Shown here: positions 1 through 64,000 of the stretch, piece after piece | How positions within the stretch are numbered: position 1 is the stretch's first letter | Layout: each line of letters starts with the position of its first letter | Source of the DNA: a virus | Taxonomy: Duplodnaviria > Heunggongvirae > Uroviricota > Caudoviricetes | Length of the DNA: 64,000 nt | Direction: 5' to 3' (one strand) | Virus record (IMG/VR): IMGVR_UViG_3300027608_000011 | Made by a program: the position numbers and the translations under genes | Notes under the pieces: model-generated | Databases searched by the model: none | Told to the model about the DNA's origin: nothing | The model's input: only the letters and a program-made list of their open reading frames with translations

Positions 1-8646: not shown

Positions 8647-9477
8647 ATGGCAAAGAAAATACAAACACAAACGCAGACTAACATAGATCTTGACAACATC
8701 TTTAAGACTGGTACAGCTCGTCCTGTTGTTAAGCATACGGAAAAGCCCAAGGTTAAGCCTGTACAGGATAAGCCTAAAGTTGTAAACATTAACAAGGCCA
8801 ATGTCTCTAAAACATTAGGTGCTACAAGTAAAATACAGCCTACACAGGCCATGCAGGATATGCTAGGCAAGATGCTAGACATTAAACTTGACGCCGACTT
8901 GCCTGCTTACTTGGATGAGAATTACATTGACTTAGAAGCTACAGTAAATTTATCTTTGGAAGAAACTATACTGTTTAACGATAGTGGCATTGAGCCCAAG
9001 CCCCCAGAGACCTTGCCCACAGTTATAGTTAAGACTACTACATTGGCAACCACCGCAGAACACGCATTACGCAAGGCAGGCTACTTGGTACCGGATTTCC
9101 ACCAAGTAGCGGCACTGCCTGGTAACGTTAAAGACCAAATTAGACAGCTAGGACGTAGTGTGTTTAAGACTATGACAATTACGCCTACTAACAAAATCTT
9201 TGTAGTAGCTAACTTAGGCGGACAGGGTCCTAACACAGACAGAGAAGTGCAAAGTGTGGCAGAATGGGTTAGAAGCAATGGTCAGGACTATGGTAACGGC
9301 TCTATCAACTTTGATAGGTCTATACCAGGGTATAAAGCAGAGACACATTTATATACGGCGGCAGGCATTACGTGGTTGTTAGTTAAAGACTTTGCCGGAC
9401 AATACATTTATGCCTGGCCTGAAAAGGAAAGTTTGTTTAGGATAGAAGTTAACAAGTTATTAAAAATATTTCATTAA
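8647..9477 (+). CDS. hypothetical protein (276 aa)
   Basis: ORF tightly following the previous gene. Confidence 0.55.
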   Translation: MAKKIQTQTQTNIDLDNIFKTGTARPVVKHTEKPKVKPVQDKPKVVNINKANVSKTLGATSKIQPTQAMQDMLGKMLDIKLDADLPAYLDENYIDLEATVNLSLEETILFNDSGIEPKPPETLPTVIVKTTTLATTAEHALRKAGYLVPDFHQVAALPGNVKDQIRQLGRSVFKTMTITPTNKIFVVANLGGQGPNTDREVQSVAEWVRSNGQDYGNGSINFDRSIPGYKAETHLYTAAGITWLLVKDFAGQYIYAWPEKESLFRIEVNKLLKIFH

Positions 9478-9509
9478 AAAACGGCTAGTCAATAAATAGC
9501 AGTTTAAAT

Positions 9510-9583
9510 GCCCCGGTGACGGAATTGGTATACGTGTTGGTCTTAGAAGCCAAATTTTAGGAGTTCGAGTCTCCTCTGGGGCA
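9510..9583 (+). tRNA. type I tRNA with anticodon TAG (Leu anticodon but no long variable arm)
   Basis: acceptor GCCCCGG/CTGGGGC, AC stem TTGGT/GCCAA loop CTTAGAA, 5 nt variable loop, T-arm AGGAGTTCGAGTCTCCT, A73, CCA. Confidence 0.55.
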
Positions 9584-9728
9584 CCATTAATAGTTTACAT
9601 ATAAATGCTTTCTGAGTAGCTACACTGGAATAACACTGAACTTGACTTATTCTGCAGAACGGTCAAGAGGTGCCAGGAAGAGCAGGGCTACCGTGGATTC
9701 AAGCGCCACAGAGAGCACCTATATGTAT

Positions 9729-9799
9729 GCGGGGTTCGTAAAATGGTATTACCCTATCCTTCCAAGTTAGAGTCAGGAGTTCGATTCTCCTACCCCGCT
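9729..9799 (+). tRNA. tRNA-Gly (anticodon TCC)
   Basis: close to E. coli Gly(UCC): D-arm TCGTAAAATGGTATTACC, loop CTTCCAA, U73, CCA. Confidence 0.85.
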
Positions 9800-9832
9800 C
9801 CATAATTTTATAGTTAGTGTAGCATACTGAAT

Positions 9833-10300
9833 ATGTTACAAAGTAAATTAAAGAAGAAAATGTTACATCTAGTACAAAATCTTAGTGATAAATTTGCTCT
9901 TCATTTGAATGAAGATCCAGTTCGACCAAACATACCACATGTGGACCGTGTCGGCAGTAACAAGGATATTTTTGTTTTAAGAGACGAAGCCGGTAAAGCT
10001 AAGGCTATTACTTGTGTGAGTTATCAACAAACTATTCCTACCAATGAAGCAGGCTTATTTGAACAAGCAGACTTGCCAAACATAGCAGTATTTTACACAA
10101 TATGGAGTTACAAGGCAGGCGCAGGCAAGCAATTAATTTTTGATGCAGTAAGACATATACGAGCAACAAAAAGTGATGTTGTTAGATTTGTTACTCTTAG
10201 TCCAAAGACAGATACTGCAAAGAAGTTCCATTTACGCAACGGTGCAACTGTGCATAGAGAAAATACTGACACAGTTAATTACGAATATTTGGGGGTGTAG
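9833..10300 (+). CDS. hypothetical protein (155 aa)
   Basis: ORF; its stop codon lies inside the first nucleotides of tRNA-Ala. Confidence 0.4.
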   Translation: MLQSKLKKKMLHLVQNLSDKFALHLNEDPVRPNIPHVDRVGSNKDIFVLRDEAGKAKAITCVSYQQTIPTNEAGLFEQADLPNIAVFYTIWSYKAGAGKQLIFDAVRHIRATKSDVVRFVTLSPKTDTAKKFHLRNGATVHRENTDTVNYEYLGV

Positions 10301-10363
10301 CTCAGTTGGGAGAGCGGCTGGTTTGCAACCAGTAGGTCGCAGGTTCGATCCCTGTCTCCTCCA
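10291..10363 (+). tRNA. tRNA-Ala (anticodon TGC)
   Basis: G3-U70 identity pair, loop TTTGCAA, D-arm GCTCAGTTGGGAGAGC, A73, CCA. Confidence 0.9.
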
Positions 10364-10366
10364 CCA

Positions 10367-10595
10367 GAAAACCCGGACGCCCTTGTCCGTTATACAAAGG
10401 GGGTGAGGCAATCACCATAGACAGTGCTAGGTACGCTAGGACTTAACCTCACGATCCCATTTACGGATACGGAAATAGCCCAGGGTAAGGTACATCGCCT
10501 GCGCCATAAGCAGAAATGATGTGGACAGAGTAACCGCTCAGTCTGGGGCTCCTGTGGTGGGAGTAGCCGGACACTAATTCACACTAAGTTAAATA
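10367..10595 (+). ncRNA. GC-rich non-coding segment downstream of tRNA-Ala (candidate structured RNA)
   Basis: 230 nt with no ORF or SD and markedly higher GC than the flanks. Confidence 0.25.
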
Positions 10596-10600
10596 CGTGC

Positions 10601-11203
10601 ATGAGATACACAATAATAGAAGATTGCAGTCCTTACTACGTTCGATTTACATTTGAAGGTTTAGATAAAATAGTACAGTTCATAAAAGAACATGATCACT
10701 TAGTACATCTACATAATAAGTTTATAGGATATAGTCATTTAGACTTTCATGAAGATATTGCATTGCAAATAATGGACATGTTGCCAATGAGCAATCTTGT
10801 TCCGTTTAACAAAGAAAGAGTTGCTATTTTCGAAACTCCGCCTGGCGGTGGATGCGGAATACATAAGGACGGAATGTGGTCACTGACTAGCTTTAACATA
10901 ATCATAGAAACACATGACGAGTTATGCGAAACAACGTTTTACAGCGATATCGAAATGAGGCACAGCCAACCAACTGGAATGCCATATGTTAGGCATATAT
11001 TTTCAGATTATAATAAGTTAGCTATGTTTAAACCTATAAAATCTATGGTAGCCAAAGAAGGAGAAATGATATTGTTTAATCCTAACATATGGCATGCTTG
11101 GCAAAATATTAAATCTCCATATAAGCGAAGAGTAGTTACATTACGTCTAGTAGATCCTAGTGCTGTGACTTTTGACGAAATGAAAAATAAATTGTTTACA
11201 TAA
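10601..11203 (+). CDS. 2OG-Fe(II) oxygenase/cupin-like protein
   Basis: 200 aa; HxD (GIHKDG) and downstream His (WHAW) motif arrangement. Confidence 0.5.
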   Translation: MRYTIIEDCSPYYVRFTFEGLDKIVQFIKEHDHLVHLHNKFIGYSHLDFHEDIALQIMDMLPMSNLVPFNKERVAIFETPPGGGCGIHKDGMWSLTSFNIIIETHDELCETTFYSDIEMRHSQPTGMPYVRHIFSDYNKLAMFKPIKSMVAKEGEMILFNPNIWHAWQNIKSPYKRRVVTLRLVDPSAVTFDEMKNKLFT

Positions 11204-11254
11204 TTCACCATTACACACGGTGTACAATAGGATAAGTAGTGTGTAAACAAATAT

Positions 11255-11325
11255 CGCGGGCAGGGCGGCCACCACTCCGGTCTCATAAGCCAGGAGCATC
11301 CCAGGTTCAAATCCTGGGCCCGCAA
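11255..11325 (+). tRNA. tRNA-Met (anticodon CAT), initiator-like
   Basis: CGCGGGC...GCCCGCA acceptor with C1-A72 mismatch as in bacterial tRNA-fMet, loop CTCATAA, T-arm CCAGGTTCAAATCCTGG, ends GCAACCA. Confidence 0.7.
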
Positions 11326-11340
11326 CCATTAAATAGTGTT

Positions 11341-11910
11341 ATGAAGGACAGAGACTTTTATTCGAATATTAATATTCCCTTGCCAAATATAGATTGGCAA
11401 ACTGTGTGGGGCGACAGTTCACCTATTGGTGAAACCACACCACGTTGGAAACCGATTATAGACTTAAACAATATTTGGCCTACAGAAATACATGAAAAGT
11501 TTAAAAGCATAGGACTCAGGCTATCAATGGCAAGAGTGTTTAAATGGCACAGTCGGCCTTTCTTCCCATGGCATATCGATGGCAATGAAAAAGGCACTAC
11601 AAAATGTGCATTGAATTGGGTAGTGCAAGGTATCGGGGTTATTCAATGGAATGATAGTATGATACTGGATGGACATACAAATGGTCTAGCAACTGCCGCC
11701 GCGGCCGGTCGGTTTAATGATCCTTATACTTGTCAAACGTTGCCACATGAAAAACAATATTTGGTTGATACTTCGGTTCCTCACAGAGTTGTGGTAGGTG
11801 AAGAAATGAAAGATCGAATTACAGTGAGTATATTGTTCCGTGATAATTGGCTATGGCCTTATTATAGAACAAGAGATAAACTTGCTAGTGTGGGTCTAAT
11901 AGCTGAATGA
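11341..11910 (+). CDS. HxD-cupin paralog family member (AspH/2OG-oxygenase-like)
   Basis: start moved to the Met downstream of the tRNA; PWHIDG and CALNWVVQG family motifs. Confidence 0.55.
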   Translation: MKDRDFYSNINIPLPNIDWQTVWGDSSPIGETTPRWKPIIDLNNIWPTEIHEKFKSIGLRLSMARVFKWHSRPFFPWHIDGNEKGTTKCALNWVVQGIGVIQWNDSMILDGHTNGLATAAAAGRFNDPYTCQTLPHEKQYLVDTSVPHRVVVGEEMKDRITVSILFRDNWLWPYYRTRDKLASVGLIAE

Positions 11911-12448
11911 AATCTTCAAAACCTATAATAGGTGTCACGCTTAAAAACATTCTATGAGCATCGGTAGTTTGAACTTTAGCATGTGGATGATCTGTTCTTA
12001 GTAACATTGCAGAGTCCATAGTTAAACAGAATCTATCTAATTCTACTGCTCCAGTTGGTTGTTCCGAATACGAAGTTGCTTTATACTGTCCGTTACCAAT
12101 TGACTCTAATCGTTCTACAACACTATCTACAGTATAAAAAATTGTGTCGGCACCAATACCACAATTTTGAATGGGTATATTAAGTGCAACAGGTCGTGGA
12201 TCGCGATGTATCATTTTATACATTTTATCATTGACTATAGCATTTGGTGTAGTATAATGTAATACTGCAATGTTACTAACAGGAAAATTATTTTGTAGTT
12301 TACGAAAATAATTAGAATCAAAATCATCTAAGTTAATCATTTGGCCATGTCCTTGTCGACCACGGCCTTTGAAAAGTTGTATTAACTCTTGCCTATCATC
12401 CTCAGTATACATTAATGCAGGTAGAGATATTTTATAATATAGCATCAC
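11885..12448 (-). CDS. HxD-cupin paralog family member
   Basis: 187 aa; MIHRD...VALNIPIQNCGIGADTIFY. Confidence 0.6.
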   Translation of the reverse strand: MMLYYKISLPALMYTEDDRQELIQLFKGRGRQGHGQMINLDDFDSNYFRKLQNNFPVSNIAVLHYTTPNAIVNDKMYKMIHRDPRPVALNIPIQNCGIGADTIFYTVDSVVERLESIGNGQYKATSYSEQPTGAVELDRFCLTMDSAMLLRTDHPHAKVQTTDAHRMFLSVTPIIGFEDFIQLLDPH

Positions 12449-12481
12449 AATATTTAGTTGAATAATAAATAGTTTTAATAC

Positions 12482-12554
<73 letters not shown>

Positions 12555-12650
12555 CCAAAGTTTTGTGGTAAGGAAAGTAAAAGGAGAATGGGCAAGTCTG
12601 TCGCTACTAAACGTCTGACTAGATACCTCACCTGCCATAATTAATTATAC

Positions 12651-12724
12651 CCGTGTGTAGCTCAGCCTGGTAGAGCTCTGCGTTTGGGACGCAGTGGTCG
12701 CATGTTCGAATCGTGTCACACGGA
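12651..12724 (+). tRNA. tRNA-Pro (anticodon TGG)
   Basis: C1-G72, AC stem CTGCG/CGCAG loop TTTGGGA, T-loop TTCGAAT, A73, CCA. Confidence 0.85.
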
Positions 12725-12732
12725 CCAATTTT

Positions 12733-12805
12733 AGGACTTTAGCTCAGTTGGTAGAGCGTCTGCCTTACACGCAGAATGTCGTCAGTTCGAACCTGGCAAG
12801 TCCTA
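12733..12805 (+). tRNA. tRNA-Val (anticodon TAC)
   Basis: acceptor AGGACTT/AAGTCCT, AC stem TCTGC/GCAGA loop CTTACAC, T-arm GTCAGTTCGAACCTGGC, A73, CCA. Confidence 0.85.
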
Positions 12806-12815
12806 CCATAAATGC

Positions 12816-12844
12816 TTGACAATGTCAACTGTGTAGTATATAAT
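12816..12844 (+). promoter_or_regulatory. sigma70-type promoter TTGACA-17-TATAAT
   Basis: consensus hexamers preceding the stem-closed element. Confidence 0.5.
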
Positions 12845-12849
12845 ATATT

Positions 12850-13110
12850 AAATTGTAATTAGTATGAACGTACCCCTCGGCGGGGACTGCTACAAGTGAG
12901 AAGTAGGATATTACGCATGCCACTGACCCACACGTTGTGAAACGCAAAGTTATGCTCGATGCCTGTATTAAGAATATCGGGTACCCCCGAGGCTCCATTG
13001 ATGCAAGAATACCCTGCCAGATGTATGTCGAGTTCCAACGTTCATGACGTTGACTGTCCAGACGTTTCACTGTCGTAACGTAGTTTTAGTATGTTCATAC
13101 TAATTATAAT
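12850..13110 (+). ncRNA. candidate 260 nt structured RNA closed by a 17 bp terminal stem, between tRNA-Val and tRNA-Ser
   Basis: TAATTAGTATGAACGTA...TAGTATGTTCATACTAATTA inverted repeat; interior GC-rich with CCTCGG/CCGAGG long-range pairing; no ORF; own promoter. Confidence 0.4.
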
Positions 13111-13111
13111 T

Positions 13112-13202
13112 GGAGAGCTGGGTGAGCGGCTGAAACCACCTTCCTGCTAAGAAGACGTCCGGGCATAAACCCGGACCGAGGGTTCGAATCCCTCGCTCTC
13201 CA
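13112..13202 (+). tRNA. tRNA-Ser (anticodon GCT), type II
   Basis: D-arm GGGTGAGCGGCTGAAACC, loop CTGCTAA, variable-arm hairpin CGTCCGGGCATAAACCCGGACC, T-arm GAGGGTTCGAATCCCTC, CCA. Confidence 0.85.
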
Positions 13203-13214
13203 CCAATAAATCTA

Positions 13215-13883
13215 ATGTATCAATTCATACCCGTAAATATTTCTCAGCACGAAGCAATATTAGGTAAAGATTTCAGCGCAAGATTTGCCACAGAAATGTT
13301 TAACTACTATGCACCGTTTAAGCGGAGAAATCGTAAAATACAAATAGCCAAAGAAACGTGGGAATATGCAGTCGCTGATAGTATCGATAATGCTACATGG
13401 ACTGGTGCAGGGTCAAGTGTGGTCGATGTTGTTACTCCATTGGCAGATTTCGATGTTAAAGGATTAAGCGCAAAAGATATATTATCTATTAGTTCAGAGG
13501 CCAGCTACTTGCAAAATTTACAAAGCATCAATGATGGCTTTGTTAACTTGATTAACGAAAGCGATTTCACTGGACTGTATAACATGTTTGTTGCTCCGTT
13601 AAAAACCAAGCTGAAAGATACAAATAACTTGCATATTCTTGTGATTGTACGCATAAACAATGACAAAAGTGTATGCTATGCACTATTAAAAGTTGTCCCT
13701 AGTAACTTGAGCTTAGATGAGTTCATTAATAAAATTCATATGAAGACACCCCGAGTTATGTACGTACCTATGATTGATAGTAAATACGGTAATACAGTTT
13801 TTACAGTGGCTAAACGTAGACTAGAACTAAGAGTCGATTGTAAAGGGCTGTCGCCATACATGGTGACTTCGCATACCATATAA
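13215..13883 (+). CDS. hypothetical protein (222 aa)
   Basis: ORF immediately after tRNA-Ser. Confidence 0.55.
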   Translation: MYQFIPVNISQHEAILGKDFSARFATEMFNYYAPFKRRNRKIQIAKETWEYAVADSIDNATWTGAGSSVVDVVTPLADFDVKGLSAKDILSISSEASYLQNLQSINDGFVNLINESDFTGLYNMFVAPLKTKLKDTNNLHILVIVRINNDKSVCYALLKVVPSNLSLDEFINKIHMKTPRVMYVPMIDSKYGNTVFTVAKRRLELRVDCKGLSPYMVTSHTI

Positions 13884-13922
13884 TACTCAATCATAAATAT
13901 GTGTACTTAATGAAAGATACAC

Positions 13923-14738
13923 ATGAAACAACTTATATTGTTGGTACTATTTACTGTTAGTAATCTAGCAAATGCGTGGGAACAACGTGCCCCACTGCCA
14001 CCACAAGCATGCCAAGTACATAGCCCTTACGGTTTTGCACAAACACAGCGACCAACGCTACCAATTTGCCGCGAAGCATATCTAGTAGCCTATGATGCTC
14101 CTGTAAAGATTCCTGCTTATGTGGCATATACACTAACCCCTCCCAATGCATTAGGATGTTTTCCACGTACAAATGCTTTTGTTCCTGACCAATCCTTAAA
14201 TGGCACAGGTGCTCGTCCAGATGACTATGCTGGCACAGGCTACGACAAAGGACACGCCGCCCCCGATGGTGACTTGAGTTGGAGTCAGCAAGTGGAGTAC
14301 GAATCATTTCTAATGACTAACATGTATCCACAGCACGGAAGTTTGAACCGTGGCATTTGGAAACTGTTAGAAACAGCAGTTCGCGGTTGGGCAGTACAAA
14401 CGAATCAAAGTTATACAATTTTTGTTGGTGCGTTCTACGGTGCGAATGACCCAACAATTGGTAATGGTGTCATTGTTCCACATGGCTATTACAAGATTGT
14501 AATCAATAATAATACAAAACAAATTGCAGGCTGGACCTTTCCGCATACTAAGCCATACGTAAACTTAGGCAACGACTTAACAGTATTTCGTAAGCCAGTA
14601 GCTGACATTATGAAACAAGCCGGAGTACAGTACAAGTTTCCAGCAGGTGCGATTGAAATTGCCCCAGGTCGAGAATGGCCGGTAGACTTTGGTGCATTAA
14701 CTAATGCCAAACGTGCTAAGTGTGGCCGACCAGAATAA
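13923..14738 (+). CDS. secreted DNA/RNA non-specific endonuclease (Serratia NucA / EndoG family)
   Basis: signal peptide MKQLILLVLFTVSNLANA; DKGHAAP (DRGH-like active site) and NMYPQ motifs. Confidence 0.65.
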   Translation: MKQLILLVLFTVSNLANAWEQRAPLPPQACQVHSPYGFAQTQRPTLPICREAYLVAYDAPVKIPAYVAYTLTPPNALGCFPRTNAFVPDQSLNGTGARPDDYAGTGYDKGHAAPDGDLSWSQQVEYESFLMTNMYPQHGSLNRGIWKLLETAVRGWAVQTNQSYTIFVGAFYGANDPTIGNGVIVPHGYYKIVINNNTKQIAGWTFPHTKPYVNLGNDLTVFRKPVADIMKQAGVQYKFPAGAIEIAPGREWPVDFGALTNAKRAKCGRPE

Positions 14739-14775
14739 TACTTGACATTACACTATAATATAGTATAATTATAAT

Positions 14776-15486
14776 ATGATAGAAACATTAAAATCCGGGA
14801 TCAATCCCGACAAATACATTTATAAAACTAAGTTAACATTTGGACTAGAATTTGGTGAACGTCTGCGACAGCAAGCAAATAGGGACGACAGTTATTTTCC
14901 TCCTCGTGCGAACTATGAAAATGGTCTTAAAGATCCTTGGGGTGTGTACGAAAGTATCGGCTTAGAAAAAAGTAAAGAGCTACTACGTAGATATAAACAA
15001 ATTAAAAATACTTACCCGGGCGAGGATCCTATAGAATTTAAGCAATTTTATCTGCCGGATGATGCCGCACAAGAACTGTTAGATTTGACTCCGCAGTTTC
15101 TTAAAGACTTGAGTCCAGGAGAGCCTGTACCGATTTTTCAAATTGGTGAAGGTGGTAGTGTATTACCTGCACATCATGGGCACAAACGCAAGTGTTCTAT
15201 ATTTTTACTTTTACAAAGTAGTAATGAACAAACAAGATGGTATGAGCCCACTGCACCATTTGAAACAATATCTACTACTAGGATTCCAGATTTAGATAAA
15301 ATTGAATGTGTAGTAAATGCCACGATAGAACAAGGTAACTGGTACGTGTTTAATCACTTAACATGGCATAGCGTACACAGATATGGCGGCGCAAAACGCA
15401 TTAATGTAGGACTAGATTTTGATAATGTAAGGGCAGAGGACTTGGTTGCAGTAATCAAAGAACACGAAAAAACTTTGATAGATTAA
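14776..15486 (+). CDS. hypothetical protein, possibly distant cupin paralog
   Basis: 236 aa; PAHHGH and WHSVH histidine clusters. Confidence 0.4.
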   Translation: MIETLKSGINPDKYIYKTKLTFGLEFGERLRQQANRDDSYFPPRANYENGLKDPWGVYESIGLEKSKELLRRYKQIKNTYPGEDPIEFKQFYLPDDAAQELLDLTPQFLKDLSPGEPVPIFQIGEGGSVLPAHHGHKRKCSIFLLLQSSNEQTRWYEPTAPFETISTTRIPDLDKIECVVNATIEQGNWYVFNHLTWHSVHRYGGAKRINVGLDFDNVRAEDLVAVIKEHEKTLID

Positions 15487-16076
15487 GTAGCACTAGTTAA
15501 TAACAAGTGCAACCTGGCAGTATTAGATCCGTTATGAAATGTATGTGTTATATTAATTGGATCCAAATACCATACTCTATCATCTGCTGGCATGTGTAAC
15601 TTATACACATCCTTGTCATCTTTAAACAACCAATAACAATCAGTGTTGGTCACTATAGGCACATGATACCTGTTTGGGGTATGCGGATCAGTATGAAACC
15701 TATAACCATTGTTAGGACCTAACCAAACAAGCTGTGCTCGCCCACAGAATCCATGATGTCTGTCATACAGTTTATGAACTAATTTACCCACATATAAATC
15801 TTCGGCCTCTTTTAAATGCTCGGTGAAATTGGCTTCATCTATGTTCTGTTCTACTAAATGTGCATGGCTGGCACTATATTTGCGCCACGCATCCTCTCCG
15901 ACCAGTCCAGGTAAATGCGTTAAATTAATAGCAAAGCCTAGCCTAGAACATATATCGTCAATATCTAGACAAAGCCTATTTAATAGTGTTATAATACTGT
16001 CATATAGTTGTTTTTGATCTACGGTTATTCCGTCAATTGGATAACAATACGGAGGCAAAATATCAACTTGTTTCAT
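15483..16076 (-). CDS. Asp/Asn beta-hydroxylase-like cupin (HxD...H)
   Basis: 197 aa; RFHTDPH and THTFHNG motifs. Confidence 0.5.
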   Translation of the reverse strand: MKQVDILPPYCYPIDGITVDQKQLYDSIITLLNRLCLDIDDICSRLGFAINLTHLPGLVGEDAWRKYSASHAHLVEQNIDEANFTEHLKEAEDLYVGKLVHKLYDRHHGFCGRAQLVWLGPNNGYRFHTDPHTPNRYHVPIVTNTDCYWLFKDDKDVYKLHMPADDRVWYLDPINITHTFHNGSNTARLHLLLTSAT

Positions 16077-16107
16077 ATACGTATTTACACTATATAAATA
16101 TTATAAA

Positions 16108-16863
16108 ATGCACTATAATCCAACTTTATCCAGACTGCTTCAACTAGCAGGTTACGCAAGTTTATTCTTTTTATTATACTGGACTGTGGCCGAAGATTGG
16201 ACCTGGATCATTTATAGCCTGTTGTATTATAAAATTGTAGTTGGATTGTTTGGAAATCAAATAGCGCAACATAGATATTTTAGTCATAACAGTTTTAAAG
16301 CGACCCCATTGGTTCATAAATTACTAGCTATAGTATCTTGTACTACAGCAATTAGTCCGATAGTGTATGCAAGTGTACATCGTCAACATCACAAATACAG
16401 TGACACAATCAAAGATGTACATAGTCCGAATAATGGATTTATACATAGTGCGTTTACTTGGTCATGGAACATGGATAAAAAAGTGAAACCGGCAATTGAT
16501 TTAATGAGAGACGAGTTTTTGTTAATATTGCACGAAAATATGTACAACATTATTATCTTTGGCAACATAATGTTATGCTTAATTGATTGGCGCTTATCAG
16601 CATTTATATTTTTAGCAGGCATAGGCTGGAATTACTTGCACATGGGCTTGTTTAGAAGTGCATTATTTCACATGAGGCTACCAGGAAGCTACAAAAATTT
16701 TGACGTAGCTGATGATAGTTGGAATAACAAATATTTACAGATACTTGATATAGGTGAAGGATTACATAATAATCATCACAAGTATCCTAGTAAATACAAT
16801 CAAGCAACAGCGCCCGGCGAATATGATTTTGCAGGATGGGTAGTTAAAAAATTGTTTATATGA
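16108..16863 (+). CDS. membrane delta-9 fatty-acid desaturase (DesC/SCD-like), paralog 1 of 4
   Basis: His boxes HRYFSH, HRQHHKYSDTIKDVHSP, GEGLHNNHHKYP. Confidence 0.75.
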   Translation: MHYNPTLSRLLQLAGYASLFFLLYWTVAEDWTWIIYSLLYYKIVVGLFGNQIAQHRYFSHNSFKATPLVHKLLAIVSCTTAISPIVYASVHRQHHKYSDTIKDVHSPNNGFIHSAFTWSWNMDKKVKPAIDLMRDEFLLILHENMYNIIIFGNIMLCLIDWRLSAFIFLAGIGWNYLHMGLFRSALFHMRLPGSYKNFDVADDSWNNKYLQILDIGEGLHNNHHKYPSKYNQATAPGEYDFAGWVVKKLFI

Positions 16864-17657
16864 TAGAAGACAAACAGATAGGGGCACGACCTTTAGAATT
16901 TTTATGGAAACGAGTTGGCCTTTTTAGTGTGCCGATTACAATACTATGGATGTTCTTTAATCCCAGTGACTGGCCATGGCTATTAGCAGGAATTATATTT
17001 GGCAAGTTTTTTGTTGGCATGATAGGTAAAAATATTGCTTTCCATCGTTACATCTGTCATAGAAGTTTTAAAACTAGCAAAGCTAAACATTACTTTTTAC
17101 TGTTTGCAAATTCATTTAGTACCAACAGTCCGTTAACTGCGGCCACAGTACATAGATACCACCATAAACACAGTGATACTAATAAGGACCCACATAGCCC
17201 TAAGATATATGGTTTTTGGAATTCATTGTTTTGGAGAGAACGAGTAGTACAGAATAAAAAAGCAATGCAGTTGCCGGTTGACTTAATGAGAGATCCTTCA
17301 CTTATGTGGTTACATAACAATTGCATTTTAGTGTATGGCGTGTACGCCTTGTTATGTCTGTTAATTAGTTGGAAGTTAATGGTATTTTGTTTGTTCTTTG
17401 CTACAGGATTAACTGCAATAAACAACAGTATTATTTTTATTGCATTAGTACATATGAAGATTTGGGGAAGTTACAGAAACTTTGACACAGCAGACCAGAG
17501 TTATAATTCTAAATTTTTGGAAATACTAAGTCCCGGAGAAGGCTATCATAATAATCATCATATGTATCCGGGCAAGTACAACATGGCAATTATGCCAGGC
17601 GAATTTGATTTAGCAGGATGGATTGTCGATAAGGTATTTGTTAATGAAATTAAATGA
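16860..17657 (+). CDS. delta-9 fatty-acid desaturase paralog 2 of 4
   Basis: HRYICH, HRYHHKHSDTNKDPHSP, GEGYHNNHHMYP; start overlaps previous stop. Confidence 0.75.
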   Translation: MIEDKQIGARPLEFLWKRVGLFSVPITILWMFFNPSDWPWLLAGIIFGKFFVGMIGKNIAFHRYICHRSFKTSKAKHYFLLFANSFSTNSPLTAATVHRYHHKHSDTNKDPHSPKIYGFWNSLFWRERVVQNKKAMQLPVDLMRDPSLMWLHNNCILVYGVYALLCLLISWKLMVFCLFFATGLTAINNSIIFIALVHMKIWGSYRNFDTADQSYNSKFLEILSPGEGYHNNHHMYPGKYNMAIMPGEFDLAGWIVDKVFVNEIK

Positions 17658-18468
17658 TATTAATAAAACTGCATTACTAATCAGTACACTTCGTATATCA
17701 AGTATCATAAGTATACCTTTTTGTTTTCTATGGGTTTGTTTTAACCCCAGTGACTGGCCTTGGCTATTGGGCGGCATTATTTGGGTTCGTCTATATGTGC
17801 AACCATTGGTTCGTAGCATGATGTTACATAGATATTTTAGTCATCGTAGTTTTAAAGTTAGTGACCGGGTGCATAAATTTTTCTGTATATCGTCTATATT
17901 TGCGGCTGTGAGTCCAGTTACTGCGGCCGCAATACATAGATTCCACCATAAATTCAGCGACACACCTAAGGACCCACATAGCCCATTAAATGGTATATGG
18001 AGTAGTTTAAGTTATAATCGAAAATTAGTATTAGGATTTAACTACAGTGGGTATATGGATAAAGCAACAGTACCATTTGATTTACTACGTGACAGGTCGG
18101 CGAGGTTTATACATAACAATCTAGCCGTGTTATGCTTAGGTACAATGTTATTATGTGTGTTAGTGTCGTGGAAATTACTTATATTTGGATATGTATTTGG
18201 TGTAGGCCTTGCTCTTGCTGAAACCGGAATCCTTAACATTGTATATGGCCATAAAAAAGCATGGGGTGGATATAGAAATTTTGATACGACTGATAACAGT
18301 TACAATACAAAATGGATCAATTGGTGGTTCGGAGACGGATTTCATAATAATCATCATGCTAAACCGGGCGCTTGGAATCAAAGTACAAAACCAGATGAAA
18401 TAGATTATGTTGCGTATGCAATAAAATATATATTTGCAGAAAAGGATAGCTTACGTGAAATACATTAA
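17623..18468 (+). CDS. delta-9 fatty-acid desaturase paralog 3 of 4
   Basis: HRYFSH, HRFHHKFSDTPKDPHSP, GDGFHNNHHAKP. Confidence 0.7.
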   Translation: MSIRYLLMKLNDINKTALLISTLRISSIISIPFCFLWVCFNPSDWPWLLGGIIWVRLYVQPLVRSMMLHRYFSHRSFKVSDRVHKFFCISSIFAAVSPVTAAAIHRFHHKFSDTPKDPHSPLNGIWSSLSYNRKLVLGFNYSGYMDKATVPFDLLRDRSARFIHNNLAVLCLGTMLLCVLVSWKLLIFGYVFGVGLALAETGILNIVYGHKKAWGGYRNFDTTDNSYNTKWINWWFGDGFHNNHHAKPGAWNQSTKPDEIDYVAYAIKYIFAEKDSLREIH

Positions 18469-19231
18469 TCTTAGCAACATCGCTAGTATTGCGTTTTTGT
18501 TTACAATAGGATGGATTATTATAAATCCTGCAGATTGGTATTGGCTGGTAATTATGTTACTGTGGGAAAAGATTGTTATAGAGATTCTTAGTAAAGAGAT
18601 TGCTAGCCATAGATACTTTAGTCATAAAAGTTTTAAAACAGGAAAGTTCAGACACTATTTTTTAACAGCTTGTACAATATTTGGCCCAGGCGATCCTATT
18701 ACTATTACTGCTATGCATCGCAAGCATCATAAAAATGCAGATACCAAAGATGATCCTCACAGCCCAATGGACGGGGTGTGGAAGATTTTAAGTTATACAA
18801 TTTTTACAGAACAGTTACATACAAATTTACGTGCCCGTGCAAAAAGTTTTCCATGGCCGGTTGATTTAATACGCGATCCTGTTCTTGTATTCTGTCATAA
18901 ACATGCCAGTAAAGTGTTTACAGTTATATGTTTGTTGTTGGCCATTGTTAGTTGGAAGTTCGTTGTGTTTGTATTATTAACTGGCAGACGTGTGTTTCAG
19001 ATTAATACAATTATCTGCGGACTCATACTCACACATTCAAAGTTACCTGGCGGTTATAGAAATTTCGATACTGCTGATAACAGTTATAATACTCCGTGGC
19101 TTGGAATATTTCATCCCGGGGAAGCATACCACAACAATCACCACCACCAGCAAGGTGCATGGAATTTTGCAATGAAGCCAAATGAATTTGACAGTGTTGG
19201 ATGGATCATAGGAAAGGTATTTGCAAAATGA
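18434..19231 (+). CDS. delta-9 fatty-acid desaturase paralog 4 of 4
   Basis: HRYFSH, HRKHHKNADTKDDPHSP, GEAYHNNHHHQQ. Confidence 0.7.
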   Translation: MQKRIAYVKYINLSNIASIAFLFTIGWIIINPADWYWLVIMLLWEKIVIEILSKEIASHRYFSHKSFKTGKFRHYFLTACTIFGPGDPITITAMHRKHHKNADTKDDPHSPMDGVWKILSYTIFTEQLHTNLRARAKSFPWPVDLIRDPVLVFCHKHASKVFTVICLLLAIVSWKFVVFVLLTGRRVFQINTIICGLILTHSKLPGGYRNFDTADNSYNTPWLGIFHPGEAYHNNHHHQQGAWNFAMKPNEFDSVGWIIGKVFAK

Positions 19232-19776
19232 ATTACTATCCGTTAACTTTACCTATTACTAATCCACTTAATCCTAATTTTGTATTCCCCGATGTAACCA
19301 GCATACCTGATCCGTGGACCATATGGTTACCCGAAGCTAAAGATATATTGTCTGATGAAGTATTTGCATGGTTTAAAGAAATTAAGTCAATGCCACATTT
19401 TGTACATTTATTTTATGGCAAAGCAGGTCGCGAATGTAAAATACACACAGACGGAATTAAAAATCCAGTGCCTGCCGCAATCAATTGGGTACTGAGCGGA
19501 CAGTCCAGTGAAATGATATGGTACGACCCGTTGACTGAAGGTAACATAGAATACGTAACGGGTAGTAAGCGAGAACACATATATTGGTTAGACAACGAAG
19601 TTACAGAAATTGCAAGACATCAAATTACAGTACCAACATTAGTAAGAACAGATATACCACATAAGACAATAAACAATAGTAATGACGACAGATGGTGTCT
19701 TAGTGTTAGGTTTTGGCCGGGTAAGCCATGGAATAAAACTGTTGATATGTTAAAGGACTATATAAAGCCTCTTTAG
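19201..19776 (+). CDS. HxD-cupin paralog family member
   Basis: KIHTDG...AAINWVLSGQSSEMIWYD. Confidence 0.55.
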   Translation: MDHRKGICKMNYYPLTLPITNPLNPNFVFPDVTSIPDPWTIWLPEAKDILSDEVFAWFKEIKSMPHFVHLFYGKAGRECKIHTDGIKNPVPAAINWVLSGQSSEMIWYDPLTEGNIEYVTGSKREHIYWLDNEVTEIARHQITVPTLVRTDIPHKTINNSNDDRWCLSVRFWPGKPWNKTVDMLKDYIKPL

Positions 19777-19838
19777 TTCAATGGATAGAATTAGAGTCTT
19801 CGAAACTCAGGATGGTGGTTCGATTCCATCAAGGGGCG
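19767..19838 (+). tRNA. tRNA-Arg (anticodon TCG), tentative
   Basis: acceptor GCCTCTT/AAGGGGC (one G-U), loop CTTCGAA on a 4 bp stem, T-arm GGTGGTTCGATTCCATC, G73, CCA. Confidence 0.55.
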
Positions 19839-20260
19839 CCATTAAGGTTACGTGCAGTTCTAAGCACTGAACTCATAATTTTAAAATTGTTGCTGGCCAT
19901 TTCCAATAACTCGTTGGCTGGATTAGTACTAGTGCTAGCCATACCAAATGCTATTTCCCCCATATCAGCGAAATACTGTTTTGTAGGCCATTTGCTATTC
20001 TTAATTTGCCAGCCATCGATGAATAAACATTCTTCTCCAATATCTTGTAATGCATTGGCCTTTCGTGTTCCAAACAAAGATTGAGCAGTTAGTATTTTAA
20101 GTGAAATAGGTTGTTCCCAAATATTAGTGCGTTCCATTGTTTTGGCAATCACATGAACCAAAAATGCTTCCACTTCAGTATCCAAAATTATATGACTTTT
20201 ACCCTGGGCTTCCATTACAATTTCCCAGCCTGCTTTAACGTATGGTTGCCAATATTTCAT
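19829..20260 (-). CDS. hypothetical protein (143 aa)
   Basis: ORF; 3' end abuts the tRNA on the opposite strand. Confidence 0.45.
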   Translation of the reverse strand: MKYWQPYVKAGWEIVMEAQGKSHIILDTEVEAFLVHVIAKTMERTNIWEQPISLKILTAQSLFGTRKANALQDIGEECLFIDGWQIKNSKWPTKQYFADMGEIAFGMASTSTNPANELLEMASNNFKIMSSVLRTARNLNGAP

Positions 20261-20275
20261 AAAAATATTTATGTT

Positions 20276-20304
20276 GACACGTAAATGAATATATAGTATA
20301 ATAC
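20276..20304 (+). promoter_or_regulatory. sigma70-type promoter TTGACA-17-TATAAT upstream of tRNA-Arg(TCT)
   Basis: consensus hexamers. Confidence 0.5.
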
Positions 20305-20312
20305 AGTATTAC

Positions 20313-20384
20313 CTGGCGTTCGTTCAATGGACAGGACAACATTCTTCTAAAGTGTGAATAGTGGTTCGATTCCACTACGCCGGG
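20313..20384 (+). tRNA. tRNA-Arg (anticodon TCT)
   Basis: acceptor CTGGCGT/ACGCCGG, AC stem ACATT/AGTGT loop CTTCTAA, T-arm AGTGGTTCGATTCCACT, G73, CCA. Confidence 0.7.
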
Positions 20385-20406
20385 CCAGTTAACATAAAGG
20401 AAATAT

Positions 20407-20607
20407 ATGGCACGTATTACATCTGAAGAAGCAGTAAATGCTATCGGGAACCGTTTTGATTTGGTATTAATTGCGTCAGCGCGAGCAAGGGAACTAATGC
20501 GCGGCCATCGTGCAAAAGTAGAAAGCAATAACAAGCCCATTGTTACAGCCCTTAGAGAAATTGAACAGGGCAAAATTGGTAGAGATTATCTAAATAAAAT
20601 TAAATAA
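20407..20607 (+). CDS. rpoZ: DNA-directed RNA polymerase omega subunit homolog
   Basis: 66 aa [30 protein letters not shown]...[13 protein letters not shown] aligns over its length with E. coli RpoZ ([30 protein letters not shown]...VIALREIEEGLI). Confidence 0.8.
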   Translation: [66 protein letters not shown]

Positions 20608-20626
20608 TATACAAAATGGAGTTAAT

Positions 20627-20824
20627 ATGGAAATATCTCGAGTAGCAGAACAAAATGCAGAAATGTATCGACTAATGGAAATTAAAAAGTTAGATCAACG
20701 CCACGAGGAACTTAGAGTAGAAGCAGAGCGTGTTAAAGCACGTATAAAAGATAACGAAGATAAACGAATAGAAATGAATCGCCAAATGAATCGAGCGGGA
20801 CAAAACGTAGACAAGTTAGCGTAA
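20627..20824 (+). CDS. small charged coiled-coil protein (65 aa)
   Basis: ORF with SD; Glu/Arg/Lys-rich heptad-like sequence. Confidence 0.45.
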   Translation: MEISRVAEQNAEMYRLMEIKKLDQRHEELRVEAERVKARIKDNEDKRIEMNRQMNRAGQNVDKLA

Positions 20825-20833
20825 AGGAAAATT

Positions 20834-21373
20834 ATGCCATGGATTCAAAACGTTGGAATGGGTGATATTAAACTGGGCCATCACTTTGACCCAGGTGTCA
20901 ATGCTATGCTGATTCAAATTGTGGATCCGCCCGGCAACTTTCCCACTCCGTTGTACACATTCAAACAAGTTCATCAGTTCCAATTCCTTGATGTAGAGGA
21001 AAAGGATAAAGTTGACGATGAAGAAATGCGTTGTAGCCAAGAGCAGGCCGATGAACTTGTTCGACTACTAGAACACGCATTGGATAACAGAATGAATGTA
21101 ATTGTTCATTGCCATGCTGGTATTTGCCGTAGCGGCGCAGTATGTGAAGTTGGTGTTATGTTGGGCTTTAACGACACAGAAATGTTCCGTAGTCCCAATC
21201 TGCTGGTCAAGCATCGCATGATGAAAGCCTTGGGGTGGACATATGACGAACAGGAGTCTCACTCTGTCAATGGGACTCCTGTTGACGAAGACTGGGGCAA
21301 CAAGTATGAAAAAGTGTATACACTGGCCGATGCTCGCCGCAAGTACAGAGAAAATTACGAAGGTGATATCTAA
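20834..21373 (+). CDS. protein-tyrosine/dual-specificity phosphatase
   Basis: CX5R signature VHCHAGICRSGA. Confidence 0.75.
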   Translation: MPWIQNVGMGDIKLGHHFDPGVNAMLIQIVDPPGNFPTPLYTFKQVHQFQFLDVEEKDKVDDEEMRCSQEQADELVRLLEHALDNRMNVIVHCHAGICRSGAVCEVGVMLGFNDTEMFRSPNLLVKHRMMKALGWTYDEQESHSVNGTPVDEDWGNKYEKVYTLADARRKYRENYEGDI

Positions 21374-21801
21374 TGTTAGACTGTTTAATTTTAGGTGATA
21401 GCATTGCAGTAGGTACCCAACAGTTCAGACCTGAATGTGTAGCGTATGCAAAAGGCGGCATTAATAGTTGGCAATGGAATAAACAAAACAAGCAACAAAG
21501 CCTTGCCGCCAAAACAGTTATTATAAGCCTGGGATCAAATGATCATGCAGGTGTGCGAACATTATGGGAATTACAAGAACTAAGACGAAGAGTATTTGCT
21601 GACAAAGTTTATTGGATTTTACCAGCTGGTAATCATCCCAAAAGCGATGTTAGTATAGTGGATGTACAAAAAATGGTTAAATTAGTAGCTGACGATTACA
21701 ATGACGTAGTATTACCAATACTGTCGTTGCAATCGGATAAAATACATCCAAGTCGGAAAGGCTATAAAGCACTAGCAGAGGAAACTAAAAATGGTAACTA
21801 G
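21373..21801 (+). CDS. SGNH/GDSL hydrolase (esterase/lipase)
   Basis: ILGDSIAVG block I and LGSNDH block. Confidence 0.55.
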   Translation: MLDCLILGDSIAVGTQQFRPECVAYAKGGINSWQWNKQNKQQSLAAKTVIISLGSNDHAGVRTLWELQELRRRVFADKVYWILPAGNHPKSDVSIVDVQKMVKLVADDYNDVVLPILSLQSDKIHPSRKGYKALAEETKNGN

Positions 21802-22012
21802 AACAAGAGAAGTAGTTGTAGTAAATAAATGTCAGTGTAAACTATGCCTGGATATTATTGAAAGCAGACACCGACATGATTTTGTATCTTGTAAGTGTGG
21901 TGCCATATTCACTGATGGCGGCAAGGAATACATTCGTCGTGGAGCAAAAGAACTCAGCGACATTGTTGACCTAAGTGAAACATATACAGAGGAGTACGAA
22001 TCAGAATGGTAA
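21791..22012 (+). CDS. small zinc-ribbon protein (73 aa)
   Basis: CQCKLC...CKCG cysteine pairs. Confidence 0.45.
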   Translation: MVTRTREVVVVNKCQCKLCLDIIESRHRHDFVSCKCGAIFTDGGKEYIRRGAKELSDIVDLSETYTEEYESEW

Positions 22013-22121
22013 CTTATATATTAATAATCGGCGGCGTATTGTCAGTCGTATGGGCATTTTATAAATTAAGAGATTTGTATTATCTTATTAAGATTACAAA
22101 TGAAATACACGACGACACAAA

Positions 22122-22772
22122 ATGAATGATCTATTATATGGTGCATTAGACATCCCTGAAATAGATAGAAAAAAAGCACTATCTGAAATTAAAAACTTAA
22201 CTTTATTTAAGTATTGGTTTTGGGATAGTTATAGAGCAACTACTATGCTTCCGGTGATGACTCTACACGGGAGACCTGAAAATGTAAGTCATTATACAGA
22301 AGGTAGCGGTACTGGAGATTTTGCATGGACCAGTTATGCTCCTCCTACTCTCAGAGAATATTGCGAAAAGTATATATTGCCTATCACTGGTAACACACGT
22401 ATTATGGTACTGGCAACAAAGCCCGGGCAAGAAAATAAGGAACATATTGATTGTGATCCTTCATCCTTTGGATTATTACAACATAAATTAAGATTTGTAT
22501 TACAGGGACGAACAGACAGTCTTTATTTTATTACAAAGAACGGAGAACGAGTGCATATACCTAACACATCTAAACCATTTATTATGGACGGCAGTTGGCC
22601 ACACGGAATGATTAATAATTTCGAATTAGTAAAATATACAGTGGCATTTGGATCTCCGTGGCAAGGCAATCATGAATATAATCAACTAACCGACGTATTG
22701 TATAGGTCTAATTATGAGCTTCCAGAAAACTATCCAACGTACTTTGATCAAAGCAAACCTGACGGATCCTAA
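22122..22772 (+). CDS. HxD-cupin paralog family member
   Basis: 216 aa; EHIDCD motif. Confidence 0.45.
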   Translation: MNDLLYGALDIPEIDRKKALSEIKNLTLFKYWFWDSYRATTMLPVMTLHGRPENVSHYTEGSGTGDFAWTSYAPPTLREYCEKYILPITGNTRIMVLATKPGQENKEHIDCDPSSFGLLQHKLRFVLQGRTDSLYFITKNGERVHIPNTSKPFIMDGSWPHGMINNFELVKYTVAFGSPWQGNHEYNQLTDVLYRSNYELPENYPTYFDQSKPDGS

Positions 22773-22968
22773 GTTAGAGTATCTTAAAGTAAGAGTAGGT
22801 CGTCATGGTTGGAAGTCATTATTACAATGGTGTATTGCATCATTGCCCGCCGGCGAAGATGAGTGGATTCCAGTTCCTACCGCTGGGTATTTTTTAATGA
22901 CTAAAGAATCATATTTTTTATATAGGTTACATCATGGCGACAGGTCAGCTATACACCAAGAAACTTAA
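22714..22968 (+). CDS. small hypothetical protein (84 aa)
   Basis: ORF. Confidence 0.35.
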   Translation: MSFQKTIQRTLIKANLTDPKLEYLKVRVGRHGWKSLLQWCIASLPAGEDEWIPVPTAGYFLMTKESYFLYRLHHGDRSAIHQET

Positions 22969-23263
22969 ACGATTAGATAAACGATTCAGCTCATATGATC
23001 GTTTCAAGTATCTAATTGAATTTAACGGTCAAAGGCGCCAGCTTGGCTTAATAGAACTAAGGAACTGGTGTTGGAAAACATTCGGCCCCGGGGTTGAAAT
23101 TTCGTCCATGGATCATTGGTGGTCACATTTAGATGATTCTGAAAAAGATTATTACGGACTTAGTAATAATTGGGCATGGAAAGATGAAGAGTATTCAAAT
23201 CGAATCTACATTAAAGGAGACGAAGAGCTTTTAATGTTACGACTAAGTGGGTTTATTACTTAA
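22934..23263 (+). CDS. small hypothetical protein (109 aa)
   Basis: ORF. Confidence 0.4.
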   Translation: MATGQLYTKKLKRLDKRFSSYDRFKYLIEFNGQRRQLGLIELRNWCWKTFGPGVEISSMDHWWSHLDDSEKDYYGLSNNWAWKDEEYSNRIYIKGDEELLMLRLSGFIT

Positions 23264-23505
23264 TGATAAAGTGGCGTGAACTCAAACCGTTAAGATTGCA
23301 GGCTTATAGGCTTCAAGACCCATCATGGCCTAGTAATCCTGGATACCCCGGAGGATCCAGCAATCCAACCTATCTTAAAGAAGAAGACTTCTACCCAATA
23401 GTAGAATGGTGTGAACAAACCGGGTGTGGCCGTCGAATGTCATTTGATCAATTTTGGTTTTATAACCAGCAAGAACTGCTGATGTTTACATTGAGGTGGG
23501 CATGA
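23263..23505 (+). CDS. small protein with C-terminal MFTLRWA motif (paralog of 24715..24924)
   Basis: shared C-terminal motif. Confidence 0.4.
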   Translation: MIKWRELKPLRLQAYRLQDPSWPSNPGYPGGSSNPTYLKEEDFYPIVEWCEQTGCGRRMSFDQFWFYNQQELLMFTLRWA

Positions 23506-23560
23506 GCTTTAATGTTTGGCAGTTTAAGAATGAAAAACAAATCACCATGTTCTTAATTAA

Positions 23561-24718
23561 GTGGGCAGAATGAATACGCAGGCAATAACACGCAATACCC
23601 TAGCAGGCATTACCACAAGTCTTGCTATGGTGCCAGAGGTTGTGGCCTTTGCACTATTAGCACACGTTAATCCCTTAGTAGGTTTGTATGCCGCAGTTAT
23701 ACTAGGACTAGTCACTGCTTTGTTTGGAGGCAGACCTGGCTTGATAAGTGGAGGTGCTGGTAGCTTGGCTGTGGTCAGTGTGGCACTGGTTGTAACACAT
23801 GGAGTAGAATACTTGTTTGCCTGTATTGTGCTTATGGGTGCGATACAGTTTGCGTTTGGAGCGTTCAAGTTAGGCAAGCTAATCAAGCTGGTATCGCCCA
23901 GTGTAATGACAGGCTTTGTGAATGGATTGGCTTTGGTAATTTTTATGGCACAGTTTCATGAAATTCCTGCCCAAGGATTTGCCTTGTACTCTATGTTGGG
24001 ATTAATCGGCGTAACTATTCTCGGAGTACTAATTGCTCCACGGATTACTCGGCATATACCGGGAAGTTTGTTTGGTATTGTGCTTGTGACTGCTGTGGTA
24101 TATGCGTTTGGCATCACAACAAAAACAGTAGGAGACATAGCTCATATTAGTGGAGCCATGCCCTCATTCCATTTACCTAACGTGCCATTCACATTAGAAA
24201 CATTATGGATCGTGCTACCCTACAGCGTGATACTGGCCGCGGTTGGCCTAATTGAAACACTACTAACTGCCAACTTAGTGGACAAGACCATTGGCGGAAC
24301 AAATCAGCCCAACAGGGAAAGCATGGCTCAGGGTGCAGGTAATGTGTTGACAGGCCTGTTTGGTGGCATGGGCGGTTGCGCTATGATTGGGCAAACTGTT
24401 ATCAACTTGGAAGCAGGTGGACATCACCGTTTGGCAGGCGTAGTGGAAGCATTGGCCATCCTAGCTTATATTGTGTTTGCTAGTTTCATAATTGAATCAA
24501 TACCTATTGCGGCCCTGATTGGTGTCATGTGTGTAGTGTGCTATCACACATTTGATTGGAGCAGTTTATCTTTTAAAGGTAAGCCAAGACAAGACATTGC
24601 TGTGATGCTGACAGTTACCGTGGCCACAGTTGTATTCAATTTAGCCTATGCCGTTTTACTTGGAGTAGTATTGACCAGCATGTTATACTACTGGAAACAT
24701 ATCGCAAGCAAAACATGA
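23561..24718 (+). CDS. SulP-family-like anion permease transmembrane domain (sulfate/bicarbonate-transporter-like, no STAS domain)
   Basis: 385 aa polytopic membrane protein; N-terminal LAGITTSLAMVPEVVAFALLA resembles the SulP signature. Confidence 0.5.
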   Translation: MGRMNTQAITRNTLAGITTSLAMVPEVVAFALLAHVNPLVGLYAAVILGLVTALFGGRPGLISGGAGSLAVVSVALVVTHGVEYLFACIVLMGAIQFAFGAFKLGKLIKLVSPSVMTGFVNGLALVIFMAQFHEIPAQGFALYSMLGLIGVTILGVLIAPRITRHIPGSLFGIVLVTAVVYAFGITTKTVGDIAHISGAMPSFHLPNVPFTLETLWIVLPYSVILAAVGLIETLLTANLVDKTIGGTNQPNRESMAQGAGNVLTGLFGGMGGCAMIGQTVINLEAGGHHRLAGVVEALAILAYIVFASFIIESIPIAALIGVMCVVCYHTFDWSSLSFKGKPRQDIAVMLTVTVATVVFNLAYAVLLGVVLTSMLYYWKHIASKT

Positions 24719-24924
24719 CAGTTACACTACCATACGATCCGGTTTGGACAGCTTTAGATTGGGCTAAGACACATTGCCCTAGTTATATCACAAATGAGTC
24801 TGTTAATACCACAAGACTAAAGAAGGTGCCAGGTGGCTGGGTTAGGGTTAATGACCCTAACATTGTGTATTTCTTCAGTGACGAAAAAGATGCATTACTG
24901 TTTGCCCTGAGGTGGGCCGGTTGA
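24715..24924 (+). CDS. small protein with C-terminal LFALRWAG motif
   Basis: paralog of 23263..23505. Confidence 0.4.
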   Translation: MTVTLPYDPVWTALDWAKTHCPSYITNESVNTTRLKKVPGGWVRVNDPNIVYFFSDEKDALLFALRWAG

Positions 24925-25002
24925 CAATAAATCAAATATATTGTATACTATGTAAACGGAATCCGGTAGTCAGACGTTAAATATATATACAAGGAGTTTA
25001 AC

Positions 25003-25335
25003 ATGAAAAAACTGCTAATTACATTGGCCTTAGTAGCCGCAAGCATTGTCCCAGCTCAGGCCCAACACAGGCATGGCGGACACGGGCACCACGGATATCG
25101 AGGCGGATATGGTTACGGTTGGGTAGCCCCGGCAGTTATTGCAGGCTTTGGTACTGCATTGTATCTGCAAAATCAGCGACCTGTATATGTTGAACAGCAA
25201 CCGGTATATGTTTATCCTCCAGTATACCCACAACAACCAATTGTGCAACAAGCACCGCAATGTCCTGCGGGATACAGACCAGAAGTAGTGTTTGATCCAT
25301 CTAGGAACACAAACATTATAGCGTGTACGCAATAA
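25003..25335 (+). CDS. secreted Gly/His/Tyr-rich protein (110 aa)
   Basis: signal peptide; HGGHGHHGYRGGYGYGW; promoter TTGACA-17-TATACT at 24926; strong SD. Confidence 0.55.
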   Translation: MKKLLITLALVAASIVPAQAQHRHGGHGHHGYRGGYGYGWVAPAVIAGFGTALYLQNQRPVYVEQQPVYVYPPVYPQQPIVQQAPQCPAGYRPEVVFDPSRNTNIIACTQ

Positions 25336-25340
25336 AAACA

Positions 25341-25364
25341 AAAGCCCCGAAAGGGGCTTTTTTA
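25341..25364 (+). terminator. rho-independent terminator
   Basis: GCCCCGAAAGGGGC hairpin followed by TTTTTT. Confidence 0.75.
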
Positions 25365-25964
25365 TCTCCACTGTTTTATCAGTCCCTTTGATTCTAAATA
25401 ATCTCTGGCTTGGTCAAATTTATTTGGCTTTATATGCCAGCTGGCCAGCACTCTAGTTTTCCTTCCTCGATTCTTAACATCATGTGGAAGGGTTACATTA
25501 AGTAACGTTGGCTCAGTACAATTAAATGTATATACTGGCTTAGGCATATTTGCCGGCCCGCATCGAATAACATTATACCACATTGCTCTACTCATCATCT
25601 GATTAGTGGTACTGGGTTGATCCCAGTTAGGATCATCTTCCGGTATATCATAATAATTAGTTGACGTATGCTCGTCGCAGTCATATACTGGAATGTTTAG
25701 TACTGCATTACGTGGATACTGTTCTGTTTTATCTATGTGTAATGGAAATGTATAAGCAGGTAAAATTTTAAACCACCCCAAATGATTGTCTAAGAAATCA
25801 TATTTGTCCATTAATGATTTAAAGTAAGGTACATTGGCAGGATTTTCATCACCATAACCTACTGCTATAGACTTAGCATAGTGCGTTTGATAATGGTTTT
25901 GAAAAAATGATAAGTCGTATTCAAAGTCAACTGGTAGTGCAATGTCATAATTATAGTTGGTCAT
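25362..25964 (-). CDS. HxD-cupin paralog family member
   Basis: LHIDK...AVLNIPVYDCDEHTSTNYYD. Confidence 0.55.
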   Translation of the reverse strand: MTNYNYDIALPVDFEYDLSFFQNHYQTHYAKSIAVGYGDENPANVPYFKSLMDKYDFLDNHLGWFKILPAYTFPLHIDKTEQYPRNAVLNIPVYDCDEHTSTNYYDIPEDDPNWDQPSTTNQMMSRAMWYNVIRCGPANMPKPVYTFNCTEPTLLNVTLPHDVKNRGRKTRVLASWHIKPNKFDQARDYLESKGLIKQWR

Positions 25965-26036
25965 AATTATATTTATAGTTAATGGTTTCTAGTTTTACCA
26001 TTTTTCCAATAAATATAAGAGCAAACAGGGGATACT

Positions 26037-26543
26037 ATGGCAACAATGATGCGAGGCCCAGCAGGGGCACGTGGCCCAGCAGGGGCACAAGGAATTCCAG
26101 GTAAAGCTGGACCAAAAGGCGACCGTGGTCCAGCTGGCGGAGCAACAGGACCGCAAGGACCAAAAGGCGATGTTGGACCACAAGGACAACAAGGAGTGAC
26201 TGGCAATGACGGCGCCCGCGGCCCAAAAGGAGATGTTGGACCAATCGGTGACACTGGACCACGTGGTATGGCTGGGCCTGCTGGCCCACAAGGTGAGCGC
26301 GGCCTCCAAGGAGATCCTGGTCCACGCGGTTTACTTGGACAAACTGGTGCAAGTGCATATGAATTGGCAGTATCGCACGGATTCCAAGGAAATGAATCAC
26401 AATGGATTAGTAGTCTTACACCTATTTCTAATATTCCTACAGGAGGAATTATTATGTGGGATGGACCTGTACAAAGTATTCCCGTTGGATGGTTATTGCA
26501 TGGTCAACAAGCTGATATTTGTTACATTAAAAAAACAGCCTGA
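26037..26543 (+). CDS. collagen-like triple-helix repeat protein with C-terminal globular domain
   Basis: about 30 uninterrupted G-X-Y triplets ([29 protein letters not shown]...). Confidence 0.8.
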
Positions 26544-26578
26544 TAATTTAATTATAGTTGTAGTTAATAAATATCAGT

Positions 26579-27127
26579 ATGGACCAATACTTCAGTCAGG
26601 TTAACTCAATTAAAATATCCCCAAGTGATCAAACTATAATTTTTAATAACTGTAAAGACGTAGTTAGACGAGGGGTAGGGTATCCAGTTAAACGAGAATT
26701 GCTAGAACCGTTTCTCAGTGAATTTTATAAACTCTATCCAGAAAAGTTATTCCACAAAGTTTTTGGTATATACCTAACTGATCCCGACGCTACTAAAACT
26801 GATCCATTCTGGACCATCCACCAAGACATGCGTCCGTGTGCGCTAAACATACCAATCCACAATTGTGGTGAAGGTGCAGATACCGTTATATTTGATGATA
26901 CTAAATTACAAAGCAAAGCAACATATAACAACGAAATAAAAAGAATGAATTTTTTATTAACTGGAGAAAAAATAGTATTGACAAAGTATACTCAAGACAT
27001 GTATACTACATATCTATTAAACGCACATCAGCCTCATTGCGCCAGTAACTTGTCTAGGCCTAATAGGATGATTTTGAGTTTAGGACCAAACATGCCATAC
27101 AAAGAAGCATTAGCAACTTTTAAATGA
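26579..27127 (+). CDS. HxD-cupin paralog family member
   Basis: IHQDMRPCALNIPIHNCGEGADTVIFDD. Confidence 0.6.
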   Translation: MDQYFSQVNSIKISPSDQTIIFNNCKDVVRRGVGYPVKRELLEPFLSEFYKLYPEKLFHKVFGIYLTDPDATKTDPFWTIHQDMRPCALNIPIHNCGEGADTVIFDDTKLQSKATYNNEIKRMNFLLTGEKIVLTKYTQDMYTTYLLNAHQPHCASNLSRPNRMILSLGPNMPYKEALATFK

Positions 27128-27176
27128 TTGATATGATAGTAAATACACTATCATACATTAACACACAGGAGAATTT

Positions 27177-27440
27177 ATGACAGTAACAGCCGAACAAATC
27201 CAAGCAGAATTTATTGATTTAATTAAAACGGTACTACGTAGAAAAGATACTGATTCTTACACCGGCGATACTGATCTGATCAAAGACTTAGACCTAGATA
27301 GCCTAGACATTCTAGAAGTTCTAGTTGAAATTCAAGAGAAGTACGAATTTGATATTCCTGATAAAAAGGATGCAGAGCGTTTGACTACAATTGGTTCAGC
27401 TAGTGCTTTCATTGCTGAACTTATTAATCGCAAAGCCTGA
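27177..27440 (+). CDS. acpP: acyl carrier protein
   Basis: 87 aa acidic protein with DLDLDSLDILEVLVEIQEKYEFDIPD (DSL phosphopantetheine-attachment motif). Confidence 0.8.
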   Translation: MTVTAEQIQAEFIDLIKTVLRRKDTDSYTGDTDLIKDLDLDSLDILEVLVEIQEKYEFDIPDKKDAERLTTIGSASAFIAELINRKA

Positions 27441-28016
27441 TACCAAACTATCATACTCAGGGTTATCCACAAATCGCAACGATGCGACTACACGATGACT
27501 AGGATTGGTTCGGTTATCCACGTTGTGCCAGCTGTCTGTTTTGACCAATCTGACTTCGTTTAACGGAGGCATTGTTTCAACTGGTTCCCAATTAGTTTGA
27601 TCCAAACTGTCAGGAGCCAAATAAAAGTTGTATCCTTTTCTGTGCTCTTTGATTAATCTGGTTAGGCCTTCCGGATCGCTACGATCTTGATACCATACTT
27701 GTACTCCACTATCGCAGTTAAACAAGGGAATATTTAAAGCACATCGTTTAAATGGGAAATCATGCAAGTTACCATCAATGTGTATTCCACCAAAACTTTT
27801 TGCTTTGGTAACAAAGAACTTAACAGTAACAACAGGGCACACTGACTCAATCCAATTGAAGACCTTAATTGACCTTAATCGGTCAGGTAACATATCTGCA
27901 TAGTCGTGCGTTCCTTTTTGGTCCATTAAATCTTTGAATTCGGACAAGAATGTAGTTTGCAGTTTGGATTTTAACTGTGAGAAATCTGCAACAATTGGAG
28001 TAAAATAAGTTGACAT
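27396..28016 (-). CDS. HxD-cupin paralog family member
   Basis: IHIDGNLHDFPFKRCALNIPLFNCDSGVQVWYQD. Confidence 0.6.
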   Translation of the reverse strand: MSTYFTPIVADFSQLKSKLQTTFLSEFKDLMDQKGTHDYADMLPDRLRSIKVFNWIESVCPVVTVKFFVTKAKSFGGIHIDGNLHDFPFKRCALNIPLFNCDSGVQVWYQDRSDPEGLTRLIKEHRKGYNFYLAPDSLDQTNWEPVETMPPLNEVRLVKTDSWHNVDNRTNPSHRVVASLRFVDNPEYDSLVSGFAINKFSNESTS

Positions 28017-28070
28017 TAATTGGATTATATTGTATAATTTACTTATGTACTACGACTTAAGGAGTCAACA

Positions 28071-30062
28071 ATGTTTAAAAAAAGTTTAATTGCACTTACT
28101 ATAGGAACGATGTTCAGCCCTGTTTACTCCCAAACAGTAGAACAAACAATGAATGTAAATGCCTATAGCCTAGTAGGTGTGCAAGACGCATGGGCTAGAG
28201 GCTTTACTGGTAAAGGTCAACGAATTGGTATTCTAGACACCGGCGTTGATTTGAAGAATAAAGATTTAGGATCAAAAGTAGTTTCAGCAAGTGGACTATA
28301 CTCTGGTATATATGCTGATGATATTCGAGGCCACGGAACTTATATGGCTAGTATTGCGGCAGGCGCAAAAAATAATGTTGGTATTGTAGGTGTGGCGTAT
28401 GATGCTAATATTATATCTTACAAAGCAGGAATTGGTCAAAATATCTACGAGAATGGCGTCCAAAAAGGCTTGAAGTATTTGGCCGACAGAAGTGCTGGTG
28501 TAATTAATATGAGCTTGGGTACTAGTATACAGTCTTATAATTTTAAGAATTATTATACTGACTTGGGCAATGGTGTATATAAAAGTAAATTTGGTAACGA
28601 TGCATATAGGACCATGAACACCACGTTGCCATATATGGCCTATGCTACACAAAAGGGCAGTATCTTAGTTATAGCCGCGGGCAATGATGGGAACCCAGTA
28701 CCGTCTGCACCCGCAAACTTTGTTACATTAACTGGCGGCGACGGCAAATTGATATTAGGTGGCCGAGCATTGGTTGTGGGCGCAGTTAATGACTTGGGTC
28801 AGATTGCTCCATGGAGCAATAAGGCTGGTAGTATTTGTAACCAATTTATTAACAGTGTATGTAAAGACACTTATAAAATCAGTGACTTTTATATTCTAGC
28901 TCCAGGAGCAAGTATTAGTGCTTCCCAAAGTGGTAGCATACAGGCAGTAAATAGAGTAAGTGGTACCAGTCCTGCAACTGCGGTCGTGTCGGGCGGAGTA
29001 GCAATACTTAAACAAGCATGGCCTACGTTAAAGCCAGAACAAATTGTTCAACTGTTAACAACAACTGCAAACAAAAACATACCCGGATACGATCCTAAGA
29101 TATATGGACAAGGTATTATGGATCTTAATAAAGCAACTATGCCTCAGGGCACACTGGCATTGTCAAGTAAAACAGGCTTGGCCCAAAGCAATACCCAGTT
29201 GACTACTGGTATGGTTACTGGAGCATTGGGTGCATTAACTACCACTAGCATTATGAATAATGCCCAGTTTGTTGATAATTATGGAAGAAACTATGCTTTA
29301 GATATGAGCAAAGTAATGGTTAATAATCTTACGAACTTTAATCAGAATTTTACTTACATGGGTCTTAGTACTGCACAGGCCAATTACGGCGGCTTTAAAG
29401 CAGGATCAGTCGGTTACGAATTCTCGCAAAGCTATGATGGTTTTGCTACACGACAAAAATTAGATACTAAGTTTGGATGGGTTGGTGTGGAAGCAGGATC
29501 AGTTACTGAGAGCAACGGTGTTTTGGGCTCACAGGGCGCAGGTGCATTTAATCCAGGTACTGCATCAACTTCGTTCTATGGTGTTAGTGCTGGATATAAT
29601 TTACAGGATCAAACTGAATTATACGGAGGCATGTCTTTTGGTAAAACAAATGCAAAAGCCTCAGCTGACGGATTAATCTCAGGTTACAGTAATATTCAAA
29701 CAATGAGTTACCATATGGGATACAAAACTAATTTGAATTTTGTAAATAAAGATACCTTGGATTTTAAATTTACTGTTCTTCCGTTTGTTACTAAAGGACA
29801 TGCCACAGTTAGTGCTACTACAGGTTACACTTATACAGAAGACAGTGACGGCAATACTTCAGCAACACCTATTAATACTACAGATAACGTAAGTCTTAAA
29901 ACATCGTATAGACAAATGGCAACAACTATGAGCTATAGCGCACCGCTTAGATTGTTTGCCAAAGATGATCGTGCAATTATTAGTTTTAGCACGATATTTG
30001 ATAATCAAGGCTCTAAATCAGTTACCCCAGTGGCATACGTTGGATATCAATCACGTTTTTAA
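28071..30062 (+). CDS. secreted subtilisin-like (S8) serine protease with C-terminal beta-barrel-like domain ending in Phe
   Basis: signal peptide; catalytic blocks GILDTGVD, HGTYMASIAAG, SGTSPATAVVSG; terminal ...YQSRF. Confidence 0.8.
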   Translation: MFKKSLIALTIGTMFSPVYSQTVEQTMNVNAYSLVGVQDAWARGFTGKGQRIGILDTGVDLKNKDLGSKVVSASGLYSGIYADDIRGHGTYMASIAAGAKNNVGIVGVAYDANIISYKAGIGQNIYENGVQKGLKYLADRSAGVINMSLGTSIQSYNFKNYYTDLGNGVYKSKFGNDAYRTMNTTLPYMAYATQKGSILVIAAGNDGNPVPSAPANFVTLTGGDGKLILGGRALVVGAVNDLGQIAPWSNKAGSICNQFINSVCKDTYKISDFYILAPGASISASQSGSIQAVNRVSGTSPATAVVSGGVAILKQAWPTLKPEQIVQLLTTTANKNIPGYDPKIYGQGIMDLNKATMPQGTLALSSKTGLAQSNTQLTTGMVTGALGALTTTSIMNNAQFVDNYGRNYALDMSKVMVNNLTNFNQNFTYMGLSTAQANYGGFKAGSVGYEFSQSYDGFATRQKLDTKFGWVGVEAGSVTESNGVLGSQGAGAFNPGTASTSFYGVSAGYNLQDQTELYGGMSFGKTNAKASADGLISGYSNIQTMSYHMGYKTNLNFVNKDTLDFKFTVLPFVTKGHATVSATTGYTYTEDSDGNTSATPINTTDNVSLKTSYRQMATTMSYSAPLRLFAKDDRAIISFSTIFDNQGSKSVTPVAYVGYQSRF

Positions 30063-30113
30063 TGGTTGCAAATTATTGCAATATATAGTATAATACATTT
30101 TTAAGGAATTAAT

Positions 30114-30338
30114 ATGACATGCAGAGGATATGACCCCAAGGCAATGAAATTGCCAAGCCAATACAAAATTAGAGGCCGAGATTTCAAAGACATGATGCTT
30201 GAAGCGATTAGATATGCTGAAGGAACAAAATACCTTGCTAATGATAAGAAAAAAGATCGTAACCGCGGCCAAGGCAAAAGAGAAGGAACAAGTTATACTA
30301 ACCATGGCGGCAATGCCGCAACTCCAACACAGGGTTAA
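30114..30338 (+). CDS. small basic hypothetical protein (74 aa)
   Basis: ORF with SD. Confidence 0.4.
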   Translation: MTCRGYDPKAMKLPSQYKIRGRDFKDMMLEAIRYAEGTKYLANDKKKDRNRGQGKREGTSYTNHGGNAATPTQG

Positions 30339-30340
30339 CA

Positions 30341-30538
30341 ATGAGTGACCCATTAGACGAAGCTGATCACTTAGCCAATTTATTTCTCGAGAAGGCTCTT
30401 GCCAAAAAGAAAATTGCGCCAGAGAAGACGGGATTTTGTTTGTATTGCGAAGAGCCAACACCTGGTGTTTTCTGCTCGAAAGAATGCAGAGAAGATCACG
30501 AACGGATTGAACGAGTAAAAGCTATCCAAGGAACATAA
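30341..30538 (+). CDS. TraR/DksA-like C4 zinc-finger protein (65 aa)
   Basis: CLYCEEP...FCSKEC after a helical N-terminus. Confidence 0.45.
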   Translation: MSDPLDEADHLANLFLEKALAKKKIAPEKTGFCLYCEEPTPGVFCSKECREDHERIERVKAIQGT

Positions 30539-30759
30539 TGTATAAAACTGTTTACACCGAAGTTGAAGTAGACGTAGAGTTGAGCGATTTTGAAACAGAT
30601 GATCTAATTGAAGAATTGGAAAGTCGCGGCGCTGGTACTACTGAATATGGCGATGGCAAAGAAGTGCTACAAGCAATTTACGAAAAACGCAGAGCGGGTA
30701 AAGATTATCAAATGGATTTAGATCAACTTATTTGGTTAGGACTAGGACGTATTGTATGA
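30538..30759 (+). CDS. small acidic hypothetical protein
   Basis: ORF, ATGA overlaps with neighbours. Confidence 0.4.
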   Translation: MYKTVYTEVEVDVELSDFETDDLIEELESRGAGTTEYGDGKEVLQAIYEKRRAGKDYQMDLDQLIWLGLGRIV

Positions 30760-31010
30760 GCAAAGCTAAACACAAACCACATCAATGGATCGACGGCGAA
30801 ACTGCGGATCGCATCACCAGTCTTAATCTAAAAGACTATCGTGCGTATCTCAAGAAAGAGATCAAGCAGTGGAAGAAGAATCCAAAGAGCAATGCTAACC
30901 CTAAAGGCACATGGATGCATCCTGAAGATGTGGGACTTAATATGCAGACCATTGCGGCACTGGATTTGATTATCAGTCACTTTCCAGAAACACAGGATGA
31001 AATAAAATGA
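30756..31010 (+). CDS. small hypothetical protein
   Basis: start at ATG overlapping upstream stop (ATGA). Confidence 0.4.
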   Translation: MSKAKHKPHQWIDGETADRITSLNLKDYRAYLKKEIKQWKKNPKSNANPKGTWMHPEDVGLNMQTIAALDLIISHFPETQDEIK

Positions 31011-31450
31011 TTAGAGAATTTATCAATATTGTAGAATCCCTTGATAAGGGCATTACCGATGCATGGTTTAAAGACGGTGGATTTAAAACCTACAAGCGAC
31101 CAGCAAAAGAAAAATATGAGATTGCAGACAAACCTGGCACCATTGAAACACTGGAAGGGCCAGTTAAGTATCCTGCAGGCTACTATATTATGACCGGGCC
31201 AAAAGGAGAACAATATCCTATTACTCCTGAAAAGTTTGCAGATCTTAAAGATGATTTAGGTAACGGTGTTTGTACACCAAAAAAGATCATTAAATTTGCT
31301 AAGTTAGCAGATCATTCAGGATCAGTTGACACCAGCTGGGGTGAAAAGTTAAACTACAATCCCGGCGAAGATGTTATTGTGCGCCATGGCGAAAATGACT
31401 ACGGTGTTGTAAAGAAAGATATCTTTGCACAAACCTACGAGAAAATGTAA
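31007..31450 (+). CDS. hypothetical protein (147 aa)
   Basis: ORF. Confidence 0.45.
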   Translation: MIREFINIVESLDKGITDAWFKDGGFKTYKRPAKEKYEIADKPGTIETLEGPVKYPAGYYIMTGPKGEQYPITPEKFADLKDDLGNGVCTPKKIIKFAKLADHSGSVDTSWGEKLNYNPGEDVIVRHGENDYGVVKKDIFAQTYEKM

Positions 31451-31626
31451 TGATTAGACTCTGGCTAGTATTTGCTATCCTTGCCTTACTGATCCATCTT
31501 GGTATCACTGCCTGGAGAAAGATGGAAGGCAAGGAACGTTGGACATTGACAAAGTCTGTTGCGTATAGCATAATTGTCGCATCACTAACTATTTTAGTGA
31601 TGACTGTAATCGTAATTTTATTTTAA
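31450..31626 (+). CDS. small membrane protein (58 aa, below ORF-track cutoff)
   Basis: ATGA overlap start; two hydrophobic helices. Confidence 0.35.
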   Translation: MIRLWLVFAILALLIHLGITAWRKMEGKERWTLTKSVAYSIIVASLTILVMTVIVILF

Positions 31627-31634
31627 GGAAACAC

Positions 31635-32435
31635 ATGAAACGTATTTTGACTCTCTCCGTTCTTGCCGCGGCTGTGCTGGCAACAGGTTGTACTCGTATT
31701 GAAACTGGTGAAGTTGGTGTGCGAGTTGGATTCGACAAACAGGTTCAAAGTGGTGAACTGTTGCCCGGCTCATTCAATCAAAGTATTATTGGTGAAGTGT
31801 TAACTTTTCCAATCAAAGACGTCAATGTCACACTCAACGACATGACTCCAGTTGCCAAAGACAACTCGACCATGAAAGACTTTGATGCTGTGGTTGTCTA
31901 CAACATCAATCCTCAGCAAGTGAGTGAATTGTATGCAACAAAGAACAAGAGTTTCCACGCTGAGTTCAAAGGCGATACCTATGTGATGTACAACTACATT
32001 GTTCAGAACGCTCGTAACGCTATCTACAAAGCCGCTCGCAAGTACGAAGCCCTGGACATGGCAGATGCTCGTAGCGACATGGAAAACTTTATCAAGGAAG
32101 AAATTGTTCGCAATCTTGCTGAGGAAAAGTTGGACGGCAGTATCAGTATTAGTCAAGTGCTAATCCGTAATATTGTGCCAGCTGACAGTGTGGTAGCAAG
32201 TGCTAACGAATTGGTCAAGGCCAAAAACGAATTCAAGACTGAAGAAGTCAAAGTTGCTACTGCCCGTAAACGTAACGAAAGTATGCAGGCCAACCCAATG
32301 GCAATTCCTTTGCTGATGGCAGAAGCTCAAGCAGAAGCCATGCGTAAGTTGCCAGATGCTATTGCCAACTTCAAGGGCCAGACACTGGTCATCAACGGTG
32401 TTGTGACTCCTACTGTACAAACCAACGGTAAGTAA
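31635..32435 (+). CDS. SPFH/band-7 (HflK/C-like) domain lipoprotein
   Basis: lipobox LATGC; block VLTFPIKDVNVTLNDMTPVAKDNSTMKDFDAVVVYNINP typical of SPFH domains. Confidence 0.55.
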   Translation: MKRILTLSVLAAAVLATGCTRIETGEVGVRVGFDKQVQSGELLPGSFNQSIIGEVLTFPIKDVNVTLNDMTPVAKDNSTMKDFDAVVVYNINPQQVSELYATKNKSFHAEFKGDTYVMYNYIVQNARNAIYKAARKYEALDMADARSDMENFIKEEIVRNLAEEKLDGSISISQVLIRNIVPADSVVASANELVKAKNEFKTEEVKVATARKRNESMQANPMAIPLLMAEAQAEAMRKLPDAIANFKGQTLVINGVVTPTVQTNGK

Positions 32436-32436
32436 T

Positions 32437-32622
32437 ATGCTTTGGACTCTAATACTATTCGCACATGTTGGTATGATGAGTGACAAGGATTCTATGGCGC
32501 TGACTTCGGTGCCAGGATTCCGAAATCAACCAGAATGTTTAGCCGCCGGCAAAGCCGCTGAAAAGATGGCCTCTGGAACAACTAAGGTTATGAAATTTAC
32601 GTGTGTTGAGGTTACTAAATGA
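32437..32622 (+). CDS. small membrane protein (61 aa)
   Basis: ORF. Confidence 0.35.
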   Translation: MLWTLILFAHVGMMSDKDSMALTSVPGFRNQPECLAAGKAAEKMASGTTKVMKFTCVEVTK

Positions 32623-32634
32623 AGGACGATAAAG

Positions 32635-32877
32635 ATGTTTGATTGGTTTAAAAAGCCTGCCTATGCTAACGTAGTTCCAATTTTTCCAGATCAGGTTACA
32701 TACGTTGAACCGCCAAAGGCAGAAGAACTTCATTATAGTATTGGCATAACCAGTGAAGACAGGATAGCTTTAAAAATAGGCTATACTACACTTACTATGA
32801 ATCGAAAAGGCGTTGAACATTTAATTCAACAGCTATCTGTATTCCGTGATCAACTTGACGAAGAGGATGAAAAATGA
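32635..32877 (+). CDS. hypothetical protein (80 aa)
   Basis: ORF. Confidence 0.4.
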   Translation: MFDWFKKPAYANVVPIFPDQVTYVEPPKAEELHYSIGITSEDRIALKIGYTTLTMNRKGVEHLIQQLSVFRDQLDEEDEK

Positions 32878-33455
32878 AACAAGAACTAGATAAACTGTTG
32901 TGTGAGAAGTATCCAAAGATGATGGTCAACCGTAACAAGTCCATGATGGAAACTTGTATGTGTTGGGGTTTTAGTTGCGGCGATGGCTGGTTCAATATTC
33001 TGGACCAGCTCATGGGTAATATCCAACATCACATTGATTGGAAAGAGAAACAACGCACGTGGGCTAAAGAATATAATGAAATGGCCGCACAGGCCAAAGC
33101 CGGCAATTTTGATTTGTTTGAAGAAACTACAAAGGCTCAACCCAATGACAAGTATAAAGAACAACGCCTGGCGGAAATTGTTGCCGGAGACTTTAGAGAA
33201 GTACCCGAGTCCATTCCACAAGTGACCTTGGACCAAGTTAAAGAAAAGTTCGGTACACTGAGATTTTATTACTCGGGTGGTGATGACTATATCAGCGGAA
33301 TGGTTAGTCTAGCAGAAAGCATGACAGCAGTTACTTGCGAAGGTTGTGGAAATCCCGGCAAAAGTCGAGGTGGTGGATGGATTCATACTTACTGTGATCC
33401 TTGCGAAGAAGCACGTAACCAAGAATATAAAAAGGAAATTGAAGATGTTGCTTAA
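32874..33455 (+). CDS. hypothetical Cys-rich protein, paralog of 34531..34947
   Basis: shared blocks DGWFNILDQL / DGWYDIVDQL and LRFYYSGGD / LRVYWSGGD. Confidence 0.5.
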   Translation: MKQELDKLLCEKYPKMMVNRNKSMMETCMCWGFSCGDGWFNILDQLMGNIQHHIDWKEKQRTWAKEYNEMAAQAKAGNFDLFEETTKAQPNDKYKEQRLAEIVAGDFREVPESIPQVTLDQVKEKFGTLRFYYSGGDDYISGMVSLAESMTAVTCEGCGNPGKSRGGGWIHTYCDPCEEARNQEYKKEIEDVA

Positions 33456-33645
33456 CGGAAAACTTGTACTTTTAGCAAGTTCCATTTTTGCTATATTGAT
33501 ACTTGCAGGAAGTATAGTATTTTTATATCCGTCAGTTGGATATCGTGTATATTACAACTGTGACATATCAGAGATTAGTCCTGACTATCCCATGGAAGTT
33601 AAAGAAAAATGTCGTCAACTTCGACTCCACAAACACCTACTGTAA
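33445..33645 (+). CDS. small membrane protein (66 aa)
   Basis: SD AAAAGGAAA; hydrophobic N-terminus. Confidence 0.35.
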   Translation: MLLNGKLVLLASSIFAILILAGSIVFLYPSVGYRVYYNCDISEISPDYPMEVKEKCRQLRLHKHLL

Positions 33646-33836
33646 TAAAAGTGATATTATATTGGGATGATATTACAGTATCATGGGATCATACTGTAGA
33701 TCGAATTATTGCCTGTTTCGGCCTGCCCGGAGGTAAGTACACTACAGAGGTAAGTCAAGTTGGCGACTGGATGTCGTTTAATTTTTCAGATCCTAAAGAT
33801 GCTCTTGTAGCTAAATTAATGGTAGGTGGCGTATGA
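33609..33836 (+). CDS. small protein, tandem paralog A (ends PKDALVAKLMVGGV)
   Basis: conserved C-terminus shared with the next ORF. Confidence 0.45.
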   Translation: MSSTSTPQTPTVIKVILYWDDITVSWDHTVDRIIACFGLPGGKYTTEVSQVGDWMSFNFSDPKDALVAKLMVGGV

Positions 33837-34072
33837 CTTTAGAAGAAGAAGTTTTACAAAACGCAGTCCAAGCAGTAGTAAAACAAATAGATTTTAATGT
33901 GCTGGCAGATGCACTAGGCTGGACTAGAGTTGAATTAGTCAAAGTTAGTAATGATACATTAGAATGGTTTGACGATAATTGTCAAGGCGAATATCGTTAT
34001 CATCGTGACACTTTTATTTTTGAAAATCCCAAGGATGCTCTTATCGCTAAATTAATGTTAGGAGCAGTATGA
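33833..34072 (+). CDS. small protein, tandem paralog B (ends PKDALIAKLMLGAV)
   Basis: ATGA overlap; shared C-terminal motif. Confidence 0.45.
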   Translation: MTLEEEVLQNAVQAVVKQIDFNVLADALGWTRVELVKVSNDTLEWFDDNCQGEYRYHRDTFIFENPKDALIAKLMLGAV

Positions 34073-34305
34073 AAGAGTTAGAATTTACACAAGATAAATT
34101 TACAGTGAAGTGGATGGCACATTCAATTCCTATGCTGGTGTTTTATCATGCGGATGGCACAGATACTAGAATTGCGATGAACAAAAGAGATCTGCAAAAA
34201 GTAGGCAAAGAACTTTATGAGTTTATTAAATTTTATGAAGAAGATTTTAGTCCAAAAAATATTGATAAGTCGCTAACACAACAGGACTTTGAAGATGATA
34301 TGTGA
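34069..34305 (+). CDS. small hypothetical protein
   Basis: ORF. Confidence 0.4.
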   Translation: MKELEFTQDKFTVKWMAHSIPMLVFYHADGTDTRIAMNKRDLQKVGKELYEFIKFYEEDFSPKNIDKSLTQQDFEDDM

Positions 34306-34534
34306 ACTATCGGATGTTGAGATTATATCAGCTGAAGTAGCTGGTATGCAAGTTGACTACGAAATATTCAATCCCACATTCTTAGCTGTTAAGAACAATG
34401 AAATAGCAGAAGAAATTTTAAAATCTAATATGGGTATACGAGTACAAAAATTACCTTATACTATCGACAAATGTTCTTGCCTTGTGTTCGAGCATCAAGA
34501 AGATGCATTAATGGTATACCTAAGGTATAAATGA
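34289..34534 (+). CDS. small hypothetical protein
   Basis: ORF. Confidence 0.4.
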   Translation: MKMICELSDVEIISAEVAGMQVDYEIFNPTFLAVKNNEIAEEILKSNMGIRVQKLPYTIDKCSCLVFEHQEDALMVYLRYK

Positions 34535-34947
34535 AACAAGATTTAATTAAAGAGTTATATACGAAGTATCCAGATATGTTTCGTATTAGTAAAGATCACG
34601 AAGGGTTCATTAGACCTGCAAAGATATTATGTGATGATGGATGGTACGATATTGTTGATCAGTTGTGTTGGACGATTAGTCATTACGTAGACTACAAAAA
34701 TAACTACACCAATGAGCCAGTAAGCCCAGTGGTCTTTTCACTTATACGAGAAAAGATCGGTGGACTAAGAGTATATTGGTCTGGCGGTGACCTTTATGTT
34801 AGAGGCGTAATAGATATGGCTTGTAATATGTCTACCAAGGTCTGCGAAATATCTGGCAGACCTGGAGACTTATACGCTAAAAATGGCTGGTACAAAAGTG
34901 TTGCACACGATATGTACGAAGAGTTAGGCTTTCAAAAAGACGAATAA
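34531..34947 (+). CDS. hypothetical protein, paralog of 32874..33455
   Basis: shared sequence blocks. Confidence 0.5.
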   Translation: MKQDLIKELYTKYPDMFRISKDHEGFIRPAKILCDDGWYDIVDQLCWTISHYVDYKNNYTNEPVSPVVFSLIREKIGGLRVYWSGGDLYVRGVIDMACNMSTKVCEISGRPGDLYAKNGWYKSVAHDMYEELGFQKDE

Positions 34948-35544
34948 TCAATCTGGATTATCGAAATTCGTTTTTGGCGCTCTCATTTTACTTGGGGCAC
35001 CTGTTGCAATTACATCCCCAGTCGCTGGCGCTCCAAAGCCTGGATTGCCGTTAAAGCTACTTGGCGCTGAAGGTGCGCTTCCAAACCCGCTTCCGCCAAA
35101 GCTACTTGGTGCTGTTGCAATTGGTGTTGTGCCCCAGCTTGGTGCTGGTGCACCACTACCGCTGGAAGCACCGAAGCCCCCTGCCTGAGGTTGGCCAAAT
35201 GCTGGTGTCCCGCTCGCAAATCCTGTTGCTGGTGTTTGTGCTCCGCCATTGTTTGCTCCGTTTAGTTTTTCTTGTGTACGACCAAATGCCGCAATACCTA
35301 AAACTGCACCCATTGCAATGTGGAATAATCCAGCGCCTTGCAGGGTCAATGGGTTCCATTGTGTAATAGTAGTATGGGTTACTGTTTGCAGTAAACTCCA
35401 TAGTACTGGGAATACAACCATGTCCATGGTACAGATCAGCATATACATCCAACCCATCATTGGACGCCATTTGCTGTTCATCCAATCTTCTTTTTTTAGT
35501 TCGCTCTCGCTTTTAGTAACTTCTTCTGACATGGGTTTCTCCAT
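34948..35544 (-). CDS. membrane protein with long Gly/Ala/Ser/Pro/Phe-rich (FG-repeat-like) C-terminal tail
   Basis: 198 aa; N-terminal TM helices then low-complexity GFGASSGSGAPAPSWG... tail. Confidence 0.5.
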   Translation of the reverse strand: MEKPMSEEVTKSESELKKEDWMNSKWRPMMGWMYMLICTMDMVVFPVLWSLLQTVTHTTITQWNPLTLQGAGLFHIAMGAVLGIAAFGRTQEKLNGANNGGAQTPATGFASGTPAFGQPQAGGFGASSGSGAPAPSWGTTPIATAPSSFGGSGFGSAPSAPSSFNGNPGFGAPATGDVIATGAPSKMRAPKTNFDNPD

Positions 35545-35576
35545 TTAAATATACAAATATTTATCCAAAATGTCGA

Positions 35577-35605
35577 TTGACAATAAATCCAATTAAATAT
35601 ATAAT
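35577..35605 (+). promoter_or_regulatory. conserved early promoter, copy 1 (TTGACAATAAATCCAATTAAATATATAAT)
   Basis: member of an 8-copy family sharing hexamers and a 17 nt spacer. Confidence 0.6.
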
Positions 35606-35762
35606 ACTTAAACTATGAAGACTACTATTCAAATTGTTATCCCTAGACAGCGCACCCGTGCTCATAAGGTTCTGTTTGACCAAAATTCACCCTTTAAACA
35701 AAAAGTAGTACAATCAAAGGTGCAGTATACTCGCAGGGCTAAACACCCTGGAAAATCTGTCG

Positions 35763-35972
35763 ATGACAACTAAAAAGCAAATTGAGCAAGATATTCATAA
35801 TTATATTGCCCATACGTTAACCAAAAGGACCGGGGGCAACCCCCAACGAAAGATGTTGGCATTAGTGTATGTTGTTGGGTACTTGCAAAGTATATTAGCA
35901 GAATCGTTGTATGAAAATCCTACTTATATTCAGCAAAATTTGCTGGCTAGACTTAAAAAAGACAAAGATTGA
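35763..35972 (+). CDS. small early protein (69 aa)
   Basis: ORF behind promoter copy 1. Confidence 0.45.
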   Translation: MTTKKQIEQDIHNYIAHTLTKRTGGNPQRKMLALVYVVGYLQSILAESLYENPTYIQQNLLARLKKDKD

Positions 35973-35997
35973 CAATAAATCCAATTAATTATATAAT
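35969..35997 (+). promoter_or_regulatory. conserved early promoter, copy 2
   Basis: TTGACAATAAATCCAATTAATTATATAAT. Confidence 0.6.
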
Positions 35998-36039
35998 ATA
36001 CGCATAGTAAGAAATAAGGTTGTTCCAAAAAGACAAAGA

Positions 36040-36068
36040 TTGACATTAAATTGAATTAATTGTATAAT
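36040..36068 (+). promoter_or_regulatory. conserved early promoter, copy 3 (within a 70 bp tandem duplication)
   Basis: TTGACATTAAATTGAATTAATTGTATAAT; downstream ACGCATAGTAAGAAATAAGGTTGTTCCAAAAAG is duplicated at 35998 and 36068. Confidence 0.6.
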
Positions 36069-36089
36069 ATACGCATAGTAAGAAATAAG

Positions 36090-36370
36090 GTTGTTCCAAA
36101 AAGCGAGACACGCGAAAGCAAAAAGTCAAGCAAGGAACATTAAATGGGCAATTGCCCAGCCAATCGTATTAGGGGTTACCAACTCCAGTAGGTAACTTAG
36201 CAAGAGACTAATCTGTGGCCGCACAGACTCTTCTAAGTTACAAGAAACCTTGAGATAATATCAGGAGGACGCTGGAGCAAGTTGGCCTGTAATGTGGTTG
36301 ATAGACAAGTCTGTGGACGACACAGTAGGGCAGGTTCGAAACTGCGATCTCTATCAAACATCCCCTGGTT
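36090..36370 (+). ncRNA. promoter-driven ORF-less transcript (candidate sRNA) containing a tRNA-like fragment
   Basis: no SD or ORF between promoter copies 3 and 4; hairpins CTGTG-GCCG-CACAG and GGTTACC..GGTAAC; acceptor-like TGATAGA/TCTATCA pairing around a GCAGGTTCGAAACTGC T-arm-like hairpin. Confidence 0.35.
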
Positions 36371-36374
36371 TTGG

Positions 36375-36403
36375 TTGACAATTAATCCAATTAATTGTAT
36401 AAT
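36375..36403 (+). promoter_or_regulatory. conserved early promoter, copy 4
   Basis: TTGACAATTAATCCAATTAATTGTATAAT. Confidence 0.6.
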
Positions 36404-36431
36404 ATACACTTACACACTAAGGAGCCCAGCG

Positions 36432-36575
36432 ATGCAATACACATTGATCACCAGCAAGGGCAACATCATGCAATTTTATCTCAAAGAAGTAGCAGATCTG
36501 TATCAAAGCCTACAAGGCGGTGTTGTAATAACACAACAGATTTTGGTTGACAAAACCGTGCCAGTCGTAGTATAA
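36432..36575 (+). CDS. small early protein (47 aa)
   Basis: SD TAAGGAG then ATG; the longer tracked ORF 36282..36575 is a spurious N-terminal extension. Confidence 0.45.
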   Translation: MQYTLITSKGNIMQFYLKEVADLYQSLQGGVVITQQILVDKTVPVVV

Positions 36576-36607
36576 TTAGACATACTGAAACAATCGGAGC
36601 ATAAAAT

Positions 36608-36805
36608 ATGGGTTACAAAGTGTTTGAAAAGTCCGCATACGAGCCCCGTAAAGGGCTGGAAGGCCCATTCCATTACCCCAATGGGCGGGTACTGTACTAT
36701 GACCCTATAGCGGGCAAATACTGGGATCCACGCACCGATTTTTACGTGGAATATGAAGAAGTCCAGGACCTGATGGGCGAGATTTTTGCCCGAATTAGTG
36801 CATAA
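36608..36805 (+). CDS. small early protein (65 aa)
   Basis: SD GGAG. Confidence 0.45.
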   Translation: MGYKVFEKSAYEPRKGLEGPFHYPNGRVLYYDPIAGKYWDPRTDFYVEYEEVQDLMGEIFARISA

Positions 36806-36810
36806 ATTGG

Positions 36811-36839
36811 TTGACATTAAATCCAATTAATTGTATAAT
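36811..36839 (+). promoter_or_regulatory. conserved early promoter, copy 5
   Basis: TTGACATTAAATCCAATTAATTGTATAAT. Confidence 0.6.
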
Positions 36840-36875
36840 ATACACATAGACAGCAACAAACAGGAGTTAAAATTG

Positions 36876-37367
36876 AATTGTTCCCCTACTCTTACAGCCA
36901 ATGAATTTAAGACCATTCACAATGCATTGTGTGATTTGGATTCTGTTACACAATCTTTGGAAGACGTACTGAATAAGGATCTGTATATTAAATTGGCCAA
37001 GGCAACTAGTCAGATCCGCGAAGGCCTGGCCAATGCTTATGAGCAAGACAACAAAAGTTTCGACGAAAAAATGGACCATTACGACAGCGTTCGCACAGAG
37101 CTTGGCCTGACTGCAACCTGGAGTATTTTTGAAATAAACAATTTGTCAGAACGCCATCCATTTGGCGATGTATTGCAGGTCGCATACGTGGATCATTGGG
37201 GCGGCAGTCCAGTGTTTGTTGAAGTAAATGGATCAACATGGGCGGCATTGTATGTTGCGGCCAATGCGGCCATTCGCGACAGTGGCGACGAGCATCACAG
37301 TTTCATTGAAGAATTTAAGCCTAATCCCAAGAACCCGCAACAACTGTTTCTCCATACAGGAAGTTAA
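36876..37367 (+). CDS. early protein (about 164 aa), probable TTG start
   Basis: tracked ORF start 36831 lies inside the promoter -10; SD ACAGGAG at 36863 precedes an in-frame TTG. Confidence 0.45.
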   Translation, partial: NCSPTLTANEFKTIHNALCDLDSVTQSLEDVLNKDLYIKLAKATSQIREGLANAYEQDNKSFDEKMDHYDSVRTELGLTATWSIFEINNLSERHPFGDVLQVAYVDHWGGSPVFVEVNGSTWAALYVAANAAIRDSGDEHHSFIEEFKPNPKNPQQLFLHTGS

Positions 37368-37368
37368 T

Positions 37369-37614
37369 ATGAAAGTAAAAGATCTCATTGCAGAGTTGCA
37401 AGGCTTTGACCAGGACGCAGAAGTCCATTACGAATACTGTTACGGCGACCATTGGCGTACCAATGTAGCCCCAATGGTGCAGAGCATTGACGAGGGCGTT
37501 GTGGAGTACAGTGAGTACCACCGTATGGACAAGATGGCCAACTATGAGGACAGCTACGATGAGGACACGGGCGAGCCCAAAGAAGCCATACGCCGAGTAG
37601 TGGTATTGAGTTAA
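37369..37614 (+). CDS. small early protein (81 aa)
   Basis: SD CAGGAAG then ATG. Confidence 0.45.
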   Translation: MKVKDLIAELQGFDQDAEVHYEYCYGDHWRTNVAPMVQSIDEGVVEYSEYHRMDKMANYEDSYDEDTGEPKEAIRRVVVLS

Positions 37615-37628
37615 CTAAGGACATTGAA

Positions 37629-37835
37629 ATGAAGCAAGACTACACCATGTACATCTACAAGACGGACCGTCGTACCAAGACCAGCGAGCGGCTGTACAGT
37701 ACCACAGTTTGGACGGGTAGAGACGAAGCAGGCATGCAGAGAGAAGTTGAAGAACTGCACCTGCATCACTATCCCCGTAGCCAGTTCCGTATGGAATACA
37801 TCGCCTCGATGAAGACTGTTTCGGTTGACAATTAA
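37629..37835 (+). CDS. small early protein (68 aa)
   Basis: SD AAGGA. Confidence 0.45.
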   Translation: MKQDYTMYIYKTDRRTKTSERLYSTTVWTGRDEAGMQREVEELHLHHYPRSQFRMEYIASMKTVSVDN

Positions 37836-37853
37836 TCCAATTAATTGTATAAT
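37825..37853 (+). promoter_or_regulatory. conserved early promoter, copy 6
   Basis: TTGACAATTAATCCAATTAATTGTATAAT. Confidence 0.6.
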
Positions 37854-37885
37854 ATACACATAGACACTAAAAAGGAACGCGAAAA

Positions 37886-38194
37886 ATGAACACTGAACTT
37901 AGTCAATATACTGAAGCAATCAAAGCAGATTACTCCAAATGGAGTGACAAGGCTAACATTAATCCAGCAATGAAACGTGAATTTGAACAAAGTGTGGGTC
38001 TTGACTTTGGCCGCAAATACGTTAAAATTATAGTCAAAGGTTCCGTCCACAGTTTTGTGGTTTTGGAAAACACTAAAAAGTTCGCCAAAGGTGACATCCT
38101 TAAGGCCGCAACATTCAGTAGCCCTAGCACTAATTTTGCACGTGGTAACGTGTTTACACTAGACGAGTCCAAAGTCCAGTGGACAGGCGCTTGA
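37886..38194 (+). CDS. small early protein (102 aa)
   Basis: SD AAAGGAA. Confidence 0.45.
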   Translation: MNTELSQYTEAIKADYSKWSDKANINPAMKREFEQSVGLDFGRKYVKIIVKGSVHSFVVLENTKKFAKGDILKAATFSSPSTNFARGNVFTLDESKVQWTGA

Positions 38195-38219
38195 CATTAA
38201 ATCCAATTAATTGTATAAT
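38191..38219 (+). promoter_or_regulatory. conserved early promoter, copy 7
   Basis: TTGACATTAAATCCAATTAATTGTATAAT. Confidence 0.6.
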
Positions 38220-38246
38220 ACTTGTATTGTAACAAAGGAGCAGACA

Positions 38247-38525
38247 ATGCTAACTATCCAAGAAGTTAACTCAGCAATTATGACACAGTCGTGGACTAAC
38301 ACAGAACTGTCTAGTATGATTGATGCAGTCAAGTGGAACCGCAATGCCCTGGCACGCCAGATCAAACGAAGCATTGGTCGTGGTGACAATGTAGAGTTCA
38401 CATCCAGCAAGACAGGACGTCTGACACGTGGCTTTGTCACCAAGGTTGCTATCAAGTACGTTACAGTAGACACTGGCATGGGCCTGTGGCGTGTTCCTGC
38501 TAACATGCTGACAGTGGTGGCTTAA
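38247..38525 (+). CDS. small early protein (92 aa)
   Basis: SD AAAGGAG then ATG. Confidence 0.45.
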   Translation: MLTIQEVNSAIMTQSWTNTELSSMIDAVKWNRNALARQIKRSIGRGDNVEFTSSKTGRLTRGFVTKVAIKYVTVDTGMGLWRVPANMLTVVA

Positions 38526-38663
38526 ATGAAAGTCGTGTATAACGGTTTGCTGGGCGGATGGTATATTGTGCGAGGCGCACACCAGACACCAATCAGTGGC
38601 CGCTTTGACAGCAAAGAATTAGCTCTTGCACATCTTCGCCGTCGTAATCCATTGCATATCTAA
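38526..38663 (+). CDS. small early protein (45 aa, below ORF cutoff)
   Basis: ATG overlapping upstream TAA. Confidence 0.3.
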   Translation: MKVVYNGLLGGWYIVRGAHQTPISGRFDSKELALAHLRRRNPLHI

Positions 38664-38671
38664 GGAATAAT

Positions 38672-38920
38672 ATGTCAATTCGAATTAACGGTTTGCGCCA
38701 AAAAGAAATTCAGATGTTGAATACCATGTGGGAGTTTCAGGAATTGGAAGACCTCGAAGCATGGCAACAAACGTTGCGCCCCAGCGACTACCGTCTTAGC
38801 AAACAACTCATGAACATGGTTTTAATTGAATCACTGGATCAGCATATGGCCAAAGAAACTAAATTTCCGGATGCAAAGAAAGTGTTGTCTAAGTATATGC
38901 TAAACTCTTCAGGACTATGA
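38672..38920 (+). CDS. small early protein (82 aa)
   Basis: SD AAGGAA. Confidence 0.45.
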   Translation: MSIRINGLRQKEIQMLNTMWEFQELEDLEAWQQTLRPSDYRLSKQLMNMVLIESLDQHMAKETKFPDAKKVLSKYMLNSSGL

Positions 38921-39075
38921 TGTTGTACGATTGGGTTTTGATTCTTGTCCTGACAGCTGGCCCGTTGCCTAATCCAAACGTAGAAGTGATTAGCTATCAT
39001 GCTACTAAACAGGAATGTTTGGCAGTAAAAGGACAAAAGAAGAATTATATTTGTTTACCAATAGATAGGAATTGA
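38917..39075 (+). CDS. small membrane peptide (52 aa)
   Basis: ATGA overlap; hydrophobic helix. Confidence 0.3.
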   Translation: MMLYDWVLILVLTAGPLPNPNVEVISYHATKQECLAVKGQKKNYICLPIDRN

Positions 39076-39076
39076 T

Positions 39077-39394
39077 ATGGGATTTTTTAGTTGGCGATGT
39101 GCGAAATCAGATAAGCCGGTAATGGCCGAGTGCGCTGTTGGAGGCAGTTCGTGGGAGTTTGCCAGTAAGGTGGTAGTGCTGTTTAAAAACGGAGACCGCG
39201 TTTCAGGCACATATGATGGTTATGGGCGGGTAGACGGACTTGAACTAGTTGACCTTCCGGAAGAACGATGGCGAATGGTTATTGAAAAATACTACAACAA
39301 CGAGACGTTTGATCAACTGTCACAAAATAAACATGACAGAGGTCAGGGTTTCTTTTACAATGATGAAGACCTAGTAGAGGAATTTGGAGAATAA
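39077..39394 (+). CDS. small early protein (105 aa)
   Basis: ORF. Confidence 0.45.
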   Translation: MGFFSWRCAKSDKPVMAECAVGGSSWEFASKVVVLFKNGDRVSGTYDGYGRVDGLELVDLPEERWRMVIEKYYNNETFDQLSQNKHDRGQGFFYNDEDLVEEFGE

Positions 39395-39396
39395 TT

Positions 39397-39738
39397 ATGG
39401 GATTAGATATGTATGCGGTTGCCCGCAAAGAAGGCAAAGATCAAGTTGAAATTGCTTACTGGCGTAAGCACCCTAACCTGCATGGTTGGATGGAAAAACT
39501 GGCTGAATCAAAAAATCTAGAGTACGGCACATTCAACGGCGTTGAATTAGAACTGACCTGGGACGACTTAGATGAGTTAGAACTTACTGTTAAAGAAAAG
39601 TTGTTACCCAGTACTGGTGGATTTTTCTTTGGGAATAATGCAGACGAAGAATATTTTAACGACGACTTGCAATTTATTGGCGAAGCACGGTTAAAGATGG
39701 CCGCTGGTTATCAAGTTTTTTATGACAGTTCATGGTGA
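39397..39738 (+). CDS. small early protein (113 aa)
   Basis: ORF. Confidence 0.45.
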   Translation: MGLDMYAVARKEGKDQVEIAYWRKHPNLHGWMEKLAESKNLEYGTFNGVELELTWDDLDELELTVKEKLLPSTGGFFFGNNADEEYFNDDLQFIGEARLKMAAGYQVFYDSSW

Positions 39739-39741
39739 TGT

Positions 39742-39993
39742 ATGAAAGTAGTTAGCATTGATCCCAAAGACAGAGAGATTCAAAAAAATAAACTTGAGCT
39801 ACTAGAAGTACTAGACGAAATGCGAACTCAAATTGAGTCTGGGAACATAGTAGAGTTTGTTGCAGTTAGCATCTGCGAAAATGGAGAATGCCAAATTCAT
39901 GCTAAGGTAGGAGACCTTCCAACAGGAATAGGACTATTTGAAATTGGCAAGCACATGATGATTCAGCAAGAATCATATGATGATATTGAGTAA
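39742..39993 (+). CDS. small early protein (83 aa)
   Basis: ORF. Confidence 0.45.
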   Translation: MKVVSIDPKDREIQKNKLELLEVLDEMRTQIESGNIVEFVAVSICENGECQIHAKVGDLPTGIGLFEIGKHMMIQQESYDDIE

Positions 39994-40183
39994 CCTTAAG
40001 AGAAATAGTATGAACGACCGAATTACATTATTGGCATTGAAGGCAAGTGATCCTAAAACAGGTTGGCTAGATCGTCAAAAGTTCGCCGAATCGATTGTTC
40101 GAGAATGTGCCAATGTTGCCGCTGAACACGATGCATTGGACATTTACGAAGAGATTAGAGAACATTTCGGAGTTGAAGAATGA
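39977..40183 (+). CDS. small protein, GVEE-terminus family member 1
   Basis: ends EEIREHFGVEE; stop overlaps next start. Confidence 0.45.
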   Translation: MMILSNLKRNSMNDRITLLALKASDPKTGWLDRQKFAESIVRECANVAAEHDALDIYEEIREHFGVEE

Positions 40184-40344
40184 ATAAGTCTTTTATCGTT
40201 GTTTGTACTGAGTGTTCCGAAGAACATGAAACTGAAACCGTTAAATTCTTAAATATAGAGGAAGACATTCAAGGTCGTGATATCATGTACTTTGAATGCC
40301 CTGTAACTAACTTGGAGGCTAGAAGTCTGGTCTATGCAAAATGA
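40180..40344 (+). CDS. small Cys-containing protein (54 aa)
   Basis: ATGA overlaps on both sides; CTECS...CPV. Confidence 0.35.
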   Translation: MNKSFIVVCTECSEEHETETVKFLNIEEDIQGRDIMYFECPVTNLEARSLVYAK

Positions 40345-40568
40345 ACGAACGAATTCGAGAACTTGCTGAACAGGCTACATCTATTCAAGGCCCCACTCCT
40401 TACAATCCACTTACCTTTGAAGTGTTTGATAAAGAAAAGTTTGCCGAGTTGATTGTGCAGGAATGTATTGATATTATTGCTCCTTACACTGTTAGAATGA
40501 GCAGACCCGGTGAAGAATACTTACATCCTATCAGCGAGATTAAGAAAAATTTTGGAGTTGAAGAATGA
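40341..40568 (+). CDS. small protein, GVEE-terminus family member 2
   Basis: ends EIKKNFGVEE; also shares KFAEL/SIVQECI block with member 1. Confidence 0.45.
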   Translation: MNERIRELAEQATSIQGPTPYNPLTFEVFDKEKFAELIVQECIDIIAPYTVRMSRPGEEYLHPISEIKKNFGVEE

Positions 40569-40807
40569 ACGATTATGATATGACTATACACACGAATCCC
40601 GATGCAAGAGCCTGGGCTAAATTCTTTACTGAAAAGTATAAAGTATGGTCGGAAGATGGTGTTGAATCTGACTCTGAGGCCTTAATGACTGCATGGTTCG
40701 CCAATGCTATGATGGCGATGCACGATCATTTAGTATTGAAAGGTAATCCAATCAATGGAGATCATGCTCAATATCTTTTAGATAAAGAAAATGGAGTTGA
40801 AGAATGA
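40565..40807 (+). CDS. small protein, GVEE-terminus family member 3
   Basis: ends LDKENGVEE. Confidence 0.45.
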   Translation: MNDYDMTIHTNPDARAWAKFFTEKYKVWSEDGVESDSEALMTAWFANAMMAMHDHLVLKGNPINGDHAQYLLDKENGVEE

Positions 40808-40938
40808 ATGAATTTTTAAAAGAACTTGCAGTTAACGCAGGAGCGCCTAACGAAGTTATTAATGAACTTTGGTTTAATATTTTTTGCCAAAAGTTTGCAC
40901 ATCTATTGATGATTGAAATGGAAGAGGTATCAGAATGA
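40804..40938 (+). CDS. small protein (44 aa)
   Basis: ATGA overlaps. Confidence 0.3.
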   Translation: MNEFLKELAVNAGAPNEVINELWFNIFCQKFAHLLMIEMEEVSE

Positions 40939-41198
40939 CAGGTTATAAATATAAACGTGAAAAAGCCAAGGATATAGACGAGGCCGAACAAGAGAATCAA
41001 ATGAACGAAATTGTAACAGACACTGATCAGGCACTAGCGGACTTCTTTGCCAAGGGAGGCAAAGTGCAGTACATTGCCACAGGCGTTAGTGGAAATCCCG
41101 ATGGTATTAGTTATTCTGCATGGGGTGCTGGCCGTAAAAAATTGCCAGCGATGCCAGCAACGTTGGATCCAGCTGAATCTTCTGAAGATGAATCTTAA
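40935..41198 (+). CDS. small acidic protein (87 aa)
   Basis: ORF. Confidence 0.45.
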   Translation: MTGYKYKREKAKDIDEAEQENQMNEIVTDTDQALADFFAKGGKVQYIATGVSGNPDGISYSAWGAGRKKLPAMPATLDPAESSEDES

Positions 41199-41949
41199 AA
41201 GTAAACTGGCATTAATTTTACTGTTGGTAACAGTAAATTCCCATGCCTTTCTGTTACCAACAAAAGTCGAAGTTAAAGATAGCAGGCTTGGAAAAATAGT
41301 CGAAGTCCCGGTTGAAACTTGGACTAACTGGCGGCCCGGGCCAACTATCATATTGGCACATACTTGTGCAGGTATAATACGTCCTATGGACACTGATTGG
41401 GCCAATACTATTAAGAGTTGGGGTTACAATGTTGTTATACCAGACAGTTTTAATCCACGCGGCGTCAAGGAAACATGTTTACTTCCAAGAACAGTAAGTA
41501 TGACGCAACGAAATGAAGATATCTCAAGTGTGGCAGAATGGGTATGGAAGCAAAGTTGGCACAAAGGACCAATTGGTCTTATTGGTTTTAGTAATGGTGG
41601 TTGGTTAGTATTGGAAGCTAGTAACAGGCCATTGACCAATAAAATTGCGGCAATGGTTGCGTATTATCCATGGTGTGATGTTAAGTTTCATGGTAAACCT
41701 AAAATCCCCGTACAGATACATATAGGCAAACAAGACTCATGGACTCCTGCTGAACAATGCGAACCATTAGGTTCTGTCGTGGAACTTAATATATATGAAA
41801 ATGCTTACCATAGTTTTGACAGGCATGCACCTAGAAGAGTAAGGCCCGGGCACGGTGAAAAACTTCATGTGCTAGAGTATAATCCAATGGCAACTAAATT
41901 GGCGGCCGAGAGGACTAAGGACTTTTTCCAGCATTACTTAAAGGATTAA
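41188..41949 (+). CDS. secreted alpha/beta hydrolase (dienelactone-hydrolase/esterase-like)
   Basis: start moved to MNLKSKLAL signal peptide; nucleophile elbow GFSNGG; downstream Asp/His candidates. Confidence 0.6.
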   Translation: MNLKSKLALILLLVTVNSHAFLLPTKVEVKDSRLGKIVEVPVETWTNWRPGPTIILAHTCAGIIRPMDTDWANTIKSWGYNVVIPDSFNPRGVKETCLLPRTVSMTQRNEDISSVAEWVWKQSWHKGPIGLIGFSNGGWLVLEASNRPLTNKIAAMVAYYPWCDVKFHGKPKIPVQIHIGKQDSWTPAEQCEPLGSVVELNIYENAYHSFDRHAPRRVRPGHGEKLHVLEYNPMATKLAAERTKDFFQHYLKD

Positions 41950-42019
41950 TATCCTTTTGAATAATTGCTTGATCTATATTCTTGAATTATCTCAGAAATA
42001 GTATTAATTAAATTGATTA

Positions 42020-42250
42020 TCACGCCCATGATTTGTTCCTTTTATAATCGTACTCTTTGGTCCAGTGTTCTATATCTCCCACGGATTGTGGATATTTAGA
42101 GACTAGGAATAATTCTAGTTCTGTGCTATAATTAGACTGTGAAAAAAGAGTTTTAACATATGATTTGATTTTGTCTAACATTGTTTTATTCTCCGTAGAA
42201 ACACTTATAGCGTTTCTACTAATATTTATGTTGCACCGCAATAAACCCAA
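42020..42250 (-). CDS. hypothetical protein (76 aa)
   Basis: ORF on opposite strand in an AT-rich intergenic gap. Confidence 0.3.
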
Positions 42251-42265
42251 AAGAATAGGAAATAT

Positions 42266-42856
42266 ATGAGCTTAGTACCAATTGTAGTCGAACAAACCGC
42301 CAGGGGCGAACGTAGCTACGACATTTATAGTCGCTTACTTAAAGATAGAATTATTCTATTAGAAGGTGAAGTGCATGATCAAATGGCCAATCTTATTGTG
42401 GCCCAATTATTGTTTTTGGAAAGTGAAGAGCCGGCCAAAGACATCACCTTGTTTATAAATAGTCCGGGTGGAGTCGTAACCGCAGGGCTGGCAATTTATG
42501 ATACTATGCAGTATATTAAATGTGATGTTGCTACTATTGTAATGGGACAAGCCTGCTCTATGGGTAGTTTGTTAGCCCAAGCTGGCGCAACAGGTAAACG
42601 TAGTATTTTACCAATGGCCAGGCATATGATTCACCAGCCAAGCGGCGGGGCAAGAGGACAAGCAACTGACATGCAGATTCAAGTTAACGAGATTCTAGAA
42701 ATGAAAAAGAATCTAACAGACATTTATGTATTGCACAATAGCAAACGTAAAACAGTTAAGCAGTTAAGCACTGATATGGAACGAGATTTCTTTATGAGTG
42801 CTTCGCAAAGTGTTGAATACGGCTTGGCCGATCAAGTTATTACAAAAAGGCAATAG
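42266..42856 (+). CDS. clpP: ATP-dependent Clp protease proteolytic subunit
   Basis: 196 aa; colinear with bacterial ClpP including the catalytic Ser block [10 protein letters not shown] and His block HQPSGG. Confidence 0.9.
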
Positions 42857-42857
42857 T

Positions 42858-42965
42858 ATGGATATAATTGGATTTTTAATGTTAGCTGTTTTAGCCGGCG
42901 TGTTAATCTTTGTATTTTGCAAAATACTTGACGTATTATTTAATGATGATGGACCATTTAATTAA
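42858..42965 (+). CDS. small membrane peptide (35 aa)
   Basis: ATG two nt after clpP stop; single TM helix. Confidence 0.3.
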   Translation: MDIIGFLMLAVLAGVLIFVFCKILDVLFNDDGPFN

Positions 42966-42975
42966 GGAGAAAATT

Positions 42976-43683
42976 ATGTTTGGTAACAATTATGCTGATT
43001 ATTCTGTTAGCTACCGTAGCGCAGAACAAATCAATGAATCAATGGGTAGAGTATACTTCTACATGATGCTGGCCGTACTTAATAGTATGATTGTCAGTTA
43101 CTTTGTAGGTACTACACCAGAGCTATTGCAATTCTTTTTTACGGGTATATTGAAATGGGTTGTAATTTTTGCACCTATTGCGGCAGTGTTTGGTGTAATG
43201 TATGTGCTTGCACAGAATCCACCACGTGGTACTTGTCTAGCATTATTGCATGGATTTGCGGCACTAATGGGCCTGAGCTTTGCAATGATTTTTAAAGTGT
43301 ATACTATGGGATCCATTTTTGGAGCATTCATGAGTGCGGCGATCTTGTTTGGTGTAATGAGTGCATATGGATATTTTACCAAACGAAGTTTAGACAGTAT
43401 TGGTAAGTTTATGTTTATCGGATTGATTGCTATCATTATTGCCAGCATTGTTAATATCTTTATTGGTAGTACTGTGATGCAAATGGTTATCAGTGCCCTT
43501 GCAATTATTATCTTCTTGGGACTAACAGCCTACGACACACAACAGATCCGTGAAATGGTCAGTGATGAAAATAGCACTAGTGCCATGGAAGTAAGTGGCG
43601 CCTTAACTTTGTATATGGATTTTATTAATATCTTTATTAATTTGTTACAGCTATTTGGTATTGGTAACAGCAAAGACGACTAA
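42976..43683 (+). CDS. Bax-inhibitor-1/YccA family membrane protein (FtsH modulator family)
   Basis: start at Met after SD TAAGGAG; seven TM helices; C-terminus ALTLYMDFINIFINLLQLFGIGN parallels YccA SLYVSLYNIFVSLLSILGF. Confidence 0.75.
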   Translation: MFGNNYADYSVSYRSAEQINESMGRVYFYMMLAVLNSMIVSYFVGTTPELLQFFFTGILKWVVIFAPIAAVFGVMYVLAQNPPRGTCLALLHGFAALMGLSFAMIFKVYTMGSIFGAFMSAAILFGVMSAYGYFTKRSLDSIGKFMFIGLIAIIIASIVNIFIGSTVMQMVISALAIIIFLGLTAYDTQQIREMVSDENSTSAMEVSGALTLYMDFINIFINLLQLFGIGNSKDD

Positions 43684-44042
43684 TGCAAATATCCGGGTTC
43701 GGTGTTGATATGGTGGAAAGAGAACGTGTTGAACGCATGTTCTCTAGAAATCCAAAACGTTTAATAGACTTTTTATTTTCCGATTTGGAGAAACTAGAAG
43801 TTGACAAACTACAGGGTTCTGCTATAATAACATACATAACAAAACGCATTGCAGTCAAAGAAGCATATTTTAAAGCATTGGGTACAGGGATACAAAACTT
43901 AAGAGATTGGCAAAAAGTTTGGATCGAGCACGACAAATTTGGCGCACCTATTTTAAAAAATGTTCATAATAGAACAGGGATTATATCAATCACGGATACC
44001 AAAACAACAGCATGTGCCGTTGTTATTTTAGAAAAAATTTAA
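43683..44042 (+). CDS. acpS: holo-[acyl-carrier-protein] synthase (4'-phosphopantetheinyl transferase)
   Basis: 119 aa; ISGFGVDMVERERV and AVKEAYFKALGTGI blocks match AcpS LGLGTDIVEIARI / AVKEAAAKAFGTGI. Confidence 0.85.
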   Translation: MQISGFGVDMVERERVERMFSRNPKRLIDFLFSDLEKLEVDKLQGSAIITYITKRIAVKEAYFKALGTGIQNLRDWQKVWIEHDKFGAPILKNVHNRTGIISITDTKTTACAVVILEKI

Positions 44043-44043
44043 A

Positions 44044-44616
44044 ATGAAAATTAGTTTAAGAAAAGCAAGTCAGTTACAAACAAGTATCAATGACATGATC
44101 AAAGGCATCAGTCTTAAAGATTCTGTTGAACTAACAGAGTTCGAAGACGTAGATAAATCACTAGTTAATGCACGACAAGACCTTTTGAATTCTATGCAAC
44201 GAATTCAAAATCTGTACACAGCTCTATATCATATTCGCAATTTGATTGCCCATGCAAATGCAACCAGCGGCATTAACATCAAGCTGGGTGAAATTGCCAT
44301 GTATGATAAACGTATGGGATTGTTTAATCAAATTGGTTCACTGAAACCAATGGGTGACATTGATGTTATCAAAGGCAAATTAGACAAGATTAAGACCCGT
44401 GCGGAACCATCACGTGTTAACCTGTATGGTAGTATAGATACAGTAGATACATCAGTGTTGAAACCAGAAGATGTAGTCGGCTTTAAGCAAGCGGTACTTC
44501 AAGTGAAGAAAGTGAAAACTAAACTTCAGGATGAGGTATTGGAACTAAATGTTAAGACCGAAATTGACCTAAGTGAAGATGCTGAAAAGTTTCTAGCTTC
44601 GGAAGGTCTGGTATAA
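44044..44616 (+). CDS. hypothetical protein (190 aa)
   Basis: ORF. Confidence 0.5.
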   Translation: MKISLRKASQLQTSINDMIKGISLKDSVELTEFEDVDKSLVNARQDLLNSMQRIQNLYTALYHIRNLIAHANATSGINIKLGEIAMYDKRMGLFNQIGSLKPMGDIDVIKGKLDKIKTRAEPSRVNLYGSIDTVDTSVLKPEDVVGFKQAVLQVKKVKTKLQDEVLELNVKTEIDLSEDAEKFLASEGLV

Positions 44617-44873
44617 TTTTTCTGGTAGCTTTTATTTTAAAAAGTTACCCGTAGTCAAAAGAGATGAGAATAAGCACCTAAATAATCACTACGAACGATT
44701 ATTAACTGGCTTCAAAGTCTTAAAAACTTTGGAATACTTATGTGTTCTTGTATGATTTAATCTGTCATTTGTATACAAGAAATTTATAAGTTATGTTTTT
44801 TGTTTTTTTGCCAATTGTTTAATGTCAATTGTCCAGCTTATTACTTACTTTTGTCTACGTTTTTATTTTTGAA

Positions 44874-44899
44874 AATAGCCTATTAAGGGCTATTTTTAT
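44874..44899 (+). terminator. rho-independent terminator
   Basis: ATAGCC-TATTAA-GGGCTAT hairpin followed by TTTTTATTT. Confidence 0.65.
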
Positions 44900-44928
44900 T
44901 TGACAGTTAAATCCATTTAATGTATAAT
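44900..44928 (+). promoter_or_regulatory. conserved early promoter, copy 8 (TTGACAGTTAAATCCATTTAATGTATAAT)
   Basis: same family as copies 1-7. Confidence 0.55.
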
Positions 44929-44934
44929 AGTACT

Positions 44935-45288
44935 ATGACTACAAATGCTTTCATTCTAAGTTGGGATTGTACAGGGCTTGAAGCCGCAGTCCCTATTACT
45001 CAATATGAGCAATTGGATCACCAAAATTTGCTTAATGTTATAGCAGGCAAGCCAGAAGAAGAAAATCCCGTAGGCAACATTTTGTTTAGACTGAAAATTA
45101 GGGCCCAGTTCAATAGTCAAAGATTTTACGAAATATATGCAATAGACTGTGAAGAAGAGCTAACCCAAGATGATTGGCATAGTATGTTTAAAGATGCACC
45201 ACAGGCCATGGCCGAGTTAATCCGGGAAAGAGGAATTAAGATTTTTTGTAATCGTCGTAGTAGTAACCAACAAGTAGTAATATCATGA
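44935..45288 (+). CDS. hypothetical protein (117 aa), possibly leaderless
   Basis: first plausible ATG lies 7 nt after the -10 hexamer; the tracked start 44920 is inside the -10. Confidence 0.4.
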   Translation: MTTNAFILSWDCTGLEAAVPITQYEQLDHQNLLNVIAGKPEEENPVGNILFRLKIRAQFNSQRFYEIYAIDCEEELTQDDWHSMFKDAPQAMAELIRERGIKIFCNRRSSNQQVVIS

Positions 45289-46109
45289 GAGTTAATTTAG
45301 TTAGTGACCTGCATTTGAATTTTGCAGATTTAGTATTGCCGGGTGGCGATGTATTAGTAATGGCAGGCGACATTATGGAAGCGGGACATCTTAGGAGAGC
45401 CGACAACGCTAAAAAAGATACGTTCCTTGCTGATAGGTATAGGCGCTTTATTAGCGAAGAATTATCCAAGTACAATAAGGTAGTTTATATTTGTGGTAAC
45501 CACGAGCACTATAACAATGAGTGGGAAGACACTCACATTCGTTTAAAAGCTGAATTGCCAGACCATGTTAGTTTGTTGGAATCCGAAAGTGTACGTATCG
45601 GTGATGTTGACTTTTTTGCAGGAACAATGTGGACTGACTGCAATAAAGGTGATCCGTTAACTATGCGTGTTCTTGCACACAATATGAACGATTATCATAC
45701 TATTAAATTTAAAGATGGCGTTCAAGTAAACACTACCTACGGCGGTAGCTACTGGACTAGTAAATTGCAACCCGTTCACACAAAAGAAGTATTTCATAAA
45801 ACAGTAAATGATCTTAAAACTTTTCTTAATGGAAAAGAAAAGGTTGTAGTTGTAAGTCATCATGGACCTACTCATATGAGTATTGATGAATTTTATAAAG
45901 ATGATTTTCACATGAACGGAGGTTACGTCAGTGACCTTAGTGACCTTATACTAGACAATCCTCAGATAAAATACTGGTTGCATGGACATACACATCAGCA
46001 AGTAGATTATATGGTAGGTGAAACTCGTGTATTGTGTAATGCTCGCGGCTATCACGGGCATGAGCGTAGTTCGATTAACTATGATGCCAATTTTGGCTTT
46101 GATATCTAA
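45285..46109 (+). CDS. calcineurin-like metallophosphoesterase
   Basis: SDLHLNF, AGDIME and CGNHEHY motifs (D-x-H / GD / GNHE). Confidence 0.8.
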   Translation: MRVNLVSDLHLNFADLVLPGGDVLVMAGDIMEAGHLRRADNAKKDTFLADRYRRFISEELSKYNKVVYICGNHEHYNNEWEDTHIRLKAELPDHVSLLESESVRIGDVDFFAGTMWTDCNKGDPLTMRVLAHNMNDYHTIKFKDGVQVNTTYGGSYWTSKLQPVHTKEVFHKTVNDLKTFLNGKEKVVVVSHHGPTHMSIDEFYKDDFHMNGGYVSDLSDLILDNPQIKYWLHGHTHQQVDYMVGETRVLCNARGYHGHERSSINYDANFGFDI

Positions 46110-46120
46110 AAGGAAATAAA

Positions 46121-46642
46121 ATGATTACATTAGCAGAATATTTTGAAATTACCAAATATCGTATTACCGAAGGCGATACATATGGTTGGCAATGTTACGG
46201 CCCAGATGCTTATCAGTTAAGTGCATGGAACGGGGTTCATGGCAAGGGAGGCTGGAGCACTAATATTATATTTTGTACAAAAACTCAAAAAGTGTTTGAA
46301 GTTGAAGTGTGCGATTATACCAATGACCGTGCGTATCGTTTAATTAATCCTGATTTCAAAGAGGATCATGACAACGAATCAGATGCTCGTGGGGAACTCG
46401 GCAACCAAGCGTGGGATGAAGTTAACTACACTGACTTAGAAACAGACGACGACTTTATGCAAAAGTGCTTGTCTATCGTAGAAGGCGAAGTATATGACAC
46501 CCGTGTTGAAGTCCCATTGGATCTAGACAAAGAAACAATGTTTGAACTTATGAAGATGGCCCATGGGAATGATCTGACTCTTAATCAACAGGTTGAAGAA
46601 ATACTGATGAGATGTATAAATGAAAAAGAAAATTTTATCTGA
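46121..46642 (+). CDS. hypothetical acidic protein (173 aa)
   Basis: ORF. Confidence 0.5.
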   Translation: MITLAEYFEITKYRITEGDTYGWQCYGPDAYQLSAWNGVHGKGGWSTNIIFCTKTQKVFEVEVCDYTNDRAYRLINPDFKEDHDNESDARGELGNQAWDEVNYTDLETDDDFMQKCLSIVEGEVYDTRVEVPLDLDKETMFELMKMAHGNDLTLNQQVEEILMRCINEKENFI

Positions 46643-46967
46643 CTTTTCAATTGACGAACAGTACTTAACAGATGTACAGGTTGTTACCTACCCTAAATTT
46701 GTTTCTGATTCAGAGGATGACGAGTTTATCCGAGTACTAGCAGGAAATGTTGTTAGATGTATTGGTTCTAAAGATCACGACGAGTTTACTAAATTGCGTG
46801 AACAGTTAAAATTAGATGGTTTTATTGAAATTGAACGAAGTTGGTGGAACGGTGATAGAGTACTAAAGCCGTTTACATTAAATGGCGTAAAATTTAAAAA
46901 ACACGAAAAATTTGTTTGTGCAACTGCAATGAAGGGTCATTTAAAATTTGCAAGGAAATATGGCTGA
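46620..46967 (+). CDS. hypothetical protein (115 aa)
   Basis: ORF. Confidence 0.45.
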   Translation: MKKKILSDFSIDEQYLTDVQVVTYPKFVSDSEDDEFIRVLAGNVVRCIGSKDHDEFTKLREQLKLDGFIEIERSWWNGDRVLKPFTLNGVKFKKHEKFVCATAMKGHLKFARKYG

Positions 46968-47184
46968 CATATGGCCTACTAAGGATCAGGAAAAAGTTAT
47001 TATAGTCAATATACCCGATGATGGTATAGTGGGTATAATAACTAATCCATACTGGTGGCAGGAATACATGGACCAAGGACTTGAAACATGGTGCTTGGAT
47101 AATCATATTCAATTTACTGGAATGATATTGCATTTTCCAGATATAGAAACTGCAACAATGTTTAGGTTAACTTGGGGAAACTAA
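46948..47184 (+). CDS. hypothetical protein (78 aa)
   Basis: ORF. Confidence 0.4.
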   Translation: MQGNMADIWPTKDQEKVIIVNIPDDGIVGIITNPYWWQEYMDQGLETWCLDNHIQFTGMILHFPDIETATMFRLTWGN

Positions 47185-47185
47185 A

Positions 47186-47656
47186 ATGAAAAAGATTTAT
47201 TACGAAAAAGTCGGCCGAAGGTATGTGCCTGTTGCTGAATATGATAACGATCTGTTGGACAGCTTTACCAAAGGCAACCACTTGGTAATGTGCTATCCAG
47301 GCGGATCAAGCCGTAGGTTCAATATTGAGCCAGCGTATGCTCCTATGATTGCCGCTGGACGTGTGGCAGAAGATGCTATGAGTGCCGCAGTAGTTAAGGC
47401 CAGTGAAATGCGGCCTCGACGAACACCGATTACAGAAGGACAACGCAAGGCTTGGAAGAAACTGGCTAAAGAGTTTGGCGAAGAAGTGTATTATATTGAA
47501 CTTCCTAGTGCAAGAGAAATTGCAGAAGAAGGATTAAAGGCTATGGCAGAAGAAGCAGAGAAGCTACTGACAAATCCTGCGGTTAAAGAAGCTTACAATC
47601 ATTTCTTGTTTGTGTGTGCGTTAACGAAAGAAAAAGAAGAACATGTTAAGTCTTAA
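47186..47656 (+). CDS. hypothetical protein (156 aa)
   Basis: ORF. Confidence 0.5.
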   Translation: MKKIYYEKVGRRYVPVAEYDNDLLDSFTKGNHLVMCYPGGSSRRFNIEPAYAPMIAAGRVAEDAMSAAVVKASEMRPRRTPITEGQRKAWKKLAKEFGEEVYYIELPSAREIAEEGLKAMAEEAEKLLTNPAVKEAYNHFLFVCALTKEKEEHVKS

Positions 47657-47912
47657 TTTCAATATACGCAACCCATGGAGCGACCGTTTTGAAAACTTAT
47701 GGTGCCGTGGGTATGCTACACCATTTGATAACAAATTTATTGAACTAGAAGTTACTAGAGACTTCACTCTAGTATCATTTATGTTCGATTGGACTGTGCG
47801 GCAAAGCCATGCAGGTTTAAACATTGAACTAGGCCTATTTGGCTACTGTGTTCACTTTAACTTCTACGACAATCGGCATTGGAATTACGAAAAGAAAGCG
47901 TGGGAAATATAA
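47643..47912 (+). CDS. hypothetical protein (89 aa)
   Basis: ORF. Confidence 0.4.
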   Translation: MLSLNFNIRNPWSDRFENLWCRGYATPFDNKFIELEVTRDFTLVSFMFDWTVRQSHAGLNIELGLFGYCVHFNFYDNRHWNYEKKAWEI

Positions 47913-48997
47913 ATTTGTCTACTCTTGATTTATTTTCTCCTTGTAGCATTGGCTCAGTCAACTTAGATCATCGTGTGGTTATGAGTTCAATGACCCGACT
48001 TCGATGTGAAAACTATTTGCCCACAGATGATGTAGTAGCACATTATAGACAACGCAGTAGTCGTGGCGGATTAATCTTAACAGAATCTATAGCAGTTAAT
48101 CATGAAGGTGTTGCGTGGCCTCTTATGTCTGGCATATGGGATCTTGCACAAGTCAGCGCATGGAAGAATGTTACCAGAGCAGTACATTGTCAAGACGGAA
48201 AGATATTTGCACAATTATTTCATGCTGGTAGGATTTCTCACAGTTCAATATCTCCCGGGAATGTGCCGCCAAGCGCACCCAGCGCAATAAGGCCAGCTGG
48301 TTTAACTATAAATGCCTACGGACAAAAAGTACCGTATGAAATACCAACAGAAATGACATTGCCGGTAATTAATAGAACAATTAAATCATATGTTCAGGCC
48401 GCTAAAAATTGTGTTGCCGCAGAATTTGATGGCATTGAATTGCATTGTGGAGATGGGTTTTTACTGCAACAATTTATGAATAGTAAAACAAATTGCCGCA
48501 CTGACAAATATGGAGATCCGCTAGAGTTGATTAAAGAAATAATAACAAATATAAAGTCTGAAGTTAACATACCAATTGGAATTAAAATTACACCATTTAG
48601 TGTGCAGAATGATATTACACACGACAGCATTGAGTTGTATGAAAACTTATTAAGTAGTATCGATGGCATGATAAGCTATATAACAGTTGCAGATCCTAGA
48701 ATTAACGACGACAAAGACTTGGCCCGTGCCAATTTAGAACGCACAGTATCAATTGATGTGCCACTGCAATCAGTTATTGATATACTTAGGTCTGACTTTC
48801 ATGGCGTTATTATTGGTGTTGGTGGCTTTCAACCCGAATCAATTATTGAAACTAATGTAGACTTGATTGCATTTGGTAGATGGTTCACTTCAAACCCTTC
48901 ATTACCTGACAGGATCAAGAATAAAATGCCATTAACTATGTATGATACTTCAACATTTTATCGAGGCGGCAAGAATGGGTACACGACTTTTATGTAA
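47879..48997 (+). CDS. Old Yellow Enzyme family NAD(P)H:flavin oxidoreductase (start uncertain, possibly TTG at 47915)
   Basis: N-terminal LFSP..IGSVNLDHRVVMSSMTR, HAGR, and HCGDGFLLQQFMNS blocks typical of OYE/NemA. Confidence 0.75.
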   Translation: MELRKESVGNINLSTLDLFSPCSIGSVNLDHRVVMSSMTRLRCENYLPTDDVVAHYRQRSSRGGLILTESIAVNHEGVAWPLMSGIWDLAQVSAWKNVTRAVHCQDGKIFAQLFHAGRISHSSISPGNVPPSAPSAIRPAGLTINAYGQKVPYEIPTEMTLPVINRTIKSYVQAAKNCVAAEFDGIELHCGDGFLLQQFMNSKTNCRTDKYGDPLELIKEIITNIKSEVNIPIGIKITPFSVQNDITHDSIELYENLLSSIDGMISYITVADPRINDDKDLARANLERTVSIDVPLQSVIDILRSDFHGVIIGVGGFQPESIIETNVDLIAFGRWFTSNPSLPDRIKNKMPLTMYDTSTFYRGGKNGYTTFM

Positions 48998-49006
48998 ATA
49001 ATTGTT

Positions 49007-49837
49007 ATGTATAAAATTCTAATACTCCTAGCACTTTCTGTAAGTGCATACGCAAAACCAGTAGTACCAACAGTACCTGCTTCCCATGTATTATATGAAT
49101 ATGAGACCCACAGCTACTATGTTAAAGAAAATGTAGATCAGGTTAGGCCCATAGCTAGTATTACCAAATTGTTTACTGCAATTACTGTAATACGTAGTGG
49201 TGTAAACTTAGACGAAAAAGTTAAAGTACAAGGCAAAACATATGGCCATTTTCCACGTAACACAATGCCATCAAGAATCGATTTGTTACGTGCAGTAATG
49301 ATTAGTAGTGATAATCTTGCCGCCGAGAGTTTGGCCATGGCACATCCGGGCGGCTACGATCAGTTTTTAACTGATGTTAACTTGTATATAAAAAGTTTAA
49401 AATTAAAGAATACTGTGATTGTTGATCCTACCGGATTAGGCATTGGTAACGTAAGTACTGTGAATGATCTGATAGAAGTGTTAACTAATATAAAGAATAA
49501 TCCTGTAATTAAAAATATCAGTAACGAGAAACATGCAAAGATACAAGTTGCTAAAGGAAAGAAAACAATAACAATTAATCTTAATAATACAAACCCGCAG
49601 ATTTTCGTTTATAACAATATACTAATTTCTAAAACTGGATTTACAAATCCAGCTGGTAGATGCCTTGCACTTTTAATTGAAAAAAATGGTATACAATTTG
49701 CGGTGATTATATTAGGGCAAAAGGATGTACGAGCCAGAAGCAAAATAGTAGATATGCTAATGAGTGTCCCGGTACTACCACGTGAACCCGAGCCGCCATC
49801 GCCAGCAGTAGTTGTTGATTACAATATGTTTTTTTAA
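49007..49837 (+). CDS. secreted D-alanyl-D-alanine carboxypeptidase (S11 penicillin-binding-protein fold)
   Basis: signal peptide; SxxK (SITK), SxN (SSDN) and KTG (KTGFT) motifs in the correct order. Confidence 0.75.
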   Translation: MYKILILLALSVSAYAKPVVPTVPASHVLYEYETHSYYVKENVDQVRPIASITKLFTAITVIRSGVNLDEKVKVQGKTYGHFPRNTMPSRIDLLRAVMISSDNLAAESLAMAHPGGYDQFLTDVNLYIKSLKLKNTVIVDPTGLGIGNVSTVNDLIEVLTNIKNNPVIKNISNEKHAKIQVAKGKKTITINLNNTNPQIFVYNNILISKTGFTNPAGRCLALLIEKNGIQFAVIILGQKDVRARSKIVDMLMSVPVLPREPEPPSPAVVVDYNMFF

Positions 49838-49838
49838 A

Positions 49839-50630
49839 ATGGATAATATGAAAATTGGAATTATAGGAATGGGTATAGTAGGAGTGGCCATTGACCATTC
49901 TTATTTGTTTACTGACTGTGAAGTAGTAAGACGTGATCTTGCAAAAGGATATACCGCATCGTTTGCAGAGTTTGTAGACTGTGACGGCATATTTGTCTGT
50001 GTACCGACACCAATTGGAGAAGCAGGCCAGTGCAATACTAGTATACTGGCAGATGTACTGGAAGACTTGTATCAAGTAAATTACAAAGGGGTAATTATTA
50101 GTAAATGTACTGCACCTCCCGATGCATACGAGTATCTTATTAATCAATATCCAAATTTAGTACACAGCCCGGAGTTTTTAACAGAAGCTAATGCTAGAAA
50201 CGATTACATGACTGGTAACTTGTTAGTGTTAGGCGGCTCTGATTACTTTAATAACCTAGCTGAATCAGTAATAAAACAAGCAATTGCACCCCAGCAAGTG
50301 TTTAAAGTAGATATAAAAACAGCTAGTCTTTACAAGTATTTTTTAAACAGTTACTTGGCCCTTAAAGTAGTGGCTATGAACGAATTTTATCAACTGTCAA
50401 ATGCCAACAACGTTGATTGGGAAACAATTAAGGGTATGTTGAAACAAGATAGTAGAGTTGGATCCACACATTTAAATGTGCCAGGACCCGACGGCTTATT
50501 TGGATTTGGCGGAATGTGTTTCCCTAAAGATACTAGAGCATTACTATCGTTGGCCAAGTCACAAAATGTTGATCTGTCAGTGCTTGAATCCGCAGTATAT
50601 AAAAATATTAGCTTACGCAATCTTCTTTAG
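49839..50630 (+). CDS. NAD-binding nucleotide-sugar dehydrogenase-like protein (UDP-glucose 6-dehydrogenase family, short)
   Basis: MKIGIIGMGIVG Rossmann motif and FVCVPTP block. Confidence 0.5.
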   Translation: MDNMKIGIIGMGIVGVAIDHSYLFTDCEVVRRDLAKGYTASFAEFVDCDGIFVCVPTPIGEAGQCNTSILADVLEDLYQVNYKGVIISKCTAPPDAYEYLINQYPNLVHSPEFLTEANARNDYMTGNLLVLGGSDYFNNLAESVIKQAIAPQQVFKVDIKTASLYKYFLNSYLALKVVAMNEFYQLSNANNVDWETIKGMLKQDSRVGSTHLNVPGPDGLFGFGGMCFPKDTRALLSLAKSQNVDLSVLESAVYKNISLRNLL

Positions 50631-51197
50631 AAATTCGTTAACTGCTAATACGGTATCTTCATTGAGTAATATTTCAAAATGGTTGTATGGCAGTGAAATA
50701 CTATCCATGTGTTTGTGATGTTGCTGACTATCTATTCCTACTACACCGTCATTGGGTTTGTTAATCAACGGCACATGTCCTGTGGTTGAAACTATTTGTA
50801 ACCAAGGAATGTTAATAGTTTCTAATGCTTTTCTGCTTTCTGTTACAGGAGTAGAATTTACATAAATGTCTTTTAACATTTGATACTCCGGATAATACAA
50901 ACTTAGTTGGCCGGCCGCAACGCTACCATTAAATGGTGTACTAATTGTAACACAGGCTTTGATAGTTTCTGGATATGATTGATATAGTCTACTAGCATAC
51001 AGGCCGCCCATGCTGTGTGCTATAATAATAGCATCTTTTGAAACATCCCATTCTTCTTTTATTCTAATTAGATTTTTTTCAAATGGAATAGCTGTGTCAT
51101 ATGCTATAAAGGTTTTTTTACCTTTAATTTTTGGCGTCATGTAGTTCCAAATTGAAGGAGTACAGTTAGCACCGTGTATGAATACCAAATTTTGCAT
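50613..51197 (-). CDS. alpha/beta hydrolase (lipase/esterase-like)
   Basis: start trimmed to MQNLVFIHG; GxSxG nucleophile AHSMGG. Confidence 0.55.
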   Translation of the reverse strand: MQNLVFIHGANCTPSIWNYMTPKIKGKKTFIAYDTAIPFEKNLIRIKEEWDVSKDAIIIAHSMGGLYASRLYQSYPETIKACVTISTPFNGSVAAGQLSLYYPEYQMLKDIYVNSTPVTESRKALETINIPWLQIVSTTGHVPLINKPNDGVVGIDSQQHHKHMDSISLPYNHFEILLNEDTVLAVNEFLKKIA

Positions 51198-51198
51198 G

Positions 51199-51227
51199 TT
51201 GACAAGCCTATAAATAATAGTTATAAT
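51199..51227 (+). promoter_or_regulatory. sigma70-type promoter TTGACA-17-TATAAT
   Basis: abuts the divergent minus-strand start codon. Confidence 0.5.
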
Positions 51228-51237
51228 AGTACTTATC

Positions 51238-52002
51238 ATGTTCCCGTTAGACAAAATAACAACCCTTAAAGCGAAACTAAATTCGCATCCATTATTAACT
51301 AGTAAAATTATCAATAGCAGAGATGATCTTAGACATTTCATGGAATGTCATATATTTGCTGTATTTGATTTTATGAGTTTGATAAAAACATTGCAACGAC
51401 AAATTTGCCCTAGTAGAGATGTTTGGTTACCCAGTGACTTACAACGTAAAGCTGGCAGATTTGTTAATGAAATTATACTGGCAGAAGAAAGCGATGAAGA
51501 TGTAGTCACTGGCAAATACATTAGTCATTATGATATGTACGTTGAAGCAATGAGAGAAGTAGGAGCCAGTCCTGACCTTATTATAGGTTTTGAAACATTG
51601 GTAAGAGAGTTTGGAATAGAATGGAGTTTAGACAAAGGAGATATTCCTGAAAGTTGCTATAACTTTGTTCGCAGTACATTTGATTTTATTAATACTGACA
51701 AACCACATGTTGTGGCCGCGGCATTTTGTTTTGGTAGAGAGACAATTATCCCTGATATGTTTACTGGCATCCTTTCTAATTTAGGAATTGCTCAAACAGA
51801 GGCTCCGAGATTTTGGCATTATTTAAATCGACATATTGAAGTCGACGGCGGCGAACATGGGCCTGCTAGTATTAAACTTATTGAAACGTTATGTGACAAC
51901 GATCCTGTTAAAATTGCAGAAGCAGAACGTGCGGCATTAGAAGCAATATCTGCTCGTATACGATTCTGGGACGAAGTACACAAGGAAATTATATACCGAT
52001 GA
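51238..52002 (+). CDS. DUF3050-like (heme-oxygenase-fold) protein
   Basis: block HIFAVFDFMSLIKTLQ resembles the DUF3050 family; identification from memory. Confidence 0.45.
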   Translation: MFPLDKITTLKAKLNSHPLLTSKIINSRDDLRHFMECHIFAVFDFMSLIKTLQRQICPSRDVWLPSDLQRKAGRFVNEIILAEESDEDVVTGKYISHYDMYVEAMREVGASPDLIIGFETLVREFGIEWSLDKGDIPESCYNFVRSTFDFINTDKPHVVAAAFCFGRETIIPDMFTGILSNLGIAQTEAPRFWHYLNRHIEVDGGEHGPASIKLIETLCDNDPVKIAEAERAALEAISARIRFWDEVHKEIIYR

Positions 52003-52493
52003 AACAAAAATTTATAGAGTTATATATGGACTGGGCCAAACGTTGTGCCGAATTAAGCCATGCACGTAGACTTCACGTAGGGGCGGTTATTGTTAAAGAC
52101 GATACTGTTATCAGCTATGGCTACAATGGCATGCCGGCAGGGTGGGACAACAACTGCGAGGATGAGATCGGTCATGTGCTAGATGTTGACGAAAATGTTG
52201 TTGAAATTAGATTAAAAACTAAACCAGAGGTATTACATGCTGAATCAAATGCTATTGCAAAATTGGCGAAGTCTAACAACAGTGGTCTTGGGGCTGACTT
52301 ATTTGTTACTCACAGTCCTTGTCTCGAGTGTGCCAAGCTCATTTTTCAGTCAGGCATTAGTCGTGTTTTCTATAGTGAAAACTACAGAGATGATGCTGGA
52401 GTAAAGTTTCTTCGAACTAGCGGAGTTCAAGTCAAAGAGCTTGAATTAAATGACACAACTACAACTATTCTGGACAACAACGGACCCGTATAA
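51999..52493 (+). CDS. deoxycytidylate (dCMP) deaminase
   Basis: HAESNAI zinc-binding motif and SPCLECAKLI (PCxxC) motif. Confidence 0.85.
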   Translation: MKQKFIELYMDWAKRCAELSHARRLHVGAVIVKDDTVISYGYNGMPAGWDNNCEDEIGHVLDVDENVVEIRLKTKPEVLHAESNAIAKLAKSNNSGLGADLFVTHSPCLECAKLIFQSGISRVFYSENYRDDAGVKFLRTSGVQVKELELNDTTTTILDNNGPV

Positions 52494-52731
52494 TGCCGTT
52501 GCAGATTGGCAGACATGGTTAGACTCTAATGCCGGCAACCAAGGAAAAGATTGGGGATGGTATCAATGGGCCGTAGTTGCCGGCGACAGTGACGGCTACA
52601 GTGACGAACGAACAGTTATATCTATTTGGTTTATAGATTATACCACTGCTGTATTATTCAAACTAACTCATGATTGTGAATATTATTTTGGAGAAAATAA
52701 TATTGACACGGAGGTATATCATCGTATATAA
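52450..52731 (+). CDS. hypothetical protein (93 aa)
   Basis: ORF. Confidence 0.4.
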   Translation: MTQLQLFWTTTDPYNAVADWQTWLDSNAGNQGKDWGWYQWAVVAGDSDGYSDERTVISIWFIDYTTAVLFKLTHDCEYYFGENNIDTEVYHRI

Positions 52732-52739
52732 TAACACAT

Positions 52740-52940
52740 ATGAAAAAAATAAAATCTACATTAAAAAAATCTTGGACTGTAACGGTACAAGAAGACCCTG
52801 ATAATCCAGACGAGTTGATCATGCCTTTCCCAGAAGATATGTTAGACCAAGTTGGATGGGTGGTAGGTGACACGTTAGTATGGAACGTTCTGGCCTCTGG
52901 AGAAATTACAATTAGTAAAAAGGTAGAGACTAGCACATGA
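52740..52940 (+). CDS. hypothetical protein (66 aa)
   Basis: ORF; promoter-like TTGACA-17-TATATAAT at 52707. Confidence 0.4.
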   Translation: MKKIKSTLKKSWTVTVQEDPDNPDELIMPFPEDMLDQVGWVVGDTLVWNVLASGEITISKKVETST

Positions 52941-53509
52941 AACGCCATGTTATGATCGACTTAGAAACATTGGGTACCACGCCGGATAGTGTAATACTAA
53001 CGTTGGGTGCTATTAAGTTTGATCCATGGGATGATTCTAGTACGTTAACAAATGCAGAAAATATTAAAATGGACTGCTTTTATCAACGTATTGATCCGTC
53101 GTCGTTTCCTGAGTCAAGTACGATTGATGAAGGTACACTTAAATGGTGGGCTAGTCAGAATGAAGATGTAAGGCAAGAAGCGTTTGCAGAAGACAACAGA
53201 TATCCCATCAGGACTACACTAACAGATTTTTACAAATGGCTTGGTACGTTTGATTGTGTATGGAGTAACGGTGCAACATTCGACATTGTTATGTTAGAAT
53301 GGAGTTACCGAGCACACGAAAAGGCTGTTCCATGGAAATATTGGCAAGCTAGAGACACACGAACAGTATTTGGATTTGTTAAAAATCACAGAGACTTTAT
53401 GCCAGAACAGGCATCTAGTATGAAACATCATGCGCTATGGGATTGTTGGGTACAATTAGTAACCGTACAAAACATTATCCGTAGTTTAAATATTCCGAAG
53501 CCGGAGTAA
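52937..53509 (+). CDS. DEDDh-family 3'-5' exonuclease (RNase T / oligoribonuclease-like)
   Basis: Exo I motif MIDLETLG and C-terminal HHALWD (Exo III). Confidence 0.7.
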   Translation: MKRHVMIDLETLGTTPDSVILTLGAIKFDPWDDSSTLTNAENIKMDCFYQRIDPSSFPESSTIDEGTLKWWASQNEDVRQEAFAEDNRYPIRTTLTDFYKWLGTFDCVWSNGATFDIVMLEWSYRAHEKAVPWKYWQARDTRTVFGFVKNHRDFMPEQASSMKHHALWDCWVQLVTVQNIIRSLNIPKPE

Positions 53510-53583
53510 ATATGACAGAGGACTTCAGGCATTCATCCCTCTTTAAAAATTCTGCATGTCATTGTTCATAAAGGAAAACAACA

Positions 53584-54090
53584 ATGGCGAAATATATATC
53601 AACAAAAACGTACCGACAGATTGGTCCCGTAGCATACAGGCAATGGAGAGCCGATAGTCACTGTAATTTAATACATGGGTATGCACTTAGCTTTCACTTT
53701 GAATTTGAATGTGACACGCTAGATGCAAGGAACTGGTGTATGGATTTTGGTGGACTTAAAGATCTAAAACACAACCTCGAAGATTGGTTTGATCATACTC
53801 TACTAGTAGCGCAAGATGACCCCCAGCGAGAACATTTACTTAATTTAGGTAAACTAGGACTTGCAAAAATCACAGAAGTTGAAAAAACAGGATGTGAGGG
53901 CATTGCCGCGTTTCTATATGAATATGTAAATACTATCTACTTGCCGATGTATGGTAAGACTGAGGCAGAGAGAATCTGGTGTTGTAAAGTTGAAGTTCGT
54001 GAAACGGACTCAAATATGGCTATGAGAATTGGCCATAGAGATGACAATGAGTTTGTAGAATTAGAAAAACCCAAACTCGTGTCAATTTAA
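53584..54090 (+). CDS. queD: 6-carboxy-5,6,7,8-tetrahydropterin synthase (QueD / PTPS family)
   Basis: 168 aa; conserved Cys...HGY block (DSHCNLIHGYALSFHFEFE). Confidence 0.65.
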   Translation: MAKYISTKTYRQIGPVAYRQWRADSHCNLIHGYALSFHFEFECDTLDARNWCMDFGGLKDLKHNLEDWFDHTLLVAQDDPQREHLLNLGKLGLAKITEVEKTGCEGIAAFLYEYVNTIYLPMYGKTEAERIWCCKVEVRETDSNMAMRIGHRDDNEFVELEKPKLVSI

Positions 54091-54100
54091 AGGAAATCTC

Positions 54101-54730
54101 ATGTTAGATAAAATATTGAACGGTGTAGACCGTGCATTAGCTTATAAGTTAATGTTAGCTCACATTGTTATTATTGCCATCAGTAATTACATTGTACAGT
54201 TTAAGTTTGACCTTGGTGGACACCCTATTGCTTGGGCGGCACTAACCTTCCCGTTAGTAGTTGTGTTAACTGACTTAACTGTGCGTTTGCTAGGAAAGCA
54301 AACTGGCCGTGCAGTAATTACACTAGCCTTTATTCCTGCTATTATTGCTTCGATGTTAGTAGTTAAATTAGGTGGCGCTCCGGACAGCGTAGCATTTAGA
54401 ATTGGTTTGGGTTCTGGTATGGCTTACCTTATTAGTAATCTACTAGATGTATATGTGTTCCAATACATTCGAGAAAAATTTACTGCATGGTGGTACGCTC
54501 CAACAATCAGCGCAATTGTTAGTACATTTATTGACACTTATGTATTCTTTGGTACTGCCTTCGCAGGTGGCGCAAATGAATTCATGGCCGCTAATTGGTT
54601 TACTGTTGCAACAAATAATAGTTTAAGTAAAATTGTTATTAGTCTAGTAGTTATTTTACCAGCATATGGTGTTCTACTTACTCATTTGCAAAAGAAAATT
54701 GCCAGCGAATCTGCCAATGAAAGTGAGTAA
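54101..54730 (+). CDS. yhhQ: queuosine-precursor transporter (YhhQ / DUF165)
   Basis: colinear with E. coli YhhQ: ISNYIVQ, VLTDLTVR, PAYGVLLT versus SSNYLVQ, LATDLTVR, PMYGVLLN. Confidence 0.85.
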   Translation: MLDKILNGVDRALAYKLMLAHIVIIAISNYIVQFKFDLGGHPIAWAALTFPLVVVLTDLTVRLLGKQTGRAVITLAFIPAIIASMLVVKLGGAPDSVAFRIGLGSGMAYLISNLLDVYVFQYIREKFTAWWYAPTISAIVSTFIDTYVFFGTAFAGGANEFMAANWFTVATNNSLSKIVISLVVILPAYGVLLTHLQKKIASESANESE

Positions 54731-55013
54731 TTTCACCAGTATTACTTCTGCTAGAAGTGTACATGATTTGCCGTTTAAGCATTGCTTGGGCGGCAATTCA
54801 ATTGGTCTTATAACCATTGAATGGTGCAAGACACATACAATAGGCCCATGGGCCTATTGGTTTGACATGTCGGAATGTTTAGATGATTGGGATCAAGTAA
54901 ATCAAATTGCTTATATCGGATTCAGTTCAGCCAATGATTTATTTTTATTTAATTTATCAGCGCCCGACACGTGGTTAAAAAAACTAGATGCGGATCAATT
55001 TTGGCAATACTAG
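54717..55013 (+). CDS. hypothetical protein (98 aa)
   Basis: ATG overlapping the yhhQ stop. Confidence 0.4.
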   Translation: MKVSNFTSITSARSVHDLPFKHCLGGNSIGLITIEWCKTHTIGPWAYWFDMSECLDDWDQVNQIAYIGFSSANDLFLFNLSAPDTWLKKLDADQFWQY

Positions 55014-55027
55014 TACATGAGTTAAAG

Positions 55028-55231
55028 ATGGGAGATGTCCCTGACGGCTTTGAAATGATGTTACCATTGATATGGAATAACTTTTCAAAGGATAAAGAAC
55101 ATGATTTAAAAAATGCAACAATATCATGGAAAATTCATAACAACCATGACGCTTATCAAGTTGTAGTACAATTCATAGCGCATTTCCCGGACCAAAAAGA
55201 CGAGCTAATGTATAAGCTAAAATACACATAA
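55028..55231 (+). CDS. hypothetical protein (67 aa)
   Basis: internal ATG with SD GAGTTAAAG. Confidence 0.35.
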   Translation: MGDVPDGFEMMLPLIWNNFSKDKEHDLKNATISWKIHNNHDAYQVVVQFIAHFPDQKDELMYKLKYT

Positions 55232-55420
55232 TATGCTTAGAATAATCCCAGGACACAAAACCACTGATCAAGCCAAAACTAGATCAAACGTAGTTGACAT
55301 TAATAGTCGTATTAAGAAAAGTAACATCAAAGTCATTGAAAACAAAAAGACTGATGTACCTAAAAATAAGACTAAGTGAACACTAGATAAATAAAACTAC
55401 ATGTTAATGGAGGCACACAA

Positions 55421-55825
55421 ATGCTATCAAGAATCTCTACCTTTCTAAAAGGTGTTATAAGCGGTAAGACTGACGTTGCAGAGCAACCCCCTGTTCAAAC
55501 CAAAGAAGTACCATACAAAGTTGAACCTACTCCCGTAGTACAGCATGATATTATGACCGGAATGACTTATGTTGCGCCAGCCCTATCAGCGGTCGCACCA
55601 GTAGTTGATACAGCAGATATTGCCATTGCTCAACTTCCAGACCCGGTGGCTGTACCTGCAAAGAAACAGCCAGCACCTAAAAAAGCACCAGCGAAAAAAG
55701 CTCCAGCGATGAAGACGCCGACTAAAGTACAAACATTTACTAAAGCTAAACCTGTAAAAGTAAAACCTACAGGGGCACTAACCAAGCCTCCGGTAAAAAA
55801 AAGAGCTCCGAAGCCGTCCCAATAA
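55421..55825 (+). CDS. histone H1-like Lys/Ala/Pro-rich DNA-binding protein (zero-frame product)
   Basis: 134 aa; C-terminal PAKKQPAPKKAPAKKAPAMKTPTK repeats. Confidence 0.6.
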   Translation: MLSRISTFLKGVISGKTDVAEQPPVQTKEVPYKVEPTPVVQHDIMTGMTYVAPALSAVAPVVDTADIAIAQLPDPVAVPAKKQPAPKKAPAKKAPAMKTPTKVQTFTKAKPVKVKPTGALTKPPVKKRAPKPSQ

Positions 55826-55977
55826 AAGTTAACCCGATAGTAATTAAAGCTCGAGTTGATCCTTCAACATTAGAAGGCAAAACAAAAGCTGAATTACTAT
55901 CGTTGGCCAAGTCTAAAGGTATTAGGGTTAATTCTCGTATGGGAAAACCTGCATTGATTAAACGTATAATTGGATGA
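55795..55977 (+). other. candidate -1 programmed frameshift site A_AAA_AAA plus -1-frame extension encoding an HeH/Rho-N-like motif
   Basis: slippery heptamer in the correct X_XXY_YYZ phase at 55795-55801; the -1 frame is open from 55750 to 55977, has no start codon before a late ATG, and encodes TKAELLSLAKSKGIRVNSRMGKPALIKRI. Confidence 0.5.
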
Positions 55978-56300
55978 TTACTTTAACCCAAACTGCAAGC
56001 AAGAAGATTAAACAGAATCTAGACAAGCGCGGTAAGGGCGTAGGAATTCGTATAGGTGTAAGGACCACAGGTTGTAGTGGTTTGGCGTATACTATAGAAT
56101 ACGTAGACGAATACACAGCCGAAGTAGGCGTAACCAATTTTGGACAACCAGACTTTGTAGTATTAGTTGATGCAAAAAGTTTAGCTTACTTAAATGGATT
56201 AACAATGGATTGGGTTCGAAATGGCCTCAATGAAGGATTTGATTTTGTCAATCCTAACGAACGAGATCGTTGTGGATGTGGTGAAAGTTTTAGAGTTTGA
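55974..56300 (+). CDS. IscA/HesB-family iron-sulfur cluster insertion protein
   Basis: 108 aa; RTTGCSGLAY and C-terminal CGCGESF motifs. Confidence 0.8.
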   Translation: MITLTQTASKKIKQNLDKRGKGVGIRIGVRTTGCSGLAYTIEYVDEYTAEVGVTNFGQPDFVVLVDAKSLAYLNGLTMDWVRNGLNEGFDFVNPNERDRCGCGESFRV

Positions 56301-56325
56301 CAAATGCAAAAACAGATAGTATAAT
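56297..56325 (+). promoter_or_regulatory. sigma70-type promoter TTGACA-17-TATAAT
   Basis: consensus hexamers. Confidence 0.5.
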
Positions 56326-56331
56326 ACACAG

Positions 56332-56781
56332 ATGAAACAAATTGACCTAAACAAATATAAAGATTTCGTAGAAGAAGTTACTAGCAAGCCTAGCAATGAC
56401 CTTACTACATTTATGAATCGTCTGGACCAACTAGACGGAAATTATGAAGTTTTTCAAGAAGGACTGTCGGCCGGTCAAGGTCCTGATATTAATGTTCCTT
56501 TGTTACTTACTGCATGTATGGGCTTGGCGGCAGAAGCTGGTGAATTTATTGAACTACCAAAGAAGATTATTTTCCAAGGCAAGCCATTAGACGAGGCGTC
56601 CGTTTTTCATATGAAACGTGAACTGGGTGATGTCATGTGGTATTGGATCAATGCTTGTAGAGCGTTAAACTTAGACCCCAATGATGTTATTGCAGAAAAT
56701 GTAAAGAAACTCGAAGCACGTTATCCGGGTGGTAGCTTTGATGCTTACCACAGTGAAAATCGTAAAGCGGGTGACTTATAA
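56332..56781 (+). CDS. mazG: MazG-like nucleoside triphosphate pyrophosphohydrolase
   Basis: EAGEFIE and ELGDVMWYWINACRALNLDPNDVIAENVKKLEARYP blocks. Confidence 0.8.
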   Translation: MKQIDLNKYKDFVEEVTSKPSNDLTTFMNRLDQLDGNYEVFQEGLSAGQGPDINVPLLLTACMGLAAEAGEFIELPKKIIFQGKPLDEASVFHMKRELGDVMWYWINACRALNLDPNDVIAENVKKLEARYPGGSFDAYHSENRKAGDL

Positions 56782-57026
56782 TGTTTGGAATGCACTTTGA
56801 CTCTGAAGGTTTATCCATTGAAGAACTTATGGCCAAAGAGATCGAGTTCCGAAAAAAATTAGCAACTGCACATAATGCAGGAGCAAATGCCAATATAATT
56901 TCTCAATTTGAAATGATCATCGAAGACGTTAAATTAGCAATGCAAGAAAAATTTATGATAGAAAAATTCAATAAAGAACAAACTGGGAAAAAGGACAATT
57001 TTGATGACAGTCTCAGCATTGGTTAA
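56781..57026 (+). CDS. hypothetical protein (81 aa)
   Basis: ORF. Confidence 0.4.
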   Translation: MFGMHFDSEGLSIEELMAKEIEFRKKLATAHNAGANANIISQFEMIIEDVKLAMQEKFMIEKFNKEQTGKKDNFDDSLSIG

Positions 57027-57531
57027 AGCAGATAGTGTTGGTAGAGTTACTATTGGTTCTAATGAACTATTTGAATTAATCTATCAGGACAATTACAGGC
57101 TACTCAGTATTACTCCCGACACTGGCATTCTTAAGTTTCGTGATTTATGTAAAGAATACGATGTAAACTTTAACTATAAATTAAAAGATACAAGTACAAT
57201 GTCAGAGCAAGAGTACAAAGAATATTGTGTATCTACGTGGAGTATGCCTGACAGTTATAATAACATAGATCTAGATAAGTATTTTGCTGATAAAATAACT
57301 ACATTAGAACAAGCAGAACGTGTTAGTTTAGAATTGGCAATGTTTGAAGAACGAGGATTACAGATTGTTTTACGTTTCATAATCTACTTGGTAGATACTA
57401 TGCGTGAACATAATATAGTATGGGGTGTTGGCCGCGGCAGTAGTATTGCTAGTTACTGTCTGTATCTAACAGGCTTACATAAAATAGATAGTATTAAATA
57501 TCAATTAGATATTAAGGAGTTTTTAAAATGA
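57001..57531 (+). CDS. hypothetical protein (176 aa)
   Basis: ORF. Confidence 0.45.
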   Translation: MMTVSALVKADSVGRVTIGSNELFELIYQDNYRLLSITPDTGILKFRDLCKEYDVNFNYKLKDTSTMSEQEYKEYCVSTWSMPDSYNNIDLDKYFADKITTLEQAERVSLELAMFEERGLQIVLRFIIYLVDTMREHNIVWGVGRGSSIASYCLYLTGLHKIDSIKYQLDIKEFLK

Positions 57532-57908
57532 CAAATAGACACAAGACAGCAAAAGGGCGCGAGTTTAATATGGCGGCCTTTTCTGCCGCTAACGGGGATA
57601 CAATCGCTGTTGGAAATATCTTACGTAATGCTAGAGGCGATGTAGTTGATAATCGTGGCCGAATCGTTACATCTGCCAAGGATATTGCAGATGCTTATCA
57701 CAACAGAAATCCCAATGCAGTTAAAAAGGTCAGCATAAAAGAAGACGGAAGTTTTCCATTAGCAACTGCTGATATCGAAGCGGCTCCCGAAGATGTAGTA
57801 ACCGCAGTAAAAGAATACACCAACGAAGCAGGTGATGATGTTGTTGAAAAAACATACGAAGACGGCTCAGTTGAAGTGGCAGAAAAACCTAAACCTAAAA
57901 AGAAATAA
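57528..57908 (+). CDS. hypothetical protein (126 aa)
   Basis: ORF. Confidence 0.45.
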   Translation: MTNRHKTAKGREFNMAAFSAANGDTIAVGNILRNARGDVVDNRGRIVTSAKDIADAYHNRNPNAVKKVSIKEDGSFPLATADIEAAPEDVVTAVKEYTNEAGDDVVEKTYEDGSVEVAEKPKPKKK

Positions 57909-57925
57909 ACTAAGGAAACACACAC

Positions 57926-58267
57926 ATGAACAATGAAATTAAAAACGTAACTCCTATGCCCAAGAGTATACTCGGGCGTGTACAATTTGGAGAACGTGTA
58001 ACTAAAGGCGGTATCTTTCTTAAAGATGATAACGGAAAGTCAGAAGGCATATACCCACGTTGGGCAAAGGTTTGGAAAGTTGGTACTGAAATTACTGATG
58101 TCAATCCGGGCGATTGGGTAATGGTAGAACATGGCCGTTGGAGTTTTGAAACTAAGATACAGTTAAATGGATCGGCATTTACATTCTTTAAAATTGACCC
58201 TAACGGAATTATGTTTGTTAATGAATCAGGTTTACCCGACGATGTCACTGACTTTGTTGATTTTTAA
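57926..58267 (+). CDS. groES: GroES/Hsp10-like co-chaperonin
   Basis: 113 aa; N-terminal KPLGxRVLV-like PMPKSILGRVQF, ERVTKGGIFL, and C-terminal GDWVMVEHGRW beta-hairpin pattern. Confidence 0.6.
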   Translation: MNNEIKNVTPMPKSILGRVQFGERVTKGGIFLKDDNGKSEGIYPRWAKVWKVGTEITDVNPGDWVMVEHGRWSFETKIQLNGSAFTFFKIDPNGIMFVNESGLPDDVTDFVDF

Positions 58268-58895
58268 CTAACTCAATAACTTCTTCTATTGTTAAAAACT
58301 CATTAATAGTCCAAGTAACAATAACACGCCGCTCTCTAGATTTATTAACTACACAATGTGGAAGTGTAGTTCTAAACAGGGCGGCGTTGCCACGATTGCT
58401 ATCTAGTACGTACTCTGCAATAGGAATTTTTTTGCCCATTACTGTATAGTATCCGTATTGCCCTTCATTCATAAAATTAACAAAATAGGGTGGAGGTAAG
58501 TCAAACCAAACTGTACTTGCTCCCAGGCCACAGTTATTAATGGGAAAATTAAAACTAGTGTTCCTTGGGCCATCGATATGCGTCATCGGAATTGTTCCGG
58601 CATTGGTAATTGAAAATGTTACTTTTTTATCTAACCACGGATAAGCACTACGTATTTTAAAGAACACTTCGTCGTCGTCCCACTCTACATTGTTACCAAC
58701 ATAATGATCAATTTGATTTGTGTATTTGTTGTATATTCTATTTTGGTCTTCTAAGCTAATAGAAAATCCTGGTATCTCATAATAATACATATCATGTTTA
58801 GTGATAATATTACGAGTATCTATGGTAGGGTTTCTTTCAGATTTTATCATATGCAACATTACGTATTTTACTATAATTTTCCACAGTTTTGTCAA
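58245..58895 (-). CDS. HxD-cupin paralog family member
   Basis: MTHIDGPRNTSFNFPINNCGLGASTVWFD. Confidence 0.55.
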   Translation of the reverse strand: MTKLWKIIVKYVMLHMIKSERNPTIDTRNIITKHDMYYYEIPGFSISLEDQNRIYNKYTNQIDHYVGNNVEWDDDEVFFKIRSAYPWLDKKVTFSITNAGTIPMTHIDGPRNTSFNFPINNCGLGASTVWFDLPPPYFVNFMNEGQYGYYTVMGKKIPIAEYVLDSNRGNAALFRTTLPHCVVNKSRERRVIVTWTINEFLTIEEVIELVKNQQSQ

Positions 58896-59409
58896 ACATA
58901 GTACTAATGCTCCAACTCATTAATAATCTATCAGTACTGCCTTTATTCAGTACTGCATGTGGTTTTTGCACATTTAGTACACAGGGCTTTGTAAAATTAA
59001 ACCTAAATTTTTCAACTAACTGCCCGCCTATAATCATTATATTGTTCTGAGGCACATGGGTAAATGTGTTAACAGAATCGTTAGGATCATCATAGAAAAT
59101 TGTATCCGTTCGATGATTACAATTTTTTAATGGTATGTTTAATGCACAATTTCTGTCCATTGCTATCTTACTAGGCATGTCAATATGTGGAGGCCACCAT
59201 TTTGACGTCGTAGTCCAAAAGAAACTAACGTGCTGGCTCAACCCTGGCAAAGTATTGTATAAAAAAGTTAAATATGGGTCTACTATGTAATGTATACTGA
59301 GAAAAGGCTGTCCAGGAGTTCTTTTAGTATAATAAAACTGTAAGATCCTTTCAGCGTCGATCTCTAACTCTAGTTCGTGTACAAATTCGTTTGATATAAA
59401 GTTTTGCAT
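58837..59409 (-). CDS. HxD-cupin paralog family member
   Basis: PHIDMPSKIAMDRNCALNIPLKNCNHRTDTIFYDD. Confidence 0.6.
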   Translation of the reverse strand: MQNFISNEFVHELELEIDAERILQFYYTKRTPGQPFLSIHYIVDPYLTFLYNTLPGLSQHVSFFWTTTSKWWPPHIDMPSKIAMDRNCALNIPLKNCNHRTDTIFYDDPNDSVNTFTHVPQNNIMIIGGQLVEKFRFNFTKPCVLNVQKPHAVLNKGSTDRLLMSWSISTMFDKTVENYSKIRNVAYDKI

Positions 59410-59504
59410 AGATATTTAAAACTGTATTTATTTCGCTGTTCACTAGTGTAATCTTGTAATTAAATTTGGAATAAATACTTAATAATTAAATTGGGTTAAT
59501 CACT

Positions 59505-62500
59505 ATGTCTTATACCGTAAACAAATCAGATGGAACAGGAATCGAACTTGTTGATACACAAATCGATACAACGTCCACTAGTGTAGCATTGGTGGGCAGA
59601 AATGCCCCAGGCTACGGTGAACTAGTTATGGAAAACACTGTCCATATGCTAGAAAATTTTGCCTCAGAAAATTCTCCAAACAATCCTATTGTGGGTCAGT
59701 TATGGTATCAAAAAGACACAAACAATGCGTTAAGCGGAAAACTGCACGTATATGATTTAGGTACAAATGGCGAAGTAAATCCTGTATGGAAATCTATTGG
59801 CATACTACAGACACAAGACAGCCTTCCGGCTGGATTAAACCACCAAATTGGTGATCTTTGGTTCAGGCCGTCGACTGGGTTACTTAGTGCGTATTATACT
59901 CCACCACCAAGCGAGGCTGTGCCAAACCCGATATTAGGCTGGCATGGAATCTCTGGATCCGGTTCCGGAGGTGGTGGCGGTGGCAGTATAGATTTAGGGA
60001 CATTATTGCAAACTCTTCAAGGTGCAATTACAGAAAATCAACTTGCAGAAACTTTCAGACAAAGTTTAAATCAAAGATTTGCAGATGAAGCAAACAACAG
60101 AGTTACTGGTTTAATAGCCGAAGCACAGAACCGTGTTAGTGCAATCAACGCCGAGGCCGCGGCCCGTAACACTCAACTACTAAATGAAACTACTGCTAGA
60201 AATAATGCAATTGCGGCGGCCTCCCAGGCTCAAGCGCAGGCATTAGCGGCAGAAGCTCTAGCACGTAATACTGCAATTACTACAGAAGCCAACTCTCGCA
60301 TTTCCGGATTGGCCGCAGAATCTGCAAATAGAGCAACTGCATTAGCGGCAGAGGCCACGGCACGTAATACTGCAATTACAAACTTTGCCAGTGACTTTAA
60401 TGATGACTTAGCGGCAGAGGCCGCGGCACGTGGTGCGGCAATAACTGCTGAACAAACAATTCGCCAAAGCGGAGATAGCAGTTTAAGTAGTCAAATTACT
60501 ACATTAACTGCCAGTGTAGGTTCTAGTGTAGCTGGCTTACAACAAACTCAGACTACTCAGGCAACTACAATTTCGGCGCAGGCACAGTTAATCACTCAAT
60601 TAACTGCACGTACTGGTGCGGCAGAAGCAAACATAGTTTCAGAGCAAACTGCTCGTACTACCGCAGATACTAGTTTAACTAGTCAAATTACTACATTAAG
60701 TGCCAGTGTTGGCGCTAATGCGGCCGCGATTCAATCGGAACAAACTGCTAGGGCCACCGCCGATGGATCCTTGGCTGAACAAATTACAACATTAAGTAGT
60801 GCCACTGGCTTGGACATTGCACAATTAAGAGATGAAGTACGTGCAGTAACTGGAGGAGAAGGTAGCTTAGTACAAACTGTACAAACATTAGTAGCATCAA
60901 CCGCGGCTAATACTAGCGCAATTACCACTGAACAAACTGCTAGAACTAACGCAGACAGTAGTTTAACTAATCAAATTAACACATTAAGTGCAACTACTTC
61001 AGGTAATACGGCCGCGATCCAAACAGAAGCAACAGCACGTAGTACAGCAGTTGGAACATTAACACAACAAATTAATAATCAGGCTACTACATTTAATACC
61101 AGTTTAGCTGGCATCAATGAACAGTTAACTAGCCAAGCAACCGAGCAGACTGCACAGGCTGGAACGTTAACAACGTTAAGTGCCAGTGTTGGTACTAATG
61201 CTACTGCTATTCAAACAGAAGCTACAACAAGAGCTACTGCTGATTCAACGTTAGCTAGTCAGATTACTACTTTTACTAGTGCGTTCAATGGCAACATTGC
61301 AGAATTACAAACACAGATCAATACTTTTTCTGGAAGTGACACTAGTATTGTTGCTCAACTTGATACATTAACTGCTAGTGTTGCCGGCAACACTACTGCA
61401 ATTACCAGCGAACAAACTGCCAGAGCTACTGCTGATACAGCATTAGGTACAAGAATCGATACATTAACTTCAATTGTTGCAGGTAATACTGCAACAATTA
61501 CTACAGAATCAAATACTCGAGCAACTGCTGATAGTGCATTAAGCACAAGGGTTGATGCAGTGGTAGCAAAGGCTGATAACGCTTTAGCGGGTATTGTAAC
61601 AGAACAAACAACAAGAGCTACAGCCGACAACGCATTGGCCACGCAGATTACAACTTTAAGTTCTAGGACCGACGATGCATTTGCGGCAATTCAAACAGAA
61701 GCCACAACAAGAGCTACGGCTGATACCAGTTTGAGTCAGCAAATTACAACTCTAACCTCTAGTACTGGCACTAGTTTAGCGCAACTAACAACAAATCAGG
61801 AAACAGAAACTTCTGCTAGACAATCATTAGCAACTCAGGTTACAACATTAAGTACTTCAATTGGTAATGCTCAAACTGCAATTCAAAATGAAGTCACTGC
61901 TCGCAGTACAGCAGATACCGCATTAACACAGAGCATTAACTTATTAGGTAGCGTAGTAGATAGTAATACGGCCGCAATTCAAGCTGAATCAACTGCACGT
62001 AGTGATGCAGTTAGTAGTTTAGCTACTAGTGTTAATAGTTTAGTTGCCAGCTCTGGTAGTAAAATTTATCGCCAATCGATTCAGCCAAATACTGGAATTG
62101 CCAAAGATGGAGATGTATGGTACGATACTGCCAATAATAATAAAACCTATGTGTTCACACAAAGTAATAGCCAGTGGACATTAACGGAAGACACACGTAT
62201 CACTTCAACTGCGGCTGGATTGGTAACTGAATCAACGGCTCGTACTACCGCAGACAGTGCATTAAGCAGTCAGATTACTACATTATCCAGCACAGTCAAT
62301 GGACATAGTACAAGTATTCAAACATTGGCTAGTACAACTGATGGACTAAGTGCTCAGTATGCAATTAAAGTTGATAACAACGGATATATCAGCGGTTTCG
62401 GATTATCAAGTACCAGTGCAACTGGAACACCTACTAGTGCATTCGTTATTCAAGCTGATACATTTAGTTTATATAAGGCAGGTTCGGCAAGTCCGATTGC

Positions 62501-64000
62501 ACCGTTTACAATTGATTTGACTACTACTCCTGCACGTATGAAATTTAACGGCGTGTTAACTGCTGATAAGATTATTGCTGGAAATTTAGGTGACGTGATT
62601 GGACTTGGCACTGGTGATAATATTAAATTAGATGGACCAAATAAGAAAATTGTTGTCAACGACGGAACATATGATCGAGTAGTTATAGGACAAATCAGTG
62701 CTGGTAGTTACGGAATTCAAATTAAAGATAACGCCGGCAAAACAATTATTACCAGCGGTGGCCAACTTGGCGCCGATATAACAGTATCGGGAAGTTCGGT
62801 TCCATTGGGAACATTAGCCGCAAATGCCGCAGTTGCGCCAATTAACTATGTTGGAGCATTTGCATCGGCACCCAATGTAAATCAGTATAGCGTAAATGCA
62901 GTTTATAAAAATACAGCAGACGGCAACAGTTATATTTTAGTTAGTAACAGTGGAGTGTTTAGTTGGACCATATACTTGGCAAAAGGCTCAGATGGCGCCG
63001 CTGGTGCGGCAGGATCTACTGGACCAACCGGTGCGACTGGTGCCGCAGGCGCCGCTGGTGCGGCCGGTACTAACGCCAAAGCATTATTCTTAACATCTAC
63101 TAGCCAAGTTTTCCAAGTTACCAAAGCTGGTGCAAATAGTCCAGCTAGTATTACATTCACTGCAACACCTGCAGGTGCATTAACTGGTACAGCATCGTGG
63201 ACAGTAACTTCGGGAACCGGTACATTAACTGGTACTGGAAATACTCGTACATTAACTTACGCTAACATGAGTACCGACTTAGTAACAGTACAAGCTAGTA
63301 TCACTGATGGTCCTGGTGCTAGCGGAACGTATACTGATAGTGTATCAGTAGTTAAAGTACGTGAGGGATCTGATGGTTCAGCAGGTTCAGCAGGGCAAGC
63401 CGCTGTTACTGCATTTTTAACAAACGAAGCCGCAACAGTGGCCGCGGCTACTGACGGTACTGTTGGCAGTTTTTCTGGCGTTTCTACTAGCATAGTAATA
63501 TATGTTGGCTTAACAGATGACACCAGTAACTGGAACGTTACTCGTGTTAATGGTACTGGCGTTAGTTCTACTATCAGTGGCGCAACTATTGCAATTACAG
63601 CCATGTCTGTTGACAGTGGGTCTGTTGATATTACTGCCACCAAGTCCGGTACTACTTTAACAAAGAGATTTACATTAGCTAAAAGTAAAACTGGTGCAGG
63701 AGGATCAGCTGGTGCCACAGGATTAACTGGATTAACTGGGGCCGCAGGTAGTCCCGCAGTCACAAGTTATTTGACCAACGAATCAGTTACTGTGAGTTGC
63801 GATAGTAGTGGAAATACATTAAGTGGTGCGTTGGCACCGGCATATACGGCAATGAAGGTCATATATGGCGTCACTGACGATACTGGCAACTGGGCGTTTT
63901 CTGCAAGTCCTGCATCCAGCGCAAGCAATGTGCAATGGACATTGACTGGTAATTACTTAACTATTAATAGTTTTAGTAACACCATTGATACGCATGCCAT
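59505..64000 (+). CDS. giant repetitive fibre/structural protein (tail-fibre or hemagglutinin-like), 5' partial: more than 1498 codons with no stop before the window end
   Basis: hand translation is open from ATG 59505 to the window end; Ala/Thr/Ser-rich 25-30 aa repeats (TARTTADSSLTSQITTLSASVG...), a GGGGGGS linker, collagen-like GAAGSTGPTGATGAAGAAGAAG and GAGGSAGATGLTGLTGAAG segments, and two roughly 50 aa internal repeats (LTNEAATV.../LTNESVTV...); all tracked minus-strand ORFs in 60.7-63.8 kb are its shadows. Confidence 0.75.
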   Translation, partial: MSYTVNKSDGTGIELVDTQIDTTSTSVALVGRNAPGYGELVMENTVHMLENFASENSPNNPIVGQLWYQKDTNNALSGKLHVYDLGTNGEVNPVWKSIGILQTQDSLPAGLNHQIGDLWFRPSTGLLSAYYTPPPSEAVPNPILGWHGISGSGSGGGGGGSIDLGTLLQTLQGAITENQLAETFRQSLNQRFADEANNRVTGLIAEAQNRVSAINAEAAARNTQLLNETTARNNAIAAASQAQAQALAAEALARNTAITTEANSRISGLAAESANRATALAAEATARNTAITNFASDFNDDLAAEAAARGAAITAEQTIRQSGDSSLSSQITTLTASVGSSVAGLQQTQTTQATTISAQAQLITQLTARTGAAEANIVSEQTARTTADTSLTSQITTLSASVGANAAAIQSEQTARATADGSLAEQITTLSSATGLDIAQLRDEVRAVTGGEGSLVQTVQTLVASTAANTSAITTEQTARTNADSSLTNQINTLSATTSGNTAAIQTEATARSTAVGTLTQQINNQATTFNTSLAGINEQLTSQATEQTAQAGTLTTLSASVGTNATAIQTEATTRATADSTLASQITTFTSAFNGNIAELQTQINTFSGSDTSIVAQLDTLTASVAGNTTAITSEQTARATADTALGTRIDTLTSIVAGNTATITTESNTRATADSALSTRVDAVVAKADNALAGIVTEQTTRATADNALATQITTLSSRTDDAFAAIQTEATTRATADTSLSQQITTLTSSTGTSLAQLTTNQETETSARQSLATQVTTLSTSIGNAQTAIQNEVTARSTADTALTQSINLLGSVVDSNTAAIQAESTARSDAVSSLATSVNSLVASSGSKIYRQSIQPNTGIAKDGDVWYDTANNNKTYVFTQSNSQWTLTEDTRITSTAAGLVTESTARTTADSALSSQITTLSSTVNGHSTSIQTLASTTDGLSAQYAIKVDNNGYISGFGLSSTSATGTPTSAFVIQADTFSLYKAGSASPIAPFTIDLTTTPARMKFNGVLTADKIIAGNLGDVIGLGTGDNIKLDGPNKKIVVNDGTYDRVVIGQISAGSYGIQIKDNAGKTIITSGGQLGADITVSGSSVPLGTLAANAAVAPINYVGAFASAPNVNQYSVNAVYKNTADGNSYILVSNSGVFSWTIYLAKGSDGAAGAAGSTGPTGATGAAGAAGAAGTNAKALFLTSTSQVFQVTKAGANSPASITFTATPAGALTGTASWTVTSGTGTLTGTGNTRTLTYANMSTDLVTVQASITDGPGASGTYTDSVSVVKVREGSDGSAGSAGQAAVTAFLTNEAATVAAATDGTVGSFSGVSTSIVIYVGLTDDTSNWNVTRVNGTGVSSTISGATIAITAMSVDSGSVDITATKSGTTLTKRFTLAKSKTGAGGSAGATGLTGLTGAAGSPAVTSYLTNESVTVSCDSSGNTLSGALAPAYTAMKVIYGVTDDTGNWAFSASPASSASNVQWTLTGNYLTINSFSNTIDTHA

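Follow-up and report, generated by a model that had tools for sequence, protein, structure and literature searches.

Multi-copy membrane desaturase arrays in tailed phages and their association with acyl carrier protein genes

A translationally coupled operon and its surroundings

The locus lies in a 64,000-nucleotide stretch of DNA (hereafter the window) from IMG/VR record IMGVR_UViG_3300027608_000011. The source is an uncultivated jumbo tailed phage, which has at 16108-19776 an operon of five translationally coupled genes: four consecutive desaturase genes (D1 to D4) and a cupin gene. The desaturases are phage-encoded, since 22 tRNAs, a holin and a tail fibre gene are present in the same window. 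The genes considered here are listed by position.

15483-16076, minus strand: AspH/LpxO-like cupin of family c1, divergent from D1 across a 31-bp gap
16108-16863, plus strand: D1, membrane di-iron desaturase paralog of subfamily O, 251 amino acids
16860-17657, plus strand: D2, membrane di-iron desaturase paralog, 265 amino acids
17644-18468 (ATG start), or from 17623 (TTG start, ORF list), plus strand: D3, membrane di-iron desaturase paralog, 274 or 281 amino acids
18455-19231 (probable GTG start), or from 18434 (TTG start, ORF list), plus strand: D4, membrane di-iron desaturase paralog, 258 or 265 amino acids
19228-19776, plus strand: fifth operon gene, 2OG/Fe(II)-oxygenase-like cupin of family c5, ATGA overlap with the D4 stop
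25362-25964, minus strand: AspH-like cupin paralog of family c78 (cluster c78), upstream of the ACP gene
26579-27127, plus strand: AspH-like cupin paralog of family c78 (cluster c78), directly upstream of the ACP gene
27177-27440, plus strand: phage acyl carrier protein (ACP), presumed partner of the array, 8 kb downstream of it
27396-28016, minus strand: c5 cupin paralogous to the gene at 19228-19776, transcribed towards the ACP gene, whose 3' end it overlaps
43683-44042, plus strand: holo-ACP synthase AcpS, presumed partner of the ACP, 24.5 kb from the array

Overlapping stop and start codons run unbroken from D1 through D4 into the c5 gene: the D1 stop and D2 start share an ATGA, and D3 and D4 each overlap the end of the preceding gene by 14 nt. 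The later starts of D3 and D4 are the more likely, because independent JGI/ENA gene calls on three close relatives (L175-L177) give proteins of 251, 265, 274 and 258 amino acids, followed by a 182-amino-acid gene. At least six independent samples share the four-gene order: the window, L001, L006, L175, L176 and L177.

The array's physically coupled neighbours, the c5 cupin after D4 and the AspH-like cupin upstream, had gone unnoticed in the original prediction. The upstream protein falls in a BLAST cluster (c1) of 52 genes from 31 of the 86 viral sources surveyed. Representatives of c1 and of a further cupin family, c9, match PF05118 (Asp_Arg_Hydrox) at 26.5 and 23.4 bits, respectively (gathering score 22.6); the window's own c1 and c5 proteins have no direct PF05118 match, and the protein at 15483-16076 has no Pfam or NCBIfam match at all, so that their AspH-like assignment rests on BLAST clustering and on hhalign comparisons, which give 93-99% between the cupin families (97% for c78 with c5, 95% for c78 with c1). 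Family c5 has the DSBH fold and an HxD...H...R signature, whose invariants are common to the fifth operon gene and its c5 cluster-mate at 27396-28016, and a DSBH fold, HxD...H iron triad and 2OG-binding basic residue were found in the fifth operon and upstream genes. As the window holds at least eight such AspH-like paralogs, the presence of cupins beside both the array and the ACP gene is weak evidence of a link, and across viral groups the enrichment of AspH-like genes at multi-copy arrays is not significant after dereplication (p=0.20).

Both of the lipid-related carrier genes originally proposed are present. The ACP matches PF00550 (PP-binding) at 34.7 bits (gathering score 20.8) and has a DSL phosphopantetheine site (LDLDSLD); its TIGR00517 score of 50.9, against a cutoff of 70.45, therefore marks it as a divergent ACP. 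AcpS scores 49.5 bits with PF01648 and 63.0 with TIGR00516 (cutoff 59.8). The lipid module that was first suggested is not contiguous: about 17 genes separate the array from the ACP gene, and ACP and AcpS, 8 and 24.5 kb away, stand among a sulfate permease, a subtilase, ClpP, Bax1-I and other unrelated accessory genes, the first base of AcpS being the last base of the stop codon of the preceding Bax1-I gene. The hydrolases assigned to the same module fared unevenly. All three are weak or generic assignments and only putative lipases: a dienelactone-hydrolase (DLH)-family protein is encoded at 41188-41949 (or from 41047; 63.6 bits), the putative SGNH gene at 21373-21801 reaches 30.0 bits, below the Pfam threshold of 32.9, and the ORF listed as 50613-51197, for which no strand was given, is full of stop codons on the plus strand, the real ORF being 50613-51341 on the minus strand, with a weak alpha/beta-hydrolase-fold match.

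Among the window ORFs scanned (the genome is roughly 350 kb) there is no ketoacyl synthase (KAS), acyl-ACP synthetase or fatty acyl-AMP ligase (FAAL). No thioesterase adjoins the array; the DLH-family hydrolase is encoded 22 kb off. Genes for ferredoxin, rubredoxin, flavodoxin and cytochrome b5 are absent from the window, none of whose real ORFs has a rubredoxin or ferredoxin motif.

Family membership, fold and divergence of the four paralogs

The array consists of membrane di-iron acyl desaturases of the SCD1/DesC fold. In a profile search with PF00487 (FA_desaturase; gathering score 29.7), D2, D3 and D4 scored 52.2, 51.0 and 44.7 bits, whereas D1, at 29.0 bits, fell marginally below the gathering score; D1 nonetheless shares 41% identity with D2 and reaches 361 bits with a family profile built in this analysis. 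With these scores and pairwise identities of 33-43%, the original observation of four consecutive, divergent ORFs, each with three His boxes, is borne out and is not due to chance. The motifs HRY(F/I)(S/C)H, HRxHH and HNNHH are found in all four copies, in the order and spacing of the HX4H/HX2HH/HX2HH class. They are largely as first described, with small deviations in each copy (KDVHSP in D1, HRYICH in D2, GDGFHNNHH in D3 and GEAYHNNHH in D4).

A search for disabling substitutions left the proposal intact: box spacing is correct, and the nine SCD1-type metal-ligand histidines, including that of TM4, are intact in D1-D4 (H55, H60, H91, H94, H95, H188, H220, H223 and H224 in D1 numbering). All nine are kept in 189 of 201 full-length viral copies, the other 12 lacking one, and some viral arrays other than the window's have QxxHH variants of the third box. 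The four enzymes thus appear, to judge from their sequences, to be catalytically competent.

The relationship to mammalian SCD1 (4YMK, 4ZYO, 6WF2) extends to the fold, the nine histidines and the box spacing. Aligned by phmmer, D2 and SCD1 (4ymk) match with E=3.7e-13 and every His box in register. An AF2 model made for D2 only (pLDDT 93.6, pTM 0.90) returned SCD1 as its best Foldseek matches (6wf2, 4zyo and 4ymk; TM 0.70, probability 1.0), with AlkB at E=1.2. A Kyte-Doolittle scan with 19-residue windows found hydrophobic segments in all four proteins and did not resolve four clean helices per copy. SCD1 N265, four residues ahead of the TM4 histidine, positions a water ligand; its equivalent seems not to be conserved in the viral copies, the column holding Asn in 29 of 201 and a gap in 116, in a region where the alignment is unreliable. 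The phage proteins further differ from SCD1 and DesC in being minimal (251-274 as against about 300-360 amino acids) and in having no cognate electron carrier nearby in the window.

Identity to named enzymes (B. gladioli JamB-like, Ralstonia, DesC1 and Acinetobacter acyl-CoA enzymes) is 24-34%, including 28-32% to Aulosira DesC1. The delta-9 specificity that had been read from the His boxes does not follow from them, the HRYxxH / HRxHH / HNNHH pattern being common to the ACP-dependent JamB-like enzyme of a B. gladioli thiotemplated cluster, the ACP-coupled Ralstonia enzyme, cyanobacterial DesC1 and the Acinetobacter acyl-CoA desaturase.

The four paralogs diverged anciently, and each is conserved on its own under purifying selection. 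Every copy has a 1:1 ortholog in related metagenomic phage contigs, at 55-98% identity: D1, for example, is 98% identical to its ortholog in L006 and 65% to that in L001, and D3 is 84% identical to gene 3 of L001. To gene 4 of L004, D1 is 43% identical. Where measurable, dN/dS is 0.03-0.16 (0.16 for D1, 0.15 for D4). For 127 of 136 copies from multi-copy loci, the nearest relative is in another locus, and arrays have ordered subfamily strings in common, such as A-E-E-H-Q-R-S and V-A-G-G-U. The window's string is O-B-B-B; subfamily O is shared with L004, and D2, D3 and D4 belong to one subfamily at the clustering depth used.

Desaturase arrays in viruses and bacteria

Multi-copy desaturase arrays are common in phages and almost absent in bacteria. 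Among dereplicated viral groups, 36 of 61 have 2-9 desaturase copies within 20 kb, whereas 78 of 80 cellular loci are single-copy (2 of 80 are multi-copy). IMG/VR contigs often carry arrays of 2-10 copies, and four copies in tandem are not exceptional for a virus. When viral and cellular copies were compared, no viral copy had a cellular sequence as its nearest relative; tandem amplification of the desaturases, into conserved, ordered subfamilies, is virus-specific. We found no published description of viral desaturase arrays in the literature.

An ACP gene lies within 10 kb of 10 of the 36 multi-copy viral groups and of none of the 25 single-copy groups (p=0.004), counts that are biased in that single-copy loci are mostly on shorter contigs. 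This gives the proposed ACP link independent comparative support. The window ACP, whose position is conserved in the close relative L175, clusters with ACPs inside or beside the arrays of L007, L008, L010 and others; in those three loci the ACP gene is embedded within the array. A FabF-like KAS directly precedes the arrays of L004, L029, L052 and L072, although KAS enrichment at multi-copy arrays is not significant after dereplication (p=0.10). Neither a fatty acyl-AMP ligase nor an acyl-ACP synthetase is among the recurrent neighbour families of viral arrays (86 sources).

The viral desaturases already described, from cyanophages, pelagiphages and sea ice (Roitman et al. 2018, PMC5776448; Zhong et al. 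2020, PMC7300359), are PF00487 proteins of the same His-box class. Each described case is a single gene, read as a delta-9 enzyme of membrane fluidity. The window differs in its coupled operon of four old paralogs, and so does the viral family at large, whose arrays reach 9-10 copies and are linked to KAS and ACP. The cultured Pelagibacter phage Mosig (MT647606) has the gene order AspH-like, desaturase, aminotransferase; its AspH-like/desaturase adjacency is as in the window, and its desaturase is 33% identical to D4.

A cellular comparison is provided by a Ralstonia megaplasmid (L168) that encodes a CFA-synthase-like protein, a thioesterase, acpP, a 'delta-9 acyl-phospholipid desaturase', a patatin and a lysophospholipase. 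The desaturase, 29-33% identical to D1-D4, is translationally coupled to acpP and has lipases alongside. This locus is cellular, with a single desaturase and contiguous components, whereas those of the phage are scattered. Its gene make-up resembles the composition put forward in the original prediction.

Substrate and role of the array

Our best explanation, which we hold at about even chances, is that the phage carries non-redundant desaturases that jointly tailor one acyl chain, probably on the phage ACP. Other readings of the locus have to be weighed against it.

In the first, four acyl-lipid or acyl-CoA delta-9 desaturases would raise the monounsaturation of host phospholipids and keep membranes fluid or functional during infection, the copies differing by lipid class, chain length, sn-position or timing, or adding dosage. 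The HX4H/HX2HH/HX2HH class and SCD1 fold are compatible with this, the closest homologs with an annotation go by the names delta-9, DesC or acyl-CoA desaturase, and the locus has neither an acyl-loading enzyme nor a thioesterase. The cupin neighbours would fit in-situ lipid remodelling, since LpxO-type hydroxylases of the AspH family act on intact membrane lipids. The placing of D2-D4 in one subfamily also favours this reading, and would suit delta-9 enzymes that have subfunctionalised towards different lipid classes. In the literature, viral desaturases have been interpreted as acyl-lipid delta-9 enzymes (PMC5776448, PMC7300359), and membrane-lipid delta-9 auxiliary genes are likewise the reading in PMC7678222. 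However, related bacterial enzymes are single-copy in 78 of 80 loci, while phages, whose genomes are economical, keep 4-10 old, divergent copies under purifying selection; dosage or redundancy predicts neither conserved, ordered subfamilies nor ACP enrichment at multi-copy arrays; and ACP-dependent desaturases carry the same His boxes. We regard a purely delta-9 auxiliary role as rather unlikely.

It is improbable that the array belongs to a thiotemplated polyyne or terminal-alkyne pathway of the cay/pgn or JamABC type, placing triple bonds in an ACP-bound fatty acid to give a reactive toxin or antimicrobial. Such clusters resemble the window in having several clustered desaturases with HRYxxH/HRxHH/HNNHH motifs; clustered desaturases with a dedicated ACP are the polyyne hallmark, and the cay/pgn triad, which works on ACP-bound acyl chains, needs each of its three enzymes (PMC9828172). 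Their copies are non-redundant, as those of the window are proposed to be. B. gladioli has a related cellular cluster (bgla_4p, L166; desaturase-ACP-desaturase-FAAL-thioesterase), D1-D4 are, at 27-29%, as close to its JamB-like enzyme as to the other references tested, and some viral arrays have the QxxHH third-box variants. Identity to the polyyne-type and B. gladioli enzymes is only 24-29%, though. Polyyne and alkyne clusters hold their dedicated ACP in the cluster, whereas the window ACP is 8 kb away, an in-cluster ACP being a feature of viral arrays L007, L008 and L010 instead. Searches of the window and of the recurrent neighbours in 86 viral sources turned up neither a fatty acyl-AMP ligase nor a thioesterase nor a rubredoxin/ferritin; viral arrays pair with a FabF-like KAS and polyyne clusters with FAAL; all four window copies have an HxxHH third box; and no cellular sequence is the nearest relative of any viral copy.

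We give very little weight to desaturase-fold enzymes with a non-fatty-acyl substrate (a carotenoid, a hopanoid or sterol, an alkane, or a sphingoid or amino-lipid head chain), or to hydroxylases or ketolases. PF00487 and its relatives do include hydroxylases and ketolases, D1 is just below the Pfam threshold, the SCD1 Asn265-equivalent column seems not to be conserved, and the arrays are surrounded by many oxygenases with no assigned substrate. Yet AlkB, CrtW and sphingolipid-hydroxylase motifs differ from the delta-9 'first desaturase' box pattern, which D1-D4 have in both pattern and spacing; the D2 model matches SCD1 far better than AlkB; every homolog with a name is an acyl desaturase; and the association with ACP and KAS suggests fatty acyl chains. 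It is hardly credible that part of the array does not function, whether as decaying duplicates, as subunits without catalysis or as an assembly artefact, for although D1 is under the gathering threshold and 12 of 201 copies in other viral arrays lack one ligand histidine, the nine histidines are intact in D1-D4, dN/dS is low (0.03-0.16) and the gene order is repeated in at least six independent samples.

Under the preferred reading of joint tailoring on an ACP, each desaturase would have its own position or step on one shared fatty acyl chain, or all would act as a complex, to give several O2-dependent desaturations, to which the cupins would probably add hydroxylations. The most probable substrate would be an acyl chain bound to the ACP that the phage itself encodes and that its AcpS may convert to the holo form; a host carrier, ferredoxin or flavodoxin for instance, could supply the electrons. 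We infer the non-redundancy of the copies, their regiospecificities, the ACP tethering, the electron donor, and the product and its role. Cellular precedents that would support the ACP link by analogy are the Ralstonia acpP-desaturase coupling, the B. gladioli cluster and the polyyne triad. Against joint tailoring stand the distance of ACP and AcpS from the array, with unrelated genes between, and the lack in the window of a KAS, loading enzyme, adjacent thioesterase or electron carrier.

Such tailoring would yield, in the infected cell, an unusual acyl lipid that is multiply unsaturated or oxygenated, rather than just a larger amount of monounsaturated membrane lipid. The multi-copy arrays, together with their ACP and KAS neighbours, point to multi-step tailoring of lipid chains by these phages, and not just to an adjustment of membrane fluidity.

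Desaturase genes of the phage operon

The source of the window is an uncultivated jumbo tailed phage. The window carries 22 tRNA genes, a holin gene and a gene for a tail fibre/tail protein of more than 1498 aa, and the same locus is present on a 348,611-bp metagenomic contig (L001; JACCDX010554180.1, GCA_013572995.1) and on shorter contigs (L006, L175-L177). Megablast of 15000-20500 against GenBank phages gave no DNA-level match, the tblastn matches were confined to single-copy genes of Pelagibacter phage Mosig and Acinetobacter phage MD-2021a, and a scan of metagenome contigs for close relatives returned only one 2-kb contig. The nearest cellular desaturase homologs, scattered over many phyla, reach no more than 35% identity, so the host cannot be deduced from the desaturase genes.

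Genes of the desaturase locus
15483-16076, minus strand: AspH-like cupin, divergent, 31 bp upstream of D1
16108-19231, plus strand: four tandem desaturase paralogs, D1-D4
19228-19776, plus strand: cupin of neighbour-gene cluster c5, fifth gene of the operon

The junctions between D1 and D2 and between D4 and the fifth gene are ATGA stop-start overlaps, while D3 (ATG at 17644) and D4 (GTG at 18455) each start 14 nt inside the end of the preceding gene. Genes called independently by JGI and ENA on closely related contigs agree exactly in length (251, 265, 274, 258 and 182 aa). Scans of 15300-20500 for promoters (27 observed, 23.7 expected) and terminators (3 observed, 2.9 expected) were at chance; the operon is therefore defined by overlapping codons and synteny. 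Sequence searches of the c5 family against PDB and Pfam gave no match, and its identity was reached through profile-profile comparison and structure prediction only.

The original prediction that four consecutive ORFs encode desaturases was correct, since profile scores, nine histidines, alignment to SCD1 and a predicted fold agree. PF00487 (FA_desaturase) scores are 52.2, 51.0 and 44.7 bits for D2, D3 and D4 against a gathering score of 29.7, with D1 slightly below it at 29.0 bits. All four copies have the three predicted boxes, as HRY(F/I)(S/C)H, HRxHH and HNNHH, with small departures from the motif strings first proposed. Nine histidines are invariant in the four-way alignment (H55, H60, H91, H94, H95, H188, H220, H223 and H224, D1 numbering), and when D2 is aligned by phmmer with SCD1 of mouse and human (4YMK, 4ZYO; E=3.7e-13) they coincide with the TM4 histidine and the three SCD1 boxes. 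For D2, a very confident AlphaFold2 model (78 sequences; pLDDT 93.6, pTM 0.90) has SCD1 structures as its only significant PDB matches (TM 0.70, probability 1.0), with AlkB far behind.

The meaning of "delta-9" was assessed by setting D1-D4 beside six reference enzymes with annotation: Aulosira DesC1, an acyl-CoA desaturase of Acinetobacter, the Mosig phage enzyme, a "delta-9 acyl-phospholipid desaturase" of Ralstonia whose gene shows translational coupling to acpP within a thioesterase-ACP-desaturase-patatin cluster, and two desaturases encoded in a thiotemplated-type cluster on a B. gladioli plasmid (desaturase, ACP, methyltransferase, desaturase, amidohydrolase, fatty acyl-AMP ligase and thioesterases). 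The six are 24-34% identical to D1-D4 and share the pattern HX4H/HX2HH/HX2HH, which assigns D1-D4, as predicted proteins, to the SCD/DesC class but, being common to all six, settles neither regiospecificity nor carrier (lipid, CoA or ACP). The Ralstonia locus (megaplasmid CP023017.1, 2011317-2015078) comprises genes for a CFA-synthase-like protein, a thioesterase, acpP, the desaturase, a patatin and a lysophospholipase; the desaturase gene, for all its acyl-phospholipid annotation, overlaps acpP by 4 nt, a context that suggests an ACP-linked enzyme.

The paralogs share 33-43% identity with one another, against 55-98% with their orthologs in L001 and L006. Where synonymous sites are unsaturated, dN/dS is 0.03-0.16 for every copy, and no window copy is decaying. 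Identity varies along the operon: the L006 copies are 98, 83, 82 and 95% identical to D1-D4, and the third copy of L006 is 95% identical to that of L001. This mosaic indicates recombination inside the array among related phage lineages.

Desaturase arrays and their neighbours in viruses and bacteria

Scanning IMG/VR turned up 449 viral stretches encoding relatives, from which 79 loci were fetched; 86 sources were analysed. At least two copies lie within about 20 kb in 48 of the 86, with 9-10 copies in some (L007, L008), and 36 of 61 groups are multi-copy when near-duplicates are collapsed. The control, 80 loci of bacterial genomes, showed a single copy in 78 and two copies in 2. Phage origin is clear for at least some of the contigs that bear arrays: L026 carries a gene for a T4-type head scaffold and L029 one for a tail fibre. 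Large contigs with P0042 and P0056, considered as megaphage candidates, proved cellular, with single copies.

For no viral copy is the nearest relative cellular; by neighbour joining, 74 of the 82 cellular sequences fall into a clade of their own. The nearest relative lies in another locus for 127 of the 136 copies in multi-copy loci, and arrays of different lineages share ordered strings of subfamilies (e.g., A-E-E-H-Q-R-S and V-A-G-G-U). The window string is O-B-B-B; subfamily O also occurs in L004, another viral array. All nine ligand histidines are kept in 189 of 201 full-length viral copies. Seven copies within other viral arrays (in L012, L026, L046 and L062) have a QxxHH third box, a variant typical of front-end and acetylenase-type enzymes, and five (in L007, L008, L010, L014 and L072) have lost the TM4 histidine, which suggests chemical diversification inside arrays.

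Flanking genes were clustered and cluster representatives scanned for domains. The recurrent families are AspH-like cupins; a small ACP (PF00550, DSL motif), found inside the array in L007, L008 and L010; a FabF-like ketoacyl synthase (KAS), directly before the array in L004, L029, L052 and L072 and after the first desaturase copy in L007, L008 and L010; B12-type and SPASM radical SAM enzymes; and SDR, LbH (weakly LpxD/NeuD-like), aminotransferase-like, TauD, Rieske and ATP-grasp proteins. Neither fatty acyl-AMP ligase nor thioesterase forms a recurrent family among array neighbours. Neighbours were counted within 10 kb in dereplicated groups, an association that carries a flank-length bias; enrichment of KAS and AspH-like genes near multi-copy arrays lost significance upon dereplication. 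The cultured Pelagibacter phage Mosig has the order AspH-like, desaturase, aminotransferase, with the AspH-like/desaturase adjacency seen in the window.

Neighbour families in dereplicated single-copy (n=25) and multi-copy (n=36) groups, with Fisher test
ACP: single-copy 0/25; multi-copy 10/36; p 0.004
KAS: single-copy 2/25; multi-copy 10/36; p 0.10
AspH-like (clusters c1/c9): single-copy 8/25; multi-copy 18/36; p 0.20

Array flanks include genes for UDP-glucose dehydrogenase, epimerase and glycosyltransferase (L007, 15760-19196) and a weakly LpxD/NeuD-like LbH transferase (L004, 5998-6609), and the window has a short UDP-glucose-dehydrogenase-like ORF at 49812-50630. Such sugar-nucleotide and acyltransferase genes hint at a glycolipid or LPS-related end product.

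Carrier protein, cupins and accessory genes of the window

The other lipid genes originally predicted fared unevenly. The ACP (27177-27440, plus strand; PP-binding domain and DSL motif) and AcpS (43683-44042, plus strand; TIGR00516 above cutoff) are real, and the SGNH hydrolase scored below threshold. The first of two proposed alpha/beta hydrolases is a hydrolase, but of the dienelactone-hydrolase family; the second, placed at 50613-51197 with no strand given, meets stop codons on the plus strand, and the actual ORF there (50613-51341, minus strand) has weak generic matches.

ACP and AcpS lie 8 kb and 24.5 kb from the array, the three being separated by genes for a sulfate permease, a subtilase, an SPFH protein, ClpP, Bax1-I and other unrelated accessory proteins. 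The cupin paralogs on either side of the ACP gene belong to the families that also border the array. This is weak evidence for a link between ACP and array, because at least eight divergent AspH/2OG-oxygenase-like cupin paralogs are spread over the 64 kb; the cupins were set aside as a specific link once these turned up. Most have no direct Pfam match, and clusters c1, c5 and c78 are linked by hhalign (93-97%).

AspH/2OG-oxygenase-like cupin genes of the window
11885-12448, minus strand
15483-16076, minus strand
19228-19776, plus strand
25362-25964, minus strand
26579-27127, plus strand
27396-28016, minus strand
58245-58895, minus strand
58837-59409, minus strand

A motif search of the window for ferredoxin, rubredoxin, flavodoxin and cytochrome b5 genes gave spurious matches only.

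Several further genes are of interest in themselves. Twenty of the 22 tRNA genes lie in the first 13 kb (tRNA spans 505-13205 and 19767-20387), and among them are a TROVE/Ro60-like RNA-binding protein gene (4065-5480; DUF2828/DUF7788), 43-48% identical to T4-like phage proteins, and an interleaved SPASM radical SAM gene (5816-7006, minus strand). Proteins of the Ro60 type usually pair with small Y-like RNAs. Genes for ClpP (258 bits), a Bax1-I/YccA-like membrane protein (181 bits) and AcpS stand in a row at 42266-44042 (plus strand), an odd functional grouping in which the first base of AcpS is the last base of the Bax1-I stop codon. The sulfate-permease-family gene (23561-24718; PF00916, 155 bits) is absent from the otherwise syntenic close relative L175; it encodes a host-like transporter that seems to have been gained or lost recently.

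Host-like accessory genes
28071-30062: subtilase
31635-32435: SPFH/Band-7 protein
47879-48997: OYE/NemA-type flavin oxidoreductase
49007-49837: D-Ala-D-Ala carboxypeptidase
51238-52002: DUF3050 (haem-oxygenase-like iron enzyme family)
54101-54730: Vut_1/YhhQ-type transporter

Predicted acyl-chain chemistry and its significance

In the literature, viral desaturases figure as a single delta-9 enzyme that tunes membrane fluidity (PMC5776448, PMC7300359, PMC7678222). On that view one would not expect viruses in particular to retain many old paralogs in a kept order, or these paralogs to be accompanied by an ACP and a condensing enzyme; a non-redundant precedent exists in the polyyne desaturase triad, which works on ACP-bound chains and in which each enzyme is indispensable (PMC9828172). 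We therefore favour, with about an even chance of being right, multi-step tailoring of one acyl chain by the four desaturases, 2OG oxygenases, phage ACP/AcpS and host electrons. D1-D4 would act at different positions or steps on a single chain, to which the coupled 2OG oxygenases would add hydroxylation; the chain would probably be carried on the phage ACP, activated by the phage AcpS, with electrons supplied by the host. We infer the substrate, carrier, regiospecificities and product of the operon alike.

Subfunctionalised copies might instead perform delta-9 desaturation of host membrane lipids in situ, which we think rather unlikely. A genuine polyyne or alkyne pathway is very improbable, given that no fatty acyl-AMP ligase, adjacent thioesterase or rubredoxin was found in the window, neither ligase nor thioesterase recurs among array neighbours, and the third box is HxxHH in all four window copies. 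The hydroxylase/ketolase subfamilies were rejected on the box pattern and SCD1 fold, and a non-acyl substrate or hydroxylase chemistry is less credible still. Pseudogenised copies were rejected on the intact ligands and low dN/dS, and the chance that the array is partly non-functional is negligible.

Beyond multi-step tailoring in this phage, we suggest, as a doubtful generalization, that many large aquatic phages may encode a self-contained thiotemplated lipid-tailoring pathway, of which the window operon would be one reduced form. Its parts would be three to ten specialised desaturases, a dedicated ACP (here accompanied by an AcpS of the phage), a FabF-like KAS and 2OG/radical-SAM oxygenases, and its product a polyunsaturated, acetylenic or hydroxylated acyl chain outside host lipid metabolism. 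Because LpxD/NeuD-like acyltransferase and sugar-nucleotide genes flank some arrays, the chain might pass to an amino sugar or envelope glycolipid. Such a phage "specialised lipid" cluster could serve envelope remodelling, a block to superinfection or the poisoning of competitors.

The enzyme family, the viral FAD concept and cooperative desaturase sets in bacteria are already known. Full-text papers open without subscription on phage desaturases with ACP or KAS yielded single-gene vFAD reports only, and the word "desaturase" is absent from the top-ranked papers on jumbo and huge phages, including comparative genomics and a 2026 review. No description of tandem desaturase arrays in viruses, of the KAS/ACP context of such arrays or of the coupled oxygenase seems to have been published so far.

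Viral desaturases have hitherto been treated as single fluidity-tuning auxiliary genes. The window locus and its relatives differ from this: here phages hold on to old desaturase paralogs in ordered sets, in many cases together with an ACP and a condensing enzyme of the phage, as bacteria with related enzymes almost never do. These small (about 250 aa), diverse desaturases could supply new regiospecificities for lipid engineering; to our knowledge, E. coli has no endogenous desaturase. If the copies are non-redundant, phages would produce lipids that are out of the host's own reach. Virus-directed lipid chemistry of this kind would form a new class, with a bearing on how infected cells ("virocells") alter aquatic lipid pools.

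What the first reader, a model, noticed from the sequence alone, without database searches (positions are those of the whole stretch)
20407..20607. RNA polymerase omega subunit (rpoZ) homolog in a phage-like context
The 66 aa product aligns along its length with bacterial RpoZ ([19 protein letters not shown]...-ALREIE-G-I). Omega is a core-enzyme assembly and stability factor and, as far as I know, is not a commonly reported phage gene. With every recognisable promoter here being host sigma70-like, a phage-supplied omega could tune host RNAP, for example assembly or ppGpp responsiveness.
Basis: partly seen in the sequence, partly recalled or inferred. Interest (0 to 1): 0.7.

Follow-up and report, generated by a model that had tools for sequence, protein, structure and literature searches.

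The report
Phage-encoded RNA polymerase omega subunit
A large uncultivated freshwater phage carries its own conserved copy of omega, the smallest subunit of bacterial RNA polymerase, and so do dozens of related viral contigs; this suggests these phages place their own part in the host's transcription machine, which I found described nowhere.

Summary
ORF 20407-20607 (+) encodes a 66-aa protein that matches RpoZ/omega far above the curated cut-offs (Pfam PF01192 E=1.8e-17; TIGR00690 E=1.3e-15). Its predicted four-helix fold superposes on omega in solved RNA polymerases (TM 0.82).

The context is a jumbo phage. It has 22 tRNA genes, a tail fibre longer than 1498 aa, 18 perfect sigma70 consensus promoters all on one strand, and a match to a 219-kb metagenome contig.

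The gene is not a stray host fragment.
- Homologues lie on 43 IMG/VR viral contigs (up to 352 kb), almost always in or beside tRNA islands. Bacterial rpoZ instead sits directly upstream of spoT.
- The 79 dereplicated phage-type sequences separate from the sampled cellular omegas (bootstrap 72%).
- They carry their own signature (Ser6, Glu29) and evolve under purifying selection (dN/dS 0.02-0.2).
- No isolated phage, PHROG family or paper I could find has it.

Most likely mechanism (inferred, not shown): host sigma70-RNAP expresses the gene early, and the protein occupies the omega site on host beta-prime. There it would sustain or modify polymerase stability, processivity and the ppGpp site-1 pocket. 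I rate it a new variant of a known kind, with moderately high interest.

The parts
20407..20607 (+). Phage rpoZ-like gene: 66-aa omega subunit homologue (the stop codon is included)
   Evidence: PF01192 E=1.8e-17. TIGR00690 E=1.3e-15. PDB omega chains E=2e-15. AF2 model pLDDT 88, and all top 50 Foldseek hits are RNAP omega chains, best TM 0.82.
20397..20401 (+). Shine-Dalgarno-like AAGGA, 5 nt upstream of the ATG
   Evidence: Read directly from the sequence.
20274..20302 (+). Perfect sigma70 consensus promoter TTGACA-N17-TATAAT, likely driving tRNA-Arg, rpoZ and the downstream ORFs
   Evidence: 12/12 match. It is one of 18 perfect sites in the window, all on the + strand, against 0.09 expected by chance. 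Its use as a promoter is inferred.
20313..20387 (+). tRNA-Arg(TCT), 19 nt upstream of rpoZ, the last gene of the tRNA island
   Evidence: ARAGORN. Rfam RF00005, 48.5 bits.
505..20387 (+). tRNA island: 22 tRNA genes, all on the + strand, interspersed with accessory genes; rpoZ sits at its 3' edge
   Evidence: The same association is seen in 33 of 43 IMG/VR loci, which have at least 5 tRNAs in the fetched flanks (8.07 tRNAs per 10 kb against 0.08 around bacterial rpoZ).
20627..20824 (+). 65-aa ORF of unknown function, 19 nt downstream of rpoZ, probably co-transcribed
   Evidence: No Pfam or PHROG hit. It has no homologue in the other 49 phage-context loci compared (43 IMG/VR contigs plus L005-L008, L112, L113).
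20834..21373 (+). Cys-based DSP/PTP-type phosphatase (HCxxGxxR), the only gene loosely co-located with phage rpoZ across lineages
   Evidence: PF22785 E=1.2e-7 and PF00782 E=7e-7. It lies on the same strand, within 0.2-6.2 kb of rpoZ, in 19 related loci.
59505..64000 (+). Tail-fibre gene (over 1498 aa, runs off the window end): the phage hallmark gene in the window
   Evidence: phrog_496 tail fibre E=3.3e-30, phrog_2589 tail protein E=5.6e-24. In sister contig L054 it is 1694 aa and is followed by an NlpC/P60 minor tail protein (phrog_30, E=3.6e-39).

Best explanation
This is a functional omega-subunit gene resident in the genome of an uncultivated jumbo phage of about 219 kb. It belongs to a distinct, old, phage-borne branch of the RpoZ family.

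Proposed mechanism:
1. Host sigma70-RNAP transcribes it early, together with tRNA-Arg(TCT), from a perfect consensus promoter. The promoter sequence is shown; its use is inferred.
2. The 66-aa protein keeps the omega core that binds beta-prime. It folds into the same four helices and occupies the omega site of the host RNA polymerase, either on newly assembled core or on omega-free core. This step is inferred.
3. The phage thereby keeps the polymerase it depends on fully loaded with omega, which in E. coli supports beta-prime folding, resistance to termination and processivity. It also replaces the host's version of the ppGpp site-1 wall with a phage-specific one: MAR is kept, position 6 is Val->Ser and position 29 is Gln->Glu. 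This step is inferred. Whether the gain is quantitative (more omega) or qualitative (altered regulation) is not resolved.
For: Identity:
- Profile, PDB-sequence and fold matches all point to omega.
- Residues 2-5 are MARI, and the motifs [8 protein letters not shown], RAR and TALREIEQG are conserved.

Phage residence:
- Tail fibre, tRNA island, the 219-kb contig and phage-type neighbours.

Not a passenger gene:
- The identical protein occurs on 16 contigs in the same syntenic place.
- Homologues occur on 43 IMG/VR contigs and in the three other metagenome contigs whose context was checked, of 232-364 kb, all with phage-like context.
- dN/dS is 0.02-0.2 wherever dS is unsaturated.
- All 79 dereplicated phage-type sequences form one split against 14 cellular ones, bootstrap 143/200.
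- Signature residues Ser6 (89% in phage, 0% in cells) and Glu29 (95% in phage, 0% in cells).

Dependence on host RNAP:
- 18 perfect sigma70 promoters, all on the + strand, against 0.09 expected.

Known biology that makes the mechanism plausible:
- Omega chaperones beta-prime, and omega variants can poison core (PMC7700224).
- Omega residues 2-5 help form ppGpp site 1, which controls elongation (PMC7676912 and PMC10191844).
- Loss of omega lowers processivity and sensitises RNAP to termination (preprint PMC13192885).
Against: - There is no experimental or structural evidence here that the protein binds host beta-prime.
- The host is unknown.
- Only 64 kb of about 219 kb was seen, so a phage-encoded beta/beta-prime cannot be excluded.
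- Omega is dispensable in E. coli, so the selective benefit of extra omega is not obvious.
- The cellular sample in the tree is small and biased to beta- and gamma-proteobacteria, so monophyly is provisional.
- Of the top 120 phage-type metagenome proteins, 28 (23%) lack a MAR motif altogether and 8 more carry it only behind a possibly miscalled start. Site-1 involvement therefore cannot be general.
Confidence: 0.6

Rival explanations
1. Regulatory takeover. The phage omega exists mainly to change how host RNAP responds to (p)ppGpp at site 1, for example to blunt or re-tune the slowing of elongation when infection triggers the stringent response. On this view, supplying more omega is not the point.
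For: - Omega residues 2-5 line ppGpp site 1.
- The phage family has an invariant-like change next to them (V6S) and another at Q29E.
- About a quarter of phage-type omegas have remodelled or extended N-termini such as MTARY... and MSESRARY....
- Three phage lineages carry a stand-alone SpoT-like HD hydrolase 4-9 kb from rpoZ (L006, L011, L031).
- The window also encodes a MazG pyrophosphohydrolase.
- A recent paper reports that the stringent response restricts phages in some phage-host contexts (PMC13483052 abstract).
Against: - The window's own protein keeps MARI, and site 1 uses main-chain atoms of residues 2-4, so binding may be unchanged.
- No SpoT-like hydrolase was found in the 64-kb window.
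- Site 1 is dispensable for the classical stringent response in E. coli.
- This overlaps with the best explanation rather than excluding it.
Confidence: 0.2
2. Docking adaptor. The phage omega presents a phage-specific surface on RNAP that recruits a phage transcription factor. This would resemble how the GTA activator GafA acts through host omega.
For: - GafA activates RcGTA genes through direct binding to omega (PMC9638019).
- The phage-specific conserved residues (S6, E29, the GR(D/E)YL C-terminal helix) are not found in the sampled cellular omegas.
- The family is monophyletic across very different phages.
Against: No conserved partner gene lies next to rpoZ. The only loosely co-located gene is a Cys-phosphatase, and the immediate downstream ORFs differ between lineages and have no domains.
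Confidence: 0.08
3. Subunit of a phage-encoded multisubunit RNAP. On this view omega chaperones a phage beta-prime-like protein rather than the host one.
For: - Some jumbo phages encode their own multisubunit RNAPs (PMC7598289).
- Only 64 kb of about 219 kb was inspected.
Against: - The characterised jumbo-phage RNAPs lack alpha and omega.
- No beta/beta-prime-like gene is in the window.
- None appears among the 25 families listed, of 76 matched, when 136 large ORFs flanking rpoZ in related contigs were scanned.
- The region uses perfect host sigma70 promoters.
- For one gene tested, a DnaE fragment, the closest isolated phages are PA5oct and CBB-like jumbo phages.
Confidence: 0.05
4. Inhibitory decoy. 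The phage omega is a 'poison' subunit that binds core tightly and shuts down host transcription, like the dominant-lethal E. coli omega mutants.
For: Dominant-lethal omega mutants that bind core more tightly and block initiation exist (PMC7700224).
Against: - The phage's own genes in this region depend on sigma70-RNAP, so global poisoning would be self-defeating.
- The sequence is a conservative, full-length beta-proteobacterial-type omega.
Confidence: 0.04
5. Artefact or passenger. The gene would be bacterial DNA mis-assembled or mis-binned as phage, or a recently captured host gene without function.
For: Phage databases do contain mislabelled bacterial rpoZ loci.
Against: - The same gene sits in the same place on independent assemblies from JGI, ENA and Logan.
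- No spoT follows it, and no gmk appears among the called neighbours.
- It is embedded among tRNAs and phage genes.
- It is only 58% identical to the best cellular omega found.
- It is under purifying selection and forms a phage-specific clade.
Confidence: 0.03

Closest known systems
Bacterial RNA polymerase omega subunit, RpoZ (PF01192 / TIGR00690), especially the short 66-67-aa form of Burkholderiales
   Same: - Sequence family, length and predicted four-helix fold.
- MAR N-terminus and the [8 protein letters not shown], RAR and ALREIE-G motifs.
- No 2-aa insertion relative to gamma-proteobacterial omega.
- 58% identity to a Comamonadaceae omega and about 50% to E. coli and Vibrio omega.
   Different: - It is encoded in a phage tRNA island instead of directly upstream of spoT (gmk-rpoZ-spoT is annotated in L110).
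- It belongs to a separate clade.
- It has family-specific residues Ser6, Glu29 and a GR(D/E)YL tail that are absent from the sampled cellular omegas.
Phage-encoded copies of host gene-expression parts (tRNAs, tmRNA, release factors, ribosomal proteins in large phages)
   Same: A small, host-derived component of the expression machinery is carried by large phages next to tRNAs, tmRNA and release-factor-like genes, and is kept under selection.
   Different: This is a core subunit of RNA polymerase rather than a translation component. I found no report of this.
Phage proteins that bind and redirect host RNAP (T4 AsiA/MotA/gp55/RpbA, T7 Gp2, Xp10 P7, P23-45 gp39)
   Same: The likely logic is the same: an early phage product that becomes part of, or sits on, host RNAP. 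This comparison rests on my own knowledge and on abstracts seen.
   Different: Apart from sigma-like gp55, those are phage inventions unrelated to RNAP subunits. This one is a true homologue of a core subunit and would replace its host counterpart.
Multisubunit RNAPs of phiKZ/AR9-like jumbo phages, and RPB6 homologues of nucleocytoplasmic large DNA viruses
   Same: A virus-encoded homologue of a cellular RNAP subunit. Giant eukaryotic viruses do encode RPB6-family subunits (my own knowledge).
   Different: The phiKZ-type enzymes have beta/beta-prime fragments but no omega (PMC7598289). Eukaryotic giant-virus RPB6 works within a virus-encoded polymerase. Here no viral catalytic subunits were seen and the promoters are host sigma70-type.

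Membership tests
RpoZ / RNAP omega (PF01192, TIGR00690) | Profile match above the curated family thresholds over most of the domain | tested here: met
   PF01192: 63.5 bits against cut-off 26, profile positions 3-51 of 53. TIGR00690 equivalog: 57.2 bits against 23.6, positions 1-59 of 60.
RpoZ / RNAP omega (PF01192, TIGR00690) | Omega fold as seen bound to beta-prime in solved RNAPs | tested here: met
   AF2 model: pLDDT 88, pTM 0.75, helices 5-13, 16-31, 44-53 and 59-65. Foldseek against PDB: all top 50 hits are omega chains, best 8tom_K with TM 0.82 and rmsd 2.4 A over 65 columns. This is a prediction, not a solved structure.
RpoZ / RNAP omega (PF01192, TIGR00690) | Conserved sequence blocks (N-terminal MAR, [16 protein letters not shown]) | tested here: met
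   All are present in the window protein and nearly invariant in 56 phage-type sequences.
RpoZ / RNAP omega (PF01192, TIGR00690) | Physical incorporation into RNAP core through beta-prime | not testable with these tools
   This needs co-purification or a complex model. The available structure tool takes single chains only.
RpoZ / RNAP omega (PF01192, TIGR00690) | Contribution of residues 2-5 to ppGpp site 1 (a proteobacterial feature) | tested here: inconclusive
   Residues 2-5 (ARIT) resemble host ARIT/ARVT, and site 1 uses the main chain of residues 2-4 (PMC10191844). Binding itself was not tested. Position 6 differs systematically (V->S).
Cellular (chromosomal) rpoZ gene | Proteobacterial gene order with spoT directly downstream of rpoZ (gmk upstream where annotated) | tested here: not met
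   All 54 bacterial genome loci, plus the two mislabelled 'phage' records, have a SpoT-like hydrolase 250-500 nt downstream of rpoZ, and the one annotated record (L110) reads gmk-rpoZ-spoT. The window has a tRNA upstream and an unknown ORF plus a phosphatase downstream, with no SpoT-like sequence in 64 kb.
Phage auxiliary (host-derived) gene | Located in a phage genome | tested here: met
   Tail fibre and minor tail protein. 22 tRNAs. The 219-kb contig. 43 IMG/VR contigs with homologues. UvsX-like, SSB, RnlA-like and pre-neck-appendage PHROG hits in the flanks of related loci. No terminase or capsid gene was seen within the stretches available.
Phage auxiliary (host-derived) gene | Maintained by selection and recurrent in independent viral genomes | tested here: met
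   dN/dS is 0.02-0.2 in ten or more within-subclade pairs with dS of 0.27-1.0. There are five or more sequence subfamilies on viral contigs (alignment). All 120 top metagenome clusters are of the phage type.
Jumbo-phage multisubunit RNAP (phiKZ/AR9 type) | Genome encodes split beta/beta-prime-like subunits, with transcription independent of host sigma70 promoters | tested here: inconclusive
   None were seen in the window or in the flanks of related loci, and the window has 18 perfect sigma70 promoters. About 155 kb of the genome was not available. The known enzymes lack omega.

The most novel reading that the evidence does not exclude
A widespread lineage of environmental jumbo phages replaces a core, non-sigma subunit of the host RNA polymerase with its own diverged version. 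This would reprogramme the enzyme from within, for example by changing ppGpp site-1 control of elongation and termination, or by creating a phage-specific docking surface. It would be the first case of core-subunit substitution as a phage takeover strategy.
Probability: 0.3. Interest if true: 0.85.

Novelty: new variant of a known kind. Interest (0 to 1): 0.65.

Why it matters
Phages are known to control host RNA polymerase with sigma factors, inhibitors, covalent modification or their own polymerases. A phage-borne copy of a core subunit is a different route, and as far as I could find it is undescribed.

- Omega's role is still debated: assembly chaperone, ppGpp site 1, sigma competition, processivity. 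A natural, diverged family kept by phages that rely on host sigma70-RNAP offers variants already filtered by selection (Ser6, Glu29, remodelled N-termini). These can be swapped into model RNAPs to ask what omega does when it matters.
- It adds transcription to the list of host expression machinery that large phages partly carry with them (tRNAs, tmRNA, release factors).
- It gives a marker gene for a large group of freshwater jumbo phages.
- It flags that public 'phage' records containing rpoZ are contaminated with bacterial DNA.

Tried and rejected
- Megablast of 5 kb around the gene against 50,697 phage records found nothing.
- tblastn of the protein against the same records gave 9 hits. Of these, H7 was inspected and has gmk-rpoZ-spoT, with its sister contig H8 taken to be the same. 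'Campylobacter phage A11a' (UNVERIFIED) has spoT-like sequence directly downstream, with its sister record A18a (H4) taken to be the same. Two are Salmonella WGS contigs. Three short unannotated records were not examined.
- PHROGs has no family for the protein.
- Two contig look-ups were wasted on minus-strand coordinates that cut off the start codon; one was then repeated correctly.
- A search for a conserved operon partner found none. The 65-aa ORF downstream is not conserved, the large ORFs directly after rpoZ in other lineages have no Pfam domain, and only a Cys-phosphatase is loosely co-located.
- A stand-alone SpoT-like hydrolase was found near rpoZ in three other phage lineages, but the window has none.
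- Rfam found only tRNAs, with no riboswitch or other RNA near the gene.
- A first tree script with Biopython timed out and was replaced by a numpy NJ.
- dN/dS between distant subfamilies is about 1 only because both rates are saturated, so those pairs were disregarded.
- A search with the most divergent subfamily (L045 type) gave only 10 proteins and no closer cellular relative.
- Ross et al. 2013 could not be read because it is not held.
- I did not try to walk along the 219-kb contig, because the look-up rules would have covered only about 30 kb more.

Full report
**1. The observation**

The ORF at 20407-20607 (+) is real. It has an ATG start, a TAA stop and 66 codons, with an AAGGA ribosome-binding motif 5 nt upstream. 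Its product matches Pfam PF01192 (RNA_pol_Rpb6) at E=1.8e-17 (63.5 bits against a cut-off of 26). It matches the NCBIfam equivalog model TIGR00690 (rpoZ) at E=1.3e-15.

Against all PDB sequences it finds only RNA polymerase omega chains, the best at E=2e-15. It has four helices.

**2. Is this a phage?**

Yes, on several independent grounds.
- The window holds 22 tRNA genes between 505 and 20387, all on the + strand. Rfam confirms 17 of them.
- From 59505 to the window end runs an ORF of more than 1498 aa that matches tail-fibre and tail families (phrog_496, E=3e-30).
- In a sister contig that ORF is 1694 aa and is followed by an NlpC/P60 minor tail protein (phrog_30, E=4e-39).
- The gene content is that of a jumbo-phage accessory region: a Ro60-like RNA-binding protein (phrog_850), radical SAM, ClpP, MazG, dCMP deaminase, a DnaE fragment, and many small ORFs on one strand. 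The DnaE fragment's closest isolated relatives are PA5oct and CBB-like jumbo phages.
- The window's proteins are found on a 219,487-bp metagenome contig.
- The window carries 18 perfect TTGACA-N16-18-TATAAT promoters, all on the + strand, where 0.09 are expected by chance. This region is therefore read by the host sigma70 holoenzyme.
- One of these promoters (20274-20302) lies directly before tRNA-Arg(TCT) (20313-20387) and the omega gene.

**3. Is the gene a stray piece of host DNA?**

No.
- The identical protein is on 16 contigs from different assemblies, in the same gene order.
- A scan of IMG/VR found homologues (39-69% identity) on 43 viral contigs of up to 352 kb.
- In 33 of these, the fetched flanks hold at least five tRNA genes and up to 34, and several also have a tmRNA. 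The density is 8.07 tRNAs per 10 kb, against 0.08 around bacterial rpoZ.
- All 54 bacterial loci retrieved from the genome collection have a SpoT-like hydrolase 250-500 nt downstream of rpoZ. The window and the viral loci do not.
- Three further metagenome relatives, on contigs of 232, 271 and 364 kb, also sit among small phage-like ORFs, fatty-acid desaturases, radical SAM genes, ClpS and release-factor-like genes.
- A PHROG scan of 136 large ORFs flanking the viral copies gave UvsX-like recombinase, SSB, RnlA-like ligase, pre-neck appendage and similar phage families. No RNAP catalytic subunit appeared among the 25 families listed, of 76 matched.

**4. A phage-specific branch of the family**

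- The top 120 metagenome clusters (of 1403 hits) all share one pattern: MARITS..A...[16 protein letters not shown].RG...V...N.P.[8 protein letters not shown].G.IGR(D/E)YL.K.
- Cellular omegas of beta- and gamma-proteobacteria read MAR(I/V)TVED...RARQ(L/M).
- After dereplication at 85% identity, all 79 phage-type sequences fall on one side of a single split in a neighbour-joining tree. The 14 cellular ones fall on the other. Bootstrap support is 143/200.
- Two positions are diagnostic. Residue 6 is Ser in 89% of phage sequences and Val in 93% of cellular ones. Residue 29 is Glu in 95% of phage sequences and Gln or Met in cellular ones. Neither phage residue occurs in the cellular sample.
- The nearest cellular omegas found are the short (66-67 aa) Burkholderiales type: a Comamonadaceae MAG at 58% and Trinickia at 54%. 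Like the phage protein, they lack the 2-aa insertion and the long acidic tail of gamma-proteobacterial omega.
- Within phage subclades where synonymous change is not saturated (dS 0.27-1.0), dN/dS is 0.02-0.2.
- The gene has therefore been kept functional in phages for a long time. It is not tracking host sequences as a freshly captured copy would.
- Caveats: the cellular sample is small and biased, and most metagenome sequences are called 'phage-type' from their sequence. Context was verified for the window's own protein and for three of the 120 relatives listed (P0003, P0051, P0064), and separately for the 43 IMG/VR loci.

**5. How it most likely works**

*Shown:*
- the gene is an omega homologue;
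- it is in a phage;
- it lies behind a perfect sigma70 promoter;
- the family is conserved and distinct.

*Inferred:*
- The protein is made early and binds the omega site on host beta-prime.
- Omega acts as a latch and chaperone for beta-prime, and mutant omegas can dominate the enzyme (PMC7700224).
- Omega residues 2-5, together with beta-prime, form ppGpp site 1 (PMC7676912). Site 1 governs pausing and elongation rather than the classical stringent response (PMC10191844).
- A 2026 preprint reports that loss of omega lowers processivity and sensitises RNAP to termination (PMC13192885).

A phage of about 219 kb with long co-directional gene arrays depends on host RNAP. It would gain from keeping that enzyme saturated with omega after host expression declines. 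The conserved phage-specific residues next to the ppGpp-binding N-terminus suggest that the phage version also alters regulation.

I put 0.6 on 'binds host RNAP at the omega site and sustains or modifies it'. Within that, I cannot separate the quantitative from the qualitative effect.

**6. Rivals**

- *Pure ppGpp re-tuning (0.2).* In its favour are the V6S change and the roughly 23% of family members with remodelled N-termini such as MTARY... and MSESRARY.... A stand-alone SpoT-like hydrolase also lies near rpoZ in three lineages. Against it, the window protein keeps MARI and the window has no such hydrolase.
- *Docking surface for a phage factor, by analogy with GafA-omega in the Rhodobacter gene transfer agent (0.08; PMC9638019).* It lacks a conserved partner gene.
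- *Subunit of a phage-encoded multisubunit RNAP (0.05).* This is disfavoured by the sigma70 promoters, by the absence of beta/beta-prime genes in everything seen, and by the fact that the known jumbo-phage RNAPs lack omega (PMC7598289). It is not excluded, because about 155 kb was unavailable.
- *Poison subunit (0.04).* This would also hurt the phage itself.
- *Artefact or passenger (0.03).* Section 3 contradicts it.

**7. Comparison with what is known, and novelty**

By every testable criterion the protein is a member of the RpoZ family. As a gene it fails the cellular context test (no spoT directly downstream of rpoZ) and belongs to a separate clade.

Evidence that it is undescribed in phages:
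- No PHROG family covers it.
- Of 50,697 deposited phage records, nine hold a match. The two records inspected, with their sister records, and the two Salmonella WGS contigs are bacterial DNA. The other three are short unannotated records that were not examined.
- Literature searches for phage, jumbo-phage or viral omega/rpoZ found nothing on the subject.

JGI's pipeline already labels some of these proteins 'RNA polymerase subunit omega'. The annotation therefore exists, but the biology is undescribed. I classify it as a new variant of a known kind: a phage-borne omega lineage.

**8. Verdict**

The finding is more general than one gene in one window. It is a conserved feature of a broad set of uncultivated, tRNA-rich jumbo phages. 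Interest is 0.65: a specialist would find a phage-encoded core RNAP subunit surprising, and the family offers natural variants for testing what omega does. The function remains inferred.

Noticed in passing
window 7046-56325 (18 sites), with a cluster at 35577-38219: There are 18 perfect sigma70 consensus promoters, all on the + strand (expected 0.09). Six of them, between 35577 and 38219, share the core AATCCAATTAA in the spacer (a seventh, at 36040, has AATTGAATTAA), each ahead of small ORFs. This looks like a repeated early-promoter cassette.
   Followed up: partly
window 16108-19231; also 27177-27440 and 43683-44042: Four tandem fatty-acid desaturase paralogues, plus an acyl-carrier-protein-like gene (PP-binding) and a 4'-phosphopantetheinyl transferase (ACPS) elsewhere in the window. 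Desaturases recur beside rpoZ in related contigs (L112, L113, L031). This is a possible phage lipid-remodelling module.
   Followed up: no
window 3159-3250; also L012, L030, L037, L038, L040, L051, L005, L011, L029: ARAGORN calls an unusually long (91-95 nt) tRNA-Ile(TAT) that recurs in many of the related phage tRNA islands. Rfam's tRNA model does not report it at gathering score in the window. It could be an intron-containing or otherwise atypical tRNA.
   Followed up: no
L010 11828-12228, L025 9330-9692, L027 8839-9235, L037 5898-6307, L038 7072-7489, L047 6976-7349: Phage-encoded tmRNA genes lie within a few kb of the phage rpoZ in six related viral contigs. Their tags include ANDEQFALAA, ANDSVYSLAA and ANANRAPAMAMAA, which may hint at host clades.
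   Followed up: no
L006 12137-12673, L011 10274-10798, L031 7751-8272: A stand-alone SpoT-like HD_4 hydrolase (178 aa, a candidate small alarmone hydrolase) lies 4-9 kb downstream of phage rpoZ in three lineages. This echoes the bacterial rpoZ-spoT pairing. It is absent from the window.
   Followed up: partly
window 20834-21373 and 19 related loci: A Cys-based DSP/PTP-like phosphatase (HCHAGICRS) stays on the same strand within 0.2-6 kb of phage rpoZ across several subfamilies. Its substrate is unknown.
   Followed up: partly
INPHARED records CAKLQH020000003.1 / CAKLQF020000004.1 ('Acinetobacter phage MD-2021a') and MG065691 / MG065686 ('Campylobacter phage A11a/A18a', UNVERIFIED): These 'phage' records contain bacterial chromosomal segments and are probably contaminated or mislabelled. 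CAKLQH020000003.1 (L110) has pilV/pilW, ispH and bfr around gmk-rpoZ-spoT, and MG065691 (L111) has spoT-like sequence directly after rpoZ. The sister records CAKLQF020000004.1 and MG065686 were not inspected.
   Followed up: partly
window 23561-24718: A SulP-family (sulfate permease) membrane transporter is encoded in the phage accessory region. It is present in some sister contigs (L001, L003) and missing in another (L002).
   Followed up: no
window 59505-64000+: The tail-fibre protein contains a long run of degenerate repeats of the form T.EQTARATADSAL.SQITTLS..., followed by Gly/Ala-rich and Ig-like segments.
   Followed up: no
L040 8185-8261; L041-L047 (e.g. L045 11016-11103): ARAGORN predicts a CTA-anticodon tRNA (called tRNA-Pyl, a potential amber suppressor) in one related contig. 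It also predicts tRNA-Ser with the unusual anticodon ACT next to rpoZ in the most divergent subfamily.
   Followed up: no
window 4065-5480: A Ro60-like (DUF2828/DUF7788, phrog_850) RNA-binding protein sits inside the tRNA island. It is shared at 43-48% identity with many T4-like and jumbo phages.
   Followed up: no

Follow-up and report, generated by a model that had tools for sequence, protein, structure and literature searches.

We conclude, with a probability of about 0.6, that the 12-kb span at positions 31635–43683 of the window (the whole 64-kb stretch of DNA analysed, from an uncultured jumbo phage) holds three separately inherited gene modules of cellular type in a shuffled accessory region, and is not a single device. 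For comparison, ~240 related viral contigs were used, and dereplicated loci centred on BI-1 (n = 38), ClpP (n = 52) and SPFH (n = 49). A sequence-only reading had proposed that the span encodes ClpP, a YccA-like protein and an SPFH lipoprotein; the ORFs were found where it had located them, and all three domains (CLP_protease, Bax1-I and Band_7) pass the Pfam cut-offs. The dN/dS values of these three genes and of tm58, the small gene upstream of SPFH, indicate purifying selection. Neither ClpP in jumbo phages nor SPFH lipoproteins in phages are new, both having been annotated before. The phage BI-1 protein appears to be the single unusual item of the span, belonging to a large phage-specific clade that is apparently unreported within the literature searched. 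The features are as follows.

31450–31626, + strand: tm58, 58 aa, a membrane hairpin of two helices and a basic loop; constant upstream partner of SPFH.
31635–32435, + strand: SPFH/Band-7 probable lipoprotein, 266 aa, predicted to be exported to the periplasmic side (PF01145, 4.7e-16).
42266–42856, + strand: ClpP proteolytic subunit, cellular type, without propeptide (PF00574, 4.5e-77; catalytic Ser98, His123 and Asp174).
42858–42965, + strand: pep35, a micro-ORF of 35 aa with a single helix, lying between clpP and BI-1 with its ATG 1 nt after the ClpP stop.
42976–43683, + strand: BI-1/TMBIM seven-helix membrane protein, YbhL/YetJ type (PF01027, 2.1e-53; Asp187 and Asp215 conserved).
43683–44042, + strand: holo-ACP synthase (AcpS-type phosphopantetheinyl transferase; PF01648, 4.8e-13; TIGR00516, 63.0 against a cut-off of 59.8).
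44044–44616, + strand: orf190, a 190-aa ORF, last gene of a tight string.
45285–46109, + strand: calcineurin-like metallophosphoesterase (PF00149, 5.2e-10).

A cellular-type ClpP detached from its usual neighbours

The ClpP ORF matches CLP_protease (PF00574) at 258.5 bits (E = 4.5e-77, Pfam) and passes the NCBIfam model PRK00277/NF001368 (304.8 against a cut-off of 249). Solved ClpP structures align with it from end to end (E. coli 1tyf, 252.8 bits), and its N-terminal loop region of 24 residues is a close match to theirs. The catalytic triad, on which the sequence-only reading had made its claim depend, is complete, with Ser98 in GQACSMG, His123 in MIHQP and Asp174 in ERDFF. A ClpP is encoded, as had been claimed; it is full-length and of cellular type, and with its triad intact it looks functional; its dN/dS is 0.05. 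Identity as a phage head-maturation ClpP was rejected, since the score on that NCBIfam model is below the cut-off (98 versus 120).

The usual setting of ClpP in the ~240 related contigs is an island with phage ClpX, ClpS, Hsp20 and an SprT-like peptidase. Among the 52 dereplicated loci, in which neighbour identities were confirmed by Pfam, its commonest neighbour is a metallophosphoesterase (within 10 kb in 38, within 5 kb in 37); within 10 kb are also found Hsp20 (32/52), ClpS (31/52), ClpX (27/52) and the SprT-like peptidase (26/52), and in just 4/52 and 2/52 loci, respectively, BI-1 and SPFH. The ClpX of the relatives is 50–56% identical to that of E. coli (tblastn). These surroundings resemble the published Clp systems of jumbo phages (Atu_ph07 and Rak2-like phages; Iyer et al. 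2021), and the window ClpP is 67.5% identical to that of jumbo phage Atu_ph07 (gp676), whose gene content includes ClpX, ClpA, ClpB, ClpP and ClpS (PMC6102473). Cellular-type ClpP and ClpS of jumbo phages have been described as probable host-directed proteolysis (PMC7824862). Unlike in such islands, the window ClpP is detached and adjoins BI-1; no ClpX, ClpS, Hsp20 or SprT-like peptidase occurs within the 64-kb window, and the metallophosphoesterase at 45285–46109 is the sole remnant of the usual neighbourhood.

A phage-run protease system is plausible because the relatives encode ClpX, ClpS, Hsp20 and an SprT-like peptidase beside ClpP. ClpP would presumably serve unfoldases of the ClpX or ClpA type as their proteolytic chamber, and since its partners in the relatives are phage ClpX and ClpS, its role would be to degrade host or phage proteins in the cytosol in an ATP-dependent manner.

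A phage clade of BI-1 proteins and the tight gene string

The BI-1 protein matches Bax1-I (PF01027) over profile positions 3–207 of 207 (181.6 bits, E = 2.1e-53). Its earlier description as a YccA-like 7-TM protein holds for the seven-helix Bax1-I family and not for the subfamily, since the protein is YbhL/YetJ-like. It is 36% identical to E. coli YbhL over 228 aa and 24% to YccA over 171 aa, scores 37 bits on the NCBIfam YccA equivalog model NF007765 (cut-off 353), and keeps the two YetJ-type aspartates (D187 in AYDTQ, D215 in LYMDFINIF) at positions where YccA has Glu and Ser. These results exclude a YccA orthologue, although the protein shares with YccA, an FtsH substrate and modulator in E. 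coli, the superfamily, a comparable length and a cytoplasmic tail at the N-terminus, predicted to have ~25 aa ahead of the first helix. Bacillus subtilis YetJ is a bacterial BI-1/TMBIM protein and pH-sensitive Ca2+ leak channel (PDB 4pgr), which the window protein matches at E = 3.6e-12, sharing its YDxxQI and LYxDFINxF motifs. Like YbhL and YetJ, the phage protein has a full-length Bax1-I match, both sensor aspartates and seven helices, predicted from secondary structure only. Unlike them, it is phage-encoded and comes from a large clade, with relatives at 67–79% identity in at least 188 IMG/VR loci. When 185,579 species genomes of bacteria and archaea were scanned, the best chromosomal homologues among the loci obtained were at most 47% identical and mostly belonged to Alphaproteobacteria. 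No PHROG family was matched, and matches among 50,697 GenBank phage records were limited to nine short or unannotated ones.

With a dN/dS of 0.12–0.16, BI-1 is maintained by selection. The protein most likely inserts in the host inner membrane as a leak channel for cations (Ca2+/H+) that is gated by pH; there it would dampen ion and membrane stress, and the infected cell would stay alive and energised through a long jumbo-phage infection. Both AlphaFold models were too low in quality for use, and the channel activity, topology and lipidation proposed here follow from homology. Poxvirus GAAP, a viral TMBIM4 homologue, is a cation channel and apoptosis inhibitor (PMC4416878). As both proteins are virus-encoded members of the TMBIM/BI-1 superfamily, a functional analogy suggests itself, that of a virus that keeps the cell it infects alive; it is purely conceptual, and GAAP, unlike phage BI-1, comes from a virus of eukaryotes and falls in a eukaryotic subfamily.

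In the window, ClpP, pep35, BI-1, AcpS and orf190 are separated by gaps of −1 to 10 nt and are therefore probably co-transcribed, which counts against the reading of separate modules. The AAGGAG Shine-Dalgarno sequence 6 nt upstream of the BI-1 ATG is overlapped by the pep35 stop, and the BI-1 stop codon by the start of AcpS, which thus belongs to the same string. AcpS is a singleton family among the ~240 related loci. The gene order at orf190 is kept in near-identical contigs, and this ORF had no match in Pfam, PHROG, NCBIfam or PADLOC. The transmembrane peptide of 35 aa reported between clpP and the BI-1 gene is present, and intact in eight near-identical contigs with conservative, hydrophobic changes only. 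A divergent transmembrane counterpart occupies the same place in locus L139 and has the C-terminal pattern C..K.(I/L)D.L..(N/D)D in common with it; apart from these and the near-identical contigs, pep35 does not precede BI-1 at any locus. Its sole Pfam match, DUF3096, is below threshold. These comparisons suggest that pep35 is probably a real gene, specific to its lineage. No constant or dominant BI-1 neighbour occurs in the 38 dereplicated loci, and the string represents a rearrangement particular to this lineage rather than an operon that is conserved.

The SPFH lipoprotein and its hairpin partner

The product of 31635–32435 matches Band_7/SPFH (PF01145) at 59.8 bits (cut-off 23.6; profile positions 2–174 of 176). 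Its N-terminus reads MKRILTLSVLAAAVLATGC, Cys19 is invariant across 21 homologues, and it matches phrog_200 'lipoprotein' (E ~1e-31 to 7.6e-31); dN/dS is 0.05–0.11. It had been called an HflK/C-like SPFH lipoprotein, of which the SPFH domain and the lipoprotein signal stand and the likeness to HflK/C does not: at E ≤ 1e-3 no NCBIfam model was matched, HflK and HflC included, and BLASTP found no similarity to HflK/HflC even at E ≤ 10. PDB sequences gave no match. Like the HflK/HflC–FtsH cage, the protein has an SPFH domain and a predicted periplasmic orientation; unlike HflK/HflC and stomatin, it carries a lipoprotein-type signal and lacks an N-terminal transmembrane anchor.

The hairpin gene tm58 (dN/dS 0.11–0.36) lies directly 5' of SPFH in 41 of the 49 dereplicated loci and, before dereplication, in 72 of 80. 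The layout recalls the stomatin–NfeD operon (PH1511/PH1510), where a small membrane-protein gene likewise stands immediately upstream of SPFH, as NfeD does for SPFH1/2 genes; unlike NfeD, tm58 is a 58-aa hairpin without OB-fold or NfeD signal, and no Pfam family matched it. Closer counterparts are the phrog_200 proteins ('SPFH domain band 7 family protein') of Kuttervirus (Vi01-like) phages and some cyanophages, with 28–41% identity over ~90% of the length, a lipobox and a hairpin gene upstream. The pair is found in cyanophage BUCT-ZZ01 (hairpin 58 aa) and in Kuttervirus SJ3 (L309, 2226–2444); the hairpin gene is unannotated in the Kuttervirus records, and the function of phrog_200 there is putative. 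Together, tm58 and SPFH would make up a membrane scaffold that faces the periplasm.

Exclusion is a role of phage lipoproteins such as T5 Llp, and the pair may be a device of the cell envelope that has no connection with proteolysis and serves to exclude superinfecting phages or to stabilise the envelope. Its conservation in three unrelated phage groups is consistent with this, as is its position in SJ3, where it adjoins genes annotated 'superinfection exclusion' (putative) and 'Rz-like spanin'. No PADLOC defence-family match of note was obtained (E = 8e-4, 16.7 bits). We consider this explanation, which concerns this module only and is compatible with separate inheritance of the three modules, unlikely.

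Linkage of the three genes and membrane proteolysis

Separate inheritance is supported by the neighbourhood statistics. SPFH and clpP are 9.8 kb apart in the window, with ~35 small ORFs between them. BI-1-centred dereplicated loci contain ClpP in 3/38 and SPFH in 2/38 cases, ClpP-centred loci BI-1 in 4/52 and SPFH in 2/52, and SPFH-centred loci ClpP in 14/49, BI-1 in 6/49 and all three genes in 4/49. DNA ligase occurs in 15/49 of the latter, and the three-gene linkage is no better than that of such other genes of the shuffled region.

FtsH of E. coli has both YccA and HflK/C as binding partners, and the sequence-only reading combined the two classes of modulator into one toolkit: BI-1 acting like YccA and SPFH like HflK/C would bind and restrain host FtsH, sparing phage membrane proteins or timing lysis, with ClpP as part of the kit. 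The Bax1-I membership and N-terminal tail of BI-1 agree with this, as do the clustering of the three genes in a minority of relatives and the export signal of SPFH, with which it would face the periplasm like HflK/C. The toolkit fails at the subfamily level, however, given the YccA model score, the closer paralogue YbhL, the aspartates that YccA lacks and the missing HflK/HflC signal. The genes are also seldom linked (4–12% in most dereplicated-locus comparisons), the conserved ClpP partners are cytosolic Clp components, and neither the window nor 3.5 Mb of DNA from related phages yielded a homologue of FtsH, HflK or HflC. We therefore regard control of FtsH as improbable.

Prokaryotic SPFH1b genes pair with NfeD1b proteins bearing a ClpP-class protease domain (PMC2636767), and a STOPP-like (stomatin/NfeD) membrane protease module, in which an SPFH scaffold and tm58 anchor recruit a ClpP-fold protease with BI-1 as client or regulator, would fit this pairing, the rank of ClpP as third commonest family within 10 kb of SPFH (14/49 loci), its position directly 3' of SPFH in L219–221, L231–236 and L289 (gap 18–150 nt; ~300 nt in L289) and its weak NfeD1b_N match (24 bits, cut-off 40), but is very improbable since ClpP is canonical and soluble along its full length, without membrane segment or OB-fold, tm58 has no NfeD signal, the predicted periplasmic SPFH and a ClpP without export signal would occupy different compartments, and the two genes are distant in the window and rarely meet in ClpP-centred loci.

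In favour of three separate modules, ClpP, SPFH and BI-1 lie at ~204, ~220 and ~279 kb of the 367-kb contig 3300023174_002543. Against it, in the lineage closest to the window by SPFH sequence they recur near one another in varying orders: SPFH–ClpP–...–BI-1 in L219–221, L231–236 and L289, and SPFH–BI-1–...–ClpP in L227, L230 and L242. This close recurrence could reflect selection for linkage instead of shared ancestry.

The phage BI-1 protein

The sequence-only reading had proposed that YccA-like and HflK/C-like proteins act with ClpP as a kit on host FtsH. All of its ORF positions were confirmed, and its three Pfam assignments lay well over threshold: BI-1 with PF01027 (Bax1-I; 181.6 bits, cut-off 34.1, profile positions 3-207 of 207), SPFH with PF01145 (Band_7; 59.8 bits, cut-off 23.6, profile positions 2-174 of 176) and ClpP with PF00574 (CLP_protease; 258.5 bits, cut-off 20.2). 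The genes concerned are as follows.

31450-31626, plus strand: tm58, 58-aa two-helix ORF (the hairpin)
31635-32435, plus strand: SPFH, Band-7 protein
42266-42856, plus strand: ClpP
42858-42965, plus strand: pep35, 35-aa ORF
42976-43683, plus strand: BI-1, Bax1-I protein
43683-44042, plus strand: AcpS, holo-ACP synthase
44044-44616, plus strand: orf190, 190-aa ORF

Its subfamily and sensor residues make a pH-gated cation leak channel of the YetJ/YbhL type, seated in the inner membrane of the host, the most probable function for BI-1. Its motifs AYDTQ and LYMDFINIF match the two-aspartate pH sensor (D171/D195) of B. subtilis YetJ, and D187 and D215 are invariant among 21 phage BI-1 homologues. 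YbhL likewise has both YetJ-type sensor aspartates, whereas YccA carries Glu and Ser in their place. Compared with the E. coli paralogues from MG1655, BI-1 is closer to YbhL (36% identity over 228 aa, E=5e-42) than to YccA (24% over 171 aa, E=4e-11), and it scored 37.3 bits with the YccA equivalog model NF007765, the cut-off of which is 353; the YccA-like identity proposed earlier was thus not upheld. Seven helices appear in the secondary structure of an AlphaFold2 model of BI-1, but the three-dimensional coordinates of this model are unreliable (mean pLDDT 42.4); the input alignments for both BI-1 and SPFH held sequences 76-98% identical to the query and were hence shallow. The gene is under purifying selection, with a dN/dS of 0.12-0.16 relative to its relatives.

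BI-1 has no PHROG family match, and only nine matches, short or unannotated, were found among 50,697 GenBank phage records. At least 188 BI-1 loci at 67-79% identity are present in IMG/VR, and a search of metagenome proteins gave at least 8,000 homologues (E<=1e-10), with 77-98% identity among the matches listed (n=120). The best chromosomal bacterial homologues in a scan of a genome collection were at most 47% identical, the sole exception being a fragment of 2.5 kb assigned to a lake MAG by binning. Our search for phage-encoded BI-1, YccA, TMBIM or PF01027 proteins found no relevant literature, most subscription journals lying outside its coverage. Clp systems in jumbo phages have already been published and phage SPFH lipoproteins are already annotated in databases, which leaves the BI-1 gene as the unusual item of the three.

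The predicted channel could plausibly keep the infected cell viable. To the broader reading we assign a probability of roughly one in four: that the phage BI-1 clade is the first TMBIM 'keep-the-cell-alive' cation channel known in bacterial viruses, conserved across a large group of environmental jumbo phages, and that in the course of long infections it holds membrane potential, pH or Ca2+ steady or blunts abortive-infection responses in which membrane collapse kills the cell. Its counterpart under this reading would be the poxviral GAAP. If the channel works, bacterial viruses, like poxviruses, would have captured an ancient cytoprotective family, and the phage protein would offer a tractable, strongly conserved probe of bacterial BI-1 function beyond YccA and YetJ.

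On the tests available, BI-1 and SPFH do not appear to be the two classes of FtsH modulators. SPFH had been read as HflK/C-like, an identity that failed at each comparison: there was no match to the NCBIfam HflK/HflC models at E<=1e-3, none to E. coli HflK or HflC by BLASTP at E<=10, and none by sequence to solved structures in the PDB. HflK and HflC have an N-terminal transmembrane anchor and paired genes, while the window encodes a lipoprotein-type signal and a single SPFH gene following the 58-aa hairpin. Neither the window nor 3.5 Mb of related phage DNA contained homologues of FtsH, HflK or HflC, and the apparent FtsH matches were the AAA+ cores of ClpX genes.

ClpP and its gene neighbourhood

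The window ClpP is of the cellular kind and not a prohead protease. It passes the NCBIfam model NF001368 (PRK00277; 304.8, cut-off 249), falls just below the cut-off of the TIGR00493 equivalog (293.2, cut-off 308.6), and aligns end to end, without a propeptide, with solved ClpPs, E. coli 1tyf among them. The catalytic triad, on which the sequence-only reading had staked its ClpP assignment, is present: Ser98, His123 and Asp174 match the triad motifs of the solved ClpPs in the alignment. The gene is under purifying selection (dN/dS 0.05 relative to its relatives). A role as a phage prohead (head-maturation) protease was rejected, the score with NF045542 being 98.4, below the cut-off of 120; the PHROG 'head maturation protease' matches are weaker than those to cellular ClpP models and reflect a fold in common.

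Gene neighbourhoods were compared using 80 IMG/VR loci per gene (the best-matching loci, not complete genomes), with ORFs clustered into families and loci dereplicated; the identities of the island genes were confirmed with Pfam and with tblastn queries from E. coli (ClpX and ClpS). In the relatives, ClpP belongs to a clear conserved gene island. Within 10 kb of ClpP, a metallophosphoesterase is found in 38 of the 52 dereplicated ClpP-centred loci, ClpS in 31 and ClpX in 27, and its neighbours further include Hsp20 (32/52), a protein of about 500 aa without a Pfam match (31/52) and an SprT-like peptidase (26/52). The protein of about 500 aa lies directly 5' of ClpP in 22/52 loci (e.g. locus L178, 8024-9568), and in 17/52 loci (e.g. 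locus L144, 1414-1635) a gene for a bS21-like ribosomal protein, called by reading the sequence, is found no more than 5 kb from ClpP. Hsp20 and the SprT-like peptidase are absent from the window, and neither ClpX nor ClpS was found by tblastn in the 64 kb. ClpX- or ClpA-type unfoldases, which the relatives encode themselves, would drive a Clp protease in the cytosol, and the window ClpP would form its chamber. This picture agrees with the Clp systems published for jumbo phages (PMC7824862; PMC6102473), and adds little beyond them.

An extension of the channel reading, which we consider less likely, is that BI-1, a hairpin-SPFH scaffold and ClpP form a phage membrane-proteostasis unit. The three genes, claimed earlier as a joint toolkit, are seldom linked. 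ClpP and BI-1 both lie within 10 kb of SPFH in 4/49 SPFH-centred loci; the BI-1-centred loci (n=38) have ClpP in 3, SPFH in 2 and no dominant neighbour, and the ClpP-centred loci have BI-1 in 4/52 and SPFH in 2/52. On one 367-kb contig, ClpP lies at about 204 kb, SPFH at about 220 kb and BI-1 at about 279 kb. A linkage by common function remains a minority reading. It draws on the lineage nearest to the window by SPFH, in which the three genes recur close by in varied orders, among them SPFH directly 5' of ClpP and SPFH directly 5' of BI-1, but unrelated genes such as DNA ligase are interposed among them there, and the linkage is no more frequent than that of other genes of a shuffled region: within 10 kb of SPFH, DNA ligase occurs in 15/49 loci, ClpP in 14/49 and BI-1 in 6/49. 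Because of the interposed genes and the background-level frequency, we read the clustering as residual synteny.

The tight string ClpP-pep35-BI-1-AcpS-orf190 is lineage-specific. A single base separates the ClpP stop from the pep35 start, and the pep35 stop overlaps the BI-1 Shine-Dalgarno sequence. Eight near-identical contigs keep the ORF intact, with conservative hydrophobic substitutions only, and a related viral locus (L139) has a divergent transmembrane counterpart at the same position; the transmembrane peptide that had been placed between clpP and the BI-1 gene is thus probably a real micro-gene. As a general partner of BI-1 it was rejected, since the lineages with a small transmembrane ORF at this position are just the two that have ClpP next to BI-1. 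The AcpS start overlaps the BI-1 stop codon. With no second member of its family in some 240 related loci, AcpS looks like a recent acquisition in the lineage; no gene for an acyl-carrier protein was noticed near it.

The predicted SPFH lipoprotein and the 58-aa hairpin

SPFH, which matches phrog_200 'lipoprotein', is a predicted lipoprotein by the signal criteria for bacteria. Its N-terminus consists of a positive MKR, a hydrophobic core and A-T-G-C (VLATGC), with Cys19 invariant; position -3 of the lipobox is Ala, compared with the classic Leu. The mean pLDDT of its AlphaFold2 model, built on a shallow alignment, was 47.8. Both SPFH (dN/dS 0.05-0.11) and tm58 (0.11-0.36) are under purifying selection relative to their relatives, so that, with ClpP and BI-1, all four genes are functional by this measure. 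The SPFH protein of one related locus, L222, is 97% identical to that of the window, yet dS is 0.79 with a dN/dS of 0.05, which indicates strong constraint, unusual for a phage accessory gene. Recent recombination as the source of the 97-99% SPFH identities is thereby ruled out at least for L222.

The tm58 hairpin lies directly 5' of SPFH in 41 of the 49 dereplicated SPFH-centred loci, where all else is variable. The freshwater cyanophage BUCT-ZZ01 also has a 58-aa hairpin 5' of SPFH, and its SPFH protein is 41% identical to that of the window. In the Salmonella phage SJ3, a Kuttervirus, an unannotated hairpin ORF of about 70 aa (NC_024122.1, about 147815-148033; L309, 2226-2444) overlaps the 5' end of the gene annotated as an SPFH 'lipoprotein' and is the counterpart of tm58; the SJ3 SPFH has a canonical LLSGC lipobox. 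An SPFH-NfeD operon has been described for prokaryotes (PMC2636767). An NfeD partner has a membrane segment and an OB-fold, and may or may not have a ClpP-like domain. Pfam gave no NfeD or other profile signal for tm58, which has two helices only, and the hairpin and SPFH are therefore not a classical operon of this kind. The two proteins would probably assemble into an oligomeric scaffold at a membrane, on its periplasmic side. A PADLOC defence-system search returned nothing meaningful. The hairpin and SPFH constitute a cleanly defined two-gene module common to three phage groups, and could be knocked out directly in the Kuttervirus phages of Salmonella and E. coli, which are well studied.

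The phage and other genes of the window

The source of the window is a large phage, as evidenced by its tRNA genes, a phrog_850 match, a holin-like gene, a long tail-fibre-like ORF, its accessory genes and the large contigs of its relatives. The first 20 kb hold 22 tRNA genes (505-20387, all on the plus strand), interleaved with protein genes; 17/22 were confirmed by Rfam, and the set includes tRNA-Ile(tat) and four different tRNA-Arg. One window protein strongly matches phrog_850, an RNA-binding family of large myoviruses. Proteins identical to the window ClpP and SPFH are encoded on a 219-kb contig (ENA) and a 216-kb contig, respectively, and related IMG/VR contigs reach 383 kb. The whole span had no megablast match among GenBank phages, and more sensitive blastn matched the clpP gene alone; there is no close cultured phage by DNA. 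Further features of the window are the following.

59505-64000: repeat-rich ORF of >1,500 aa, running off the right end, starting MSYTVNKSDG
34948-35544, minus strand: holin-like protein (GTA_holin_3TM, phrog_3427)
5816-7006 (minus strand), 23561-24718, 28071-30062, 41047-41949, 47879-50630, 51238-52493, 53584-54090: dense set of cellular-type accessory genes

The accessory set comprises a radical SAM enzyme, a SulP-family permease, a 663-aa S8 subtilase, a dienelactone hydrolase, an Old Yellow Enzyme-type flavin oxidoreductase, a D-Ala-D-Ala carboxypeptidase, a UDP-glucose dehydrogenase, a HamA_HO-like protein, a dCMP deaminase and a 6-pyruvoyl-tetrahydropterin synthase (QueD-like). Repeats of 32 aa (96 nt) and, near 63.0 kb, a collagen-like stretch rich in Gly make the product of the ORF at 59505-64000 a probable tail fibre. 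A non-coding element at 59.4-63.3 kb was rejected: the region is part of this one long ORF, which runs off the window end and is therefore missing from the ORF list, so that the region looks empty. The holin-like protein has a long Gly/Ala/Pro/Ser-rich tail, and its gene lies on the strand opposite to nearly all its neighbours.

The plus strand carries ten sigma-70 promoters that match the consensus perfectly (TTGACA, 16-18 nt, TATAAT; 12/12) and resemble a strong early-promoter element in repeated copies. Eight of them precede small ORFs between SPFH and clpP (35577-38219), one lies inside the AcpS gene (43801-43828) and one just before the ORF at 44920 (44900-44928). At 16108-19231, four paralogous ORFs of 250-280 aa follow one another; each matches the related locus L074, three also match L049, and the PHROG scan, limited to the first two, matched both to phrog_35201. 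The small ORFs at 39977-40183 and 40341-40568 belong to one family, which is also common near SPFH in the relatives.

What the first reader, a model, noticed from the sequence alone, without database searches (positions are those of the whole stretch)
35577..44928. Eight copies of a 29 nt hyper-conserved early promoter (TTGACA-TTAAATCCAATTAATTG-TATAAT) including a 70 bp tandem duplication and an ORF-less transcription unit
The hexamers and the entire 17 nt spacer are conserved (about 25/29 identical) at 35577, 35969, 36040, 36375, 36811, 37825, 38191 and 44900, each followed by TA(C/T)AC(A/G)(C/T)ATAG and a small gene. Spacer conservation beyond what sigma70 requires implies an extra recognised determinant, such as a phage or host regulator site or an extended -10/UP-like element. 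Copies 2 and 3 sit in a 70 bp direct tandem duplication. Copy 3 drives about 280 nt with no ORF or SD (36090-36370) that contains a tRNA-like fragment, a candidate sRNA.
Basis: seen in the sequence. Interest (0 to 1): 0.55.

Follow-up and report, generated by a model that had tools for sequence, protein, structure and literature searches.

The report
Phage early promoter cassettes plus new RNA
A large uncultured freshwater phage repeats one almost invariant host-type promoter, with a mirror-symmetric spacer, in front of its small early genes, and one copy drives a previously undescribed, widely conserved structured RNA rather than a protein.

Summary
Seven copies of TTGACA-N17-TATAAT with a near-identical spacer lie at 35577-38219, and a more divergent eighth lies at 44900. 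None is expected by chance. The flanking genes are unrelated.

The same 29-mer recurs at 28-29/29 identity in about ten other phage contigs whose proteins are only 35-80% identical. It is therefore a conserved regulatory cassette, not a duplicated gene block.

The spacer forms a 21-bp near-palindrome, ACAAT(A/T)AAT-CCA-ATT(A/T)ATTGT. Its centre is sometimes inverted, and its variable positions are mirror-symmetric. Sister lineages keep the hexamers and the start region but carry a different spacer. This fits an extra dimeric factor but does not prove one. The closest known kinds are T4 'über' early promoters and PeSL cassettes.

The 71-bp tandem duplication is real and polymorphic among strains.

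The ORF-less unit is the strongest result. It encodes a roughly 100-nt structured leader plus a roughly 200-nt core RNA (36171-36366). The core has at least 81 distinct homologues in freshwater metagenomes, 95.8% pairing, and compensatory changes in 29 of 57 pairs. It matches no Rfam family. In relatives it usually abuts tRNA-Glu inside tRNA arrays. Its function is unknown.

The parts
35577..35605 (+). Class-A promoter copy 1 (TTGACA ATAAATCCAATTAAATA TATAAT). It drives an essentially leaderless 52-aa ORF at 35615-35773, followed by a 69-aa ORF at 35763-35972.
   Evidence: both ORFs are also called in metagenome copies
35956..36103 (+). Tandem duplication of 71 nt, 2.1 copies. Each unit is a promoter plus the first ~42 nt of the RNA leader. 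All 4 differences between the units lie in the 17-nt spacer. The duplication is absent from some strains.
   Evidence: P=0.0024 for that clustering of differences; intergenic gap of 460 vs 389 nt among strains
35969..35997 (+). Class-A promoter copy 2 (spacer ATAAATCCAATTAATTA), in the first unit of the duplication.
36040..36068 (+). Class-A promoter copy 3 (spacer TTAAATTGAATTAATTG, centre CC changed to TG). This is the promoter of the RNA unit. The predicted start is the A at 36075.
   Evidence: conserved A 7 nt after the -10
36075..36170 (+). Structured 5' leader domain of the RNA transcript. Its fold is conserved in sister lineages.
   Evidence: 25 pairs, 6 with compensatory change in 10 sequences
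36171..36366 (+). Core of a conserved structured non-coding RNA with ten helices. The 3' domain is a tRNA-like three-way junction with a T-loop-like hairpin.
   Evidence: 206 bits against model R1
36375..36403 (+). Class-A promoter copy 4, abutting the 3' end of the RNA. It drives a 47-aa ORF at 36432-36575.
36547..36576 (+). Perfect sigma70-type promoter of another class (18-nt unrelated spacer), inside the end of the 47-aa ORF. It drives the 65-aa ORF at 36608-36805.
36811..36839 (+). Class-A promoter copy 5 (exact consensus of the window). It drives a 164-aa ORF at 36873-37367 and two further small ORFs.
37825..37853 (+). Class-A promoter copy 6. It drives a 102-aa ORF at 37886-38194.
38191..38219 (+). 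Class-A promoter copy 7. It drives a 92-aa ORF at 38247-38525 and a long run of about 20 small + strand ORFs reaching 44616.
44874..44928 (+). Terminator-like hairpin (AATAGCC-loop-GGCTATT followed by a T run) directly followed by the divergent promoter copy 8 at 44900-44928. This copy drives a leaderless 117-aa ORF at 44935-45288.
   Evidence: hairpin read directly from the sequence
262..504 (+). Divergent second member of the RNA family (model match at 285-462). It sits in the ancestral context: promoter at 138, then a hairpin, then the RNA closed by CACTATATGTAAGCACA / TGTGTTTTCATATAGTG, then tRNA-Glu at 505.
   Evidence: (19.9 bits, E 7e-4 over the whole window)
28010..28038 (+). Degenerate relative of the class-A promoter with the spacer core inverted (AATTGGATT). 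It lies in front of a subtilase-like gene.

Best explanation
The eight sites are strong promoters for the host's primary-sigma (sigma70-type) RNA polymerase. They belong to one promoter-cassette family that a lineage of uncultured freshwater jumbo phages places in front of individual small ORFan genes in a plastic, presumably early, region.

The cassette runs from a GG just upstream of the -35, through the whole 17-nt spacer, to a conserved start region (A at +1, in CATAG).

The spacer is not needed for basal promoter function, because perfect promoters with unrelated spacers exist in the same genome. Together with the last 3 nt of the -35 and the first nt of the -10, it forms a 21-bp dyad, ACAAT(A/T)AAT-CCA-ATT(A/T)ATTGT. 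I infer that this dyad is the binding site of a lineage-specific dimeric factor, most likely phage-encoded, that sits between the hexamers and switches this promoter class off or modulates it as a group.

The repeated near-identical cassettes also act as recombination substrates. This explains the 71-bp duplication that is polymorphic among strains, and the shuffling of promoter-leader modules between unrelated genes.

One cassette, duplicated in this strain, transcribes a ~300-nt non-coding RNA instead of a protein gene. The RNA has a structured ~100-nt leader and a ~200-nt core. The core belongs to a widespread, previously undescribed RNA family that normally sits next to tRNA-Glu in phage tRNA arrays, so its maturation probably uses tRNA and RNase III-type processing.

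Shown: the motif, its conservation across genomes, the dyad symmetry, the lineage specificity, the duplication polymorphism, and the RNA fold with its covariation. Inferred: promoter activity, early timing, the existence of a binding factor, and the processing and function of the RNA.
For: Motif and chance: 7 copies with at most 3 mismatches against 0 expected.

Not a gene duplication: the repeat family spans only ~53 nt, and the downstream proteins are not paralogous.

Cross-genome conservation: 18 IMG/VR loci from about 10 contigs carry 2-4 copies each at 28-29/29 identity, with unrelated flanks. Shared proteins are only 35-80% identical.

Discrete class: among 175 distinct perfect TTGACA-N17-TATAAT sites, spacer distance to the consensus is bimodal, with 48 at 5 or fewer mismatches and the rest at 7 or more.

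Dyad symmetry: 7.48 of 9 arm positions are complementary, against 3.77 +/- 1.26 for shuffled spacers, and four variants are perfect. Other promoters show none (3.05 vs 3.04).

Inverted centre: the central triplet is inverted in L001:3866 and in window 28010.

Mirror-symmetric tolerance: the least conserved spacer positions (1, 3, 13, 15) are mirror partners in the dyad.

Lineage specificity: the orthologous RNA-unit promoters keep the hexamers and leader but carry G(A/T)TTGG..TTGGTGY spacers in sister lineages.

Recombination: the duplication is present or absent among strains, its 4 differences all lie in the spacer (P=0.0024), and the same leader is found on non-homologous genes.

RNA: folding z-score -4.4; at least 119 metagenome loci; 81 distinct cores; 95.8% of cells paired; 29 of 57 pairs with compensatory change against 5-13 in slid controls and 0/500 shuffles. 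The leader fold is conserved. 46 of 73 copies with adequate flanks lie within about 140 nt of tRNA-Glu.
Against: No transcription start, timing or binding data exist, and the host is unknown.

No DNA-binding protein was recognisable among the early ORFs.

The commonest spacer variant is not a perfect palindrome (8 of 9). The A/T choices at the two mirror positions are not visibly coupled.

Instances from other contigs were collected by similarity to the motif, which inflates apparent conservation inside the 29-mer.

AT-rich conserved spacers also occur in strong T4 and T5 promoters without any known bound factor (PMC2988021).

For the RNA, no function or partner is known, and no terminator follows it in this window.
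Confidence: 0.6

Rival explanations
1. There is no extra factor. The 29-mer is simply the best possible promoter for the host RNA polymerase, in the way T4 'über' early promoters and T5 early promoters are, with spacer sequence and shape sensed by sigma and core. The near-identity of copies within and between phages is maintained by homologous recombination and gene conversion between cassettes (PeSL-style concerted evolution). The dyad symmetry is incidental to an A+T-rich optimum.
For: T4 early promoters are documented to carry consensus beyond the -35, TGn, -10 and UP elements (PMC2988021). Sigma70 is reported to sense spacer sequence (PMC3130263, abstract listed). PeSL cassettes of RB49/phi1 have near-perfect TTGACA-N17-TATAAT and recombine (PMC4122927; PMC2839356). 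Here there is a polymorphic duplication, spacer-only differences between the duplicates, and shuffling of leaders between genes.
Against: The same genome uses about a dozen equally perfect hexamer pairs with unrelated spacers. Sister lineages keep the hexamers and start region but use a different spacer consensus. Conservation stops sharply at the cassette edges. The dyad is specific to this class and far above composition-matched shuffles, and its centre is found in both orientations.
Confidence: 0.33
2. The copies are remnants of recent duplication of whole gene cassettes. This is the refutation condition the first reader set.
For: Copies 2 and 3 are indeed a recent 71-bp tandem duplication.
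Against: That duplication contains no gene. All other copies share only ~45-53 nt, and the downstream proteins show no similarity to one another. The motif precedes unrelated genes in other phages.
Confidence: 0.02
3. The palindromic spacer is primarily a DNA-level element: either a target for a site-specific recombinase or nuclease that moves ORFan cassettes, or a cruciform-forming, supercoil-sensitive switch. In this reading it is not a transcription-factor operator.
For: There are 9-bp inverted arms with a 3-nt centre that is found inverted. The region is plastic, with gene presence/absence differences among strains. The PeSL authors speculated about a dedicated recombination protein (PMC2839356).
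Against: Arms this short and A+T-rich extrude poorly. No recombinase gene was seen in the region. The exact registration of the dyad between the -35 and the -10 points to a transcriptional role.
Confidence: 0.07
4. The ORF-less transcript is not a trans-acting RNA. It would be either a decayed tRNA or tRNA-array fragment, or a long cis-acting leader of the downstream 47-aa gene.
For: It contains a tRNA-like three-way junction and a T-loop-like hairpin. Relatives sit in tRNA arrays. No terminator separates it from the next gene.
Against: There are 81 distinct copies with 95.8% pairing and compensatory change in 29 of 57 pairs across ten helices, which is not expected of a pseudogene. The downstream gene has its own class-A promoter abutting the RNA. 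In relatives the downstream neighbour is a tRNA or a different gene.
Confidence: 0.1

Closest known systems
Bacteriophage T4 early ('über') promoters and their counterparts in T4-like phages (Hinton 2010, PMC2988021; Nolan et al. 2006, PMC1524935)
   Same: Both are used by unmodified host sigma70 polymerase. Both occur in many copies in front of small, often novel, early ORFs and tRNA genes. Both carry consensus that extends beyond the two hexamers, including a preferred start region.
   Different: The -35 here is TTGACA, not GTTTAC. There is no TGn extended -10 and only a weak upstream A/T bias. The whole 17-nt spacer is fixed and dyad-symmetric. The phage appears related to PA5oct/Rak2-type jumbo phages rather than to T4.
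PeSL (promoter-early stem-loop) cassettes of RB49/phi1, PST/T4 and nt-1/KVP40 (Arbiol 2010, PMC2839356; Comeau 2014, PMC4122927)
   Same: Both are near-perfect TTGACA-N17-TATAAT promoters repeated between ORFans of hyperplastic regions. Both include a conserved Shine-Dalgarno and leader part. Both are associated with insertions, deletions and module exchange between close relatives. Here that is the 71-bp duplication polymorphism and the gene presence/absence differences.
   Different: The defining upstream terminator stem-loop is absent at 7 of 8 copies. Conservation here is concentrated in the spacer, which the papers I read do not mention as conserved. Mini-circle formation was not tested.
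Pseudomonas jumbo phage PA5oct promoters and non-coding RNAs (Lood et al. 2020, PMC7318152)
   Same: PA5oct is a protein-level relative. It depends on host RNA polymerase, has 32 conserved TTGAC / TATAATA promoters, and has four ORF-less, in part highly transcribed, RNAs of 236-619 nt with unknown function.
   Different: There is no sequence or structure match between the RNA family here and PA5oct ncRNA001 or ncRNA002. The PA5oct promoter spacer was not examined here.
T4 stable RNAs, species 1 (rnaC, 139 nt) and species 2 (rnaD, 119 nt)
   Same: Both are ORF-less stable RNAs encoded inside a phage tRNA gene cluster (annotation), with a tRNA-like T-arm at the 3' end (sequence). A hairpin loop UUUGACGG in rnaC resembles the UUGACGGA loop of most family members.
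   Different: The RNA here is larger, with a 176-225-nt core. The covariance model finds no match in the T4 region. The function is unknown in both, to my knowledge.
Bacterial and phage Y RNAs of the YrlA type (Chen et al. 2014, PMC4201824)
   Same: The design is modular: a long stem formed by the 5' and 3' ends (in the array-embedded copies) plus a tRNA-like domain. The phage also encodes a DUF2828 + vWA-type 'RNA-binding protein' in its tRNA region.
   Different: Y RNAs are 80-130 nt and lie next to a TROVE/Ro60 gene. Here the protein matches DUF2828, and no TROVE-domain match was reported. It lies 3.6 kb from the divergent copy and 31 kb from the canonical copy. Only one of the fetched relatives has it, about 5 kb from the RNA. 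There is no recognisable D-arm and no Rfam match.

Membership tests
sigma70-type (primary sigma) bacterial promoter | -35 hexamer TTGACA and -10 hexamer TATAAT separated by 17 +/- 1 bp | tested here: met
   12 of 12 hexamer positions match, with a 17-bp spacer, in all eight copies
sigma70-type (primary sigma) bacterial promoter | Correct orientation and distance upstream of a gene or RNA | tested here: met
   All copies are on the + strand, 7-45 nt upstream of a start codon, of the RNA, or (copy 2) of the next copy
sigma70-type (primary sigma) bacterial promoter | Mapped transcription start / activity with holoenzyme | not testable with these tools
   No transcript data. The +1 at the conserved A, 7 nt after the -10, is inferred.
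T4-type 'über' early promoter | Extended -10 TGn at -15/-14 | tested here: not met
   TG lies at -14/-13; the scan reports 'TG_before_second: no' for all class-A copies
T4-type 'über' early promoter | A-rich UP element around -40 to -52 | tested here: inconclusive
   Only a weak A/T preference plus a conserved GG directly upstream of the -35; information is at most 0.4 bit per position further upstream
T4-type 'über' early promoter | Additional consensus outside the canonical elements | tested here: met
   The entire spacer and positions +1, +2, +4 and +7 are conserved
PeSL cassette | Strong sigma70-like early promoter with a conserved SD/leader between ORFans of a hyperplastic region | tested here: met
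   (ORFans with no or unknown-function PHROG hits)
PeSL cassette | Stem-loop terminator immediately upstream of the promoter | tested here: not met
   No terminator-like hairpin lies upstream of the seven clustered copies. Only copy 8 at 44900 has one.
PeSL cassette | Association with indels or replacements between close relatives | tested here: met
   The 71-bp promoter duplication is present or absent among strains. The 45-aa and 63-aa genes are present or absent among strains, and a 69-aa gene replaces the 92-aa gene in one strain.
PeSL cassette | Formation of mini-circles by recombination between cassettes | not testable with these tools
   Requires inverse PCR on infected cells
tRNA | Cloverleaf recognised by tRNA finders | tested here: not met
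   No ARAGORN call and no Rfam tRNA match at 36075-36374
Y RNA / YrlA | 80-130 nt, with a long terminal stem and a tRNA-like domain carrying D- and T-arms | tested here: inconclusive
   The core is 176-225 nt. A terminal ~20-bp stem is present only in array copies. A T-loop-like hairpin is present and no D-arm is seen.
Y RNA / YrlA | Encoded next to a Ro60/TROVE gene | tested here: not met
   The DUF2828 protein is at 4065-5480 and the RNA at 36171 and 285. Only L071 among the fetched relatives has the protein, about 5 kb from the RNA.
Y RNA / YrlA | Match to a curated covariance model | tested here: not met
   No Rfam family at E<=10 on the window copy, or at E<=1 on 11 loci holding relatives
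T4 species 1/2 stable RNAs | Homology to rnaC or rnaD | tested here: not met
   Model R1 with filters off finds nothing at rnaC/rnaD; nhmmer finds nothing
T4 species 1/2 stable RNAs | ORF-less RNA embedded in a phage tRNA cluster | tested here: met
   Most relatives and the divergent window copy abut tRNA genes

The most novel reading that the evidence does not exclude
Two parts. First, the promoter-driven ~300-nt transcript is the founding example of a new class of phage non-coding RNA that works together with tRNA-Glu or the tRNA machinery. Candidate roles are a tRNA mimic or decoy against host tRNA-targeting defences, or the RNA partner of the phage's Ro-like DUF2828-vWA protein. Second, the mirror-symmetric spacer is the operator of a still unidentified, lineage-specific phage regulator that times this RNA and the ORFan genes as one regulon.
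Probability: 0.25. Interest if true: 0.75.

Novelty: new variant of a known kind. Interest (0 to 1): 0.58.

Why it matters
Promoter. Repeated strong early promoters are a known phage strategy. Here nature provides a clean comparison: the same transcription units keep the hexamers and start region across lineages but swap the entire spacer for a lineage-specific one, and one of those spacers is a 21-bp dyad. That makes testable the long-standing question of what the 'extra' information in phage early promoters does (RNA polymerase optimum, regulator site, or recombination handle), using simple spacer-swap constructs.

RNA. A ~200-nt RNA with ten covarying helices is present in at least 119 freshwater metagenome contigs and absent from Rfam, from 50,697 deposited phage records and, with one exception (a 2.9-kb MAG contig), from 185,579 bacterial and archaeal species genomes. 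It is a solid new entry in the small list of phage-encoded structured RNAs. Its habitual position next to tRNA-Glu gives a concrete lead to its function.

Tried and rejected
1. blastn of the region and of the RNA against deposited phages found no match. Only the tRNA-Glu flank matched.
2. An exact 21-mer from the RNA's 5' part found nothing in IMG/VR. A 3'-domain pattern in metagenomes was needed instead.
3. I looked for the RNA in the promoter-bearing IMG/VR loci and found none. The apparently ORF-less unit after L001:3866 is a ~110-aa ORF starting a few nt after the -10.
4. Model R1 against T4 rnaC/rnaD, PA5oct ncRNA001/002, and the KVP40 and Acibel004 tRNA arrays gave no match.
5. The Rfam library gave nothing beyond chance.
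6. PHROG and Pfam scans of about 30 early ORFs, run to nominate a DNA-binding regulator, found no candidate.
7. I considered that spacers of the sister lineage are also palindromes, after seeing GGTCTT-CCAA-AAGACC and similar cases. The shuffle test rejected this (3.05 vs 3.04).
8. Linkage of the RNA to the DUF2828 protein held in only one of the fetched loci.
9. The equal lengths of the gene pairs 7524-9477 and 47879-49837 (372 and 276 aa) are probably a coincidence: the second pair matches known enzyme families and the first pair matches none.
10. Resemblances of the dyad to known operator consensus sequences (Fur, NrdR, ArcA, IHF, LexA), compared from memory, were not convincing and were not pursued.

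Full report
**What the window is.** The 64-kb window carries 22 tRNA genes at 0.5-20.4 kb, many small + strand ORFs, and accessory genes. The accessory genes include a subtilase, a sulfate permease, ClpP, a radical-SAM enzyme, dCMP deaminase, QueD and a DUF2828+vWA 'RNA-binding protein'. No deposited phage matches it at the DNA level. A Pol III-alpha-like fragment is closest to PA5oct, CBB and Rak2-type jumbo phages. Exact copies of its proteins occur on contigs from freshwater-lake metagenomes, one of them 0.2-1 Mb long. It is an uncultured freshwater jumbo phage. Betaproteobacteria-type tmRNA fragments in relatives hint at the host group.

**The observation.** The 29-mer occurs seven times between 35577 and 38219 with 0-3 mismatches, against 0 expected. 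The copy at 44900 has perfect hexamers and a shifted, related spacer. The repeat family is only ~53 nt long, and the proteins behind the copies are unrelated to each other. The 71-nt tandem duplication at 35956-36103 is real at 94% identity. Only half of the copies carry ATAC(G/A)CATAG. Copies 1 and 8 precede essentially leaderless genes.

**A discrete promoter class.** The window holds about 15 perfect and about 13 one-mismatch TTGACA-N16-18-TATAAT sites, nearly all on the + strand and in front of genes or tRNAs. Most have unrelated spacers. I pooled the window with all fetched relatives, giving 175 distinct perfect sites. Their spacer distance to ATAAATCCAATTAATTG is bimodal: 48 lie at 5 or fewer mismatches and the rest at 7 or more. 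The conserved spacer therefore defines a class. It is not what the polymerase needs in general.

**Conservation across genomes.** An exact-pattern scan of IMG/VR found the 29-mer in 18 loci from about 10 contigs of up to 231 kb, with 2-4 copies per locus. Proteins shared with the window are 35-80% identical, whereas the promoter is 28-29/29 identical. Across 39 distinct instances, conservation starts at a GG two bases before the -35. It runs through the spacer and the A after the -10. It reappears at four positions that fit +1, +2, +4 and +7 (A, T, G, A, as in cATAGtaA), then fades into the Shine-Dalgarno region. Identical leaders precede non-homologous genes, and homologous genes carry different leaders. 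Promoter-leader modules are therefore exchanged.

**Anatomy of the spacer.** With the ACA of the -35 and the first T of the -10, the spacer forms ACAAT(A/T)AAT-CCA-ATT(A/T)ATTGT. Mean arm complementarity is 7.48 of 9, against 3.77 +/- 1.26 for composition-matched shuffles, and four variants are perfect. Promoters of other classes show no symmetry (3.05 vs 3.04). The central triplet is inverted (TGG) in L001:3866 and in window 28010, and half-changed (TGA) in the promoter of the RNA unit. The least conserved spacer positions (1, 3, 13, 15) are mirror partners in the dyad. This is the tolerance pattern expected for a symmetric dimer, but it does not show that a protein binds. There is no extended -10.

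**Lineage specificity.** The RNA transcription unit described below exists with its own promoter in several lineages. All keep TTGACA, TA(T/C)AAT, the GG upstream, the start region and the leader. The spacer differs: it is class-A in the window's lineage and G(A/T)TTGG...(A/T)TTGGTG(T/C) in a sister lineage. An orthologous promoter has thus had its spacer replaced by the house style of each lineage. That fits either a co-evolving factor or lineage-wide homogenisation by recombination.

**Recombination.** Strains carrying identical flanking proteins differ by exactly one 71-nt unit, with a gap of 460 versus 389 nt. The two units in the window differ at 4 positions, all inside the 17-nt spacer (P=0.0024). 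Strains also differ in the presence of small genes downstream. This matches the behaviour described for PeSL cassettes, but the defining upstream stem-loop is missing at 7 of 8 copies.

**The ORF-less unit.** From the predicted start at 36075 to the next -35 at 36375 there is no + strand ORF contained within the interval. The RNA folds far better than shuffles, with z = -4.4. Strain variants already showed four compensatory pairs. A 20-nt pattern from the 3' domain retrieved at least 119 metagenome loci, and the scan was truncated. nhmmer finds 122 full-length copies with 81 distinct cores of 176-225 nt. On 31 diverse members, a ten-helix structure has 95.8% of cells paired. Compensatory change occurs in 29 of 57 pairs, against 5-13 when partners are slid and in 0/500 shuffles. 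The ~100-nt leader also has a conserved fold, with 6 of 25 pairs compensatory in 10 sequences.

**Features and context of the RNA.** The core comprises:
- a terminal helix;
- a CCAA..CCAG / CUGG..UUGG helix;
- a long hairpin whose apical loop is usually UGACGG;
- a variable arm;
- a conserved GUAAUGUG linker;
- a 3' three-way junction with a 7-8-bp stem, a GGACG-loop hairpin and a T-loop-like hairpin.

No Rfam family matches. The RNA is absent from deposited phages. Among 185,579 bacterial and archaeal genomes the pattern hits only one 2.9-kb MAG contig. Of 73 copies with adequate flanks, 46 have a tRNA-Glu gene within about 140 nt. Often the encoded ACCA end of the tRNA is part of a ~20-bp stem that closes the RNA. 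From general knowledge of RNase III substrates, I take this stem to be a likely RNase III substrate. Other copies have their own promoter and leader, as in this window.

**A second copy in the window.** A divergent member lies at 285-462 (19.9 bits, E 7e-4) in the ancestral position directly upstream of tRNA-Glu at 505.

**Comparison with known systems.**
- Promoter: the closest kinds are T4-type early promoters with extra consensus and PeSL cassettes. PA5oct, a protein-level relative, uses host polymerase and conserved TTGAC/TATAATA promoters. The fully fixed, dyad-symmetric, lineage-specific spacer is the new variant.
- RNA: the nearest analogues are the T4 stable RNAs rnaC and rnaD in the tRNA cluster, YrlA-type Y RNAs and the PA5oct ncRNAs. 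Membership tests for each failed or were inconclusive.

**Verdict.** The reading as a regulatory element is right. The extra determinant is plausible and now has a concrete shape, but it is unproven. The 'candidate sRNA' is a well-supported new structured RNA family of unknown function.

Noticed in passing
window 262-504: A second, strongly diverged member of the same RNA family sits directly upstream of tRNA-Glu (505-579). It is closed by a 17-nt stem of its flanks, and its 3' tRNA-like domain is replaced by a different hairpin. A 91%-identical relative of the gene at 7524 (L143) has a canonical copy of the RNA ~500 nt upstream of that gene, so the RNA moves around within these genomes.
   Followed up: partly
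window 35577-35617 and 44900-44937; also L001:3866, L001:4294, L015:1349: Several class-A promoters are followed by an ATG only 6-10 nt after the -10 hexamer with no Shine-Dalgarno sequence. These are leaderless or nearly leaderless early mRNAs, and they recur in related phages.
   Followed up: no
window 4065-5480: A 471-aa DUF2828 + DUF7788 (vWA-like) protein, annotated 'RNA-binding protein' in PHROGs, is embedded between tRNA genes. Homologues at 43-48% identity occur in over 700 phage records of very different hosts. It is a possible Ro-like partner for phage RNAs. A homologue lies about 5 kb from the RNA in L071.
   Followed up: partly
loci L046, L047, L053, L065, L094, L125, L138, L139, L151 and others: A sister lineage has its own promoter house style: TTGG-TTGACA-G(A/T)TTGG..AAAG/TTGGTG(C/T)-TATAAT followed by AACACATA. 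ATTGG-like words recur upstream of the -35 and twice in the spacer. In class-A promoters the same word appears as AATTGG (upstream), CCAATT (centre, inverted) and AATTG (before the -10).
   Followed up: partly
L074 427-633 and 748-946; L056 and L084: One contig carries two different members of the RNA family separated only by a tRNA-Glu gene. Two other contigs have a Betaproteobacteria-type tmRNA fragment about 400 nt upstream of the RNA, which hints both at a phage-encoded tmRNA and at the host group.
   Followed up: no
window 3159-3250: ARAGORN calls a 92-nt tRNA-Ile(tat), with the anticodon at position 31, that Rfam's tRNA model did not report at gathering score. It may be an odd or intron-containing tRNA, or a false call.
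   Followed up: no
window 38526-38920 versus L024, L026, L029: Strains with identical early proteins differ in the small genes after the 92-aa ORF. A 45-aa gene and a 63-aa gene are each present or absent, and a 69-aa gene replaces the 92-aa gene in L029. The region is therefore actively gaining and losing ORFans.
   Followed up: partly
window 41047-44616: At the end of the long ORFan operon is a run of cellular-type genes: a dienelactone-hydrolase-like gene, ClpP, a Bax-inhibitor-1-like membrane protein and a 4'-phosphopantetheinyl transferase (ACPS). This is an unusual auxiliary set for a phage.
   Followed up: no
window 36118-36165 versus L063, L074, L080, L119, L143, L148: The second half of the RNA leader (GCAAAAAGTCAAGCAAG..CATTAAATGGGC..GCCCAGCCAATC) also occurs in array-embedded relatives, there about 95 nt further upstream of the core. 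In the window's lineage a deletion seems to have fused the leader directly to the core and removed the long closing stem.
   Followed up: no
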